Shown: in pieces, positions 1 through 64,000 of the stretch
Layout: each line of letters starts with the position of its first letter
Position numbering within the stretch: the stretch's first letter is position 1
Position numbers and translations under genes: made by a program
Notes under the pieces: generated by a model
The model's input: only the letters and a program-made list of their open reading frames with translations
What the model was told of the DNA's origin: nothing
The model's database searches: none
Origin: Octopus bimaculoides
Taxonomy: Eukaryota
Direction: 5' to 3'
Assembly (NCBI RefSeq): GCF_001194135.2
Contig: NC_068999.1
Coordinates: forward strand, 23,661,024 to 23,725,023
Length of the DNA stretch: 64,000 nucleotides

Positions 1-803
1 TGTTGCTTTGGGGGGGAGGTAAAACTTGACAAACTGCTTCTCCCTCTGTTGTGGGGCTACCGTAATGTCTGTTTAAAAAAGAGAGATTATGACTGTGATA
101 AAATAACGAAAGAAATACTTACTAAGCAAGTGAGCATTATTATACAAAGGAATAATTAGACGTACATTATAAAAATTATTAGAATTGGGAATCAAATGTG
201 AAAATATTATCATGGGACTAGTTTTTATAATTTGAGAAAATATTTTATTCTGTATTTTTGACATGGTTTCAAGGATATTTAAATAACATGAGTGCTAAAT
301 ATTAAAGTTTACTTATGAAATATTGTAAAAATACAAAAAAAAACATTTCATTGTAATTAAATTATATGCTGTGTGACTAGAATTACATGGCATCATCTTT
401 AAGTTCCAGTAATAAGCTGTGGCAGTTAATGTGTTAATACATCATAAATATGCACTTAGCGATCTCAGTATATAATCTCTGATTATATAAGAAAATTTTA
501 CTTTGTATGTTGATTCCTCTTTGAAAAGGCTGACAAATCAGTTTTACTCTTAGGCAACAGTGTAAGACCACTTTTTTAACTGATTAACCCTTTCACTGTG
601 AAATTAAATTTAATAGTCATTCCAGTAAGGATATTAAATGTGTATCCAAAGTAGAACTGGTATTTTCCATAAGTCAGGTTGCTTCAATAAACTCGACATG
701 TCTCAACAGAAAACAGCTTCAAGCAAGACATTCACAACAAAAGATAGATTGATATATAAGGCCACATTCCACAGATAAGCGCTTTCCACTGAAAAAGGTA
801 TCA

Positions 804-1105
804 CCCTTTAACATTCAAATTAATCTGTCAAATGTAATCCTTATTTATTCACTTTGTTTTGAATTAATCATCCATTATCTCATATCTTTGAGACTTCAAT
901 GAAGTGATTGTTTATTCTTTGAATGACATTGCTGGCTAGATGTGAGAGGCCAGATCTGGCCAGTTTGCACATAAAACAAGTATATTTGGGCTGGATATGG
1001 CCAGTTTGCACATAAAACAAGTATATTTGGGCTGGATATGGCCAGTTTGCACATAAAACAAGTAGAATATTTGGGCTGGATATGGCCTGTTTAAATGCTA
1101 AAGAG
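804..1105 (+). mobile_element. TTAA-associated MITE (piggyBac-like ends), copy with internal triplication
   Basis: cccttta(a)catt...aatgctaaagag+ttaa; same family at 29512, 36348 and 50871. Confidence 0.65.
957..1082 (+). repeat. 41-nt tandem repeat x3 inside the MITE
   Basis: tggccagtttgcacataaaacaagtatatttgggctggata repeated; the third copy has a 3-nt insertion. Confidence 0.9.
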
Positions 1106-1231
1106 TTAATTTTACTCTCTATTGCTTTCAGTTCTAACATTAACCTTATTAAGACCCAAATATATTTCTATAAGAATTTGAATTCTGCACTCCACTGTTC
1201 GATTCATTTCATTGGCTTTGTTTTGTTTCAG

Positions 1232-1331
1232 CCTGTTCCCTTGGTGATCTTGATGCTGACACTGAGTATTTTCAACGGAAAACTATAAAACAACGAACTT
1301 TGTTTAATCACTTGGGAAGGCACTTTATCAA
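1232..1331 (+). CDS. SHANK: Shank internal exon, linker just upstream of the PDZ domain (phase 1 in, phase 2 out)
   Basis: Acceptor ttgttttgtttcag ends 1231; donor gtaagt at 1332. Only one open frame: CSLGDLDADTEYFQRKTIKQRTLFNHLGRHFI. RTLFNH recalls the vertebrate Shank pre-PDZ KRLFRH. The phase-2 end joins exon 38676 in frame (..RHFIN-NYAPRAV). Confidence 0.7.
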
Positions 1332-1572
1332 GTAAGTAGCTAATTTTATTACCTCTGAGGTATTTATTAACTTAATTGTGTGTCTATGCTATAAAACAAC
1401 ATTTTAATTATTCTATTAAAGAAACATTTTATCAAACAAGTAACTAATTTTATTGGACAACCTATGAATTAACTAGTCAACTCAAGCCCAAAATTACTAT
1501 TTTCACTCCTATTCATTAGATAAATTATCTCTATGGTAGTGTGTGTGTGTATGTGTGTGCATGCACATGTGT

Positions 1573-1609
<37 letters not shown>

Positions 1610-1612
<3 letters not shown>

Positions 1613-1741
1613 TTAAAAAGGAATGGTGTTGGCAGTGACTTCAAAGTTTCAGCCAGCTAAGCCATTGTCAGACTGCAGTCCAACAATGGCTTAGCTAGAC
1701 AAAACTTCAAAGTCACTCCCAACAACGTTCTTGTTTAAGAA
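1610..1741. repeat. Fold-back (palindromic) element, about 130 nt
   Basis: ttcttaaa..gttggcagtgacttcaaagttt..agctaagccattgt / central gactgcagtc / acaatggcttagct..aaacttcaaagtcactcccaac..tttaagaa. Confidence 0.8.
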
Positions 1742-2194
1742 TGATGAATATTTACTCTACAACAGGATAGAGTAATCAATCAGATTAATGTAAAATTGTT
1801 TTTTGATAACTGAATGTAAAAGCAAACATTAATATATACAGAGGGTGTCAAAATAAATCAATAGTACCTTTTCTTCTCTTTGGAAATAAATTAAATGGAA
1901 AATACATGAATAAAATTCTGGAAGACTGTTATTAAAAATATCACAATGGGAAGTTATTTCACCTATATATATTAGTAATCATATAAAATATAGTGTTGAG
2001 AGGTTCTTATCACACTGTTATATCTTCTTTCCAGTGTGTATAAGTTTACAATTAAGCTTCTTTTTTTTTTTTTTCTTCATAGAATAGCTCAACGTTCATA
2101 TGGTTGCTTTTATGTATCAATAAATACATGCAAAGATGAGTGGATGATGTTTTTAGCAGAAATATCAGTTATACAAGAAAATGGAAGATAGTGA

Positions 2195-2345
2195 CAAAGG
2201 CCTGTGGCCAGTTCTGAGGTCACCCCTGGAGGCTGTCATTGAGACCAAAGGTGGATTTGTCATGAAAATAAACTGCCCCAAATTTGATGGATAAATCTCA
2301 AAAACTAAAAACACTGTTTTAGTTTTTCCTGAGAAAGTCAATGTG
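2195..2345 (+). mobile_element. 3' remnant of a maT-like Tc1/mariner element
   Basis: aaggcctgtggccagttctgagg...ggaggctgtcattgagaccaaaggtggattt..aaactgccccaaatttga, homologous to 8440-8550. Confidence 0.55.
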
Positions 2346-3144
2346 GACGGTTTTTATGGTTAGATGCCTTTCCTAATGCCAACCATTCCACAGAGTTTAC
2401 TGAGTGTTTTTAAAGTGGTACTATAACCAGTGCTTTTTATATGGCACCAGCTCCCACACAAATGCTTTTTATGTGACATCTTGGTTTTGGGATCTCAATT
2501 CTGTTGTGGTGGGTAAATTGACATGATATGAAAGTTTTTAAAGCATAACTGAAATCATCCCCCGAAAGGTAGAAAAGACAGATACCTTTCATGTAAAAAA
2601 AAAAGTTCTTTTTTTGCCAAATGCAGCTCAGTGTTGTCAATATGATTTGATTAGCTAAGTGACTGTTATTCTTATCTAAAAATATCTTTCATTCATTCAT
2701 TTTTTCCATGTCACATTCTATTGTGGATCTCTCTATTGACACACCCTGGGGAGGAGAACATTTTTTTCATTCTATTCTTGTTTTTATTTAGAAACCTCTC
2801 CTGATGACATTAAAACATTTGATTTCTAGTGAGATTCTTACTGAGAAGCTCAATGAGAGTGTGGGAATTCTTTGATAAATTTTTCTAGACTTACTGGAGT
2901 GTATATCATTTCACACAAACCAAGTTTTATTATTGTTTACAGAGCGTAATCTGTGTTGTTTTGCTGTAAATAACAGCTATAACTAAATTATTTAGGTTTA
3001 TAACGGTTATTTACAGTAAAATAACAAAGAATATATTCCATAAATAATGATGTTTTCTTATTTAGTCACAAGGCCAACAGTTTTGAGGGATGGGGTAGTA
3101 GTTGATATCATCAACCCCCATACTTGACAGGTACTTTATTTTAT

Positions 3145-4146
3145 GCGTAGGTAGAAACTCCATAAGATGTACCCAGTGCAAGCTATGGACACATAAGAGA
3201 TGCAGCAATATCAAAGGAAGGTTAACTAGGAAGTTAGTTTTTGTATGTGGCAGATGTTCAGGAACAATAAACACTGAAAATATGTAGAAAACAACTTCTG
3301 CCACATTCCAGGGAGAAAAACTAGACGTATTTGATAGCTTCCGCTATCTAAGTGACCAAGTTAGTAGTGAGGGAGGGTGCACTGAAAGTGTAGCTGCTAG
3401 AATAAGAATAGCCTGGGCAAAGTTCAGAGAGCTCTTACCTCTGCTGGTGACAAAGGGCCTTTCACTCAGAGTAAAAGGCAGACTGTATGACGCATGTGTA
3501 CGAACAGCCATGCTACATGGCAGTGAAACATGGGCCGTGAATGCTGAGGACATGCGTAAGCTCGCAAGGAATGAAGCCAGTATGCTCCGATAGATGTGTA
3601 ATGTCAGTGTGCACACTCCACAGAGTGTAAGTACCTTGAGAGAAAAGTTGAACCTGAGAAGCATCAGTTGTGGTGTGCAAGAGAGACGATTGTGCTGGTA
3701 TGGTCATGTGGCGAGAATGAATGAGGATTGCTGTGTGAAAGAGTGCCACACCCTAGCGGTTGAGGGAACCTGTGGAAGAGGCAGGCCCAGGAAGTGAAGC
3801 ATGACCTCCGAACATTAGGCCTCACCGAGTCAATGACTTCTGACCGAGACCTTTGGAAATATGCTGTGCGTGAGAAGACCTGGAAAGCCAAGTGAGACCA
3901 AAATCCAAGGCCTCTGCCAGGGATGTAGCCAGCCCACTTATGCATACCTTTCCTTCATTGGACACTAAACTCCGCTTGTGAAGACCTGTTGAGGCAAGTG
4001 AAATCGAAATCGAACTAAATTCGACGACTGGCACCCATGCCAATGTCTCCTTCATTGGACACTAAACTCGGCTTGCGAAGACCTGTTGGGGCAAGCGAAA
4101 GTGAAATCGTGATGGAAAGCAGACGTTAAACAATGATGATGATGAT
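3145..4146 (+). mobile_element. 5'-truncated RTE-clade LINE (PHD-like finger, RT C-terminus, 3' UTR, (gat)n tail)
   Basis: GRNSIRCTQCKLWTHKRCS..VCGRC; FRYLSDQ; RRLCWYGHVARM..GRGRPRK; 53-nt direct repeat at 3951-4004 and 4048-4100; ends atggaaagcagacgttaaacaatgatgatgatgat. Confidence 0.85.
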
Positions 4147-5149
4147 ATGCACTCATACATATTCATATTTATACACACCCATGCTTGTGCATACATATAC
4201 ACGTGTGTATGCATGCGTGAATGTGTGTGCAAACTCACATGGGGGTTGACAAATCTACTTTTTATTATTATCTATTTATTTTCTCATACATACCTGGGGG
4301 TCGATGAGGGATCAAGAATTCCATGAAGGTGTCAATTGTCTAATAAGTTTGGGGACCGCTGCTTTAAATCCATGAAATCAGTAAAATATGTTATCCTTTA
4401 CTTGGAAAAAAAATAAGGGCTTGTATCAGAAAAGACAAACATGGAAAAATGGATTAGAAATGAAAATAAAAAATGTAAGTATATACATATATCTATTATC
4501 ATTGAACATAATAATTATTTATATGTTATGTGAATGATATTTTCAAAAAGAGGGTTCGATATTTAATTTCATATATATACTTATATATGTGTATTGAAAC
4601 TGATAAACCAAAAATTTGCAATCTGTTTTGAATAGAATACCAGACTTTTCAAAACAAAAGCTTTTTATTACAGTTCATCTGCATTTAGTGTCTCTGACTA
4701 TCACTCTCTCAAAGCCCATTTGTTGTATTACTCTTCTTTACCCATCTGACTGACAAAACATATATTGCGTTTTACTATATCTAAGATTTTTATCTCTTAA
4801 TCTATACGTTCTTAATTAAGTTGTGAATCTAATACTTTGAAAACATGCACTTCCTCTCAGTGGAAGGCTTTAAAGATCCAATTTCACATTTCTGTTAGTA
4901 ATACTTGCATTTCTCTCATAAGTGAAATAATTGACGAAGTGGTATTTTGATCTCAAGAAGTGTCCCAAATACAGCAACATAGATTCTGAAAAGTATTTCA
5001 AATACCTGAGTCATTAGCCACCATATTGGTTTGTCTCAAAGTTTACATCTGTACTAAATCCCATGACAACCTCTTTCTTTTTAAAACAGATAAAGTGGTT
5101 CAGCTAATTCTCTTGATTCTGAGTATCAAAAGTATTCGTCTGGCTTGGT

Positions 5150-5845
5150 TCAATTCTTGTCTAAGACTTTTGCTTCCCAACCACATGGTTCCAGGTTCAG
5201 CCCCACTGTGTAACATTTTGAGCCTGTGTCTTCAACTACAGCCTCGAGCTGACCAAAGCTTTGTGAGTGGATTTGGTGGATGGGAACTGAAAGAAGCCTG
5301 TCATATATATATATATATATATATATATANNNNNNNNNNTATAAGATTATAATTAAGGGGATCTCAGAGATACCTCTATGCTAGATATAGCAGCCAAAAC
5401 TTGACTCTAAAACCACATTAAATGTTCATTTAATGTAGTTTTAGAGTCAAGTTTTGGCTGCTATATCTAGCATGGAGGTATGTCTTTGATACCCTTAATT
5501 ATAATTTTAATAATAATTATTACCTTTGAGGTTTTTATTCCCATGCTGGCCACCTGATAAGATCCGTATTTTAACTAACGATCTTATCCTTATTTATATA
5601 AATATATATGTGTGTGTGTGTGTGTGTGTCTTTGTGTCCGTGTTTGTCCCCTACCACTGCTTGACAACCAGTGTTAGTGTGGTTATGTCCCCATTACTTA
5701 GTAGTTTGGCAAAAGAGATTTATAGAATAAGTACTAGGCTTTAAAAAATAAGTCCTGGGGCTGATTTGTTCAACTAAAACTCTTAAAGGTGGTGATCCAG
5801 TGTGGCCACAGTCAAATGACTGAAACAAGTAAAAGATAAAACATA
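5150..5845 (+). mobile_element. tRNA-derived CORE-type SINE (family A, OR1/OR2-like), split by a gap and a hairpin insert
   Basis: Head ..cccaaccacatggttccaggttcag..gaccaaagctttgtgagtggatttgg..gaaagaagcc, then microsatellite; tail tttgtcccctaccactgcttgacaacc...aaatgactgaaacaagtaaaag. Confidence 0.75.
5346..5505. repeat. Near-perfect 160-nt hairpin
   Basis: ctatgctagatatagcagccaaaacttgactctaaaaccacattaaatg / catttaatgtagttttagagtcaagttttggctgctatatctagcatgg, with outer arms attataattaaggg / cccttaattataat. Confidence 0.9.
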
Positions 5846-6047
5846 ATAGTTAAAAAGTCTACAAATTTTCAGAGAGGGAACAGTCAATTATATCAACATG
5901 GGTAAATCACTGGTACTTATGTTAATGTTTCCTGGAGGGGTGAAAGACAAAATCAACTTGAACAGGATTTCAGTTCAAAATATAAAAGATCATGACTAAT
6001 TACCACAAGATATTTTGTCTGCAGCACTATAGGTGGTAACCCTAAGA

Positions 6048-7015
6048 CACTGTTTCTCAACCATTGTTTTTTTCTGTATGGACCCCTTTTTCCTTTTACT
6101 TGTATAAGTCATTAAACTCCAGCCATGATGGGGCACTGCCTTGAAGAATATTTAGTCAAATGTACCAACCCAGCACTTATTACTTTTAAAGCCTGGTATT
6201 TATTCTATCAGTCTCTTTTACCAAACTGCTAAGTTATGGGGCTGTAAGCGCACCAGCACCAATTGTCCAGTGGTGGGGAAGAGATAAACACAGACACAAA
6301 AACACAAAGATACACATACATATGTATAGTCGTCGCCAGTACCGCCTGATTGGTCCTCGTGCCAGTGGCACATAAAACACCCACTACACTCTCGGAGTGG
6401 TGGTGTTAGGAAGGGCATCCAGCTGTAGAAACTCTGCCAAATCAGATTGGAGCCTGGTGGCGCCTCCTGGTCCACCAGTCCTCAGTCAAATCGTCCAACC
6501 CATGCTAGCATGGAAAGCGGACGTTAAACGACGACGAAGATGATGATGATATATATATATATATGAGAGGCTTCTTTCAGTTTCTGTCTACCAAATTCAC
6601 TCACAAGGTTTTAGTTGGCCTGAGGCTATAGCAGAAGACAATTGCCCAAGGTACCATACAGCAGGACTGAACCTTGAACTATGGGGTTGGGAAGCAAACT
6701 TCTTGATTACTATTTTATTCTTGTGAAGCCTGGTAGCTTTTCGATGTCTGAAAACAAGTTTTATTGATATTTCTTTTAAAATTCCTATTTTTACGCATTC
6801 ATTTGCAATAGTCGTCTGAGAGAATATGTTTCAGTGGCTGGAAATATGTTAAATATGTAAAACTTAGAGAAAGGAACTTAGCTGTTTCTTACAATAAATA
6901 TATCTAAAGCAAACCCTTAAAATACTACTGTGGATCCTCAGTTTACTATTTTACTTGCTACCAAAAATCTTATGTGGACCCCAGGGGTCATATAGATCCT
7001 GATTGAGAACCACTA
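6048..7015 (+). mobile_element. hAT-like MITE carrying a nested SINE A (-) that is itself interrupted by an RTE 3' tail
   Basis: Ends cactgtttctcaacc / attgagaaccacta; internal sequence shared with 41427-41790; SINE pieces at about 6110-6320 and 6565-6710; RTE tail at about 6330-6550. Confidence 0.6.
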
Positions 7016-7304
7016 CTCTAAGATGTTGCCTGGTTTATCACCACCACCTTGTCCTTGTATGTGCTGTGTTAGACTTTTGTACAAAGCCTGTGATCTCATC
7101 TCCACCCACATTCAGGCTGGACATCAACTGCATCAATCTCACCAACTTAAAATAAATCTCACTAGCCTGACTAACTTAGAAAAAGCAAAACAACCCTACA
7201 TCCTCTGTCTTTGAGGTAGTTATAATAATAATGAGGCCAGGATCAAGCACTACCTTAGTATACTTATATTCCAAGGAACCTTATTGAGACTGGACTCATT
7301 GAAT

Positions 7305-7491
7305 CTTTTACATGTTTCAGTCATTAGACTGTGGCCATGCTGGGGTACCGCCTTCAAGCATTCGACTCCAGTATAATTTTTTTTTTAAAGCTTGTTACTT
7401 ATTTTATCACTCTCTTTTACTGAACTGCTAAGTTATAGAGACATAAACACACCAGCACTGGTTGTCAAGCAGTGGTGAGAGACAGACACAT

Positions 7492-7528
<37 letters not shown>

Positions 7529-7740
7529 CACACACACACATGCACACACAAACACGCACACACACACACACACATACAATGGGCTTCTTTCAGTTTCCAT
7601 GTACCAAATCCACTCACAAAACTTTGGTTGGCAGTTGGCCTTGGAGCTCTAGTAGAAGACACTTGCCCAAAGTGCCATGCAGTGGAACTGAACCCGGAAC
7701 CATGTGGTTGGGAAGCAAGCTTCTTACCACAGAGCTGCAC
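7305..7740 (-). mobile_element. SINE family A, full length, with (CA)n core
   Basis: Reverse complement of the head, CORE-like ggcactttgggcaagtgtcttc, microsatellite and tail. Confidence 0.85.
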
Positions 7741-8049
7741 CAGTTAACATTGTCCAGTTCACACCTTACCTGTAAAGCATAGATTCAGGTCAGATTGTTT
7801 AACTTGACTAAAGCTCTGAATAGATTCCATATTGAACTCCTAACCCCAACAAAATACAAAATCCAAATTGAAATTGCTACTCATCATCATCAATCGTTTT
7901 TCACTCCACTTTTCTTTGCTAGTATGGGTTGGATGCATTGTCAGTTATCTCAGAAACTACATTATTCAGTACATTCCTTCATTATCTGTACGGTGTAATA
8001 TGAGAGAGAGCTGGCTGCTATTTCTAGCTGATGAAGCAACTATATTCCT

Positions 8050-8520
8050 GCCAAATGATGTCAGGCCACCCCACTTCTTTCCTGAAAGCCTCAGGCTGAA
8101 CATCAACAGCCACATCCAGGTTCTGGATGAGGTGGTGAAGCCTTGGATCAACCAGGTAGCTGCAGGGAGGTCGTATGTGTGGCAGTGAGACTCTGTGCCC
8201 TGCCACACCAGCCAGAAGACCCAGGCCTGGCTGACAGAGAATTTTGTTGATCACACAGTACCTGACATTTAGCCTCCCAACCCACTTGACTGCAACTACC
8301 TTGACTTCTTTGTGTGGGGCATGGTGGAACAAGATACCAACAAATCCAGCTGCAACACAAAGGACAAGCTGAGAGCTAGGATCATCAGGGCCTTCAGGGG
8401 CCTAAAATGGGAGATAGTGGACAAAGGCCCGTGGACAAAGGCCCGTGGCCAGTTCTGAGGTTTCTTAGAGGTGGGCATTGAGGTCAAAGATGGATTTGAT
8501 GAGTGAGATTGAGAGAACAT
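8050..8520 (+). pseudogene. maT/Bmmar1-like (DD37D-type) transposase relic
   Basis: DVRPPHFFPESLRLN..VVKPWINQVAAGRSYVWQ*DSVPCHTSQKTQAWL..PPNPLDCNYLDFFVWG, with stop codons. Confidence 0.75.
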
Positions 8521-9059
8521 GTCATGAAGACAAACTGACCCAAATTTGAGGGTGTGGACAGTATTCATTCGCATAAAAACTAAGTCAAAACAGACTATGG
8601 GACCTAGTGTGGTCCCTGGGCTTACCAGTTCCTGTCAAGCCATCCAACCCATGCCAGCATGGAAAACAGACATTAAGTGATGTTGATGATGTTTTCAAAT
8701 TTTAGCTCCATAGTATATAAAAAAATCTAGTGTTGTCATTTTAACTGTTTTATCTAGCCCATTTCACCTACATTTAGGTACTACGTTAGATTTATATTCA
8801 TAAAGATTAGATATTTTTTGCGAAAATTTATTAAAAATTGACATATTTATTACAAAGATATAGTTACTCATGCACTATTTAGCCACCAAAAGACAGTATT
8901 ATTATCACTGAAATTACACACATAACAAAAAATGCTGTATTATGGGAGGAAGTGCATCACCCAATTAACGAATTCTTACTTGTTGTAGAATAAACAAAAA
9001 CAAAATTAGTCCAGCAAATTAACTGTTTGAGAAAACAGGTTTCTGTTCTTGGATTGCTG

Positions 9060-9330
9060 AACCTGATTACCTCTGTTTTGTCCCCTTATAAGGCCCCAAC
9101 AATAGTCTACCATCATATTTATATTCCATCAACCCTGGTATCTTTTTACCATAGATTAACTGTCCTGTTACCTCTTGACTAATAACCCTCAATTAGCAAA
9201 GAAATAGTCTAAATGCTCTTTCATATTCATATTACATTCTGGTTTGTGGAAGAGAAAGAGTAACTTATTCACCAGGTCTCAATACTCTCAAATTTGCCAT
9301 TGTTCAAAAAGATTTCCACAACTTCAATGA
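9060..9330 (-). mobile_element. Possible relic of a restriction-like endonuclease (R4/NeSL-type) non-LTR element
   Basis: Minus-strand fragments KRYQG*W..IVGAL resemble K..KY..L..W..PIVVGALG; heavily degraded. Confidence 0.3.
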
Positions 9331-9739
9331 ATGCTACCCAGGCACTTTTCACTAGTAAACCATTAGCATAGCTGAAGGGTAGGGAAGGGGTGGTCTACCC
9401 TAGGCAATTCTTTTTGTGGAGTTGGCACTTTGGGGTATGTTGTATAGGCTTGGGGGCTCAAGGGTGAGGGATGTGGTGAACTCAAAGGCTGTCCTGACAG
9501 CACACACTGCAGTTAAGCCACTGAAGTAAATTCATAACTATGTTATCCTTTATTTAGTTTCTTATCTTAGATCCATCAAAGATAGCTACCTACGAGCAAG
9601 AAATTCCCCCCCCCCCTAATATTCAAGTCACCTTCTTTAACCAAAGCTTTAATAAATTGCTTTCATCAAGTCTAATTTCATATGAAATGCTAGGAACGAA
9701 GTGTTTTCTGGTTTTATTAGGGGTATCTTTTATCTTTTT

Positions 9740-10357
9740 CTTGCTTGAAACATTATCAGATTTTCCTGTGATGTAATCAGCCTGGTGCGCTTTTGATCAG
9801 GTGTCAGAAGATGTGGCACCCACCAAGTTGAAACCTTCATCATTTAAAGTTCTTTGTGCAGACTATTCTCAACTCTCTCACAGAATACACTAATAGCATT
9901 GGCTATTTGATTTATAATCAATCACCTGTCATCCATCACCATATGGTGAACACGATCAATGTTTTCCTTGGTGGTGGCAGTTGCAGAATGTCCAGACTTT
10001 AGGTCATCTTCAAGATTCTCCCTTCCCCTCCTAAATTCAGCAACCCGCTTTTGCATTGTTGATAAAGCTGGAGCATCACCCTCTGATGTAGCAACTATGT
10101 CATTGGGAACTAAACCCATTTTTCTGCAGTTACTTAAGTAACCACTGATGCCAAATTTTGTCCATTTTCAAGAGAAGTCACGACTAGTTACTTTTTAAGT
10201 GTTCTTTGAACAATCAGATGTGAGTTTACATGGAAAGAAACAATGCAATTATTAATAAGAAGAGTTGAAATTAATTGAAATTAATGCAAGCAAGATTTCA
10301 CTAATGTAGCATCACTCCTTTTTAGTCAACTTATGAACTTTTCAGTGCACCTTTGTA
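9740..10357 (-). mobile_element. Mariner element 5' part: TIR plus N-terminal transposase relic
   Basis: TIR tacaaaggtgcactgaaaagttc; MDKIWH..DAPALSTMQKRVAEFRRGRENLEDDLKSGHSATATTKENIDRVHHMVMDDR..WVPHLLTPDQKRTR. Confidence 0.85.
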
Positions 10358-12238
10358 TGTGTGTATGATTGTGTCTCTTTCTCCAGATATTGTGTCTTTG
10401 TTATAAATTAATATTATTCATTTCAATTATTGTGTGAAAGCATGTCTGGCTATAGGGAAATATTACCTTGCTTGGAAACAAGTAAAGGTTGGTGACTGGA
10501 AGGGCATCCAGCCATAGAAAACTTGTCTCTGTAAATTCTGTTTGACCCATGCAAGCAGGAAAATGTGGACATTGAAATGTTATTGTTGTTGATGATGATG
10601 ATGATGTATGACATATCAGATAGCAATGTGAATTTCATTCAGACAGACTGTACAGATATGACTAGAATGTGATTATATATTTATATATTTTACACCACAA
10701 ATTCTGGACAATAGTATGATTGGTTACAGAATTCCAGCAGGTTAATTATTGGTTCAGTGCATTTCTAAAAGTAAGAGGGTCAAGAGAGTGTCACCACTTT
10801 CATTTTTTTTTTNNNNNNNNNNNNNNNNNNNNNGGGGGGGGGGGGGGTCTCACATCCGTATTTATAACCCCTTGTCAATAAACATTGATGAATCACACAC
10901 ACACACATACAGGTGTCGGCATGGCAGTGTAGTTAAGAAGTTTGCTTCACTACCACATGGCTCTGGTTTCAGTTCAGATGTGTGGTACCTTGGGCAAGTG
11001 CCTTGTGAATGAATTTGGGAGATAAAAACTGTACATAGCCCATCATACACACACGTGTGTGTGTGTGTGTACGTAATACATATGAGAATGTTTATGTTCT
11101 GAGGCATCATTTGTTCTGCCTGATGTGTTTTTACATCCAGCTGCAAATGCCTTTTACGTTCAAATGTACAAGAACATATTAAAAATAACATTAGGAAGGC
11201 CATCTGGCATTAGGAAGAACATCCAGCTGTAGAAACCATGCCAAATCAGACTGGAACTTAGTGGAGCTCTCCAACTCATCAGCTCCAATCAAACCATCTA
11301 ACCCATGCCAGCATGGAGAGTGGACGTTAAATGATGGTGATGATGACCATGATGTATACATCTTTAAATACGTATATGTGTTTGTTTATGGCTTGGATTA
11401 TAACCCCTTATATACACTAAATATTCATCATCATAAATCTGCTTTTCCATGCTTACCAGGTTTTCTGATGCAACATTTTATGGCTACATGCCCTTCCAGT
11501 CTCCAACCCTTATGCCTTTTAGTCACTTCTTTTAGACACATACAGAGATGGTGTGCCTATTCTAAAACCAAGATGTACATGATATATTTCCTGAGTCATT
11601 CATATATCTCCCTCTTTACCCCTCTAGATACTGGTATTTCCCATCGTATGCATACCCACTCACTACATTAACCTCTACTTAAACCTCACTCTCTTATGAA
11701 AGCATCCACTCTCTCACCCCCCCCCATGATCTACCAGCCCTGTCCTCTCTTATGCTCACCTTGTTCCTTGAGAGTTTGCTCTTGCACCCTATTTCTATCT
11801 TCCTCAGCCATATATCTTCTCTATAGCAAGACAATTGTTCTTGTCCCTCTATCATACATTAGCCTTTCAACACCTGGTTTACGACCACCCACCTCTGCCT
11901 TCCTCAAGTAGTGAGGACTTTTTCCATTTTCTTTTTACTCTGTCTTTTCTGTCGTACAAGTTTCATGGCAACCACACTAGTGCCCATGGCACTAAAAACA
12001 CGCCCATTGCATTCTGCAGAGTGGTTGGTGTTAGGAAGGCCATCCAGCTGTAGAAACCATGCTAAAGATGACACTGGGGCTCACCCAACACAGTCCCTGC
12101 AGCTTGCTGGTTCCCTGTCAAACACTCCTACCCATGACAACATGGAAAACAGATATTCAATAATGATGATGATATATATAAATATGTATGTATATATATA
12201 TATATATGTGTGTGCATGTATATGTGTGTGTATATATA

Positions 12239-12274
<36 letters not shown>

Positions 12275-12439
12275 TGTATGTATGTATGTATATATACACA
12301 TACACACACATATATATTTTTAATTTTAAGAATGTTAGAAAAAATAGGCAGTTGTATAATTGTCACTAGAAAAGATATATCAATCAAAGTAAACAGTATT
12401 CTAGAGTCATTAGGAGTGGTAATGAACTTAAAGTGGCAT

Positions 12440-12677
12440 TCTTTGTCTTTTACTTATTTCAGTCATTTGACTGTAGCCATGCTGGGGCACTGCCTTGAAG
12501 GATTTTAGTCAAATAAATCAACCCAAGAAATTACTTTTTTTAAGCCTAGTATTTTATCGGTTCCTTTTGCTAAACTACCAAGTTACACAGACGTAAACAC
12601 ACCAATACAAGCTGTCAAGCAGTGGTGAGGGACAAACAGACACAAAGAGGCACACACGCATACGCACACACACATAT

Positions 12678-12708
<31 letters not shown>

Positions 12709-12865
12709 CGACAGGCTTCTTCCAGTTTCTATCTTCCAAATCCACTCACAAGGCTTTGGTTGGCCCAAAGCTACTGTAAAAACCATTTGCCCAAGGTGCC
12801 ACACTGTGGGGCTGAACCCAGAACCATGTGGTTGGGAAGCAAACTTCTTACCACTTAGCCATGCC
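12440..12865 (-). mobile_element. SINE family A, full length
   Basis: Reverse complement of head + CORE-like segment + microsatellite + tail. Confidence 0.85.
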
Positions 12866-13674
12866 TAAACACAAATTACCACTCTATATTTGATAACAAA
12901 AAATGTATGACTAAAAATAAGATACTTTTTATTTATTTATTTATTTACCGCTAATTACATTTTTTGTGAGAATGAAATATTTGGTGGGGAGGTGGGAGCA
13001 AAATGAGTACTTCCTGATTTTTACTTTTATCCCTAACTGTTTGAAATCATTACGTTGCAAGTATTTCATCACCATTTCGTATTGCTACATTATCTTTGGG
13101 AATAAAAATTGGTCAGCATAGTTGTTGTTGAAGTTGAGGGTTCCGAAACAGTCTGGTGGCAGGTCCTCTTTTTTCAAGAAATTCTTCCTCAACTTTGTCC
13201 TGGTTGTAACTGAGGTTGCTAATAAGATATTTAGATATTTTTTGGTGTTTAACAATCGATATTCTTTTCCCTGATGGATTCCAAGCCAATTTTCTTCTAC
13301 ACTAATGTCTAAATTGATCATTTTCAAGTTTCAAAAAATGATGTCTAAAATGGAGTAAAATGAGTAATAACTAATTTCAGTAATTTCTTCCCTTTAGCTG
13401 CGTGGTGTATAAATTAGGGATGTGCTGCCTAGGTAGGCAGTGCTTACCTTGAATAAAGTAGATTGATAGCAATATTTTCCTCTCATGGCAAAATATTCAC
13501 CTAATTCAATAAAATTATAAAGGGTAATTTGATTGCTATGCGTAAAATGCAAAATAGTTTTTTTTTTTGTAGATTAGGTAGGCATAATTTGCCCCTGCCT
13601 TTCAATCTCAGTATTTAAGCTACGCATAGTACTGCCGTAGTACATGTGCCACCTACAACGTTTTCTGTACATGC

Positions 13675-13707
13675 TATAAAGGCAGTAAATCTGCCTTCAA
13701 CTCAGTC
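13675..13707 (+). promoter_or_regulatory. Candidate TATA + initiator core promoter
   Basis: TATAAA at 13675-13680 and TCAGTC at 13702-13707 (A at 13704, TATA at -29), at the start of the CpG-retaining zone upstream of the alternative exon. Confidence 0.35.
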
Positions 13708-16402
13708 GTGCTCCTGTGTTTCGCTTATTTTTTGTCGTTTTACTACATAAAGGTCACCAACTGTCTACCCTGAAGAATTACTGATGGCACATGCCTGGTG
13801 TAAATAGATCATGAAGAGCACACTCCAGAAGATTGTGAAGAAGCTATAGAGAATTTTTTTATTTAGTCAAGTTTCATCAATTTTATATTATGTGAATCTA
13901 AAATTTTTTTTTGCATTCCTGATCTTTCTGATGTCTAAGGATGGATATTGATGTGTTTGAGTCTGTTTTCTGGAGGATTGAAGAGGCAAATTTACATTAT
14001 CTTGTCTTACTCGTTTTGCCCCAGCCAAATTTGTCTTTTATATGCTCAAAGAGAACGATAATTTTCTTAAATAGTGATCAAATTACGTTATAATGCTTTT
14101 AATGCATTTAGGGAAGGCCATTTGCTTAGCTGATATAGTTTTTTGTGAGGTAGTGAACATTTGTAAACAAAATGTATTTTGTCTCAGTCAAAAGTGCAAT
14201 AAAACACCTCTTTTGCCCCCACCCCTATACTTTGCTGAACTGATTTTCTGTCCAATTTCAAGTGGTACTAAATATGAATAAAACCGAATTTTAATTCGAA
14301 TTATTTTGAAATTTAATTCGAAATATTTTGAAATTTTAGTATAAATATGCGAAAAATGTAATGAATAAATTTAGAAAATGTTCGTAGACTTTATATCAAT
14401 AATTCACTTGTGTTGCAAAAAAAAAGGAGAAAAGAAAGATAAAAGTTTTATATAATATAAAATGTGGTATTTTATCAAATGAGTAGTTAATTAAATGGAT
14501 AGCTGCAGTTAATTACGAGTTGTAGAACAAACGCTTTTTTTTTTACAGTTAATAACTGGTTTGAGAATGAAATCAAAATTGTAAGTCAAAATGTTCGCTC
14601 TGTCACCTGTCTAGCCTCACACTTTATATAAAGGAGAAAAAGAACAACTTTCGTTAGAGCTGAATAGTGTCTTTTAAGTCTATTGTCAGTACCAAATTTT
14701 ATTGATGTCAGCCTTTTTTTATTATACAGACAGACATCTACAGTTTCTAAAAATAAAAGTAAAATACATCAACAAAAAAATCCCCCCAGCTCTCACTAGT
14801 AAAATTCAGGGCAACTATCTTTTGATGTAGTCGTTAATCGACATTCTAGAATTTAAAACTTTTAAAATTTATTTTACTCTTTACTCTTGTTTTCTTTCAT
14901 TGCTTCAACTATGCCTATATATCTTTATTAGATACTTATAATCAGATACAAAATTTAATTATTATTAATTATTATAGTTTAGTTCTTTTCATTTTTAAAA
15001 AAGCAATGATTGTTTTATATACAACCTTTTTTATTGTCTAAACGCATTCATCTTGTTTTAAACTTAATATTTAAAATAAAACGTCTCGGTGTAGTTGAGA
15101 ATGAAATTGTGTTCGGGATGTAACTGGGTCCTATGTCTTTTAGAAATCAAGCGTCATTTTAAAAACAAAGTTACTTTAAAATCAATATGCTTATAAGCAG
15201 CATAAGACTATTGGAAAGTGTGATACTGTTAAACTAAGAAGAAAATTTATAGTATCCCGTTAATCCCAATTAATAACAAAAATCAGTTGCAGATAATGTG
15301 TTATCTAAGAAAGGATTTAATGCTTGGCAACAGAGGTGGACGGCTGTGAAAGGGTTGTTTGTTAGCTTTCTGATAGTTTAGTCTAGTTTTATTTTTAGTA
15401 TTGATAATCTATACTTTGAAACAATATCTGCTAGTAAAAGTAGACAAAAATAAAATTAAATAAAACATTTGACACGTCATGCTGCAAATTGGTTACAGGT
15501 GACTAATTAGTTTACCTGGCCATGGCAGTTGCTGGCCGCTGAAGCTGCCATCCAGTAAACTGGAGAAACTGCAACATATTGGTTAGGACAGGCTTCATGA
15601 AAAATTTCCAGCTCCTTTTAAATATGTAGCATATACTAAGTATAAGAACATTTAATATGTCCTCAAAGCTAAAGCAGTGGAGCGCTAAAGAAAGTATAAT
15701 GATAATTTGGAAGTTTAAAAAAAAATACTGACTTGCTACTTGTAACTGATTTATTTATTACCCTGGCAACAAGTAGCTGTTTCGCCATCTATCTACCTTC
15801 ACCCTTTCTTTCATTGATATGGTTTCGTCAAACATCTATTTCACGGCTACTTTTCTGTTACAGGTCTCCCTTACCTTTTGCTGATTATTTTAACTCGGAA
15901 ATAACTTACATTGTTAACATTTGATGCCATTAATCACCCACTCTTCTCTCTCTTTCCTTTACAATACTACCTGTCCATTTACTAATCGTTAATAACAAAC
16001 TTGTTCCATAGAGCTCTGGACCTGTATATTGACATTTATTGATTACTTTCACACAGGACTTCGTTTCGAGGTCGGAAAAGAAAATTCATCTAAGAAGGAT
16101 ACTTAGGTGAAGCTTCAAGAATATTCTCGTTTTACTTTTTTTCTCTTTTTACTTTCAAAATAATCATATTTGGTCGATATTTAGATGAAAGTTAACTACA
16201 AAAGTTTTTTTTTCTTTTGCTCCTTTCCAGAAGAACTTTCGACTTTCATTCGTTAAAATATTTATTGGTAGTATTGGTACTCGTCTTTGAGTTCTGTAAT
16301 AGATGAAGAGACTAGTAATTAATAAGAGAGGAAAATGGTGGGGGATAAAAAATCAACTATAACTAACGAATAGTTATTGTAGTCGATGTTTACATATTTT
16401 TA

Positions 16403-17637
16403 ATGAAAATGACTCAAAGGGCTTTGAAGAAAAAAAATGTTGGGGGAAAATTCATTGTAAATTCTCAGGAGGACGATTTACCAGTAGATATTTCCAATTA
16501 TAGTTTTGAGAATTCACCGAAGCTAACAAATGGTTCAAACTCGAAAACACCATCATTCCGAAGTGATCTCATTCATCCAGGGTTTGTATTTTTAAAATCT
16601 CGATTGAAAAAAAAATCTGTGATTTCTAAAGCTGATACAAATGAGAAAATTCATGCAGATCCATGTCGTCCATTGTTTCAACTAAAGAAAAAACAGAGTC
16701 CTGATTTAAATGGAGAAGATATTTTCGTGATCACCCCAATCGATGTTGAAAATAATGTAAACAACAACAGCTCTTCTGAAGGTTTCAATTCATTAAAAGA
16801 ACAAACAACTAACGATAGTAGATGTCCTGACTCAATACCTTGTACCTTAGATAATAGAGTTACCAGGTATGTTCTACCCGAAAATGTAGAGGAGGAAGAT
16901 TCTGGGAGGGGAGTTTCTGAAAATTCCGTCTCTGACATAGATTGGCAAGATAAGACGACGTCACATAGAGAAACAGCGACGTCACGTCAGGTAAAAAACG
17001 ACACACCTATTAATTACTTTTCAATCACTAACAGGCCGTCAACTGTTCACGACCCACCTTTAACTTCACAGCGTAACTCGTTCCACCAGCAACAACCACA
17101 CATGTCTCCTTGGCCACTTTCAAACCAACCTTTAAAAATATCAACACAACGTAAAATTTCGAAGCCTTCAGGGGAATTTATTTTAGTCGGACAATACGAA
17201 TCCAGACATGAACCGTTACAATATGCTCCATCTCCTTTAAGTGATTCCAGGGGCAAATATTCCAGCATGCCTTCGTTAGCGATACTTGGAAACAATTCTA
17301 AGGAGGAGAAAAAATTAAAAAAGATATTGAAGAAAGAAAAAAAGAAAGAAGAAAAACGGATGAAAAAAGATATGAAAAACAAAGATTCGTTTCCAAGTTT
17401 TACTTTACCTCACAATACGAAAATTCACAGACCTTATACAGTTTACGAGAAACCAAGGCCTGAATGGAAATTAACCCCTGTCCCTATCTCCATAGAAGAG
17501 CCCTTGTATGCTGTTCCCATCATTTATGACAAACCTAAAATAGACCATTATGCTAGTAGCCCCGATTTATTAAGATTACAGCAGATATATAACATTGGGT
17601 CGCCTGAATGGTTACCCCAACCTGTTGATAACAACAG
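16403..17637 (+). CDS. SHANK: Putative alternative first coding exon of Shank (411 aa low-complexity N-terminus with Lys-rich block and EPLYA motif)
   Basis: 412-codon ORF whose stop falls inside a consensus donor (AAC AG|gtgagt at 17638). In-frame upstream TAA at 16364-16366. Phase 2 matches the PDZ exon at 38676. Confidence 0.75.
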
Positions 17638-17691
17638 GTGAGTATTTTTTTCCCTCCATTCTTTTGGTCCCTCAGTGTTTTTATTTAAATT

Positions 17692-17732
<41 letters not shown>

Positions 17733-18914
17733 CTCTTTTTTATACTGTGTTTGTGTGTGTGTGTCCCCGTCCTTATTGTACATTCTCATGTGTATATTTT
17801 TCACACAAGATACAGGTGGCTTGTTAAGTTCTGTTCCAACCTAGTTCACCTACTAATGTTTTTTTATTTTATTTTCTAACTGCTATAATTACTTCCAGTT
17901 GTTAATTGTGTAATGTTAATGTAAAATACAATTTCCCAAACTAACAATTAAATGGTACAAGATCGGTAGGACTACATTTAATTATTAGAATTGTAAAGTT
18001 TGCATTAAAACACTCACCATAAAAATGGCTCGAAATTCAGAATGATGATAATATGACCTAAATTAATTTCGGTTCTAAAATCTTTCTCCTTTTAGCACCA
18101 GAACAACATTAACTAGATGGTTAATGATTAGCTCTATTTCGGCTCTGATGGAGCAGAACTGTAGTCGAAATCACCCCAGCGTTGTCTCACCTGTTTGTTG
18201 TTGTTGTTGTTGCTTAAGCCCAGAGTCGGTCATGATTGAGACTTGACGTATGATCAAAGGCATTCTTACCGTGACTATCCCATCTATTTTCAAGTTTGTC
18301 AAATGCTTAGTTATTCTGAGACAATATAGGTGTGGTATAAGGTTAGGTGGACGGGTTGTTTATTAGAGTTTGTCTAGAGAATAGGAGCGGCAATGTATTT
18401 TAGAAATACATAATGGGTAAATATTATGTGTGGGTGAATAGATATTTGGGCGTAAATTATTAATGAATGAGAGCAGCACACATTGTCAACAAAAAGCTGA
18501 TCACCATGAGGCAAAGTGTTTAATTATGACAGCAAAAGATATTTAGTAACACACACATTTAATAACAGTTTGACTCAGTTTCTTATGACTTACTCCTGCC
18601 AATGTTTTGAGTGTCACATTCTTTCGTTTGTTCACTCACTCGTGAGTGCGTATGTATAGACACACACACACAAGTTAGATGATGGGACCACAAAGTCTCT
18701 TAAATAAGGAGATACACAGAATATATTTGGTTTAGCGTAAAATATTTGTTTAAAAACAAAACGTCCAGTTATTGTCTAGAGAACCTCAAGGTACAAGCTT
18801 ATTGATTTCTCATCCAGGCTCTGATCAGGAATTGTAGTGCTTGAAACCTATTGGTTTACAAACTTTTGGATATTAGTTGGATGGTCTAACGCTCGCGCGC
18901 GCGTACATATAATC

Positions 18915-19180
18915 ACGCCTGTGTGGCTGTGTGGTATGAAGTTTACTTCCCAACCACATGGTTCTGGGTTCAGTCCTACTGCGTGGCATCTTGGGCAAAT
19001 ATCTTCTATAGCCTCAGGCCAACCAAAGCCTTGTTAGACGGAAACTAAAAGCAGCCCATCGTATATACATTTATGTAAATGTATACACTTGTTTGTTCCC
19101 ACTACCACTCGACAACTGGTGTTGGTGTGTTTACATCCCTGAACGTAGTTGTTCGGCAAAAGAAATGCAAAGTATAGATA
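18915..19180 (+). mobile_element. SINE family A with internal deletions
   Basis: gtggctgtgtggtatgaagtttacttcccaaccacatggttctgggttcagtcc...ttgggcaaat...gacaactggtgttggtgtgtttacatccc. Confidence 0.8.
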
Positions 19181-19209
19181 CATATATACACGGCCATGTA
19201 ATCACACAC

Positions 19210-19380
19210 GTACTTTTCTTGGACTATACTTTTCCTTCTCTCCGGACCATTCTTTCCGACGAAGATCCATGCTCAAGACGTCACACACCTTTTTTCCATC
19301 TTAACCTGAGCGTCGACCTAACATATTCAATGTACGTCGTTTTGACTTTTGTTGTTCTTATTTTTGATTTGCCGACACAC
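19210..19380 (+). mobile_element. Penelope-like pseudo-LTR relic with a decayed hammerhead motif
   Basis: CCGACGA-a-gatccatgctc-AAGACGTC at 19256-19282 (GAAA core mutated). Confidence 0.45.
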
Positions 19381-20213
19381 GCACACACAAAAGACAATAC
19401 TAGAGGGAAGGGCAAGTTAGATAGATTGATATTAAAAAGAACAAAGCAGAAAGTTTGACAAATATGGTATTACTTTAATACTTGAGATGAGAGTCTCTTA
19501 CCAGGAAAAAAAATTAAATAACTACAAAGAGAGAAATAAATTGAGGAAATTGATTNNNNNNNNNNGCAAAATTGCATTAAAAAAATTTCAAAGGGAACGG
19601 AGGATGCAAGAGGAGGTTAAGGTCGACAAACGAGGGTGACTGTCATTTTATGGGGTTGGAATGAGAAGGTAATAAGGGGCTTGTTTTCGTATGGAGACAT
19701 GTATCAGAATGTTTCTGTACATGGAAGCATGCAAAAGAAACAACGGTGTAGGTATGTGTATGTGTGGGTGCGGTTGTGTTGGTTGGTGGGATGGTGGATC
19801 TTGGTGTATATGTGTGTATTTTAAGTTTTTTGCGTGGGCAATGTGAAAAGTGTATATGCAAAGCTGTGTGTATGAAAATAAAATTATTGAAATACTTCTA
19901 CATAATATATACATATGTGTATACACACACACACACACACACACACACGCTCACTTTCTCTTACGTGTGTGTATTTATATGACAGAAAGAATTAATGAAG
20001 TCAAAGCTATACATAGTATGAGGCACAAGATAGCAATTTCACGTGTGAATACTTCTATTTAATTTCTCTTTAAAGACACCCATATTTATACACACACAAC
20101 CATGTGTGTGTGTGGTAAGGAAGGATTGGTGTGGTAAGGAATTCTTGTCAAAAATACATTCGAAATCTATGCATGTGTGTGTGTATTTATATAGATATTA
20201 AAGTATATTGATA

Positions 20214-20290
<77 letters not shown>

Positions 20291-21284
20291 AATAATAAGG
20301 AGAATAGAGATTTTTCACATCCATAAATTTTAACTGTTATTTACAGCATATTCTCCAGACCTACACATGTTTCATCTGCAGCGAATGCACATTATATATA
20401 TATATGGGTATTAATGTACCTTTAAAGTCTAAAAAGTACAACCACATTCCATAATGTAGCTCTCAGTGCACAATTGATTGTGTATGTAAAGGACGATAAA
20501 ATGGTTCTAGCAGGAGTACCTTGTGTTACAAGTTTCCTCCATCAGGGATGACCTCTTCGGCATATCTCATGTTTACAGAAGTTGTGAGTTCATGTTCTGT
20601 GGGTAGCCTTCAGCATTTTTCCATTCATAGGGTTTTTGTAACTCAATTTTCAGTGTCCCATTCACTAGCATAGCAAAAGTGTGTGCCGCTCAGAGTGGCC
20701 CTTCCGTTTTCCGCCCCCACCCCACAAAAAACATTGCCCACAACAGGATGAAAAGTACCACCCCTACCATTCCCCTCCGCTAAGCTAGTAGCCCCATTAT
20801 TTATAGCTTTATCTTTTTATAGTTCCACGACTAAAAATAGATACATGTGTATCTATATATATAAAACTGTGAATGTGTGTCTGTCTGTCCGTATGTGTGC
20901 ATCACAAAAACTCGAGAACTACCCAATCGATTTCATTCATATTTTATACATGGGCCAAAAATATTTTCAACTTCTTGTCTAATGTGAGCCCGTGGCGATC
21001 TCTTATACTGTTTCCGTACTTCATGTCAAAAGCAAAACAATAACATCACTATTAATACTTTCACTATTATATGGTTTAAATTTCAATTACTTTCATTGTG
21101 TATCTATGCATATTAGTTTCATTTTTATTACTTTCAATATGTATTTATATACATGTTTGTATATATATATATATATAAATAATAATAATATAAATAATAT
21201 ATATAAATATATGCATATATACATACATATATGTACATACCTACATATATATATATGTGTGTGTGTGTGTACAAAAACATGCAT

Positions 21285-21720
21285 ATATGGGTACAGTACA
21301 TCAAAAGAACGTTAAAAAACAATGAGAAACGAAAGCATAGAAAACGATTTTTTTTTCGAACAATAGAAAAAACAAACAGAGAAACGAGACAATGCAACAT
21401 AAAGAATATTCCCCTTCATCAGTTGTCCCTGTTTCATCTCCTCTGCATTTCAAAGGTAAGGACAATACGTGACTTCGTTGAAACATTCATTCGCGCAAAT
21501 CAAATTTGGGATTTTTTGTGGAGGGTGAAAGTGTTAACAAAAACAGGACAGTGAGAACAAGACAGTAAAAACAAACGGTGAGGGCTGTTGAGCCAAGACG
21601 ATAGAAAAATTATTATGAATGCTAAGAAGACGGGCTATGAGAGGAGACAGGTAAAAGCACATCTTGTCTTTAGGAAAGAAATGGACAGGTGTCAGCGACG
21701 AGAGAGTCAAGAAGAAAAAG
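21285..21720 (-). mobile_element. Probable solo Penelope-like pseudo-LTR
   Basis: Begins like the terminal segment of the PLE at 25030-25150; minus strand contains ggacaaCTGATGAagggg. Confidence 0.4.
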
Positions 21721-22709
21721 TGAGAGATAGAGAGAGAAGGGGGGAATAGGGAAAGGATGGGAGATGAATGATGGATAATTTACTTATAAATTCTACATTC
21801 AGTTACTTTCTTATTACTTGACCATTCCCTTTCCTCTTCGAGAGAGAGATAAAACTCATCATTAAATGTCCATACTGGTATTGATTAGGCAGTCCAAGAG
21901 GAGCTTGCAAACTGCAGGACTGCATTAAGTTCCAATGTCTGTTTTGGCATGGTTTCTATGGCTAGACACCCTTTCTAACAGTTTGTTAATTCTCATTCTA
22001 AAGGACCATAGGAACACAACTCTTACTTCCCCTCACTCCTTTTCTCTTTTCTGTTTTTCATTTAATTTCTATTCTCTCAGCGTTTCTGACTTTTTCTCAT
22101 AGAGCACCTATGATTTTATTTTGAGCCTGAAAGATTACAGGATAGTACATGGCACACTATACAATCTCATCTGACTAATGTGACTGTTGTACTGTCAGAG
22201 CATGAAACTTGCAGCTGCTCACATTTAAACCCTTTGTTTATAAAAGTCTATGTGTATGTGTGTGAATTTACATAATAGGTACATTCAATTTGAAACAGCT
22301 GTAAGAGACCATCTGTACACCTTATTACTTCCTTCTTATGATCTATACTCATGTAGCTACTCAATCATCATGTCTAAAGATATAAATGCCACAATTGAAC
22401 CTGATACCAATGTTTTATACTTTTATGTATATATATGTTTATATTTGCATGTATGTGTGTAGTATGTATGTATAGTTGGCCCCTTCCTTCATATTGTAAC
22501 CTTTCACTGTTGAATATAAAGCTCCCCCACTCTATTGTAACCCCATTCAGCTGACAAGGTTCTTAGTCTTGCAAACAACATGGCAACCTCACTAATGTTG
22601 GTGCCATGAATATAAACACACTATACTCTGTAAAGGGGTTGGCTTAAGGATTGGTATCAAGCAATAGAAACCATGCCAGAGTAGACACTGCAGCATGACA
22701 CATTCCTCT

Positions 22710-23185
22710 TATAATGGAAGGCAAGGTTCTCGATATCGGTTGAATATCGCCTTCTCCCATTTAATTTCTTGTTATTTGTGTTGTTTAAGGCTCCAGCAGG
22801 CAAGGAAAGAAGTCTTAGGCAACACACAGATTCTCAAACAGTTTTATTTACACCATACACAAGGGTGAAAGTGTGTTGCTCTCTGTAGCTATCTCATGCA
22901 ATGTGATTTTGTCGTTCTTCGTCACGCAGGACATTGCCTCAGGAGAGACGACAAGCGGATTGGCCTAGAGGCCCAGCCAGGGAAGTGTGCTCTGCAAGCA
23001 GTCGCAGGGAAAAAGAGAGATCAAACCTCGCTGCTTGTTCCTTTTATTTAGTTTGCCATCGCAAGCCTTGTTGTGATCTCGCGCATGGCAAATGGATGCA
23101 GGTGAGGTCTCGCTCCAGTCTCAGAGATAGCAATGGCTGCCGCGAGATCTCATCCAATATGGTGCTGACTGCTTGAGCCGCCACA
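22710..23185 (-). mobile_element. Solo LTR (476 bp) inserted into an RTE 3'-tail element
   Basis: Minus strand TGTGGCGG...AATAAA...CCATTATA (CA>TA end); ctct target duplication at 22706-22709 and 23186-23189; CpG-rich; the interrupted tail element resumes on the far side. Confidence 0.65.
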
Positions 23186-23978
23186 CTCTCATCCATTGGG
23201 TTCTATTAAACCATCCAACCTATGCCAGCATGGAAGATGAATGATGGATAATTTACTTATAAATTCTACACTCAGTTACTTTTTTATCACTTGACCATTT
23301 CCTTTCCTCATCCACTAGTTTCTTTGAATATTCTTCTACTGCAGACTGACCAGCAAATAAAGTTGTTAGACAGTAGTAATCTTCCCTATGCTATATACTC
23401 TAACATATACAGACTAACATACTCTAACACTTGGTCATGTCTTGACCTCCCAGTACTGTGAATTTGGCAAATATATAGTACATCAGGGAAGGTAATTTGA
23501 TGTATGCGTTACCTACAATCCCACTATTGCTAGTTTTTGTTGCAGAATCTGAAAATCTACCATTATAACTTCAAAACTTATTCTCTGTAGAGGATGATTA
23601 GAGGTTAACTATTCCATTAAGTAATTCATTAATTGATTGATTTATTATGCATACAAGCCATTGTATAACATGGAAATACTTTGTAAAGCCATTTAAAACG
23701 TTTGTAAGTGAATAAAGTTGGATAAGAATATAATTTTTCATTGTTTATCTGACTGCTGTTATTCCCTATGATTAATGTACCAACCTATTGGTTGGTGATT
23801 AACCTTGGATTTACAGTTTGTACATATTGCTCAGTGTGTTTAACCTATATGGATTACTATATGCTTCACTGGACATTCTGCTAGCCAGGTTTATTGTATG
23901 GAGTATTGACTCAAGTATTCGCCTGGATTTCTTCAATTCCTATTTTCCTTCACTGTGCATTTATATATNNNNNNNNNN

Positions 23979-24009
<31 letters not shown>

Positions 24010-24914
24010 GTGTGTGTGTGTGTGTGTGTATAGATATATATATAAGAAGTTGAAAATGCACTGGGATTCATAAGAGATTTTCTATTTAAAAATTTTTAAA
24101 GACTTGACCAGTTTCACAGATTTCTCTGATTTTCAAAAGTTGAAATAGAAAGACATGAGGCGATGTCAAAAGTGTCTTGCTTCTGACTGGAGTTCAAAAT
24201 TTCTTTTGTTTTTATCGAGAGAACATAGCACAAATTAAGTATCTGGTTCTGATACAATTTGATTGGCCAAGGATGATCTCGTGATTAGGTTTAGAAATTT
24301 TTGTAACTATCTTGCTACATCCATTCTTTAATGCCATGTGTCAACATGTTACGTGCTGTAAGTTAAAGCTATCACGGTTGATTGAATGTGTCTTATAACA
24401 GTCTCAAACAATCAAGGCTCTCTGAATTTAATGTCAAGTGTGGTAGAGGATGTTCACATGATTAAGCTTAGAAAGTTTTGTAGGTTCCCAGCTCCGTCCA
24501 TGCATCAATATCTGTAACAAATTTGCTGGCCTTGTGCCTAAATTTGAAACCAATGTCATGTGAGAATATTTTTGCACTGAAAACTAAAGCTGACCCACTT
24601 GAGTGAACATATCTAGTGACAGTCCCTAACTATCAAATCTCTAAATTTAATCTGTCATGTGATAGAGTGGACAAGGGTTGTTCCTATGTAGCCCAGTGGC
24701 TGAATATTTATGCTTTGTATCTTATATATGTAGGTATAATATTTTGTTCTCCACTAAATTTGTGCATTAGTGTAATGTGAGAAAATGTGATTGTGTCCAA
24801 AGTATAGGTTGTTGGTGATTTAAAAATATTAGGAAATGCAAAACAACTTGAAAATGCATAGACACAGGTTTAATTGAAGAGTGAAATTAGTTCTGTCTTG
24901 GTTGTATTTATGCA

Positions 24915-24959
<45 letters not shown>

Positions 24960-25029
24960 TATATGAGTATATGCATATATATGTACATGTATGTACATAC
25001 CTTCATCTACATGTACATATAGATACATA

Positions 25030-26660
25030 TCTGGGTGCATGACGTTGCAAAAAACATGGACAAAATGATAAACAAGGTACAAAAAACAAGCAGGGCACAT
25101 AGAGAACATATCCTTCGTTTATTTGTGCTTGGTCTGTGGTCGTGCTTGACTGAACAAAAGTAAAGTGAGAAGACTTGGAATTTGGGAGAATTATTTTTTG
25201 CACATATGTCTGTGTCCTCTCAATGGGATCTGTCTAGTACTGGAGTCTTGTATTTGGTGAGATGAATAGTTAGTTTATTTCTCAGAGTGGGTTTTATTCG
25301 ACCTGCATAACAGCCTTTACATTTAATAACATATATTAAATTTCTTGACAAACAAGTTAAATGATTTTTTTTTATGATAAAAAATCTGTCATGATTTCAA
25401 TTCATGTTTTTTGTCTTCAATGAGATTGCTGCAAGGGGGTCTACACTTTTTGACTGTTGGTGTGGGATTTGTGGAAGGTAATTTAGTGCTGATGAGTAGT
25501 TTTTTGAAGAATTTTGAGTTGTCTTTAGCTTTTGATTATTTTGTATATTTCAAGTGCTTGTTTCATTATTGGGTCTTGTCTCAGTAGCAAAATATTCTGG
25601 TGGATAATGTGTTTTGAGGGTTGTGTGTTGTAATAAAGAGTAGAGTATAGGGTGTATCTGAAGTGTTTTTTTTTTTTGTTTTTCATAATTCTTCAATATC
25701 TATTGTGTTGGCATGTTGATGATTACAATTCCAAGAATGGTAGTTGAGTTTTACTGTCTTCCATTGTGAAGTTAATATTATTGTTTATGCAGATAATTAG
25801 GCTTTTGAAATCAATAAGCTGGTCAAAAGTGTGCGTCCACAAAATCACTCAGTCATCTAAATAACATTTCTAGTTTTCTAGTAAAGACTTATGGAAGTTG
25901 ATGCCATATTTTAACTTAGATTGTTCATATATCTGAACCTCCATATATACCATGACTTTATTGGCCTAAGTTGTAACAACTTTTGTACCCATCACAATCC
26001 TAGATATTTGCTTGTAAATATTGCCAAGGATGAATTTTAATCTTTCAATGATGAAACTTTTTCCAGTTCTGTCTGGAATTTTTCAAGCCAGAAACTTATC
26101 GCCTCTAGTCCATGTTGGTGCAGGATCATGGTATAGAAGTTTACTACATCAAATAGTACAATAATGTTGTCTTTGTAAACAGCTTTTGAGAGGTGGTTTA
26201 AGAGGTCCAGGTCATCCTTTACAAGACTCGGCATGTATTTTAAGATAGGTTCCAGTAATATATCTAATATACTGTCGAGTCAGTGTGTTTCACTTAGGAC
26301 CTGCTACAACTGATCTAAATTTAAGGTCAGTGAGATGTTGCATGTTTATATAATTAGAAGTTGATTCTTTACAGATTTGATTCTTATGAATTTTGGGGAG
26401 ACTGTAGAAGTAGCCAGTTTTGCAATCAAAATGAGTTAGGTAGTCAGTCACATTCTTTGTTTGTTAAACCATTTTGGTGTTGGTGAACACTCATTCAGTT
26501 TTGTCATCGTCTTTGATCTTTGGTAAATGTTTACCTTTTCATAATAGGTTGTATCATGTAGCAGAGATAATATAGCACTTTTGTAGCATTCAACATCCAT
26601 AATAATTACAGCCGTTCCTTTATCTGCTTCCTTAGTTTTAATGTCATTATTGTTTTTGAG
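25030..26660 (-). mobile_element. Degenerate Penelope-like retroelement (RT + GIY-YIG endonuclease)
   Basis: KEADKGTAVIIMD; KFRSVVAGP; VLFDVVNFYTMILHQHGLEAISFWL; NINFTMEDSKTQLPFLE; NLIYVIKCKGC; many stops and frameshifts. Confidence 0.85.
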
Positions 26661-27081
26661 TTCATGTATAATTCCCCATTCCTTTCAACTGGTATTAAGT
26701 TTGATTTTAGGGTGTGGTAGTTTTTTGTATGGGAAAGTGGAAATATATAGACATACATGGCTATGCTTTCCTCTGTGTGTGTGCGTGTGTGTGTTTATGT
26801 CACTCCATAAGGAGCAAAGGGCAAGTTTCCCCGTTTCTGTGGCATATATATATATACATATATATATGTTATGAGAGGTAATGGTGTCAAAAAGACCCAA
26901 AGGTGTCAGGTAATGCTGAGTAAGTGCTATGGACAGACTATAGTTAAGCTCCAGGTTCGGTGATTATGCAAATGAGGAGTCTAACATAGGTCATATGTCA
27001 GCATGTGTATATATACAAAGATTAACAGAATGAGATAAAAATCTAAGGCTGTAAAGATTTCAGAACACTTATAAATAGAAG

Positions 27082-27129
27082 GTCTTACAGCTATTTCCGG
27101 GATATTTTATATATCCCTTCATCGGAGAC
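27082..27129 (-). ncRNA. Minimal type I hammerhead ribozyme, variant core
   Basis: Minus strand: gtct-CCGATGA-a-gggatat ataaa atatccc-g-GAAA-t agct gt-A-agac. Confidence 0.6.
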
Positions 27130-27361
27130 AATGTGAGAAAATTACTTCAAAAAAACTCTCGATTCAATAACTCCGTTTACGAACTCTATGCTTGGAATGG
27201 CCAATTTTAAATACTATTGGAACTTAATCACAAGGTCAGGAATCTTATATGTATACCAAATTGCCTAAATAATGGAACTGAAAATACAATATCCCTGCAT
27301 ATCTCACGTCTATTTTCATTCCTCCACTTCACTCTCTATTGCTTAACCATTTTCTCACACC

Positions 27362-27409
27362 GTCTCCGATGAAGGGGAATATAAAATATCCCGGAAACTG
27401 CTGTAAGAC
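27362..27409 (+). ncRNA. Minimal type I hammerhead ribozyme, variant core
   Basis: gtct-CCGATGA-a-ggggaatat aaa atatccc-g-GAAAC-tgct-GTA-agac: stem I gtct/agac, stem II, 2-bp stem III, GUA cleavage triplet. Confidence 0.6.
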
Positions 27410-27494
27410 CTATTTATAAATGTTCTGAAATCATTACAGTCTTGGATTTTTATCTCATTCTTTTAATTTATTTATATATATATATATATATTTC

Positions 27495-27665
27495 TCCCTG
27501 AATGGGACTCTGACCTGCTGCAGAATTACTCATTTTTACTAGCTGAGTGGACAGGAGCAATGTGAAATGAAGTGTTTTGCTCAAAAACATAATGCATTGC
27601 CTGCTCCAGAAATCAAAACAACAATCATGATCATGAGTTCAACACCCTACCACTAAGCCATGTTC
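27495..27665 (-). mobile_element. tRNA-derived SINE (family D)
   Basis: Minus strand catggcttagtggtagggtgttgaactc...ttgctcctgtccactcagctagtaaaaatgagt; homologous to 31611. Confidence 0.65.
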
Positions 27666-27749
27666 CTTCACACACACACACATACACGTATGCATATGTA
27701 ATATATATATATATATATGAGTGAAGTAGCGCAACAAATGAACTGAAGT

Positions 27750-28125
27750 AGCACTCAGCTCATATAGTTGGATTTGTATTTATTAATAAGTTGTCTTATC
27801 TCCTTGTGTCACTTGAAGTTTTGTGCATGTGAAAAATACTTGACAAGCTATGTGTGTTATCTGATAGCAAATACTCTAAGCAGACTGGTGGAGGTCTACT
27901 CAAAGTCTTTTAATATTTGAAGAAATATTTCAAAATTACTGTAGGGAGTATTCAAGTTTTCAGATTGTATTTTTCTTCACAGTTCATTGATAGGGGGCAA
28001 AGAAAGACAGCAGAGCTTTAGATCAATTTATATTTAGGGATTTAAAACTTTAGGAAATGCAAAACAACTTGAAAATGCACACACACACACACACACACAG
28101 GTTTAATGGAAGAGTGAAATTAGTT
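27750..28125 (-). mobile_element. Penelope-like RT fragment
   Basis: Shares about 80 nt with 24820-24900; translation recalls the FTMDVKSLYT..ALKHF..LLRLAELVL region, highly degraded. Confidence 0.5.
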
Positions 28126-28299
28126 TAGAGTGGGAGAAGGAAAGATAAATGGAAAAAAAGAAGAGAAGCTTGCAAGGGTAAGGTGGAGGGATAAAATAAG
28201 GTAAGAGGGAGCAGATTAAGGATAAAAATGCTGTTACTGAAATAAGAGGGGTCAGTGTGTTAAAGGGAAAAAATGTTCACTTTTAATCATTTCTGTCAT

Positions 28300-28960
28300 G
28301 GTTCTGAAACTGAATATGAAATATTCTTTCTTTCTGTTTCTTTGAGCATGCATATCCATTATGTGCAGAGGTGCTGCACATTGATAAATATGTAATGAAA
28401 TGGCCCATTTTATTGAAATTGGTGTTGACCGGCTGTCCCTGCATATGTAGAAATATGCTTCAAGTATATTTGCAAAAGTGATCAGCCAAGTTTCTCTCAT
28501 TTCCCCAGTGTAAATACCATCCCAAAGTTTGAAGATGGTGCAATGTTTTAGGTTGGAAGATTTGCCTAAGTTTTGCGTGATGTGGTACTGTGACTTATGC
28601 CTAGTGATGGTTGTAGTGTTGTTAATGTTGGGAAAGGGGTTGCTATAATTTAAATGTTCTTCGGTGCTGTGGAGTTTTTAACTAGGAATTTGCTGAAGCT
28701 CCTATTTTTCTTGAAGGTGAGGAGAGGTGATGTGGGTAAGGTCAGAGCAGTTATGAGGTCAAAGAGTAGGATTTTGAAGCTGCAGATGTTCCAATGAGTG
28801 GGAAGTGAGAGCAGGTGGAATCTGATTTGTTGGAGGGTGGTAGCATAATAAATGGCCTTGGCTCAGTGGAATGTCAAGTCTACAATTGATCAAGTGTCCT
28901 ATCCATACATTAAGAAATTTGATGTTCTCGCATTCTGATTTGAAATTTGAAACAATGCTG
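28300..28960 (-). mobile_element. Penelope-like C-terminal/GIY-YIG fragment
   Basis: SPLLTFKKNRSFSKFLVK; YTGE..LADHF; QPVNTNFN. Confidence 0.6.
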
Positions 28961-29245
28961 CACAGTTGACAAGACCAAAGGCAGATTTAGTGTGCTCAGA
29001 GTAAAAGGGAAAATGGTGGAGATAGGAGTGGGGTTCTGGAAGTTTGTAGTGGACAGAGGTGGGCTGGTGGATATTGTTAATATCTATATACGTATATTTG
29101 TATGTGTGTATGTAATTATATTTTTCAGCTGCATTGAATTACTTTATCTCTAGATTTTTTTTGATACACAATTTATATTGTATTTCCTTCACACACACAC
29201 AGCACTTTGTCTAGATTTTTGATGCAATTTGTATTGTATTTCTTT

Positions 29246-29277
<32 letters not shown>

Positions 29278-29511
29278 TATCTCCCCATAACTAGACATGC
29301 TTTCATGGAAGACTGAACATAAAGAACACTACTTCAATAACAGTAATGTTTCTTTACAACCATCATGTGATGTCAAGACAAGGAGACATTAACACACACA
29401 CACAGATTGTTAGTTCTTTTACTATCATTTCATGACTTATTCTGTTATTTTACTGGTTACTGTAAGTATAAAATCTCTCAACATGGAATAGTAGTGTGTT
29501 GACTTTCTTAA

Positions 29512-29686
29512 CCCTTTAGCATCTAAACCAGTCACATTCAGCCTCTCACACCTACCCTACAATGTCATTTTAAAAATAAACAATCACATCATCAAAATCT
29601 CAAAGCTACAAGATAATGCATGTGTAATTCAAAGCAATGCAAATAAATAAGCATTGCATTTGACAGAATAATACAAATGCTAAAGA
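29512..29686 (-). mobile_element. TTAA-associated MITE copy
   Basis: ttaa+ccctttagcat...aaatgctaaaga; internal sequence is the reverse complement of the 36348 copy. Confidence 0.65.
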
Positions 29687-30009
29687 TTTATTCTTGGTGC
29701 TTTTACAAGTAATGTTTCTTTCTTTGATTTCTCTAATTTTTTAGTTACTAGTTAACCCATCTCAAGTTAGAATTAATTATCCCCATCCTTTTATTTCTAA
29801 ATTCAGTGTTTTAGAGGTTTACTTCATTATTCAAACTCCTCTGCTTGAGATTATTTGTCATAGATTGAATATTGGAATTTTTATCTACATTTAGTTTCTG
29901 TTAGGATATAAATAAGTAAAGATTGTTTTTTATCTGGTATAAGGGTTGTACTTGTGTCTATAAAAATAGACACAAGTACTACTTATATAAGAACATTCTT
30001 TAACCTATT

Positions 30010-30305
30010 TTAGAATTGTATCTATGAGAGTCTGCCAAATGTTGACCCAACTGAGGGACCAGCTATCCAGATTGACTGTACCCTGGTAGATAAAACAATT
30101 AAGGATATGAAGACAGGGAAAGCCCCTGGCTCATCAGGAATCACTGCAGAGATGCTTAAAATATCTGGCAGTGTGGATTATGGTCTAGTCACCCATAATG
30201 TAAATCAGGTGGTTCATGAAGGAGTCATACCTAATGACTGGTGTAGCAGCACCATAGTAAACTGCTACAAAGGTAAAGGTAATACCTTAGATAGAAATAA
30301 TTCAA
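30010..30305 (+). mobile_element. RTE LINE fragment (start of the RT domain)
   Basis: MKTGKAPGSSGITAEMLK..VIPNDWCSSTIVNCYKGKG; followed directly by an RTE 3' tail at 30306-30575. Confidence 0.85.
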
Positions 30306-31349
30306 ATGTTGGGCTTCTCGGAGGCAATGACCAAGACCTTTGGCATTGTCGTGCTTGAGAAGAAGACCTGCCAAGCTGAGCAAAATCGTAGTTGTGACAG
30401 ATACCGGTGTCACCCAAATGGCACTCTCAGAGTGGTTGGTGTTAGGAAGGGCATCCAGCCATAGAAAACCATGCCAAATCAGACTGGAGTCTGGTGCAGC
30501 CTTCCAGCATGCCAGCTCAGTCAACCCATTCAACCCATGCCAGCATGGACAACAGATGTTAAATGATGATGATGTTGTGCAGATTCATATATATATTTGT
30601 TTGCATATATGTATTTGTGTGTGTGTGTGCTTGTACACACACACACACACACATTCACATGGCCACAGCCTTAGGGATGAAGCATGTAAAAGAATATATG
30701 CACACACATGTGTGTGTATCTACGTATATATATATATTACACAAGGCACAGGCTTGGCTGTATGGTTTAGAAGTTTGCTTCTCAGTCACATGTTTTTGGG
30801 TTCAGTCCCAATCTTCTACTCTCTAGCCTTGGGCAGACCTAGGTTTTATGAGTCAATATAGTCAACAGAAACTGAAAGAAGACCATTGTATGTATGTGTG
30901 AGTGTATCAGTGCCTTCTTGTCTTGGCTCCATACATTAATTATAAATGAGTGTCACCATCATACAAGCGGTGTCCTTTGTTTTTAATCTTCTGTGAAAAC
31001 ATGTCCAGTTGGGGGGAAATATTACTTTACTTGGAAACAGGTGAGGGTTGGTGACAGGAAGGGTATCCAGCTATAGAAAATTGACTGCAACAAATTCTAA
31101 TCTATGTAAAAGTGGATGTTAAAATGATATATACTTATATATACTTAAAATATATATACTTCTATATATTTCATTATCATTATCTTTTTAAATCCACTTT
31201 TGCATGCTTGTTATAGGTCAGTTGGAATTTAAGGTAGATTTTTATACTCCCATACTTTTGCTATTGCCAGTATTAATCTGTTTCCAAACAAAGTAATATT
31301 TTCCTATGGTCGAATATATTTATACAGAAGGTAGTAAACAAAGGACACC

Positions 31350-32100
31350 ACTTAAATAACAGTGACAGATAGTATGATGCCTGTGTATGAACAGCAACAC
31401 TATAATGGTAGTGAGATGTGAACCCTGAATGCATAGTACATGCAACAACTAGAAAATAATGAAGCTAGTATTCTCCAGTGGATATCAGTGTGGATGTATG
31501 ACAAAATGCAAATGTGTTGAGAGAAAAATTAGGCATAAGAAGAATCAGATGTAGTGTGTAGGAGAGAAGGCTGCACTGGTATGGTTATATTTTGCATATG
31601 GATAGCAATAGAGGGTGCATGGCTAAGTGGTTATGATATTCAGCTCAAAATCATATGGTTTATGAGTTCGATACTGGTGAAGTATTGAGTATTTCAGCAA
31701 GATACTTTATTTCATGTTGCTCCAGTCCACTCAGCTGGCAAAGATGAGTTGTACCTGTATTTAAAAGAGCCAACTTTGTCACGTCTGTATTACACTGAAT
31801 CTCCCTGAGAACTATGTTAAGGGTATGTGTATCTGTGGCTGCTCAAGCAAGTTGTTCCATTGATCGGATCAACTGGAACCCTTGTCATTATAACCAACAA
31901 AAAGCCAGTTTTATGGATGACAACAGCTGTATAAAAAAAAGTGCCTGTTCCTTAAAGTGGATGAAACTTGTGAAAGCAGGAGACCTAGGAAGACATTGGA
32001 TGAAGTAGCGAAAACGTCTCAAAATATTTAGCTGCACAGTGAGAGGAACAAGATGATTAGCATTTTGCTGTGCTTGATAAGACCTGCCTACCATGGCAAA
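31350..32100 (+). mobile_element. RTE LINE fragment interrupted by SINE family D (31611-31850)
   Basis: REKLGIRRIRC..RRLHWYG before the SINE and MDDNSCIKK..RPRK after it. Confidence 0.7.
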
Positions 32101-32689
32101 ATTAAGATCCAAGAAGCATTGGACTTATATCTATACACTCTCTGGGTCCTGCCCCTGTACCCAATCCGTTTCCTGTACCCGGTCTGTCCCCATCAAGCTT
32201 TCCTTACCTTTCACCATGACTGGAGTGCAGCAGTTGCTTAATCAAATAACACATTTACATAGCAGAAATGATCATCATTATTACAATGGCAGCATCAGCT
32301 CACTAACACTGTGTAGCATGATTTTTGTCCTTGGGTAGCAACTGTAAAAAGTATGAAAAATGGCTAATATTTCCTTCAAACTTTGCTTTTCTTACATTTA
32401 TTCAAATCCCAAAGAATCCCTCTCAACACATGGCTATGATGCTCCTCCACTACTCCTGCTCATGATCAGAGATTCACATATTGTCAACCACTAAGAGACA
32501 TGCTCAAGTGGTTAAGGTCAAGCAACTGACAAAGCAAATTTGTGGTATTGAGCAGAATATTTACTATAACGACATTTCAGCTTCAGTAACTCAGCATTGA
32601 ATCATTCTGAAACATTGATGTCCAGGTCACAAAAGCAAAGTTTTAAGGGAATAGTAGTCATTTCCTTTGATTTCTGGCTATAAGCAAAT

Positions 32690-33325
32690 AGGAAAATAAC
32701 ACTTACTAACCAAAGAAAAAGAAAAAAAATTAATTTGTTACACAGTGTAAGCATCAACTGACAATAGAGCAGTTTAAATACCTTGGAGTTGTAGTCATGA
32801 GTGATGGAAATCAGAAGGCTGAATTGGATGCTAGAATCACAGGTGCTAACACAGTAATACTGCAGCTTCAGCATTCAATTCGTAAAAGAGAAGTTGATAA
32901 AAAAACCAAACTCGGTATCTTCAGTTTGGTCTCCATGCTTATCCCTACTTGTGGTCATAATTGTTGGGTAATGACCAAAGAATACACTTGCAAACACAAG
33001 TGGCCAAAATGGAGTTCCTCCAAAGGATCTTTTGTGTAGCCTTGAGGATCAAGGAGTCTCTTCGGGTTAAGTCACTACTTCTTTGCATTGAGAGGTCACA
33101 GCTCTGGAACTGTGGTACTACAAAATGTTGCAGGAAAGGATCACAAGCCGAACCAACTTGCAGGTGACCCGTGAGTAGACCACTAGTGAGATGGTTGGAT
33201 AATATCTCTAGTTTCTGTTGGTCACTCTTGGGAATCCAGTTTGAAAGTTTAATGAAGGTTGTTTCTAATAGGGTTGTATGGAGGAGGTGACCAAGGACTC
33301 CACTGCCACTGCCCTCCCAGGATTA
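32690..33325 (+). mobile_element. Rex3/Expander-like RTE LINE 3' fragment
   Basis: QFKYLGVVVMSDGNQKAELDARITGANTVILQLQHSI.KREVDKKTKLGIF..LIPTCGHNCWVMT..AKMEFLQRI..VKSLLLCIERSQLW. Confidence 0.75.
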
Positions 33326-33589
33326 GTGGTCAGTGAGACTGGGTGAATTGATGCGATAGACCCATAAGTGTGAGGGAATTTCAAAGAAGAAAAGTTCAGT
33401 ATAATAAGAAATTTTCAATTTCATAAACGAAAGTGAAAGGAATAGTAAGGAAAGAAAACAAAAAAATGAATTGAGGAAAGAGGGAGATAGAAAGAGAGAA
33501 AGATAAAGAGACAAAGGAAAGGATAAAAGGAAAAGAGTACTGAGAGAGCACAAACCTCCACTAAGGTAACACCAATGTCCTCTCAATGA

Positions 33590-33869
33590 TTAACCAGAGA
33601 TGATTTTTAAAATGAGAACATCTAAAATAAACTCAACTGCTCTCACAAATGAGAATACTAAAAATGAACCTGACCACTCCCAAAAATTAAGTAAAAAAAT
33701 AGGAAAAATAATCCAGAACCCTTGTCCGGTACTGGATCAATCCCAGTCACGTGGCCAAACATCTCTGAAAGTTTCATCCAAATCCATCCAGTGGTTCTTG
33801 AGATATCTTGTCCAAAGACAAACAAACAAACATTGCTGAAAACAATACCACTACCTTGGCGGAGGTAAT
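33590..33869 (+). mobile_element. Non-autonomous Helentron-like (HINE-type) element
   Basis: Ends gaaaacaataccactaccttggcggaggtaat (terminal GC hairpin); body aagtttcatccaaatccatccagtggttcttgagatatcttg followed by caaa repeats. Confidence 0.5.
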
Positions 33870-34004
33870 GAAACACATGAGGAAAATGGAGGTGAGAAAT
33901 AAATCTCAAGTCACTGTCCCTCATGGAATGAACCAAAAATTGAATGATTAACAGATGTAGAGATTTAGAGTGGTGTTAAGTTTAACCTTAATATTATATT
34001 TATT

Positions 34005-34190
34005 AAGGCAGTGAGTTGACATTATTGTTAGCACTCCAGGCAAAATGCTTAGTAATCTGTCTTCTCATTCTGAGTTCAAATTCTGTCGAGGTCAATTTTG
34101 CCTTTCCTCTTTTCAGGGTTGATAAAATAAGTACCAGCTGTAATTGATTTACCCCTCCCACAAACTTACTGACATTGTCCCTAGACTAGC
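34005..34190 (+). mobile_element. tRNA-derived SINE (family B, Meta/MESC-like central domain)
   Basis: ggcagtgagttg..gttagcactcc..gagttcaaattc..ttttgcctttcctcttttcagggttgataaaataagtaccag; further copies at 36060-36270, 43095-43270(-), 52960-53280, 54020-54210 and 3075-3145(-). Confidence 0.7.
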
Positions 34191-35049
34191 TTTGATCAAG
34201 TAAAACCCATGACATGACGAAGTTGTGACACAGAGATCTATTTTTTTGTCTAATCTGGACTAAATAGATCTCTGCTTAAATGAAACTCAAACTGCACACA
34301 CCTGCTGAATCATGTGGAATGCAGTGTGACAGCCTGGACAATCTGTTGCATTCTCTTCAGTGTCCAGTTTATTATGTATGTTGGTTATTTAAGCTCGAGC
34401 TGGATTTAATTGACCAGATCTATCATCCATGACTTCTCAGCCATGAACATTCAACATGTTTTCAAATATAATTTAATTTGGACAACACTATGAAATGTGT
34501 CTTCTTTGTGATGGTGAGATATTTAAATTCACTTGCATTTAACGAGGATATCCTATTTACCAAATTAATACTCTAAGCAACAAATTATACAATTTCAGTA
34601 TATTGTTGGTAATAAAGATTAATGGTTAAATTACACTTGAATGAATTATTAGACAAAAACAGAACCTTTTTATTTTATTTTATTGTTTTTACTTAGTACA
34701 TTTAGTGTACATGTATTGGTGTGACAGTCATGTAGCTTATTGCCAAGGAAGTTTTTTTTTTTTTTTTTTNNNNNNNNNNTTTTTTTTTTTTTTTCATTTT
34801 CCTTTGGCATTCTTAAATTAGTCAAATCCTTACATCTTGACATACTTTGAATTACTCAAAGATAACAACTAGGATCATGCTGGTACAGAAAAGAATTAAG
34901 TGGGTGACTCACAAGGCTAATGTTGCTGTTAATGCAAACAGTAAAGAGTTAATTATAATATGATAAAAATATAGAAACAGTATTATCAATACTTGGATAA
35001 AAATCGTTTTTTTTTTTTACAAATTTTATCTATCATGAATATAAATATA

Positions 35050-35445
35050 GGTGTAGCTGTGTGGTAATAAGGTTACTTCCCAACCACTTGATTCTAGGTT
35101 CACTTCCACTATGTGGCACTTTGGGTAAGTGTCTTCTATTATATCCTTGGGCTGACCAAAGCCTTGTGAGTGGATTTGGTAGATAGAAATTGTAAGAAGA
35201 CAGTTTTGTATGTATGTGTGTGTGCATGTGTCTTTGTGTCTGTGTTTGTTCCCCACTACTGCTTGACAATCAGTGTTGGTGTGTTTACATCCCTGTAACT
35301 TGGTGGTTCAGCAAAAGACACCTATAGAATAAGTACCTGACTCAATAAGAAAATAAGTACTGGGGTCGATTAGTCCAACTAAAAATTCCTCAAGGCAGTG
35401 CCCCAGCATGGCCATAGTCTAGTAACTGAGACACGTAAAAGAAAA
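35050..35445 (+). mobile_element. SINE family A, full length
   Basis: Head, gtggcactttgggtaagtgtcttc, microsatellite, tail ending ccccagcatggccatagtc..actgagacacgtaaaag. Confidence 0.85.
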
Positions 35446-36059
35446 GATATATTGAAGAATTTCATGACACGGAAAAATAAGATAAAATTGCACTAGAATC
35501 TCAACATTGATGGGCTTTAATTCATTGAATTAATAAAGATAATTTGAACATATTTGATTCTTTTGACATCAGTTATTTAACAACAAAATAGTGACTACTG
35601 TTGCTTTAACTCCTCTGAAAATGGAAGCTTCCAGAATAATTTTATTCATATCAAATGTTTAGTTTTATTCTACTTTTTACTAATTTTTTGAAATCAGAAT
35701 CAATAAAAAAGAATCCTAAGCAATTAATCAAGATTGGTGTTTTAAAAATTATGTAATTAACAAAACTGTGCAATTGTCCAGTAATGCAATTCGTCAGAGT
35801 GACTATATATGTGTGCATGCATGCTAATACATATGTTGCATTATATAGACATGATATGAATAAAGTTTGATATTTTATAAAATGAAATCACTAAAAATTG
35901 AGCCTTATCTGCTCCAGTCAAACGCATTACTAAACAAGAAGTATTTATTACAAAATGTATTTTATATGATGTTGCTCAGTTCGGTATTTTAGGACAATGA
36001 ACCTGTCTGCTATTAACAGAACTTTGTTTGAGATTTAATATTACCCAATCAAAAGCCAG

Positions 36060-36270
36060 TCAGCTGGAAGAATTGTTAGCACACTAAGCAAAATAGTGCT
36101 TAGCAGTATTTTATCTGTCTTTATGTTCTTAGTTCAAATTTTGCCAAGGCTGATTTTGTTAGTCATCCTTTCAGAGTTGATAAAATAAGCACCAGCTGAG
36201 CACTGGAGTTGATGTAATCGACTTAACCTCTCCCCTGAAATTGTTGGCCTTGTGCTAAAATTTGAAATAT
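36060..36270 (+). mobile_element. SINE family B
   Basis: ctggaagaattgttagcacactaagcaaaat..ttagttcaaattttgcc..catcctttcagagttgataaaataagcaccagctgagcactgg. Confidence 0.75.
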
Positions 36271-36347
36271 TACCTAATCAACCTTAACTCTGTTCAGGAA
36301 ATAAATCTACAATATCTGTTAAGTGAAACGTGTTCATAACACATTAA

Positions 36348-36566
36348 CCCTTTAGCATTCTGATTACTTTGTCAAATGTAATGCTTATTTATTCACATTT
36401 TTTGAATTACTCATGCATTATCTTATAGCTTTGAGATTCCAATGATGTGTTTGTTTAGTTTTTGAATGACATTGTCAGGTGGGTATGAGAGGCTGCATCT
36501 GGCCAGTTTGAATATAAAACGGGTAGAATATTTTGGCTGGATATGGCCAGTTTGATTGCTAAAAGG
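36348..36566 (+). mobile_element. TTAA-flanked MITE (piggyBac-like), complete
   Basis: ttaa|ccctttagcatt ... attgctaaaagg|ttaa: terminal inverted repeats and TTAA on both sides. Confidence 0.75.
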
Positions 36567-37910
36567 TTAAACTTCACTGAGTTCCTTACCTCAGAACTCT
36601 CTCTTAAGTTGTGAACTATGATATATATTTATGAAGTATTTGACACAGTTTCAACCTGGTTTCAATGACTGATATCAGGATTGGAGTGGATATGTGCATG
36701 ATAATCAGATTTGCAACACTAGTACATGATAAAAGGGTTTGGAACAGTGATGTAAAGCAAAATTAAAATCTCACTGCACAAAGAAAAAACAAAAAAAGAA
36801 ATTAACTTTATGTAGCTCAGATTATGACATGACTTAACAGCTGTCAGTGGGAAAAGATTGGCAAATACTGATCTACTATATTTATTATTATCTCTGTCTA
36901 ATCAGATTTATTTTGGTAGGGTTATTTCTATCCTTCAGTATGGTTATAATGTTTAAGCTACCGGACTGCTAATCCAATAGTAAAAAGTTGAAACTTTGCC
37001 ATGATCACACACTTACGTATATTTGTTTGCTTGTGTTCATGTTCATTTTCCTATGCTAGCAATGAGTAGGGAGTGGAAGTAGGCGTATTTGAGGCAGGAT
37101 GCTTTCCCAGTCGTCAACACTTGCCTGCTTTTCAAGTAAGGGATATCTTAATCCAAAGATCTCTGAAAGCACAAAATGACCAGTCAACAAGGAGTGTTTG
37201 CTTTGCTTAAACTGAAGCTGTAGAATATCAACATTTACATGCATTTCCATGCATGTGCACACACACACACACACACACACAATAGGTTTCCAACAGTTTC
37301 CTTCTATAAAATTTACTCACTAGGCATTGGTCAGTCCCGAGGCCATTGAAGAAGACACTTGTATCACATACCTCACAGTGTGACTGAACTTGAGACCATG
37401 TTGTTATAAAGTCTCATTCAGCCATTCTTGTGCCTGTGTGTGTGTGTGATGGACTCTCCCGTCAATTTTGACATGTACACACAGTTGTTCAATCAGCTGA
37501 ATAACCTACTAATTAAATTATTGCGTAACATGGTTGAGTTTTTTCACCCTTAATGTAATATGTGACACTATTTTAACAAGACTAGGCCTTTCATTTACAG
37601 ATACAGGATTCTAAAATGTATTTGTTTACCAGTTGCATACATGAGACTTGGCTTGAACCAAGATAGACATTTGCCCAAGATACCACTCAGTGAAATCTAA
37701 CTCATGACTCCTAGTTTGCAAAGAGATCTCTTTAACTACTCGAAAATGCTTGTACCTATCTATCTATCTATATATATGTATACACACACACACACTATTT
37801 TGTTTTTGTCTAGGTACTTTCTACTTACCGTGTGCTTATTCTAGATAGTTTACTATGTTAAATTCTCACTTCACAATTGAGATGTTACTGTTCAGAAATG
37901 GTATCCATAT

Positions 37911-38045
37911 AGCTGTGCGTGTGGATATTGGTAAAAACTTTGTTTCCCAACCACATGGTTTCAGGTTCAGTCCTACTGCATGTCACTTTGGGCAAATATC
38001 TTTTTACTATAACCCTCAGGTTGACCAAAGCTTGAAAGAAGCCTA
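37911..38045 (+). mobile_element. SINE family A head
   Basis: tttcccaaccacatggtttcaggttcagtcctactgcatgtcactttgggcaaat. Confidence 0.75.
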
Positions 38046-38675
38046 TTATGTGTGTGTGTGTGTCATCGTAATCATTTAACATCTGTTTTCCATGCTGGCA
38101 TGGGTTAGACAGTTTGATTGGAGCTGGAAAGCTGCACCAGGTTCCAGTCTGTTTTGGCTTGGTTTTTATGGTTCCTAATGCCAACCATTCCATAGTGTTC
38201 TGGGCATCTTTTATGTGTCACCAGCACAGGTGCCTTTTATATGTGCTTTTTACCATGATTTCACTTTGCTTGACATGTCTTCTCAAGCACGGCAAATGAC
38301 CAGAAGTCTCGGTTGCTTGGCATTGCCTCTGTGTGACTCAACAATTGAATGTGTATGTATGTGTGTGTTTGTCACTTTCCCCTTTCCTTGGCATAATGTT
38401 GTTGTAAATGGGTGTCACTATCATGCAAGCAGTATCATTCAGTTCCACTTTTCATGAAAACATGCCTGATCTTGGGAAAATATTATCTTAGTTGAAAACA
38501 GTTGAGAGCTAGTGACAGGAAGGGCATCAGGCTTTAGAAAACTTGACCCAACAAATTCTATCTTCTAATCTGTCACCATTTCATCCCTTCTTTTACAGTT
38601 ATATTCAAATATTACAAAATGCTTTCAGAGTTTAATTGATTTTATATTTAATTTTATCCTTTTGACTTCTTTCAG

Positions 38676-38749
38676 TAATTATGCTCCTCGGGCAGTTACC
38701 CTTCGAAAAACTCCCAATGGTTATGGCTTTGTACTACGAGGAGCTAAAT
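38676..38749 (+). CDS. SHANK: Shank PDZ exon 1
   Basis: ttctttcag acceptor, gtaagt donor; encodes NYAPRAVTLRKTPNGYGFVLRGAK, matching the Shank PDZ signature GFGFVLRGAK. Confidence 0.95.
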
Positions 38750-39299
38750 GTAAGTATATCTTATCAAACATTTTTATTTTGTTTCATGATTAAACTGTGG
38801 CCATACTGATTTGTTGTGCTTAAGACATGTCAAGCAAAGTGAAATCATGGTAAAAGGCACATGTAAAAGGTACCTGTGCTGGTGACACATAAAAGACACC
38901 CAGAACTCTCTATGGAATGGTTGGCATTAGGAAGGGCATTCAACCGTAGAAGCCAAGCCAAAACAGAATGGAGCCTGGTGCAGTTTTCCAGCTCCAGTCA
39001 AACTGTCTAACCCATGCCAGCATGGAAAACAGATGTTAAATGATGATTATGATCATGCACAATGGGCTTCTTTCAGGCTTTAGTCAAGCTGGGGCCACAG
39101 TTTAATCATGAGATTTAGCTACAGGAATAGCTCTCAAGTGTAGAAAATTTAACACGATAAACTCCATCCAACATATGCTAGCATGGAAAAGTCAACATTA
39201 AAACAATGATAATGTTTGTGGCATAACATCCAATACAGAACATGTCACAACTGCTGAAAAATTTGTGCGTATGTTTGTGTATGTAAATGGTCTACAACA

Positions 39300-39620
39300 T
39301 ATTTGTGTGCACACTGACACTACCCATCCAGAGCATGCTGACTTCATTTCTTTTAAGCCTTCGCAAGTTTTCAGTGGTCACAGCCCTTGGCTCCCTGCAG
39401 TGTGGCATAGCTGTTCATAAACAGGCATCATACTAACTGTCTTTCTGAGGGAGAGGCCCTTTGTTACTAACAGAGGCAGTAGCTCTCTGAATTTTGTCCA
39501 GCCCACTCTTATTCTCGCAGCTATGCTTTCAGGACAGCTTCCACCAATGCTAATTTGGTCACCTTAGTAATGGTAACTGTCTACTATTTCTAATGATCCC
39601 ACCTGACATTTGAGGGAGCC
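39300..39620 (-). mobile_element. RTE LINE fragment in the intron between PDZ exons 1 and 2
   Basis: Minus strand LEIVDSYHY*GDQISIGGSCPESIAARIRVGWTKFRELLPLLVTKGLSL. Confidence 0.8.
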
Positions 39621-39737
39621 TATTTTCCATACCTTCCTGATATTAAATATACCTACACTTAATAAATTTTTTTAGTGTTATATTATTTAAATTAACTTGC
39701 AGTAATTTCTCTGGAACCCTTCTTTTCCTTTTTGTAG

Positions 39738-39859
39738 CTGATCTTCAATTTCTTAACCATGTTTCAAATAATTCACCTGCCGTGCAGTATCTGGATACTG
39801 TGGATGTTGGTAGTGCTGCTGAGAAGGCAGGTCTTAGAGCTGGGGATTTCATATTGGAA
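39738..39859 (+). CDS. SHANK: Shank PDZ exon 2
   Basis: tttttgtag acceptor, gtaagt donor; SDLQFLNHVSNNSPAVQYLDTVDVGSAAEKAGLRAGDFILE (Shank: PALQYLESVD..AGLRTGDFLIE). Phases 1/0 fit the neighbours. Confidence 0.95.
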
Positions 39860-40821
39860 GTAAGTAATAAAACTTGAGTTTTCATGTGTTATGTTCTGTT
39901 TTATATTATACAGTAGAAACTTGTTATAGCTAACCATTTAGTGGGAAATTACTATGCATGATGAGGTTTAACAAAGAATAAGTGCAGCCAGTTATCAGAA
40001 CTACAATTCAGATCTATTTGTAATGCATGTCGAAATAGTGATGACCTTTAGTCTGAGATTAAACATTATCAGACAAACTAATGGTTACTCATGCAACTGA
40101 GACATTATATAATCATATGTTCTATCCAGAAAGTCCATGTGACACTAGCAGCAAGTTTGAAGTTTGAACAATTTATCCACTCAGCTACCTTAGCGTTACA
40201 ATATTCAGTATTATTTCATATTACAATATTCATTGTAATATGCAGTAATATAGGTAAAGGGATAAGAATTTGTTTTCAAATTGGTATAACAAGACCTCAA
40301 GGCATACAAATTTCACCATTAGTTAATGCATTTGTTATTCAAAAGTATTTGTTGTCAATGCAGTAGCATTTTCCACTGTTCAAATTATTTTCTGAAAATT
40401 AGATTATCTACACTATATAATTCTATAATTCTTAGCCTCACCGTCACCCGTGGTAATGCCACAAGTGTGTTGGCTTGCTTCAGTAGGTTCCTTTGAACCT
40501 TGTAGTGTGCAGCCAATTGAGGCACTTGGTGTTGAATTAATGTTCTTTTTTCTTTCTTTTCCTTTCTTTCTTCCTCCTTTTCCTTTTTTTTTTTTTTTTT
40601 TTTACCTTTCTTCACTCATGCTTGAGTTTTCTTCACTTCTGGATTTGTTTTTTAATGTGGTTTTGTATTATGTATGTGTCATATACATACATGTTATATA
40701 TGTAATAAAATAAAAGAAACAAATCAGATAGGGTATGTGGACAACATTCTATGATAACAGAAAATCTGATAGTCTAGAATATTAAAAATTATTTCACTTT
40801 CTTTTTCTTTCCTTTCAAAAG

Positions 40822-40993
40822 ATCAATGATGAAAATGTAACTAGAGCTTCCCATGAACACGTTGTGAAGTTAATCAAGAATTCAGGCAACATGCTGAGAA
40901 TGACAGTTTTAACTGTAAAACCAACAGATCAGGACAAAAATGCATTCGTCCATGAAGATGGTTCATTCACTCTACCAAGTCGCCGAAGACAAG
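40822..40993 (+). CDS. SHANK: Shank PDZ exon 3
   Basis: cctttcaaaag acceptor, gtagga donor; INDENVTRASHEHVVKLIKNSGNMLRMTVLTVKP...FTLPSRRRQ completes the PDZ fold. Phases 0/1. Confidence 0.93.
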
Positions 40994-41140
40994 GTAGGAA
41001 TGCTTTACCTTGCAATATTTTCATGAATATTAGTTTGTATTGGTTCAAAATGTAGCCCAGAAAGTAATTGCTTGTGTTATTTTCTTCAATTATTTTAAGC
41101 AGCTTAATAGACATACCTTTAACAGAGTCCACTCTTTTGC

Positions 41141-41291
41141 AGGCTTCTTTCAGTTTCTGTCTACCAAATGCACTCACAAGGCTTTGGTTAGCTTGAAACA
41201 ATAGAAGACACTTGCCCAAGGTGCCATGCAGTGGGAGTGAACCCAGAACTATGTGGTTTGGATGCAAATGTCTTACCACACAGCCATGCCT
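41141..41291 (-). mobile_element. SINE family A head
   Basis: aggcttctttcagtttctgtctaccaaat..gacacttgcccaaggtgccatgcagtggg..aacccagaac. Confidence 0.8.
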
Positions 41292-41426
41292 ACACCTATA
41301 GTATAATTGGCATAAAATATCTAGAATCTATTTTAGTATATAACATTTTTATGAAAAACTTTTAGCATGCAGTCAATTGAGGATGTATTTCATTAGATTA
41401 TAACATTAAATCTGGACCTTTTGTTT

Positions 41427-41790
41427 CAAGGGTTCTCAACTATTTTATATCTATGGACCCCTTTGATTACTATTTNNNNNNNNNNNNNNNNNNNNNNNNN
41501 NNNNNNNNNNNNNNNNNNNNNNNNNNNNNNNNNNNNNNNNNNNNNNNNNNNNNNNNNNNNNNNNNNNNNNNNNNNNNNNNNTAGTTTTATAGAAACTTCT
41601 TTCAAAAGGCTGAACTATGTAAAATGTTAAAGAAACTTAGTTTCTTGCAATACATACATCAGAAGTAAAATTTTTACAGGAGCTCTTAAAATACTATTGT
41701 GGATCCCCAATTTACTATTTTGTTGCATGGACCCCCAAAAATCTTATATGGACACACAGGTGCCATATGGACCCTGGTTGAGATCCACTG
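41427..41790 (+). mobile_element. hAT-like MITE (contains an assembly gap)
   Basis: caagggttctcaac ... gttgagatccactg; internal sequence shared with 6048-7015. Confidence 0.6.
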
Positions 41791-41967
41791 TATTTATATA
41801 GTAAATGTTTGAGTTGAATACATCTGTTGATTTTGAAAAAAAAAAAAAGATCCTGAATAATTTTACTCTAATGGGGTCATGAGAAAACATATATTAGTGA
41901 ACATGTTAATATTATAATATGATTATTAATCATTCATTTTACTAATTATGGTGATTCATTTGTTTAG

Positions 41968-42057
41968 CACCTGAGCCACCAAGAAGAGATCCTTCTACAT
42001 CTTTATCTTTTAGTAAAGCAAAATCGAAATCTTTTGCAGAAGGAATGGCTGAAATTG
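41968..42057 (+). CDS. SHANK: Shank post-PDZ exon (90 nt, symmetric phase 1/1)
   Basis: ttgtttag acceptor, gtatgt donor; APEPPRRDPSTSLSFSKAKSKSFAEGMAEI resembles vertebrate APPPPKRAPSTTLTLRSKSMTAELEEL. Confidence 0.9.
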
Positions 42058-42420
42058 GTATGTATAATCTCTCTCTCTCTCTCTTTCTCTCAGAATCATT
42101 CTTACATTATTAATTTAATTCTTTAACAAATTGTTACAAAGATTAACAAAAATTTATGAGAAAATAAAAGAGTTACAATGACGAAATGGATGCAGTACCA
42201 AGCTCTTAGCTCATTTGTGTTATGTTAGTAATGTGTATAATGTTCTAAACTGGTCACTGAACATATTCAAAACCAGAAACATGGAAGCAGAATAGATTAT
42301 GGAGTGGTGAGAGGAGGCGGAATGTTGAATTAACTCATAATTGGTATAGTTTGGTGATCTGTTGTTTGAGGACAAATTCTCTTGCATTAAATTAAATGAT
42401 AGAATTAAGATTTTGTATAG

Positions 42421-42770
42421 GCACAGGTGTAGCTGTGCAATAAGAAGCTTGCTTCTCAACCACGTGGCACCTTGGGTAAGTGTCTTCTACTATAGCCTCA
42501 GTAGATTTGGTAGACAGAAACTGAAAGAAGCCCATTGCATATATAGCTATATATATATATGTACTTGTGTCTGTTTGTCCCTCACCACTGCATGACAACT
42601 GATGTTGGTGTATTTACAGCCCCATAACTTAGTGGTTCAGTTTAGAGACTGATAGAATAAGCATCAGGCTTTAAAAAAAAAAAAAGCACTGGGGGTTGAT
42701 TCATTCGACTAAAAATTTTCTTCAAGATGATGCCTCACCTTGGCTGCAGTATAATGACTGAAACAAGTCT
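42421..42770 (+). mobile_element. SINE family A, near full length
   Basis: gcacaggtgtagctgtgcaataagaagcttgcttctcaaccacgtggcaccttgggtaagtgtcttc...aatgactgaaacaag. Confidence 0.8.
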
Positions 42771-43556
42771 TAGAATTTGTCTCAGAACAATGGTACCCTT
42801 ATGTTATATTTCTATGGAGGCATACAAGTAGAAAATAAGAATGGCTGTCTGGTTCAGCAGTTTGCTTTGCAACCACGATTCCACAGATTTGATCCCACTG
42901 TGAGGCATGTTGGATTCTTTGACTGTAGTCCCAGGTGGACCAATACCTGGTCTTGAGATGGAAACTTTGCAGAAGCCCAGTGTGTATGTGTGCACACGTG
43001 CGTGTGCATGTGGGGTCGGTGGACTACCACAGAGTGTAATAGCATAATGCTTTTTATGTTGTTTGGTAAGAAACTAAATATCATTTCAAATTTTGGTTCA
43101 ATGCTAGTAATTTTGTGAGGAAGGGGTAAGTTGATTACATAAGTACCAGTTGATTACTCAACTGGAACTTATTTCATTGACTTGTGCCTGATAGATTTTG
43201 AACTCAGAGCACAGTGAGTCAGAAGAAATTCTGCTAAGCATTTTGTCTAACATTCTAACAATTCTTCCAACTGATCATAGTTTTAGTATATGGTTCCAGT
43301 AATTTACAGTGTATCATTGGCCCTAGTGATTTCAGCTTCTGTTTAGTAACCTGCTTCTCTACTTGCAAGCATTATTCTTTATATGGAAAAGAAGTTTTTC
43401 CCCATATTTTACTTGTCTACTAATTGCTCATTAACCTGCCTATACTCTATTATCTATGCTACTTCTCTTGTTTCTTTCACTAACAGCAGCAACAAAAAAC
43501 AAACAAACAAACACAATGCAGCTAGTTTGATAATAGTCCAAGTAGAAAGTCATGTA

Positions 43557-43773
43557 CAAGGGGGTGCTGAAAAGTTCCTGGCTTTAAGAGTATCATAACA
43601 GGCCTAGTTGGAGGCCCAACCTTCTGAGTTCTTTTACAGGGCTTAGTAAAACTGAAGGACTGCTGCAATAAGGGTGTGAATCTGAGAGGGGAATATATTC
43701 AATAAAATCATAATTAATTGATGCTTCTGTATTTTCTTTTATCCAAAGCCAGGAACTTTTCAACATGCCCTTG
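43557..43773 (+). mobile_element. Mariner-derived MITE, 217 bp, TA target duplication
   Basis: ta|caagggggtgctgaaaagttcctggcttt ... aaagccaggaacttttcaacatgcccttg|ta; retains the transposase C-terminal relic FLQGLVKLKDCCNKGVNLRGEYIQ*. Confidence 0.9.
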
Positions 43774-44081
43774 TATGAGTGTTCTGACAATGTGCCATAT
43801 CACCTTATGCACAGTTGGTGATACTGCGATTTTGTTGTCAAACATAGGTTAGTTTCATAGAAATTTCTAGTTTTGAATTGTCAATGACTTACATTAAGTA
43901 GGTCAAGTGGCTTTTTTCTTTTCAAGCCACCTGTATTAGAAAGGTTGTGTTGGTAAACTTAAAACAACCTCTTAACATGTGATGAACGTTATAAGAATTA
44001 TTTGATTTAAATATTTTATTTCTTAATGTAATTTTTATGTAGATTTTTAAAAAAAAACAAAAATTGACTTTGATCTTTCAG

Positions 44082-47000
44082 AAAAACTGGATCAAACTCT
44101 TGCAGAATATGAAGTGTGTGAAAGCCCATCAAAGGAAAATAGTTACGGTTATCAGAATGCAATGAAATCTGAAATAAAAACTGCTTCTATTAGGGCTGCT
44201 TATGCTAAAAAACGGCTGTCTAATATTGAAATTGATAACATTTGCTCTATGGAGGCCCCACACAAACCTGATCGTTTAAGCCCCTCAGAAGTGCGCATTA
44301 AAAAATATCACAAAAAGACAAGCAGTCTAGAAAAATCTCGGAGTACACCAAATCTTGCTCCTGACATAGATAATGTACAAATTTCTTCAGGAAACAGTTC
44401 TTACAGCAGCAATTCCTCTGGACCTTTGAGAAGTCAACAAGCCAAAATGAATGCCAGTCAGATAAATCAGTTGTATCCTGCACCATATCTGGGAAGTCTT
44501 TCTCATCCTCCACCAGGAATGGATTTATCTGGTTGTAGACATTCAGTTGCTATTGGATCTTCTGTGCATATCAATTCTTTACCAAGCAGAGGTAAAGCTT
44601 ACCCAGTTCCTCCACCTGTGGTGTCAAACCATTATAATGTTTCTCCTAAAGAGCATGTTCCTCCTCCTCCACAAGTTATAACAATAAATAAACAGAATGA
44701 TCAGTCAGTTAATTCTGCAGAAGAATCGACCCAACAGAATTCTTATGAATCAAGTTTCAGACCTGGAACTGTGGCAGTATTTGGTAATAATAAAAAATTA
44801 GTTACAAACCAATCTTCAGTCAATCAGGCAAAATCTCATAAACCACAAGATAGTTTGAATAGAAATAAAGCTGCAAGCAACTTCAATTCTAATCTGAATA
44901 GTGTAACTAAAACAGTAATTGCAGATGTTCATCACATTGACCAGTCACAAGGTACTCAACACTATTCAAATGGTACACAAGATAAATTCTATGAGCCTCT
45001 TCCTGACTATGGATCTGAAGGAGAGGACAACTTACCACGCGATGGCAATGGTAATATTATTTCAGTTGGTTCAAATCTCACTAAAAATAGAATGTCATTG
45101 GCAGTACCTCCCTCTTCATCTTCTTCTTCATCTGAGAGTTTCAAGACAGCATCAACTACTCCTTCTTTTCAAAATACTATAGACCCACAAATAATTCCTC
45201 CTCCACCTCAATTCTGTCCACCTCCTCCACCTGAATTTTCTCATGCTCCTCCTCCTCCCCCTCCTCCTCCTCCTCCTCCATCTAATCAATTGTGTCCCCT
45301 TCCTCCTCCCCCTCCTCAATTCAGTTCTGCTCCTCTTCCTGAATCCCAGGACAGTCAAACAGCAGACCAAGGAAATGAATTACTAAATGAAATTAAACGT
45401 GCTGCACAGGAAAGACAGAATCGATGTAAAGATGAAATTCCAGAGAAGACCACACCCAAACCCACTAGTGTCAACTTAACTTCACAAGATAAAAATCAAG
45501 CAGAAATTTTACAAGCTGTAGCAAAACGACGTTCAATGCTGGAAAATTCTGATGAAAATGTTGTTGTAAATCAAATTGAAGCCCAAATTCACAAAGCTAA
45601 GAAACTACAATATTCTAAGTATTATTTCACTGGCAATAGAATGCAAAAAGTAGTGAAAGAATTACCTGAGGAGAACACATTAGAGGTTGAGGAGAATAAA
45701 CAGAACACTGAAGAGAACAAACCGGTAGTTAAAGAGAACAAACCGGTAGTTAAAGAGAACAAACTGGTTGTTAAAGATGCTAAAGTAGATGTTAAACAGA
45801 AAGGATTAAATGAAGGAAAAATAAACTCAGCTTCTTCAGAAGACAAACCTATATCAAAAGTACTTTTGAAACCTAAGTTGTTGGAAAAATCTACTGACAA
45901 GCTGCCAACAGAAAGTAATAGTAATAAGACTACAGAGAAAACACAACAAAATCAAGGTATAAAATCTCTGAACGGTAAAGTAGAACCACATGTAAATGAT
46001 GATTCCAAGAAAGGTCAAGAAGATTTTCTAATTAAAGCTGAAAAAGCACGTCAGAGGTACCTAAGTCGGAAATCATTAGGTACAAATAATGAAACAGCTG
46101 ATAAAGCCAACAGAACAGCTACACAAACTGAAATATCTGATAAACCAAACAACATAAATGCACATACTGAAACATCAGAGAAACCAAACAGAATGGCTAC
46201 ACATAGTGATACAACAGATAAACCAAACAGTACAGCTACACATACTGAGACAATAGATAAACCAAACAAAATAGCTATAAATAATGAAAAATCTGACAAA
46301 CTAAACAGTACAGCTACAAATAATGTCAAATCTGATAAGTCATACAACATAGCTAGAGTTAATGGGAATAAAACATACAACACTAAAAAAGAACCTGAAC
46401 CTTGTGTAATCAGCCACAAAACTGTGGAGAAAGAAAATAAGATAAACACTGACCAAACCAGGCATGGAATACAGAACAAAAACAATGCATTGATTAAGAG
46501 ATCGGCCAGTAAGGTTCACATTGAAATAAAACCAGCTCTACATGTTTCACCAAAACCAATTAGTGGTGTGTCCATAAAAGAAAGAATTGCTAATTTACAA
46601 AACAACAATGGACTTGCTTCAAATAATTCAAAGGATGGAGTGAAGTTAATAACTGTAAAGGGAGTGACTACAGGTCATTCTAATACTGACCCATCTAATT
46701 CTTCAGACTGTTCAACTCCTAGTCAATCTCCATATCATTCCAGTTTTGTTACAATCGTTGCACCACCTCCTGGGTTTTGTGATTCTGACCCAGATGAAAG
46801 GGCTACTGATGAGCTTCCATCATACCCTACTTTACAAACTTTACCGGCTCCACTATCTGAGTTATCTATTTCGGTTGATCAGATTGGAGATATACATCCA
46901 CCAGATGATTCTCTGAGCCTTATCTCTTCTCTTTCAACATTGTCAACACTCTCTACCTCAAGCACAGAACATCCAGTTGACATTGTCCATCCACCACCAA

Positions 47001-47395
47001 CTAGCTTTCAAGATGGTTCTAGCCCTGTATCAACAGATCAAGGTTTTGAAGAATCATTTATAGCAGCACCACATGAATTTAATGAACCACTGAAAAAACA
47101 CAATATAACAAAACATTCTTATCAAGATAAATCAATTGAAGAGTGGTTGTACATGGATGTTCTTGAGTGGCTTGATAGCTTAAAACTGACACAATATAAA
47201 ACTAATTTTTCTCATCATTGTATTGATGGTAAAAAATTACTTAACCTTAACAGAAATGATTACTTAATGCTTGGTATTACACAAGTTAGTCATCGACTAA
47301 ATTTGGAGAAGGCCATCAAAAAAGCTTTACTGACATCAAAAAGCTGTCAGAAAAGCCCAGTGACCAGTAAAATTTCATCATCAAAGTCTCACTGA
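44082..47395 (+). CDS. SHANK: Shank terminal exon: proline-rich region plus C-terminal SAM domain (about 47120-47329)
   Basis: ctttcag acceptor ends 44081, in frame with the 1093-aa ORF. The C-terminus YQDKSIEEWLYMDVLEWLDSLKLTQYKTNFSHHCIDGKKLLNLNRNDYLMLGITQVSHRLNLEKAIKK matches the Shank SAM domain (W..DV.DWL....L..H...F..HEI.G..L......D...LGVT.VGHR.NIERAL). TGA at 47393-47395. Confidence 0.95.
45711..45773 (+). repeat. Coding tandem repeat, 21 nt x3 (ENKPVVK)
   Basis: aagagaacaaaccggtagtta twice exactly, plus aagagaacaaactggttgtta. Confidence 0.9.
46088..46360 (+). repeat. Coding tandem repeat, 39 nt (13 aa) x7
   Basis: NETADKANRTATQ/TEISDKPNNINAH/TETSEKPNRMATH/SDTTDKPNSTATH/TETIDKPNKIAIN/NEKSDKLNSTATN/NVKSDKSYNIARV. 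Confidence 0.85.
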
Positions 47396-48470
47396 TGTCT
47401 TTACCTTATTGAAATGTATGTTGCTGTATATTAAGTCTGTGAATAGTACTGGAATTGAGTTCTGACTGTGATAGAGAAATTCAGGTGACTTGCTTGGTTT
47501 CTTACTCGTTATATACTATTCTAGAACTACTGTTATTAACCTACCGTTGAACTCAAGCTAATGTTGGAAATACGAAGCCAAAGCTAATAGATAAAGTTAT
47601 ATCTATTGGGAAATTCTATAAAATGTTGAATTATCTCAACACGCACACACATATAACGTTAGACTGTAGCTTGAATCATTTATGAAAACACAATATATTC
47701 TAAAATAGTATTAAAATTTATATAAAACTTCTTTGTTTTTCTACTACAGCGGTTATTAATCCATAATAATCTTCAGGTTTGTTATAATTAACTGATTTAC
47801 TTTATAAGTAAATTCCTATATTTGAAGTAAAATTTCACAGTTATATTGCAAATCAACTTCTCAATGAACTGTTTTGTTTTTTCTAACTTCCCAATATTGG
47901 AACCATAACCCTCACAGTGTATATAATAATGCATTATACAACCAGCACACACACTGGATATTGTTTTTTGACAAATTATTGAATATTAAAAAATATTTTA
48001 TTTATTATTAAATATAATAAAACTATTAGTTCTATTATATTTATAATCAGTTACTTCACATTTTAAATATTTTATTTAATCTCTATAAATATTCAAGTGA
48101 TACTGTTAACGAAAATTGCAACCCTTCATTTTAGAAGTCTATTCCATATACCCTTTTAACAGCGCTTCCAAAATAAATATGATCTTGCCCTCTAAAAAAT
48201 ATGTTCGATCTGTAATTGCTTGTTTGTTCAATTTTGGAAGATTTTCCATATGATTTAGAGAAATATCTCTTCATAATCCTTCATTATGTCACTGTTGTTG
48301 ACATAGAAAGTTTTTAAGTTTCCAATGCTTTCTCTTGCCATAGTTATTTTACTTGAAATTTTTCTGGTGTTGAACGATTTTGTTTTATATCCTCTCAAAT
48401 TCTCTTGATTCCATTAGAAGATATTTAATTAAATAAAATGTAATCTTATTTCATAAATAAATAAATTAAA
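47396..48470 (+). other. Probable Shank 3' UTR with several candidate poly(A) signals
   Basis: AT-rich with no recognisable repeats after the stop; AATAAA at about 48016, 48172, 48432 and 48456. The true 3' end cannot be determined. Confidence 0.5.
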
Positions 48471-50870
48471 CACAATTTCCTAAATTTTCATTTTGATTAG
48501 TATCAATTAATAATTAATATAAATCGAAATTTTTTTGATACATTTTATTTTTTAGAAGGTTTTATCAATTTAATATTCACAATTCTGTTTTAATTATAAC
48601 AGCTATATAAGTACATAACAGATATTTTGTATAAAGAAGAGTTTTATAATCTTCAAAACACTAAGACATAAACCAACTATTCTGGTATTCTTAACAAAAT
48701 TAAAAGTGTAAAGTTGTATAAACTTTCCTTGTTTTATTGAAATTGGAAAATAGCTGAAATTTGTCCTAAGTGATGAGCTGTTTATTTTACAATCTACTTC
48801 TTAAAATCACTTCAGTTGATACTCCTAGGAAGTAAGTCATAAAATAAATAACACAATATTAAAAATAATTGACTTCTTTTGACTTTCAAATTTTCTTTTG
48901 TTCATCTGTCAAACTAAGGTTTCCTTCATCTTCAACATCAAAATTCTGAAAAAACGAAAACCAAGGTAATATTGAATGATTTTTCAGGCAGAAAAGGTTG
49001 TTAAACAACTGTTGCAATTACTGGACAACAAAGTCCATCAGTGTTATATAGTTTAACTGAGAAAATATGATCTATTGGCTATACTATGAGAACTACAATA
49101 TTGCTCAATGCAAGATATAATGTGTCACTTGTACATATGTATATGTGGCTTCCAAAATCAAATTAAGGGTACTGTTCCCATTGCTGATATTCTCTGTTGG
49201 TCAGAACAACAGATAGATATCTCACTAATTTATTTTTCTTTCTGGTTACAAGAGTCAGGATTTGAATTCAGAATGCACAGTCAGAACAGATACTGCAAGG
49301 AATCCTGTCTAATGCTCTGACAGTTTCACTAATTCATAGCTATATATATATAAAGGGGTTAAAATCCAAATTGTGTCCTTGTGAAGCACATCTGTGTATT
49401 CAAATAATGAAATGTATGTATATGGATGTTTTATTATAAATGAGGCATACATACATACTAGTTGAAATTTCTGGTTAATCATATTTGCAGAATAAGTAAA
49501 ATATACCGAACTTTCCAGTCTATTAAACACACACATGGTAAGAAGCTTGCTTTCCAACCACATGGTTGCAGTTTCAGTCCCACTGTGTGAATATAAATAT
49601 GTGTATGCTTGACAACTGGTGTTGGTGTGTTTACATCACCATAATTTAGTGGTTCAGCAAGAGATACCAATAAGAATAAGTACTAGACTTTAAAAAGTCC
49701 TGTTCAACTAAAACCTTTCAAAGCAGTGCCCCAGGATAGTTGCAGTCTGCACATGCATAGTGTATGTGATTTGTTTAACTGACCACTTACTGCAGGATGG
49801 TGTCCAGTAAAAGCTCCTTACATGACTCTGAGTGTTAAAAAACACCAAGTGCCCTACACCAGATGAGTCACTATCCCACAGCAAATGGGCATTTAAATGA
49901 AACACACAGCTTACAGGCAATATTAATCATCTGTTCAATCAAAACAAATCTGGGGATAAACAACATATATTGTATCAAAGGAAGAAAGGCAGTGTTTATT
50001 TGTCTTTCCAGAAATTCAATAATAATATTCAGTTTGAACTTTTAAGGTCAGCTGATCAGAAGTGGGCTCTACAGACGAAGGACTGGGTGAAGTGGTTTAT
50101 AGTAGGGGGAAACAGAAATAGGTTAGGTAAATCAGATAAGTATTAAATTAAAATGGCAGGGGAAAAACGATTGGCTTCTTTATCTAGAAGATAGATTTTA
50201 TTGGAAAATTGTCCAGAATACAAGTGAGTATGGATAATATTTTGACACACTCCAGTGTAGAAGAATCATGTACAGGATCAGCAGATGGTCTGAGTTGATG
50301 AACTTTCTGCTCTGACTAAAAACCCTTATCTTTTATGTTTGTCAAGAGAAATCTTAAGAGATAACAAAACCATTATATTTGGAGGATGTACCAGTGACAT
50401 GTAAAAGGAACTTGGTACACTGTAAAGTGGTTGGCATAAGGAAGGGCATCCAGCTGTAGAAACCAAAACATACTGGAGCCTGGTGCAGCTCTACAGCTTA
50501 CCAGTTCCAGTCAAACAGTCCAACCCATGTCAGTATGGAAGACAGATGCTAAATGACGATAATATATAATTGGATAGGTTTCAATGACTGAGTGATTCCA
50601 TGCATAATGGATAACAAACATATCCAACCCCTGACAGCTTAAAAAATATTTAAACGTTTGTTTTTTAGCTCTGGGCAATGCCTGATAAGTAGACTTATAG
50701 TGAAAGACAATCCAGCTATGATCATTCCATTTTTTTTCCATGAATAGTATATAAAATTATGCAGTGAAATTTGATATTTTTAGAACTGACCCTTCCTGTG
50801 AGAAAGGGAAATTATTTTTCAGCTAAGAGAGGTTTGGAGTAAAGTAAAGTAGACACAGATTGTATATTAA

Positions 50871-51076
50871 CCCATTAGCATTTAAACTGGCCATATCTGG
50901 TCCAAATATTCTGTTTTATGACCAAACCAGCCTCTCACACCTATCATATAGTGTCATTTTAAAAATAAACAATCATATCATCAAAATCCCAAAGGTATGA
51001 GATAATGCATGATTAATTCAAAATTATGTGAATAAATAAGTATTACATTAGACAGAATAATTTGAATGCTAAAAGG
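50871..51076 (-). mobile_element. TTAA-associated MITE copy
   Basis: ttaa|cccattagcatt ... aatgctaaaagg|ttag. Confidence 0.7.
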
Positions 51077-51329
51077 TTAGATATATATTTAATGAATCAC
51101 TGATGTAGGTGTGTAGACTGAGGTCACTGAACAGAGGTGACAAAATTAAGTGTAGTGGGTGGGGATTGTGATGTGTCAATGAAAGGAATATAATAGTAAT
51201 CATGTACAAATACAAATCAATAGACAGTGCTTAATAAAGAGCAGAGCAGTAGTGATAGTTCTGATGAAAATATACATTAGTTGGTTAATGACTAGAATGA
51301 AATGAGGTGAGAGAATTGTTTATTAAGGT

Positions 51330-52870
51330 TTATAGGTATAGGAGTGACAGGTATGATAAGTTACTTTGTTTTGTTCATGAGAATGGAGCAGATTGGTGGC
51401 CAGGTAAATTAGAACAGTGAGCTTCAGATTTTCCCTGAATGTGGTGGCAAATACTATGAAAATATTTGAGGAGGCCATTGCCTAAACAGAATTTTATTTT
51501 ACATTATGTATAGCACATTACTGTGATTAAGTTGTTTACAGTAGATTAAGTTGACAGAAATGCAAAGTTTTGAATGATTTCATTTTAGGATTTTGGCTGT
51601 GGTCATGGTGTGTGAAGGTATCAGGCTGGATGGGGTTGTCACTGAGATTTTTTTCTCTTTTAAAGAAGTAGTGAAATAAAAAAATTGGTAAGGTTACAGG
51701 GTTGAAGAGTAGAAATTGTAAGCTATGTGTGAATTTTTAATTGGTAGAAGGTAAAAGAAAGGAAATTTGATCTGCAGATGTGGGCATGTCTCAAATGAAT
51801 CTGGTAGCAAAGTGGGTGGTACTGCCTCCTTGAGGACAGTGGAAAGGTGCAAGGGGGCATTGAAGAAAAATGGAACAATAATGGGGTGGCGAAAAGGGGG
51901 TGATGTTTGTAAAAAGAAAGAAAAAAACAATGGATTGATTAGGTTAAGTTTTATTTGTGAAATACAATTATTTTGAATTTGTGGCAAAAAGTGGTCTATA
52001 TTTGTGGTTTGGTGGTGAGTGGGGGGATTAGGAATGTCGGCTGGGTGCCAAGGGGGCAGCAGCCTGTAAAAGTTTGGAAATCACTGGCATAGATGACAGT
52101 TCTGGCTCAGTGAAGTACAGCCATCTGCAGAAATGTTACATCTCTGATTTAGAGTGGAAGTGAAGACTCTTTGCTACACATCAGTGAAGACGGAGGAATT
52201 GGGAGATGAAGATAATGGATTTGGTATATGCAGGGTTACATCAAGAATCATTGGAATAATGTACTTGTAAGTATATACAGATAAATGATGCCAATAGTAA
52301 TAAAGATGTCTTGGCAGAAGTATCAGATACAGTGGAAATTAATACCACTGCAGAGTGAAATGTCTTCATGTAGATAAAACAGTTTACTTCAGCTCTTATA
52401 AAAGAGGGAGCATAAGTGCAGTTATCAATTTAGCAATCTTGGAACTTGGAGGTAGGCTCAATGCATTAAGCAAAAATTTAGGCCTTGATATGATCTACAG
52501 AGAAATTTACATAGTTAAGTGCCCACTGTTAACCCAGATTTTGTGCAGGTAAAAATTTGTAGAAAAGGAGAAACTGAGCGTGAGAATGAGTTCAACTAAG
52601 CTGAGGTTGGGGTAGTGCTGGGTTGGAATAGGATAAGGCAGTATTTTAAAACTGATAGGTTGCCATTACACGGGACAAATGTAAATAGAGATTTCAAGTC
52701 TATGGTAAAAAGGAAGTTTTGAGAATTTAGGGGCAAATGAGACAGTATTGATGAGGTTTAGAACATAGTTGGTATTATTAATGTAATGATGTACCTTAGA
52801 CTACATAATCCAATGTGTTCTAGCAGTTTAATAGATAATGGTTTCTGATATTTGCACAAATAAAACAAAG
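51330..52870 (-). mobile_element. Degenerate Penelope-like retroelement (RT + GIY-YIG)
   Basis: FLFTIDLKSLFTFVP; ELILTLSFSF; PAYTKSIIFISQFLRLH; VNLIYCKQL..VLYI. Confidence 0.75.
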
Positions 52871-54210
52871 TACAGCCAACCACCATACATTGTTAGTAAA
52901 ACGTACCAGCCTTTCACTAAGTATTGTAAGTGTTTATAGAGTTGTAAGAAGACAAAATTGGCAGAGCTGTTAGAGCATTGGATAGAATGCTTCATCTTTA
53001 TTCCAACTTTACCTTACATCCTTTCAGGAGCAGTAAAAAAAAAAGTACCTATCCTGGGCAGCAGACAAACAGAACTGTAAACATGTTGGATAGGATGCCT
53101 TATTGATACACTGGACAAAATTTCATCCATCTTTAATTCTGAATTCAAATTCTGTCAAAATCAACCTTACCTTTTATCCTTTCAAGGTTGATGAAATAAG
53201 TACCAGCTGAGAATTGGGGTTGGTGTAATTGACTAACCACGCCCCTAAAATTTCAGGCTTAATGCTTATTGTAGAAAGACTTATTTACTTTATTGCTCAA
53301 ATATTTTTTCTCTCAACTCAGTCAAAAGCACAGAAATATTTATTGTATAAATTTGAGAGAGCTAGATTGCATGTAATTTGAAATAATCTAAACTGCATTT
53401 CTTTCTCTAAAGATAACTTAAGAAATGCATATGGAATCAAAACTAAAATAATGTGAAATTGAGAGTAGTAACTAACAGAATGTATAAGAAACAGATGTTC
53501 CTCCAGGCACCAAGCTGCACAAATTAACTTCTTACTATTAGTTCCATTTTAGTTTTGTGTAATTATTGTTATGATTCAATTTCTAAATACTTTATCATTT
53601 ATTTAAAACAGAAATTCTCTAGATTCTTTGCAATATCTAGCTCTACTGGAGTTAAATTTGCATATCATGCTTCTACTAGAAGTGTTGCTAACAAAAAATT
53701 CATGTGAGCCATTTACATTTATCCCCTACAAAAAAAAAAAAAAAGCAGCCTTCTTTTCTAATCAAAATAAATCATTTTAATTTTGAAATATTCTAATTAT
53801 CTTACCTCCAGTTCTCTCATCACTTTATCAAGAAAGTCAGTTGTGTTTAGTTTATATCCAACTGCAGCTTCAATTGCATCTGTAAAAAGCTAAAAAATAA
53901 AAAAAGCAATAAGATTCTGAGTTTAAGATGTAGAAAAATTGCTTTTACACAGAAATGTTATTTTGGGAATATTAAGGGCCTTCCTCTTATTATTATTATC
54001 ACCATCATCATCATTAATACACTGGACAAAATGCTTAGCAGCATTTCATCCATCCTTATGCTCTGAGTTCAAATTCTGCCAAAGTCAACTTTACCTTTTA
54101 GTTGTGGGGTGGAATTGATAAAATAAGTACCGATTGAGCACTGGGGTTGATGTAATTGCCTAACCCCATCCCTCCAAAAATTTCAGGCCTTATACCTATA
54201 GTAGAAAGAA

Positions 54211-54545
54211 TGGGAGTGTACCAAATATGAGAGCCTTCTGCAGGATTGCAGGGAGAATGGATGGCAGGTATGGCTTTTCCCAGTTGAGGCTGGCTTTTGG
54301 GGATTCCCTGTTCAGTCGGCATGGAGGATACTTACAGCCACTGGAATGAGAGGAAAGGAGCAAAGGGTGGCTGTGCACAGGATGGGAGAAGCAGCTTAAA
54401 GAGCTTCTAGTTGGCTTTGGAGCAAGAATGAGGAGTTAAGCTGGAAGCCAAGAGGAGCAGTGACTTGGCCACCTCTGCTGACCCACCAATGGGAGGGTGT
54501 TATGGTTCAGGGTTGAAACACCCAATGAACATTGAATACCATCTG
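54211..54545 (+). mobile_element. HERO-like non-LTR retrotransposon 3' fragment (C-terminal part of a restriction-like endonuclease)
   Basis: TKYESLLQDCRENGWQVWLFPVEAGFWGFPVQSAWRILTATGMRGKEQRVAVHRMGEAA*RASSWLWSK; one in-frame stop at 54397. Confidence 0.75.
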
Positions 54546-54613
54546 TTCCTCCTGGCTAAAGTTCTGTTCACTTTGGTGAATGGAAAAAGCACCTCCTTAT
54601 GGTGTTATTAACA

Positions 54614-54660
<47 letters not shown>

Positions 54661-55416
54661 GTGCTTCTCATAGTGTAAAAATGTCTTTTCCATCTCTCTC
54701 TGAAACATAACTTTATTTAAGCACTATCAAGTGAAAATTTTTTGGAGAGTGCCTGGTGTAAAATTTTATCTGAAAACAATTTACCCCAATACCTAGGAGT
54801 AGACCCGCCCCCACTCCTCAGATGGATTGCTTTTATATACTTTATTCATACTNNNNNNNNNNNNNNNNNNNNNNNNNNNNNNNNNNNNNNNNNNNNNNNN
54901 NNNNNNNNNNNNNNNNNNNNNNNNNNNNNNNNNNNNNNNNNNNNNNNNNNNNNNNNNNNNNNNNNNNNNNNNNNNNNNNNNNNNNNNNNNNNNNNNNNNN
55001 NNNNNNNNNNNNNNNNNNNNNNNNNNNNNNNNNNNNNNNNNNNNNNNNNNNNNNNNNNNNNNNNNNNNNNNNNNNNNNNNNNNNNNNNNNNNNNNNNNNN
55101 NNNNNNNNNNNNNNNNNNNNNNNNNNNNNNNNNNNNNNNNNNNNNNNNNNNNNNNNNNNNNNNNNNNNNNNNNNNNNNNNNNNNNNNNNNNNNNNNNNNN
55201 NNNNNNNNNNNNNNNNNNNNNNNNNNNNNNNNNNNNNNNNNNNNNNNNNNNNNNNNNNNNNNNNNNNNNNNNNNNNNNNNNNNNNNNNNNNNNNNNAAAC
55301 AATAATGAATAATGCAAAAATATATTTATTTATAAAGTTTAAACTGAACATGATATGAAATATATTTATTTATAAAGTTTAAACTGAATTTCATTTGTTG
55401 TGGACGAGTGATAGAT

Positions 55417-55453
<37 letters not shown>

Positions 55454-55739
55454 TAGCTCCGGCCAGTCAGTAGCCAAAGAAACAGATTTCAACTCAAACC
55501 AGCAGTAACATTCCTTGTTTGGATTTTTCTACTTTCATTTCTGACAGCTAATACCATGACAGTGCCAAAAAAGATGATGGCCATTGAAGCATCAATTAGA
55601 ACAAACACAACATGAAATTTCAGAAGAAATTCTCTCATTTGAAAAGAACAAAGTTAAAGTACTGTCTGCTTCACTTTCAAGAATGAAAACTTAGCGAAAA
55701 CACTAGCTGAAATTGTTAGAAATACCTCTGTACATGTAC

Positions 55740-56340
55740 TTTACCTCGGTCTATGAGGGAAAGAAATACAAAGGTGATGAGAAAGAACATTAGAAATGAT
55801 GTGGATCCATAGCTGGTGGTTACTTTTGTACTGCAGATGGATGGATGGTTAGAACTCATCTGAGAAGCAACATGTTCATTGGGTGTCAAAATGGATTCGT
55901 AAGACCTAATGGTCTCCAAAGGCCACAGGGCCATACCAGAGTTGTGCTGAGTTGAGGGCACTAAGACAAAAAGGTATGAGACAAATGGTGCAAGGGAAAA
56001 GGCCTTGTTGCTGCCTATGTTGTTGAAGAACAGGGAAAATTAGGATTGAAAACAGCAGAGATCAACAAAAGCAGCAATCCCTAGTTTCAAGAGTGCCATC
56101 AGTCATAATTGCAGGAATAGCAAAGGAGATCATCTCATGCCTAGTCATAGAAACAAATGGACTGACTCCCGATCCCATAAGGATAGCAGCCAGTAGCCCC
56201 ACTCCATTGCATGAAGAGGGAGAGATAATGGTTACAAAAAAGAAAGTCATCAGCAGCCTCTTTAAAATAATAATGATGGCCCTCCTCAGAGCAAAGAATG
56301 AAATCAATGAAAAGGAAGACAATGAGTAAACCAACAGCTA
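55740..56340 (-). mobile_element. Possible degraded CR1-like LINE 3' fragment
   Basis: Only faint motif similarity (WSGATG; LETRDCCFC). Confidence 0.25.
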
Positions 56341-57104
56341 ATAGACAAAATCACATACTTATGGTGCCATAGATATTCCATTGATGTTAAAATGACAGAG
56401 GTGCAGTTGGGTTGGGATATATAGGAGAAACACAAAGGACAGATTGTTGGTTAAAACAATACAGAAATTTCAACAAACTGAAACAGTGTTATCCTGAAGA
56501 CTTGGATTATTATCTATCCCAACCAACTCAAAAAAAAAAAAAAAAAGAAGAAAAGCCATTAATAAGTGCCTTCAGATGAAAAAGACAGTAGTACAAATAA
56601 TGGTAGGCAGATAGAGGCTCTAGCTCAATCTACCCACTAGTTTTCTCCTCCAAGTGTGGATGAGAACTCAAAATAATTTTTTTGTTTTATTTCCTTTTAA
56701 TCATTAACTATATCATTTTAATTATTGTGTGTTTTATTATGCATCTTTATTTATTCCATGTAAATATTTATGCTTTATAAATTTTCAATTCATCCGCTGA
56801 TGAAAGATGTTATCCATGGTAACGTCTTTCACCCCCTCCCTCATCTTTGTATAACTTATCCATCCCACCTCACATATCTTTGTAAATACTGTTTAACACT
56901 TCTTTGTTTATTTGTGTATCACTTTAAGCCCTTGTTGCTAATAAAGAAAAAATTATCTTATTATTGCTGTTGTTTTTGTCGTTATAGTATAAGGTGGAAT
57001 AGCAAATGATGATGTCTGTCCTATTTTGAGAGCGTTAGTTAAGTGAATTAACTTCAATCTGGCACGGAAATTACATGCTTCTTGGTCAGAGAGAAATTTG
57101 GTTT

Positions 57105-58480
57105 CATCATCATTATCATTTAACTGAAATAGGTTGGATGGTTTGACCAGGGCTGGAAGGCTGAACCAGACTCCAGTCTGTTTTGGCATGTTTTCTACAG
57201 CTGGATGCCCTTCCTAATGCCAGCCACTCCAAGAGTGTAATGAGTGCTTTTACATGCCACTGGCATGGATACCATTTGCATGACACTGGTATCTGCCACA
57301 ACTGCAGTTTTACTTGGCTTAATGGGTCTTCTTCTCCAGCACAACATAATGCCAAATGGTCTTGCTCCTTGCCTCCATGAGGACCAACGCTCAAAAGGTG
57401 CTTTTACAGGCTACTGGCACAAGTGCCATTTGCATGACACTGGTATCTGTCATAACTATGATTTTACTTGGCTTTATGGGTCTTCTTCTTAAGCACAACA
57501 TAATGCCAAAGGTCTCAGTCATTGCCTCTGTGAGGCCCAACATTCAAAAGGAGCTCAACCACATCGCCTCCATGAGGCTCAATGCTCGAAAGGTGCTTTT
57601 TACATGTCACCTGCATGGGTGCCGGTGATTTCATTTGGCTTGATGGGTCTTCTCAAGCACAGCATATTGCCAAAGGTCTCAGTCAGTAGTCAATGCCTCT
57701 GTGAGGCCCATAGTTTGGAGATCATGCTTCACTACCTCATCCCATGTTTTCCTGGGTCTACCTCTAACACAGGTTCCCTCCACAGTTAGCGATCGGCACT
57801 TCTTTACACAGCTGTCCTCATTCATACACATTGCATGACCATACCAGCGCATTCGTCTCTCTTGCACACCACATCTGATTCCTCTTATGCCTAACTTTTC
57901 TTTCAAGATGCTTAAACTTTGTTGAACATGCGCACTGACATTGCACATCCAGCAAAGCTTCATTTGTTTCAAGTCTACACATGTCCTCAGCTGTCACAGC
58001 CCATGTTTCACTGTCATGTAGCATAGCTGTTCACACACAGGCATCATACAATCAGCCTTTCACTCTGAGAGAGAAGCCCTTTGTTGCTAGCAGAAGCAGG
58101 AGCTCTTTAAACTTTGCCTAGCCTAATCTTACTCTCACAGCTATGCTCTCGGAGCATCCACCTCTGCTACTAACTTGATCACTTAGGTAATGGAAGCCAT
58201 CTACTACCTCTAGCTTATCCCCATGGCAGTTGATGGAGTCTATTTTCTGTACATTTTCGGTGATTATTGCATTTACCACACACAAGAGCTGTTTTTCCCT
58301 GTTAACCTTCCTCTGATATTTCTGCATCTTTTATGTGGCCAAACCTTACACCGGGTGCATCTTACAGAGTTTCTACTTATACCATTTCTACAGATCAAGC
58401 AGGACCATCTTCCTGAAGGAAGAGAGATAATAACTGGCCCCATGCATCCTTCTGATTTGGAAAAGGAGAAATATTGCTGC
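57105..58480 (-). mobile_element. 5'-truncated RTE LINE with PHD-like finger, 3' UTR of three 150-195 nt repeats and the common (gat)n tail
   Basis: PSGRWSCLICRNGISRNSVRCTRCKVWPHKRC; FHYLSDQ; RRMRWYGHAM..GRPRKTWDEVVKHDL; repeat units begin near 57244, 57398 and 57593. Confidence 0.88.
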
Positions 58481-58521
58481 AAACAATTAACAAGTTTTCA
58501 GTTTTACTCATTTATTTATTG

Positions 58522-60318
58522 AAACCTGGAATCAAAAGGTCTTAAAGTTAACTTAGCAAAGACTAAGGTCCTAGTAAGCAAGAAATCAGACAGGACCTTA
58601 CCCACTTCAGGTAATTGGCTTTGCTTGATATGTAGGAAAGGTGTAGGCAGGAATTCCATTCAGTGTACCCAGTGCAAGCTATGGACACACAAGAAGTGTA
58701 GTGGAATAGTTTGGCAGAGAAAGTAGTGTTCATATGTGGAAGATTTACAGGAACCATAAAGACTATTGACACACAGGGAACTAATTTCCTCAAATGTCCC
58801 AGAGACGCTTTATCAGTAGTAGATAATTTCTGCTACTTGGGTGACCTAATTAGCGGTGGAGGAGGTTGTATGGAAAGTGTAATTACTAGGATAAGAATAG
58901 GATGGAGAAAGATCAAAGAGATTCCACCTCTGCTGTCAACCAAAGGTCTTTCCAAGTAAAAGGAAGGTTGTATGATGAATGTATGTGAACAGCAATGCTA
59001 CATGGTAGTGAGACATGGGCCCTGAATGCAGAGGACATATGAAGACTAGAGAGGAATGAAGCTAGTATGTTCCACTCGTTATGCAATGTCAATGTACATG
59101 TGTGACAAAGTGTTAGTGTATTCAAAGAAAAATAAAGCCTAAGAGGAAGCAGATGCAGTGTGCAAGAGTGAAGACTGCACTGGTTTGGTCATGTGATGCA
59201 TATGCATGAGGACAGTTGCATAAAGAAGGGTTAACAACTTAAAATGGAGTGAAGTTGTGGAAGAAGGAGACCCAGGAAGACCTGGGACAAAGTATTGAAG
59301 GCTGATCTCAAAATGCAGGAAATGATAAAGGACCAAAATATCTGGCACTTTGCTGAACTGAAGAAGATCCACCCACCACAACATATATCTTGAAACTACC
59401 TTGGTAATGCATGTCCATGAGGGGCTCTGCTCCATCAACCTTCTTCCCCCACCCACATTTCATCTCCTAACACTCATCACCTCCTCTATGACTTGGGAGC
59501 AGAATAGGCACACACTACATCACCTGACTTTCTCACTTACATTTCCTCCTCCCAGTTAGCTATCTTCCCTGATCTACTGTCTCCACCAATCACCTCCTTT
59601 CTGCACCTTCTCTCCCCTCCCTGTGCTGCTTTCAGTCATTACCTCCAAGCTTACCTGTTATCACTCTCAATGCCCTCACATATCCGTTGAACCCCCTGCT
59701 GAGTCTCTCCTATATCCCACTCCGATCATTTGTTACAGTCACCTTGTCTTGCACACTCACCCAGCTCAATCTTCTATATCACCCCACCTATTCTCACCAC
59801 CCCCAAAGTCCCTTGAGGGCATGTCCCGACACATCTCCACCATCATCTCTCTCACTATCACTCTCTTTATCTTCCTCTCCAACTCACTCTCCTTTGTTTT
59901 CCAGCTGGGGTATCCATGTATCTATTCTACAGCAAGATGCCTATCCTTATCTCTCTATGCCTTTAATCTCTCAACTGCTATAATGTCACACCCCTTCAAT
60001 ACTACTCCTTCTCCTGCCTCCCATTTGAGATGATTTTGTTGTGCAAGGTGTTTGGTGACCTTGTTGGTGCTGATATCATGTAAAAAGCAATGGCATTGGT
60101 GTCATGTAAAAAGTACTGGCGATCATGCCACATAAAAAGTACTCGGTGCACTCTGTAAAGTGGTTGGCATTAGGAAGGGCTTCCGGCTATAGAAACCATG
60201 CCAAAACAGACAATGGAACCTGGTGCAGCTCCTGGCCTTGCCAGCTCCTGTCAAACCATCCAACCCATACCAACATGGAGAATAGATACTAAATTATGAT
60301 GATGATGATGATGATGAT
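58522..60318 (+). mobile_element. 5'-truncated RTE LINE, probably continuing through a CT-rich 3' UTR to a (gat)n tail
   Basis: NLESKGLKVNLAKTKVLVS..CLICRKGVGRNSIQCTQCKLWTHKKC; FCYLGD; RT C-terminus to about 59400; tail at 60040-60318 (continuity inferred). Confidence 0.75.
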
Positions 60319-61310
60319 AAGATATCGTCATTATGTGTTTACTGTTTCTTTTTCTTTTTTTTTCCTTAATTCAAGAAATATTCTTGTTCTATAAAAACTA
60401 TAAAAAGAATTTACATGTTGGTAACAGTAGCCAACACATATTTTGCTCTTCTATTCTTGAGTTGATACTGGTTCTAAAAATACTATCAGTTTTTGCCCTA
60501 TCAATGCTAGTTTTGATGAAACAGCATAACCCTCTATATGTTAATGAATCTACTCATGCACTGAAATAAGGTATCCCAGTTGCAGCTTACATTTTGGTGT
60601 CTTTAGGAGTTAAAGATATTCTTGGACATCTTCAGCATGTTAATTCTAAATAATCTGCACATTACTAAATGAAATTACTTCAACATAAGGACTTTAAGTA
60701 TTGAAGACAGAGAAGAACAAAGAGAAAGATTTCATGAAGATATAAAAACAATGACAGGCTCATACCAAGGAAGGTGAGAGACACATAATGGCAGACTATT
60801 GCTGGAGCCTTTGCAGGACTATTTTGGTAAATCTCATCCTAAAAAGTTTAATAAATTCTTCATGTATTGAATTACTGATCATATTAGATTTTTTAATGTT
60901 CATTTTTAAGCTAAATTACTTATAGATTTTAATGTAGTGCACAATAAGCTTGGACAGAAAAAAATCTATTTAATAATGCATGAATTTTAATATTATGTAA
61001 TATATTAATAGCATTGTGTTGTCATTTTTAATCAAAATAGCAGATCATTAATTAATTAGAGCAGATAGGGTAAAACTGATGATGGTAAGTTTATCAAAGA
61101 ATAGCTAAAGTACAAAAGTGGTGAGAAAAGATCTTCAGAAGCTGGGCCTCAGTGAGGAGATGACAAGGGACTGAGGCTTCTGGTGATTTGCTATGCTTGA
61201 TAAGATATGCCAAGCTATGTAAAATTGTGACCATCCATACATAGAGGCATGTCCTTTGTGGCTGTGCCCCCATTTCCTCTCTCAGCTGAGAGGTTTATGT
61301 CTTGCAGGTA

Positions 61311-61483
61311 CCAGTGCCACATAAAATGCACTCATGCCAGTGCTATGTGAAATGCACTTGTGCCAGTGCCATGTAAAATGCATTTGCGCTAGTGCTGCAT
61401 ACAATGCACTCCTGTCAGTACCACATAAAATGCAGTCACGCTGGTACCACATAAAAGCTCTCATAGCACTAGCATGTAAAAAG
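61311..61483 (+). repeat. 26-nt degenerate tandem array (about 6.5 units) heading an RTE-type 3' tail (to about 61640)
   Basis: ccagtgccacataaaatgcactcatg / ccagtgctatgtgaaatgcacttgtg / ccagtgccatgtaaaatgcatttgcg ... Confidence 0.85.
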
Positions 61484-62029
61484 CAACCAGCACATTCTGT
61501 AGAGTGGATGGTGATAGGAAGGGCTTCCAGCTGCAGAAACTATGCCAAAACAGACAATTGGAACCTGGCCAGCTCCTGTCAAATCATCCAACCCATGCTT
61601 GTATGGAAAACAGACATTAAATGATGATGATGATGATAAAGGGTATGTTGTATCTTCAAAGCTAGAGTTAATAGGTCAAAAGCTGGTGATATTATTGCCC
61701 CAGATATACACAAGAATAAGTTTAACTAATGTATCGCTAATTAAAAGCAGTCAAAGTTGTTTTTAAATATGTTACACATGAACAACGTAGGACTGGGCTA
61801 CACAACACAAACAGTATAATAACATCTTTAAACATAAGCAATATATACATGATTTTATACAAAAATAGATCACATGAATAGATGATAAGTTATGATAGAG
61901 TCTTGACATTTTCAAATAAATGTTCTTAATACTTATTAGCAGTGTTCTGTAACTAAAGACAAGATATTTCATTTATGCTAATTTCTTGACAAATATCAAA
62001 TATTAATTCTCTCCAGGCTATCTTTTATC

Positions 62030-62764
62030 GCTCAATGGTTTCAGTCATTAGACTACAGCCATGCTGAGTCACCACCTTGAAGAATTCTTACTCGAATGAA
62101 TCAACCCCAGTATTTGTTTTTTAAGTCTGGTACTTATTCTATCAGTCTCTTTGCCGAACTGCTAAGTTACAGGATGTAAACACACCAACACTGGTTGTCA
62201 AGTGGTGGTGGGGGGGGGGGACAAACATAGACACAAAGACATGCACACACACACACTTAGATATATTACCTATCTATGACTGTGACCTTGAGTTGTTTTA
62301 ACACCTGACGCTTTCAGAGAGTCATTTCCACCAGGTCAAATCACAGCCAACTGGCAAACAAACAAAGCACATACATTTTGTATGTGTGTTCAATAATGTT
62401 TACAACACTCACACTGATTCTAATTCATATTTGAATTTATTCCTATGTATGCATTGTTTGGATATAGCAACAGATGATTTTTACCCATTTTACATATAGT
62501 CATGGAGAGGCGATTCAGTTTGCTCTCAGATTGGTTCAAGTACATGGCATTGATAAGTCACAAAAATGGTGAAACATTGAAATCCATTGCTCCTGAATGG
62601 GACTTAAGGTGAGTTGTCTCATCTGTCTATGTCTATGACTTACAGGTGCTCTAACACCTGGTGCTTCAAGAGAGTCATCTCCACTGCATCAAATCAGACA
62701 CAACCAATGCACAAGCAACACACATACATTGTGTATGTCTGTTTGATTAAAGAAGACCCTTGTC

Positions 62765-62806
<42 letters not shown>

Positions 62807-62930
62807 CGATAGTCTTCTTTCAGTTTCAATCTATGAAATCCACTCATAAGGCTTCGGTTAGCCTGAGGCTATAGTAGAAGACTGAACCCAGAACCATGTG
62901 GTTATGAAGCAAGCTTCTTACACACAGCCT
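62030..62930 (-). mobile_element. SINE family A split by other sequence at its microsatellite
   Basis: Tail at 62030-62250; head at 62810-62930. Confidence 0.65.
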
Positions 62931-63149
62931 GAGTTATTTTTGTTTTAATTTATTTTTATTAGTCTTTATTTTCATTGTTATAGTCTGGAGAGAGCAGTTG
63001 TGCTATCCATGAATCATGAAAATGATGTGGCCAAGTCAACTAATACAGAAAAGATATGAAGAAATGGAAGTCTAGAGAGGAAGGGCTACATACAGTGATT
63101 GACATGGGTCTGTTAAGACAATACTGGTGACAACAAGAAGGAAAGAGTG

Positions 63150-64000
63150 AGTTGGAAATACTTGGATGAGACAGCATAAGTTCAGCCAGTTCCAAACAGT
63201 AGAAACTAGAAACCATTGCTGTAGAGAAGGGAGATAAAGTAATCATTTAAGTAACTTTCCTTTGAATCTTGTCGACAGCACCATTCTAAATGTGGGAGTA
63301 GTACTCCATTGTGGACTACTTGCACTTTGTAGAGAGTTAGGAGCTATTGAGAGCTGGAGTATTTTCTGATTTTGAACAAAAGGCCGGTTTTTATGAAGCA
63401 GTTTTGGCTATGTTGAGAATGTGTATTCACCAAGCAAGATCTTCAGTGATAATGAACCCTAGCATTTATAGCAGTCATAAGAGTTCTAGTTGCTTGTTGT
63501 TCATGTTTAGTGGAATGAGGTGTGTGTGTGTGTGTTTTCCAACATGGTTTTGTGAGGTATATAAACCTAGCGGGTCCCATGTTTGCTCTTATCAGTTGTC
63601 AATGTTGGCTAGCCACAGTAAACGTTGATGAAACTCAAGTTAGTTAAAATTTACTATAGTCGGTTAATCCTCACTTGGTAAATCCAAATGTCTCTATAAG
63701 GACTACATAGTTTCCATAAGGTCCTGGTAGGGTATAAATGTAGGGCATTTCCAAAGCAGCACCCAACCCGAGTTCTGGGCTACCTTCAGATGTAGAAAAT
63801 CCTGGTTTCCTGATGGTAAAACTCTGTGCATGCATGTGTGTGAATTGTGTTGCTGTATTGTTGAAGAAGATAAGATTGCATGATGTTTTCAAAGCTTCTG
63901 TTTATAGTTTTAATGTGGATTTAGCATGGGGTGTTCAGAATTCATCTGGATAATGCTTGGGTGTGAAAAACCTTTAGTAAAGAATAGAAAGGGCGATATC
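63150..64000 (-). mobile_element. Degraded CR1-like LINE RT region (runs off the window end)
   Basis: Minus strand YRP.S..; LGFIITEDLAW..HILNIAKTAS..LLFKIRKY..LYK..TMEYYSHI..DKIQRK. Confidence 0.65.

Follow-up and report, generated by a model that had tools for sequence, protein, structure and literature searches.

An intron of a Shank gene of Octopus bimaculoides very probably harbors an internal transcription unit whose two starts are nested and whose products carry a replaced N-terminal head. The window analyzed in the present study is a stretch of 64,000 nt on contig NC_068999.1 (forward strand, positions 23,661,024 to 23,725,023; RefSeq assembly GCF_001194135.2), and positions are counted from its first letter. 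It has the composition of AT-rich animal DNA (roughly 35% GC; 30-43%). Only two of its open reading frames (ORFs) exceed 200 aa, the ORF 16403..17641 on the plus strand and the last exon of Shank. The first-pass annotation had described the former as an alternative first exon that replaces the Shank N-terminus, and this description is supported by the starts of RNA contigs, a closed leader, and an in-frame junction.

We propose the following model. The internal transcription unit would lie in the 37-kb intron that separates exon 1232-1331 from the first PDZ exon. Transcription from start 1 (~15501) would give a 2.1-kb first exon composed of a 0.9-kb uORF-rich leader and 409-411 codons. Transcription from start 2 (~17004-17035), which lies within the coding sequence, would give a short AUG-free leader followed by Met234 in the same frame. 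In both transcripts, the first exon would end at the donor 17637 and be spliced to 38676 in phase 2, as is the ordinary upstream exon. Since the donor is shared and the joint to 38676 is in frame, the products would be PDZ/proline-rich/SAM Shank proteins in which the usual N-terminal part is swapped for a head of 411 or approximately 178 residues. We speculate that this head retargets or retunes the PDZ-SAM scaffold. The features of the gene are listed in Table 1.

Table 1. Features of the Shank gene and of its internal transcription unit in the window.
Feature	Position	Strand	Evidence
Ordinary upstream coding exon (…KQRTLFNHLGRHFI-N)	1232..1331	+	RNA contigs X7, X8, X9
Putative core promoter 1: A/T-rich TATA-like stretch and CRE half-site ACGTCA (15474-15479)	15446..15500	+	Conservation in the octopod relative (L001); putative role
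5' leader of the long first exon	15501..16402	+	Contig starts and collinearity to 17637
Alternative first exon, coding part	16403..17637	+	ATGs at 16403 and 16409; RNA contigs, homologues
Three CRE-like sites (CGACGTCA, CGACGTCA, TCACGTCA) within the coding sequence	16956..16989	+	15-80 nt upstream of start 2; putative role
Second start zone (~17004-17035) and its first AUG (17102-17104; Met234, in frame)	17004..17104	+	Read-depth ramp, X29 contig
Intron (21 kb, GT..AG) from the alternative first exon to the PDZ exon	17638..38675	+	Junction 17637 to 38676 in RNA
First PDZ exon, common to both kinds of transcript	38676..38749	+	RNA; joint 38749 to 39738 in four runs
Second PDZ exon	39738..39859	+	Joint 38749 to 39738; contig end past 39859 matches 40822
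Third PDZ exon	40822..40993	+	Joint 39859 to 40822; Shank PDZ matches, E about 2e-20
90-nt exon (APEPPRRDPSTSLSFSKAKSKSFAEGMAEI)	41968..42057	+	Frame and homology; sole well-flanked candidate yielding 5007 nt
Last exon (3.3 kb), proline-rich region and SAM	44082..47395	+	SAM_1; acceptor 44082 placed by frame and homology (EKLDQTLAEYEV in P0003)

Judged by its domain content, the gene is Shank/ProSAP, with a Shank-type PDZ domain, a long proline-rich region, and a C-terminal SAM domain. The best PDB matches of the PDZ domain encoded by three exons were the PDZ domains of Shank1 and Shank3 (E = 2e-20). In the last-exon ORF, which ends with the TGA at 47395, SAM_1 (Pfam) was matched at residues 1010-1070 (E = 6.3e-17), and poly-proline tracts are visible in the translation. 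The last two exons are collinear with a transcript-derived homologue from a squid-like species (P0003), to which the last exon is 50% identical. The 90-nt exon was 93% identical to P0003 and is the most conserved segment with this homologue. The frame is kept without the 90-nt exon (4917 nt), and this exon could be an optional cassette. At ~45700-46300, the last exon encodes peptide tandem repeats (ENKPVVK three times and about seven 13-residue units, …DKPN..ATH.ET.), which differ from the squid-like homologue at the same place.

Other repeats were observed in and around the gene. Three tandem copies of a ~42-nt unit (GGCCAGTTTGCACATAAAACAAGTATATTTGGGCTGGATAT) occupy 950-1085, ~150 nt upstream of exon 1232-1331. 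A short interspersed repeat is present at 38966-39053, with similar copies near 11261-11400, 30340-30500, 37885-38190, 57116-57390, and 61334-61620. Its translations recur among the ORFs (…NPCQHG.W/QMLNDDDD…), and its RNA word depth reached about 59,000. This repeat looks like a highly transcribed SINE-type family spread through introns. Runs of N (assembly gaps) are found at 41476-41580 in an intron and at about 54850-55300 downstream of the gene.

The ORF 16403..17641 spans 412 codons from ATG to TGA and was read directly from the window. Reading of the sequence confirmed two statements of the first-pass annotation: an in-frame stop is present at 16364, and neither of the upstream AGs (16372-73 and 16381-82) has the phase required. 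The stop of the ORF sits within a consensus donor, AAC AAC AG/GTGAGT, which is cut between 17637 and 17638. The coding part of the alternative first exon is thus 1235 nt, or 411 codons plus 2 nt, and ends in phase 2. The acceptor of the first PDZ exon at 38676 reads tttcag/TAATTATGC. The codon across the joint is AG+T (Ser), followed by NYAPRAVTLRKTPNGYGFVLRGAK. Joining the coding part of the alternative first exon to the three PDZ exons, the 90-nt exon, and the last exon (Table 1) gave exactly 5007 nt, which encode 1668 aa with a single stop; the model proposed earlier, of the same length, was thereby reproduced exactly. The ATG at 16403, which had been taken as the start, opens the ORF. However, the second ATG, at 16409, probably serves as the conserved initiator, because M[TS]QRA[LI]KK stands at the very start of the homologues. 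The sequence from 16409 reads MTQRALKKK, and the squid-like homologue and two more distant homologues begin there.

Two positions in this exon departed from the reference. At 16781, all RNA runs have A for G (Gly127 to Ser), and at 17053, all RNA runs except X3 and X31, the latter from a sister species, have G for C (Asp217 to Glu). These differences look like polymorphisms or departures from the reference assembly and do not look like A-to-I editing. In the same-species RNA runs, A>G sites in the alternative first exon all stayed below 10%. A (CT)n/(CTAT)n microsatellite at 17690-17736, 50 nt 3' of the donor, attracts thousands of cross-mapping reads, and the contigs of an octopod relative stop at it.

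RNA evidence was obtained from public assemblies and raw RNA-seq reads of the same organism, and X31 represents the sister species. The junction 17637 to 38676 was detected in RNA contigs of four runs (X3, X7, X8, and X29), where it was met from either side, and in 21 raw reads (11 in X35 and 10 in X36; ~6% of each run was sampled). The X3 contig across this junction is 4245 nt long with a depth of 97. The first-pass annotation had named such junction reads as a check and splicing into a different gene as a possible refutation. The reads exist, and the target is the PDZ exon of Shank, an architecture shared by transcripts of the squid-like species.

The contigs with the ORF begin at 15501 in X7, 15510 in X3, and 15515 in X8, and from there they follow the genomic sequence collinearly as far as 17637. 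No splice entering the alternative first exon was found in the RNA contigs of these three runs, and a single unbranched contig leads from the ORF exon to the PDZ exons in X3 and X7. Together with the closed leader, these results uphold the earlier claim that the ORF is not a cassette after exon 1232. Both putative transcript 5' ends were placed from contig ends and a coverage ramp.

The exon previously called exon 1232 corresponds to exon 1232-1331. It ends in phase 2 ('AA'), and in RNA it is spliced directly to 38676, with the contigs continuing TAATTATGCTCCTCGG…. These contigs (X7, X8, and X9) have depths of 13-24 and reach 1.5 kb further 5'. They run 30 nt into 38676 unbranched, and no other downstream partner was found for exon 1331. 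X3 contains no contig for exon 1232-1331. Where both exons exist, the word depth was 31-105 for the ORF exon versus 13-24 for exon 1232-1331; contig depth is a rough guide only and a poor measure of abundance, and by this guide several RNA samples represented the alternative head at a depth no lower than that of the ordinary junction. In a wider run search, the ordinary exon was present in many other RNA runs, and, therefore, the two forms are not strictly co-distributed.

In one X7 contig, 19 non-genomic nt (ATGAAGTCGCAGGGTTGGG, ending GGG) precede 15501. No match to ATGAAGTCGCAGGGTTGGG was found within the 64-kb window. It was rejected as an upstream exon on this ground and because of its misfit with the AG at 15497-98. 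It is more likely a library artefact, which could be a library oligo or a template-switch remnant, than an exon outside the window. The contigs of X31 (organism C), which diverge by about 4.6% (63 differences in 1376 nt), cover 15200-17581 and run on upstream of 15501 at a similar depth. This signal may stem from pre-mRNA or carried-over DNA, or the sister species may start transcription further upstream.

The leader of the long form (902 nt) contains 11 short uORFs and 16 stops in the frame of the ORF, and all of its frames are closed. The ATG at 16403 is in a weak Kozak context. Because of the length of this leader, its 11 upstream AUGs (uAUGs), and the weak context of 16403, translation of the long form may be inefficient. 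Upstream of start 1, a block at the putative promoter is identical in the octopod relative (L001) at 81 of 85 nt (95%) versus 87% for the upstream flank. The ACGTCA located 27 nt upstream of start 1 falls within this block and is kept in L001. ACGTCA/TGACGT hexamers occur eight times in the 64-kb window; four of the eight lie at the two starts, and all four are kept in L001. The three hexamers at 16956-16989 double as codons (Thr-Ser), and coding constraint may explain their conservation. We speculate that CREB/ATF-type control is exerted through the conserved ACGTCA sites.

A word-indexed search of 5.8 billion clustered proteins with the ORF gave one match, P0001 (82% aa identity). This protein belongs to the octopod relative and is encoded on ~3-kb contigs (L001) collinear with 14625-17730. 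Nucleotide identity to L001 was 91% in the ORF and 91% in the leader. The ORF differs by only three indels (39, 3, and 3 nt), all of which are in-frame, whereas nine of the 11 indels in the leader are not multiples of 3. The dN/dS ratio was 0.41 overall, 0.63 in the N-terminal half, and 0.29 in the C-terminal half. The value for the N-terminal half shows only weak constraint, and the better-conserved C-terminal half is the part common to the long and short forms. Conservation of the ORF in related octopods, another check named in the first-pass annotation, was thus found in this relative at the levels of protein identity, dN/dS, and indels.

When 1.84 billion representatives were scanned exhaustively with HMMER, four further relatives were identified, namely P0002 (4.8e-28), P0003 (2.1e-23), and P0005 and P0006 (both ~7e-7). 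P0002 is an ORF of 555 aa in an ENA genome assembly. P0003 (1805 aa) derives from a 7.3-kb RNA-type contig and has PDZ (Pfam match 1.5e-11) and SAM after the head. Its head of 550 residues starts with MTQRALKKK and is followed by DDDE-S-DYAPRAVVLRKGPNGFGFVLRGAK. In the transcript of P0003 (L007), the leader is 501 nt long, and none of its frames is open. Four cluster mates are, like P0003, transcript-derived and full-length (1794-1809 aa), and all five proteins have the head, PDZ, and SAM, with the same head-to-PDZ joint, DDDE-S-DYAPRAV. Unspliced cluster mates end in …DDDERCVK before a stop, and the octopus counterpart ends in …NNR before a stop; therefore, the phase-2 intron is common to the squid-like species and octopus. 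The identity of the head to P0003 was 43%, versus 50% for the disordered last exon, and, therefore, the head evolves about as fast as that exon. P0005 and P0006 represent two more distant taxa (27-33% identity). P0006 ends on AAG/GTAGGT in phase 2, and in the P0005/P0006 comparison no PDZ exon was found within 10 kb on L006.

The first-pass annotation had suggested a mollusc- or cephalopod-specific isoform. The isoform is present in a squid-like species. Two more distant taxa carry the motifs, and the head module may be wider than cephalopods. P0004, a protein with G-patch repeats, was rejected as a head homologue because its match was of low complexity. A six-sequence profile found nothing new in the word-indexed protein search, in which the candidates were saturated by Lys-rich words, and the C-terminal block alone had no match in that search. 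No names for the head homologues were found in the protein collections.

Pfam identified no family in the head, and its only match was a chance match with an E-value of 0.85. In the AlphaFold model (two-sequence alignment), pLDDT was <50 for 371 of 412 residues, and one Lys/Glu-rich helix (residues 299-325) was confident. The head is therefore predicted to be an intrinsically disordered region with short linear motifs and one charged helix. The motifs common to all six sequences are M[TS]QRA[LI]KK at the very start, [KR]x[KR][YF]SS, the Lys/Glu-rich stretch, LPxxW…PIExVYxRP…LxxVPI, and Y[AS]SxPDL[LQ]R[LIV]xQ[IV]Y. EEEDSG[RK]G and EFIL[VM]GxY are extra motifs shared by coleoids. In the head, EFILVGxY, KYSSMPSL, LPxNW..PIExVY..PR..KLTxVPI, and YASxPDLLRxxQxY were noted, and most of the short motifs fall in the part common to both forms.

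These results bear on whether the head is translated. The transcripts may be real with an untranslated head, a regulatory or uORF-laden RNA from which protein is made from an AUG in or after the PDZ exons. The 902-nt leader with 11 uAUGs, the weak Kozak context of the first ATG, and a head that has no Pfam domain and is predicted to be disordered are consistent with such an RNA. However, the frame is open in lineages at 27-43% identity, with conserved motifs and the start MTQRA[LI]KK, and the indels of the ORF are in-frame only, unlike those of the leader. Moreover, the dN/dS values of 0.29-0.41 and the AUG-free leader ahead of Met234 in the short transcript argue for translation. We consider an untranslated head to be improbable and prefer a translated one.

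Start 2 was read from raw-read depth in three deep runs (X35-37). The depth was 0-3 over 15500-17003, increased in a ramp from ~17030 to 20-35, and held to 17637. The X29 contig (depth 543) covers 17103-17637 and 30 nt of the next exon. Read from this ramp, start 2 dominates in some samples. A sequence scan found no ATG between 17004 and 17101. The first AUG of the start-2 transcripts is M234, and, therefore, a head of ~178 residues is predicted.

The same coverage may be read in another way, with the ORF or its 3' 603 nt as an internal cassette that is entered, for example, at ttttcaatcactaacag/G between 17034 and 17035. This acceptor-like site has a good branch-point-like CACTAAC and is in phase 2, in frame with exon 1331, and the raw-read coverage of X35-37 begins near it. 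However, the coverage climbs over about 80 nt with no step, and X35 reads reach back collinearly to ~16990. Loose ends or clipped reads were not found at 17035 in runs that gave 10-11 reads for the 17637 junction. The contigs of exon 1331 lead only to 38676, and the AG is gone in the related octopod (AACAGG to AACCGG in L001). An acceptor upstream of the ATG would not match in phase and would be followed by intervening stops. A cassette is very improbable, and a second transcription start is a better reading than a cassette acceptor at 17033-34. A separate gene or a transposon-derived ORF in the intron, with splicing to PDZ as incidental read-through or chimerism, is barely credible: the head is unlike any known domain and lies 21 kb from the PDZ exon; however, the same in-frame junction occurred in every RNA run examined, a distant cephalopod-like species has the same fusion and intron phase in five or more transcript-derived proteins of full length, and the matches among 1.84 billion representatives were orthologue-like only, with no multi-copy family.

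Internal starts in scaffold genes have precedents. PDZ-start isoforms are known for Shank2 (ProSAP1) and Shank1B. They begin shortly before PDZ, without ANK and with or without SH3, and have only a few tens of unique residues. In contrast, the octopus head has a Lys/Glu helix and motifs that are not known from these forms. The unique N-termini of vertebrate Shank proteins are short. Homer1a is an activity-induced short scaffold isoform generated by intronic polyadenylation with the loss of a domain. The octopus isoform resembles Homer1a in that a postsynaptic scaffold gene yields an alternative transcript, possibly with CREB-type control. However, it probably arises by an internal start and not by intronic polyadenylation. 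In mice and humans, Shank3 has multiple intragenic promoters that generate isoforms differing in their domain composition (Wang et al. 2014, PMC4113141), and their use is brain-region-specific and activity-dependent (PMC4113141). The earlier statement that internal-promoter isoforms are established in vertebrate SHANK3 agrees with these findings. As with Shank3c/d, transcription of the octopus isoforms starts in an intron, and a first exon of their own is spliced to downstream exons that the other transcripts also contain. However, they differ in a unique part of 411 or 178 residues, deep conservation, and two nested starts. No sequence similarity was found between the octopus head and the first exons of vertebrate Shank3.

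A comparison with the N-PDZ structure of Shank3 (5izu) hints at a further property of the head. HMMER aligned the last head motif, LRLQQIYNIGSPEWL, with KRLFRHYTVGSYDSL of 5izu with one gap, and the two are equally far from the PDZ core. The aligned stretch reaches into the RLFRHYTVGSYD hairpin of 5izu, and the gain from this extension was <1 bit (74.4, compared with 73.6 for a chain of this protein that has the PDZ alone). RTLFNHLGRHF of the ordinary exon did not align to 5izu. The squid-like and distant homologues have YG, not YxxG. The alignment is no more than a hint that the head may supply a PDZ extension of its own, of the 5izu type.

A literature search on Shank in octopus or cephalopods found no description of isoforms; the comparative study that treats octopus Shank gives gene counts only (PMC9282427). 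A wider proposal sees in the head an ancient Shank front end, shared across molluscs or more widely across lophotrochozoans, with its own N-PDZ extension, altered GKAP/SAPAP binding, and CREB-type activity-dependent induction. We regard this proposal in its full form as rather unlikely. If true, the ancient front end would remodel the postsynaptic scaffold upon induction, in animals whose brains became complex independently of vertebrates.

Shank proteins act as master scaffolds at excitatory synapses, and much of the disease biology related to SHANK in vertebrates stems from the diversity of their isoforms. The present results suggest that an octopus Shank gene also uses internal promoters. 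The mechanism of an internal start is the same as that in vertebrates, and the long sequence-conserved head is what differs. Domain-based surveys of "synaptic gene number" would overlook the head isoform. The two starts, the motifs, the charged helix, and the CRE-like sites may provide handles on the diversification of scaffolds in an independently large-brained lineage.
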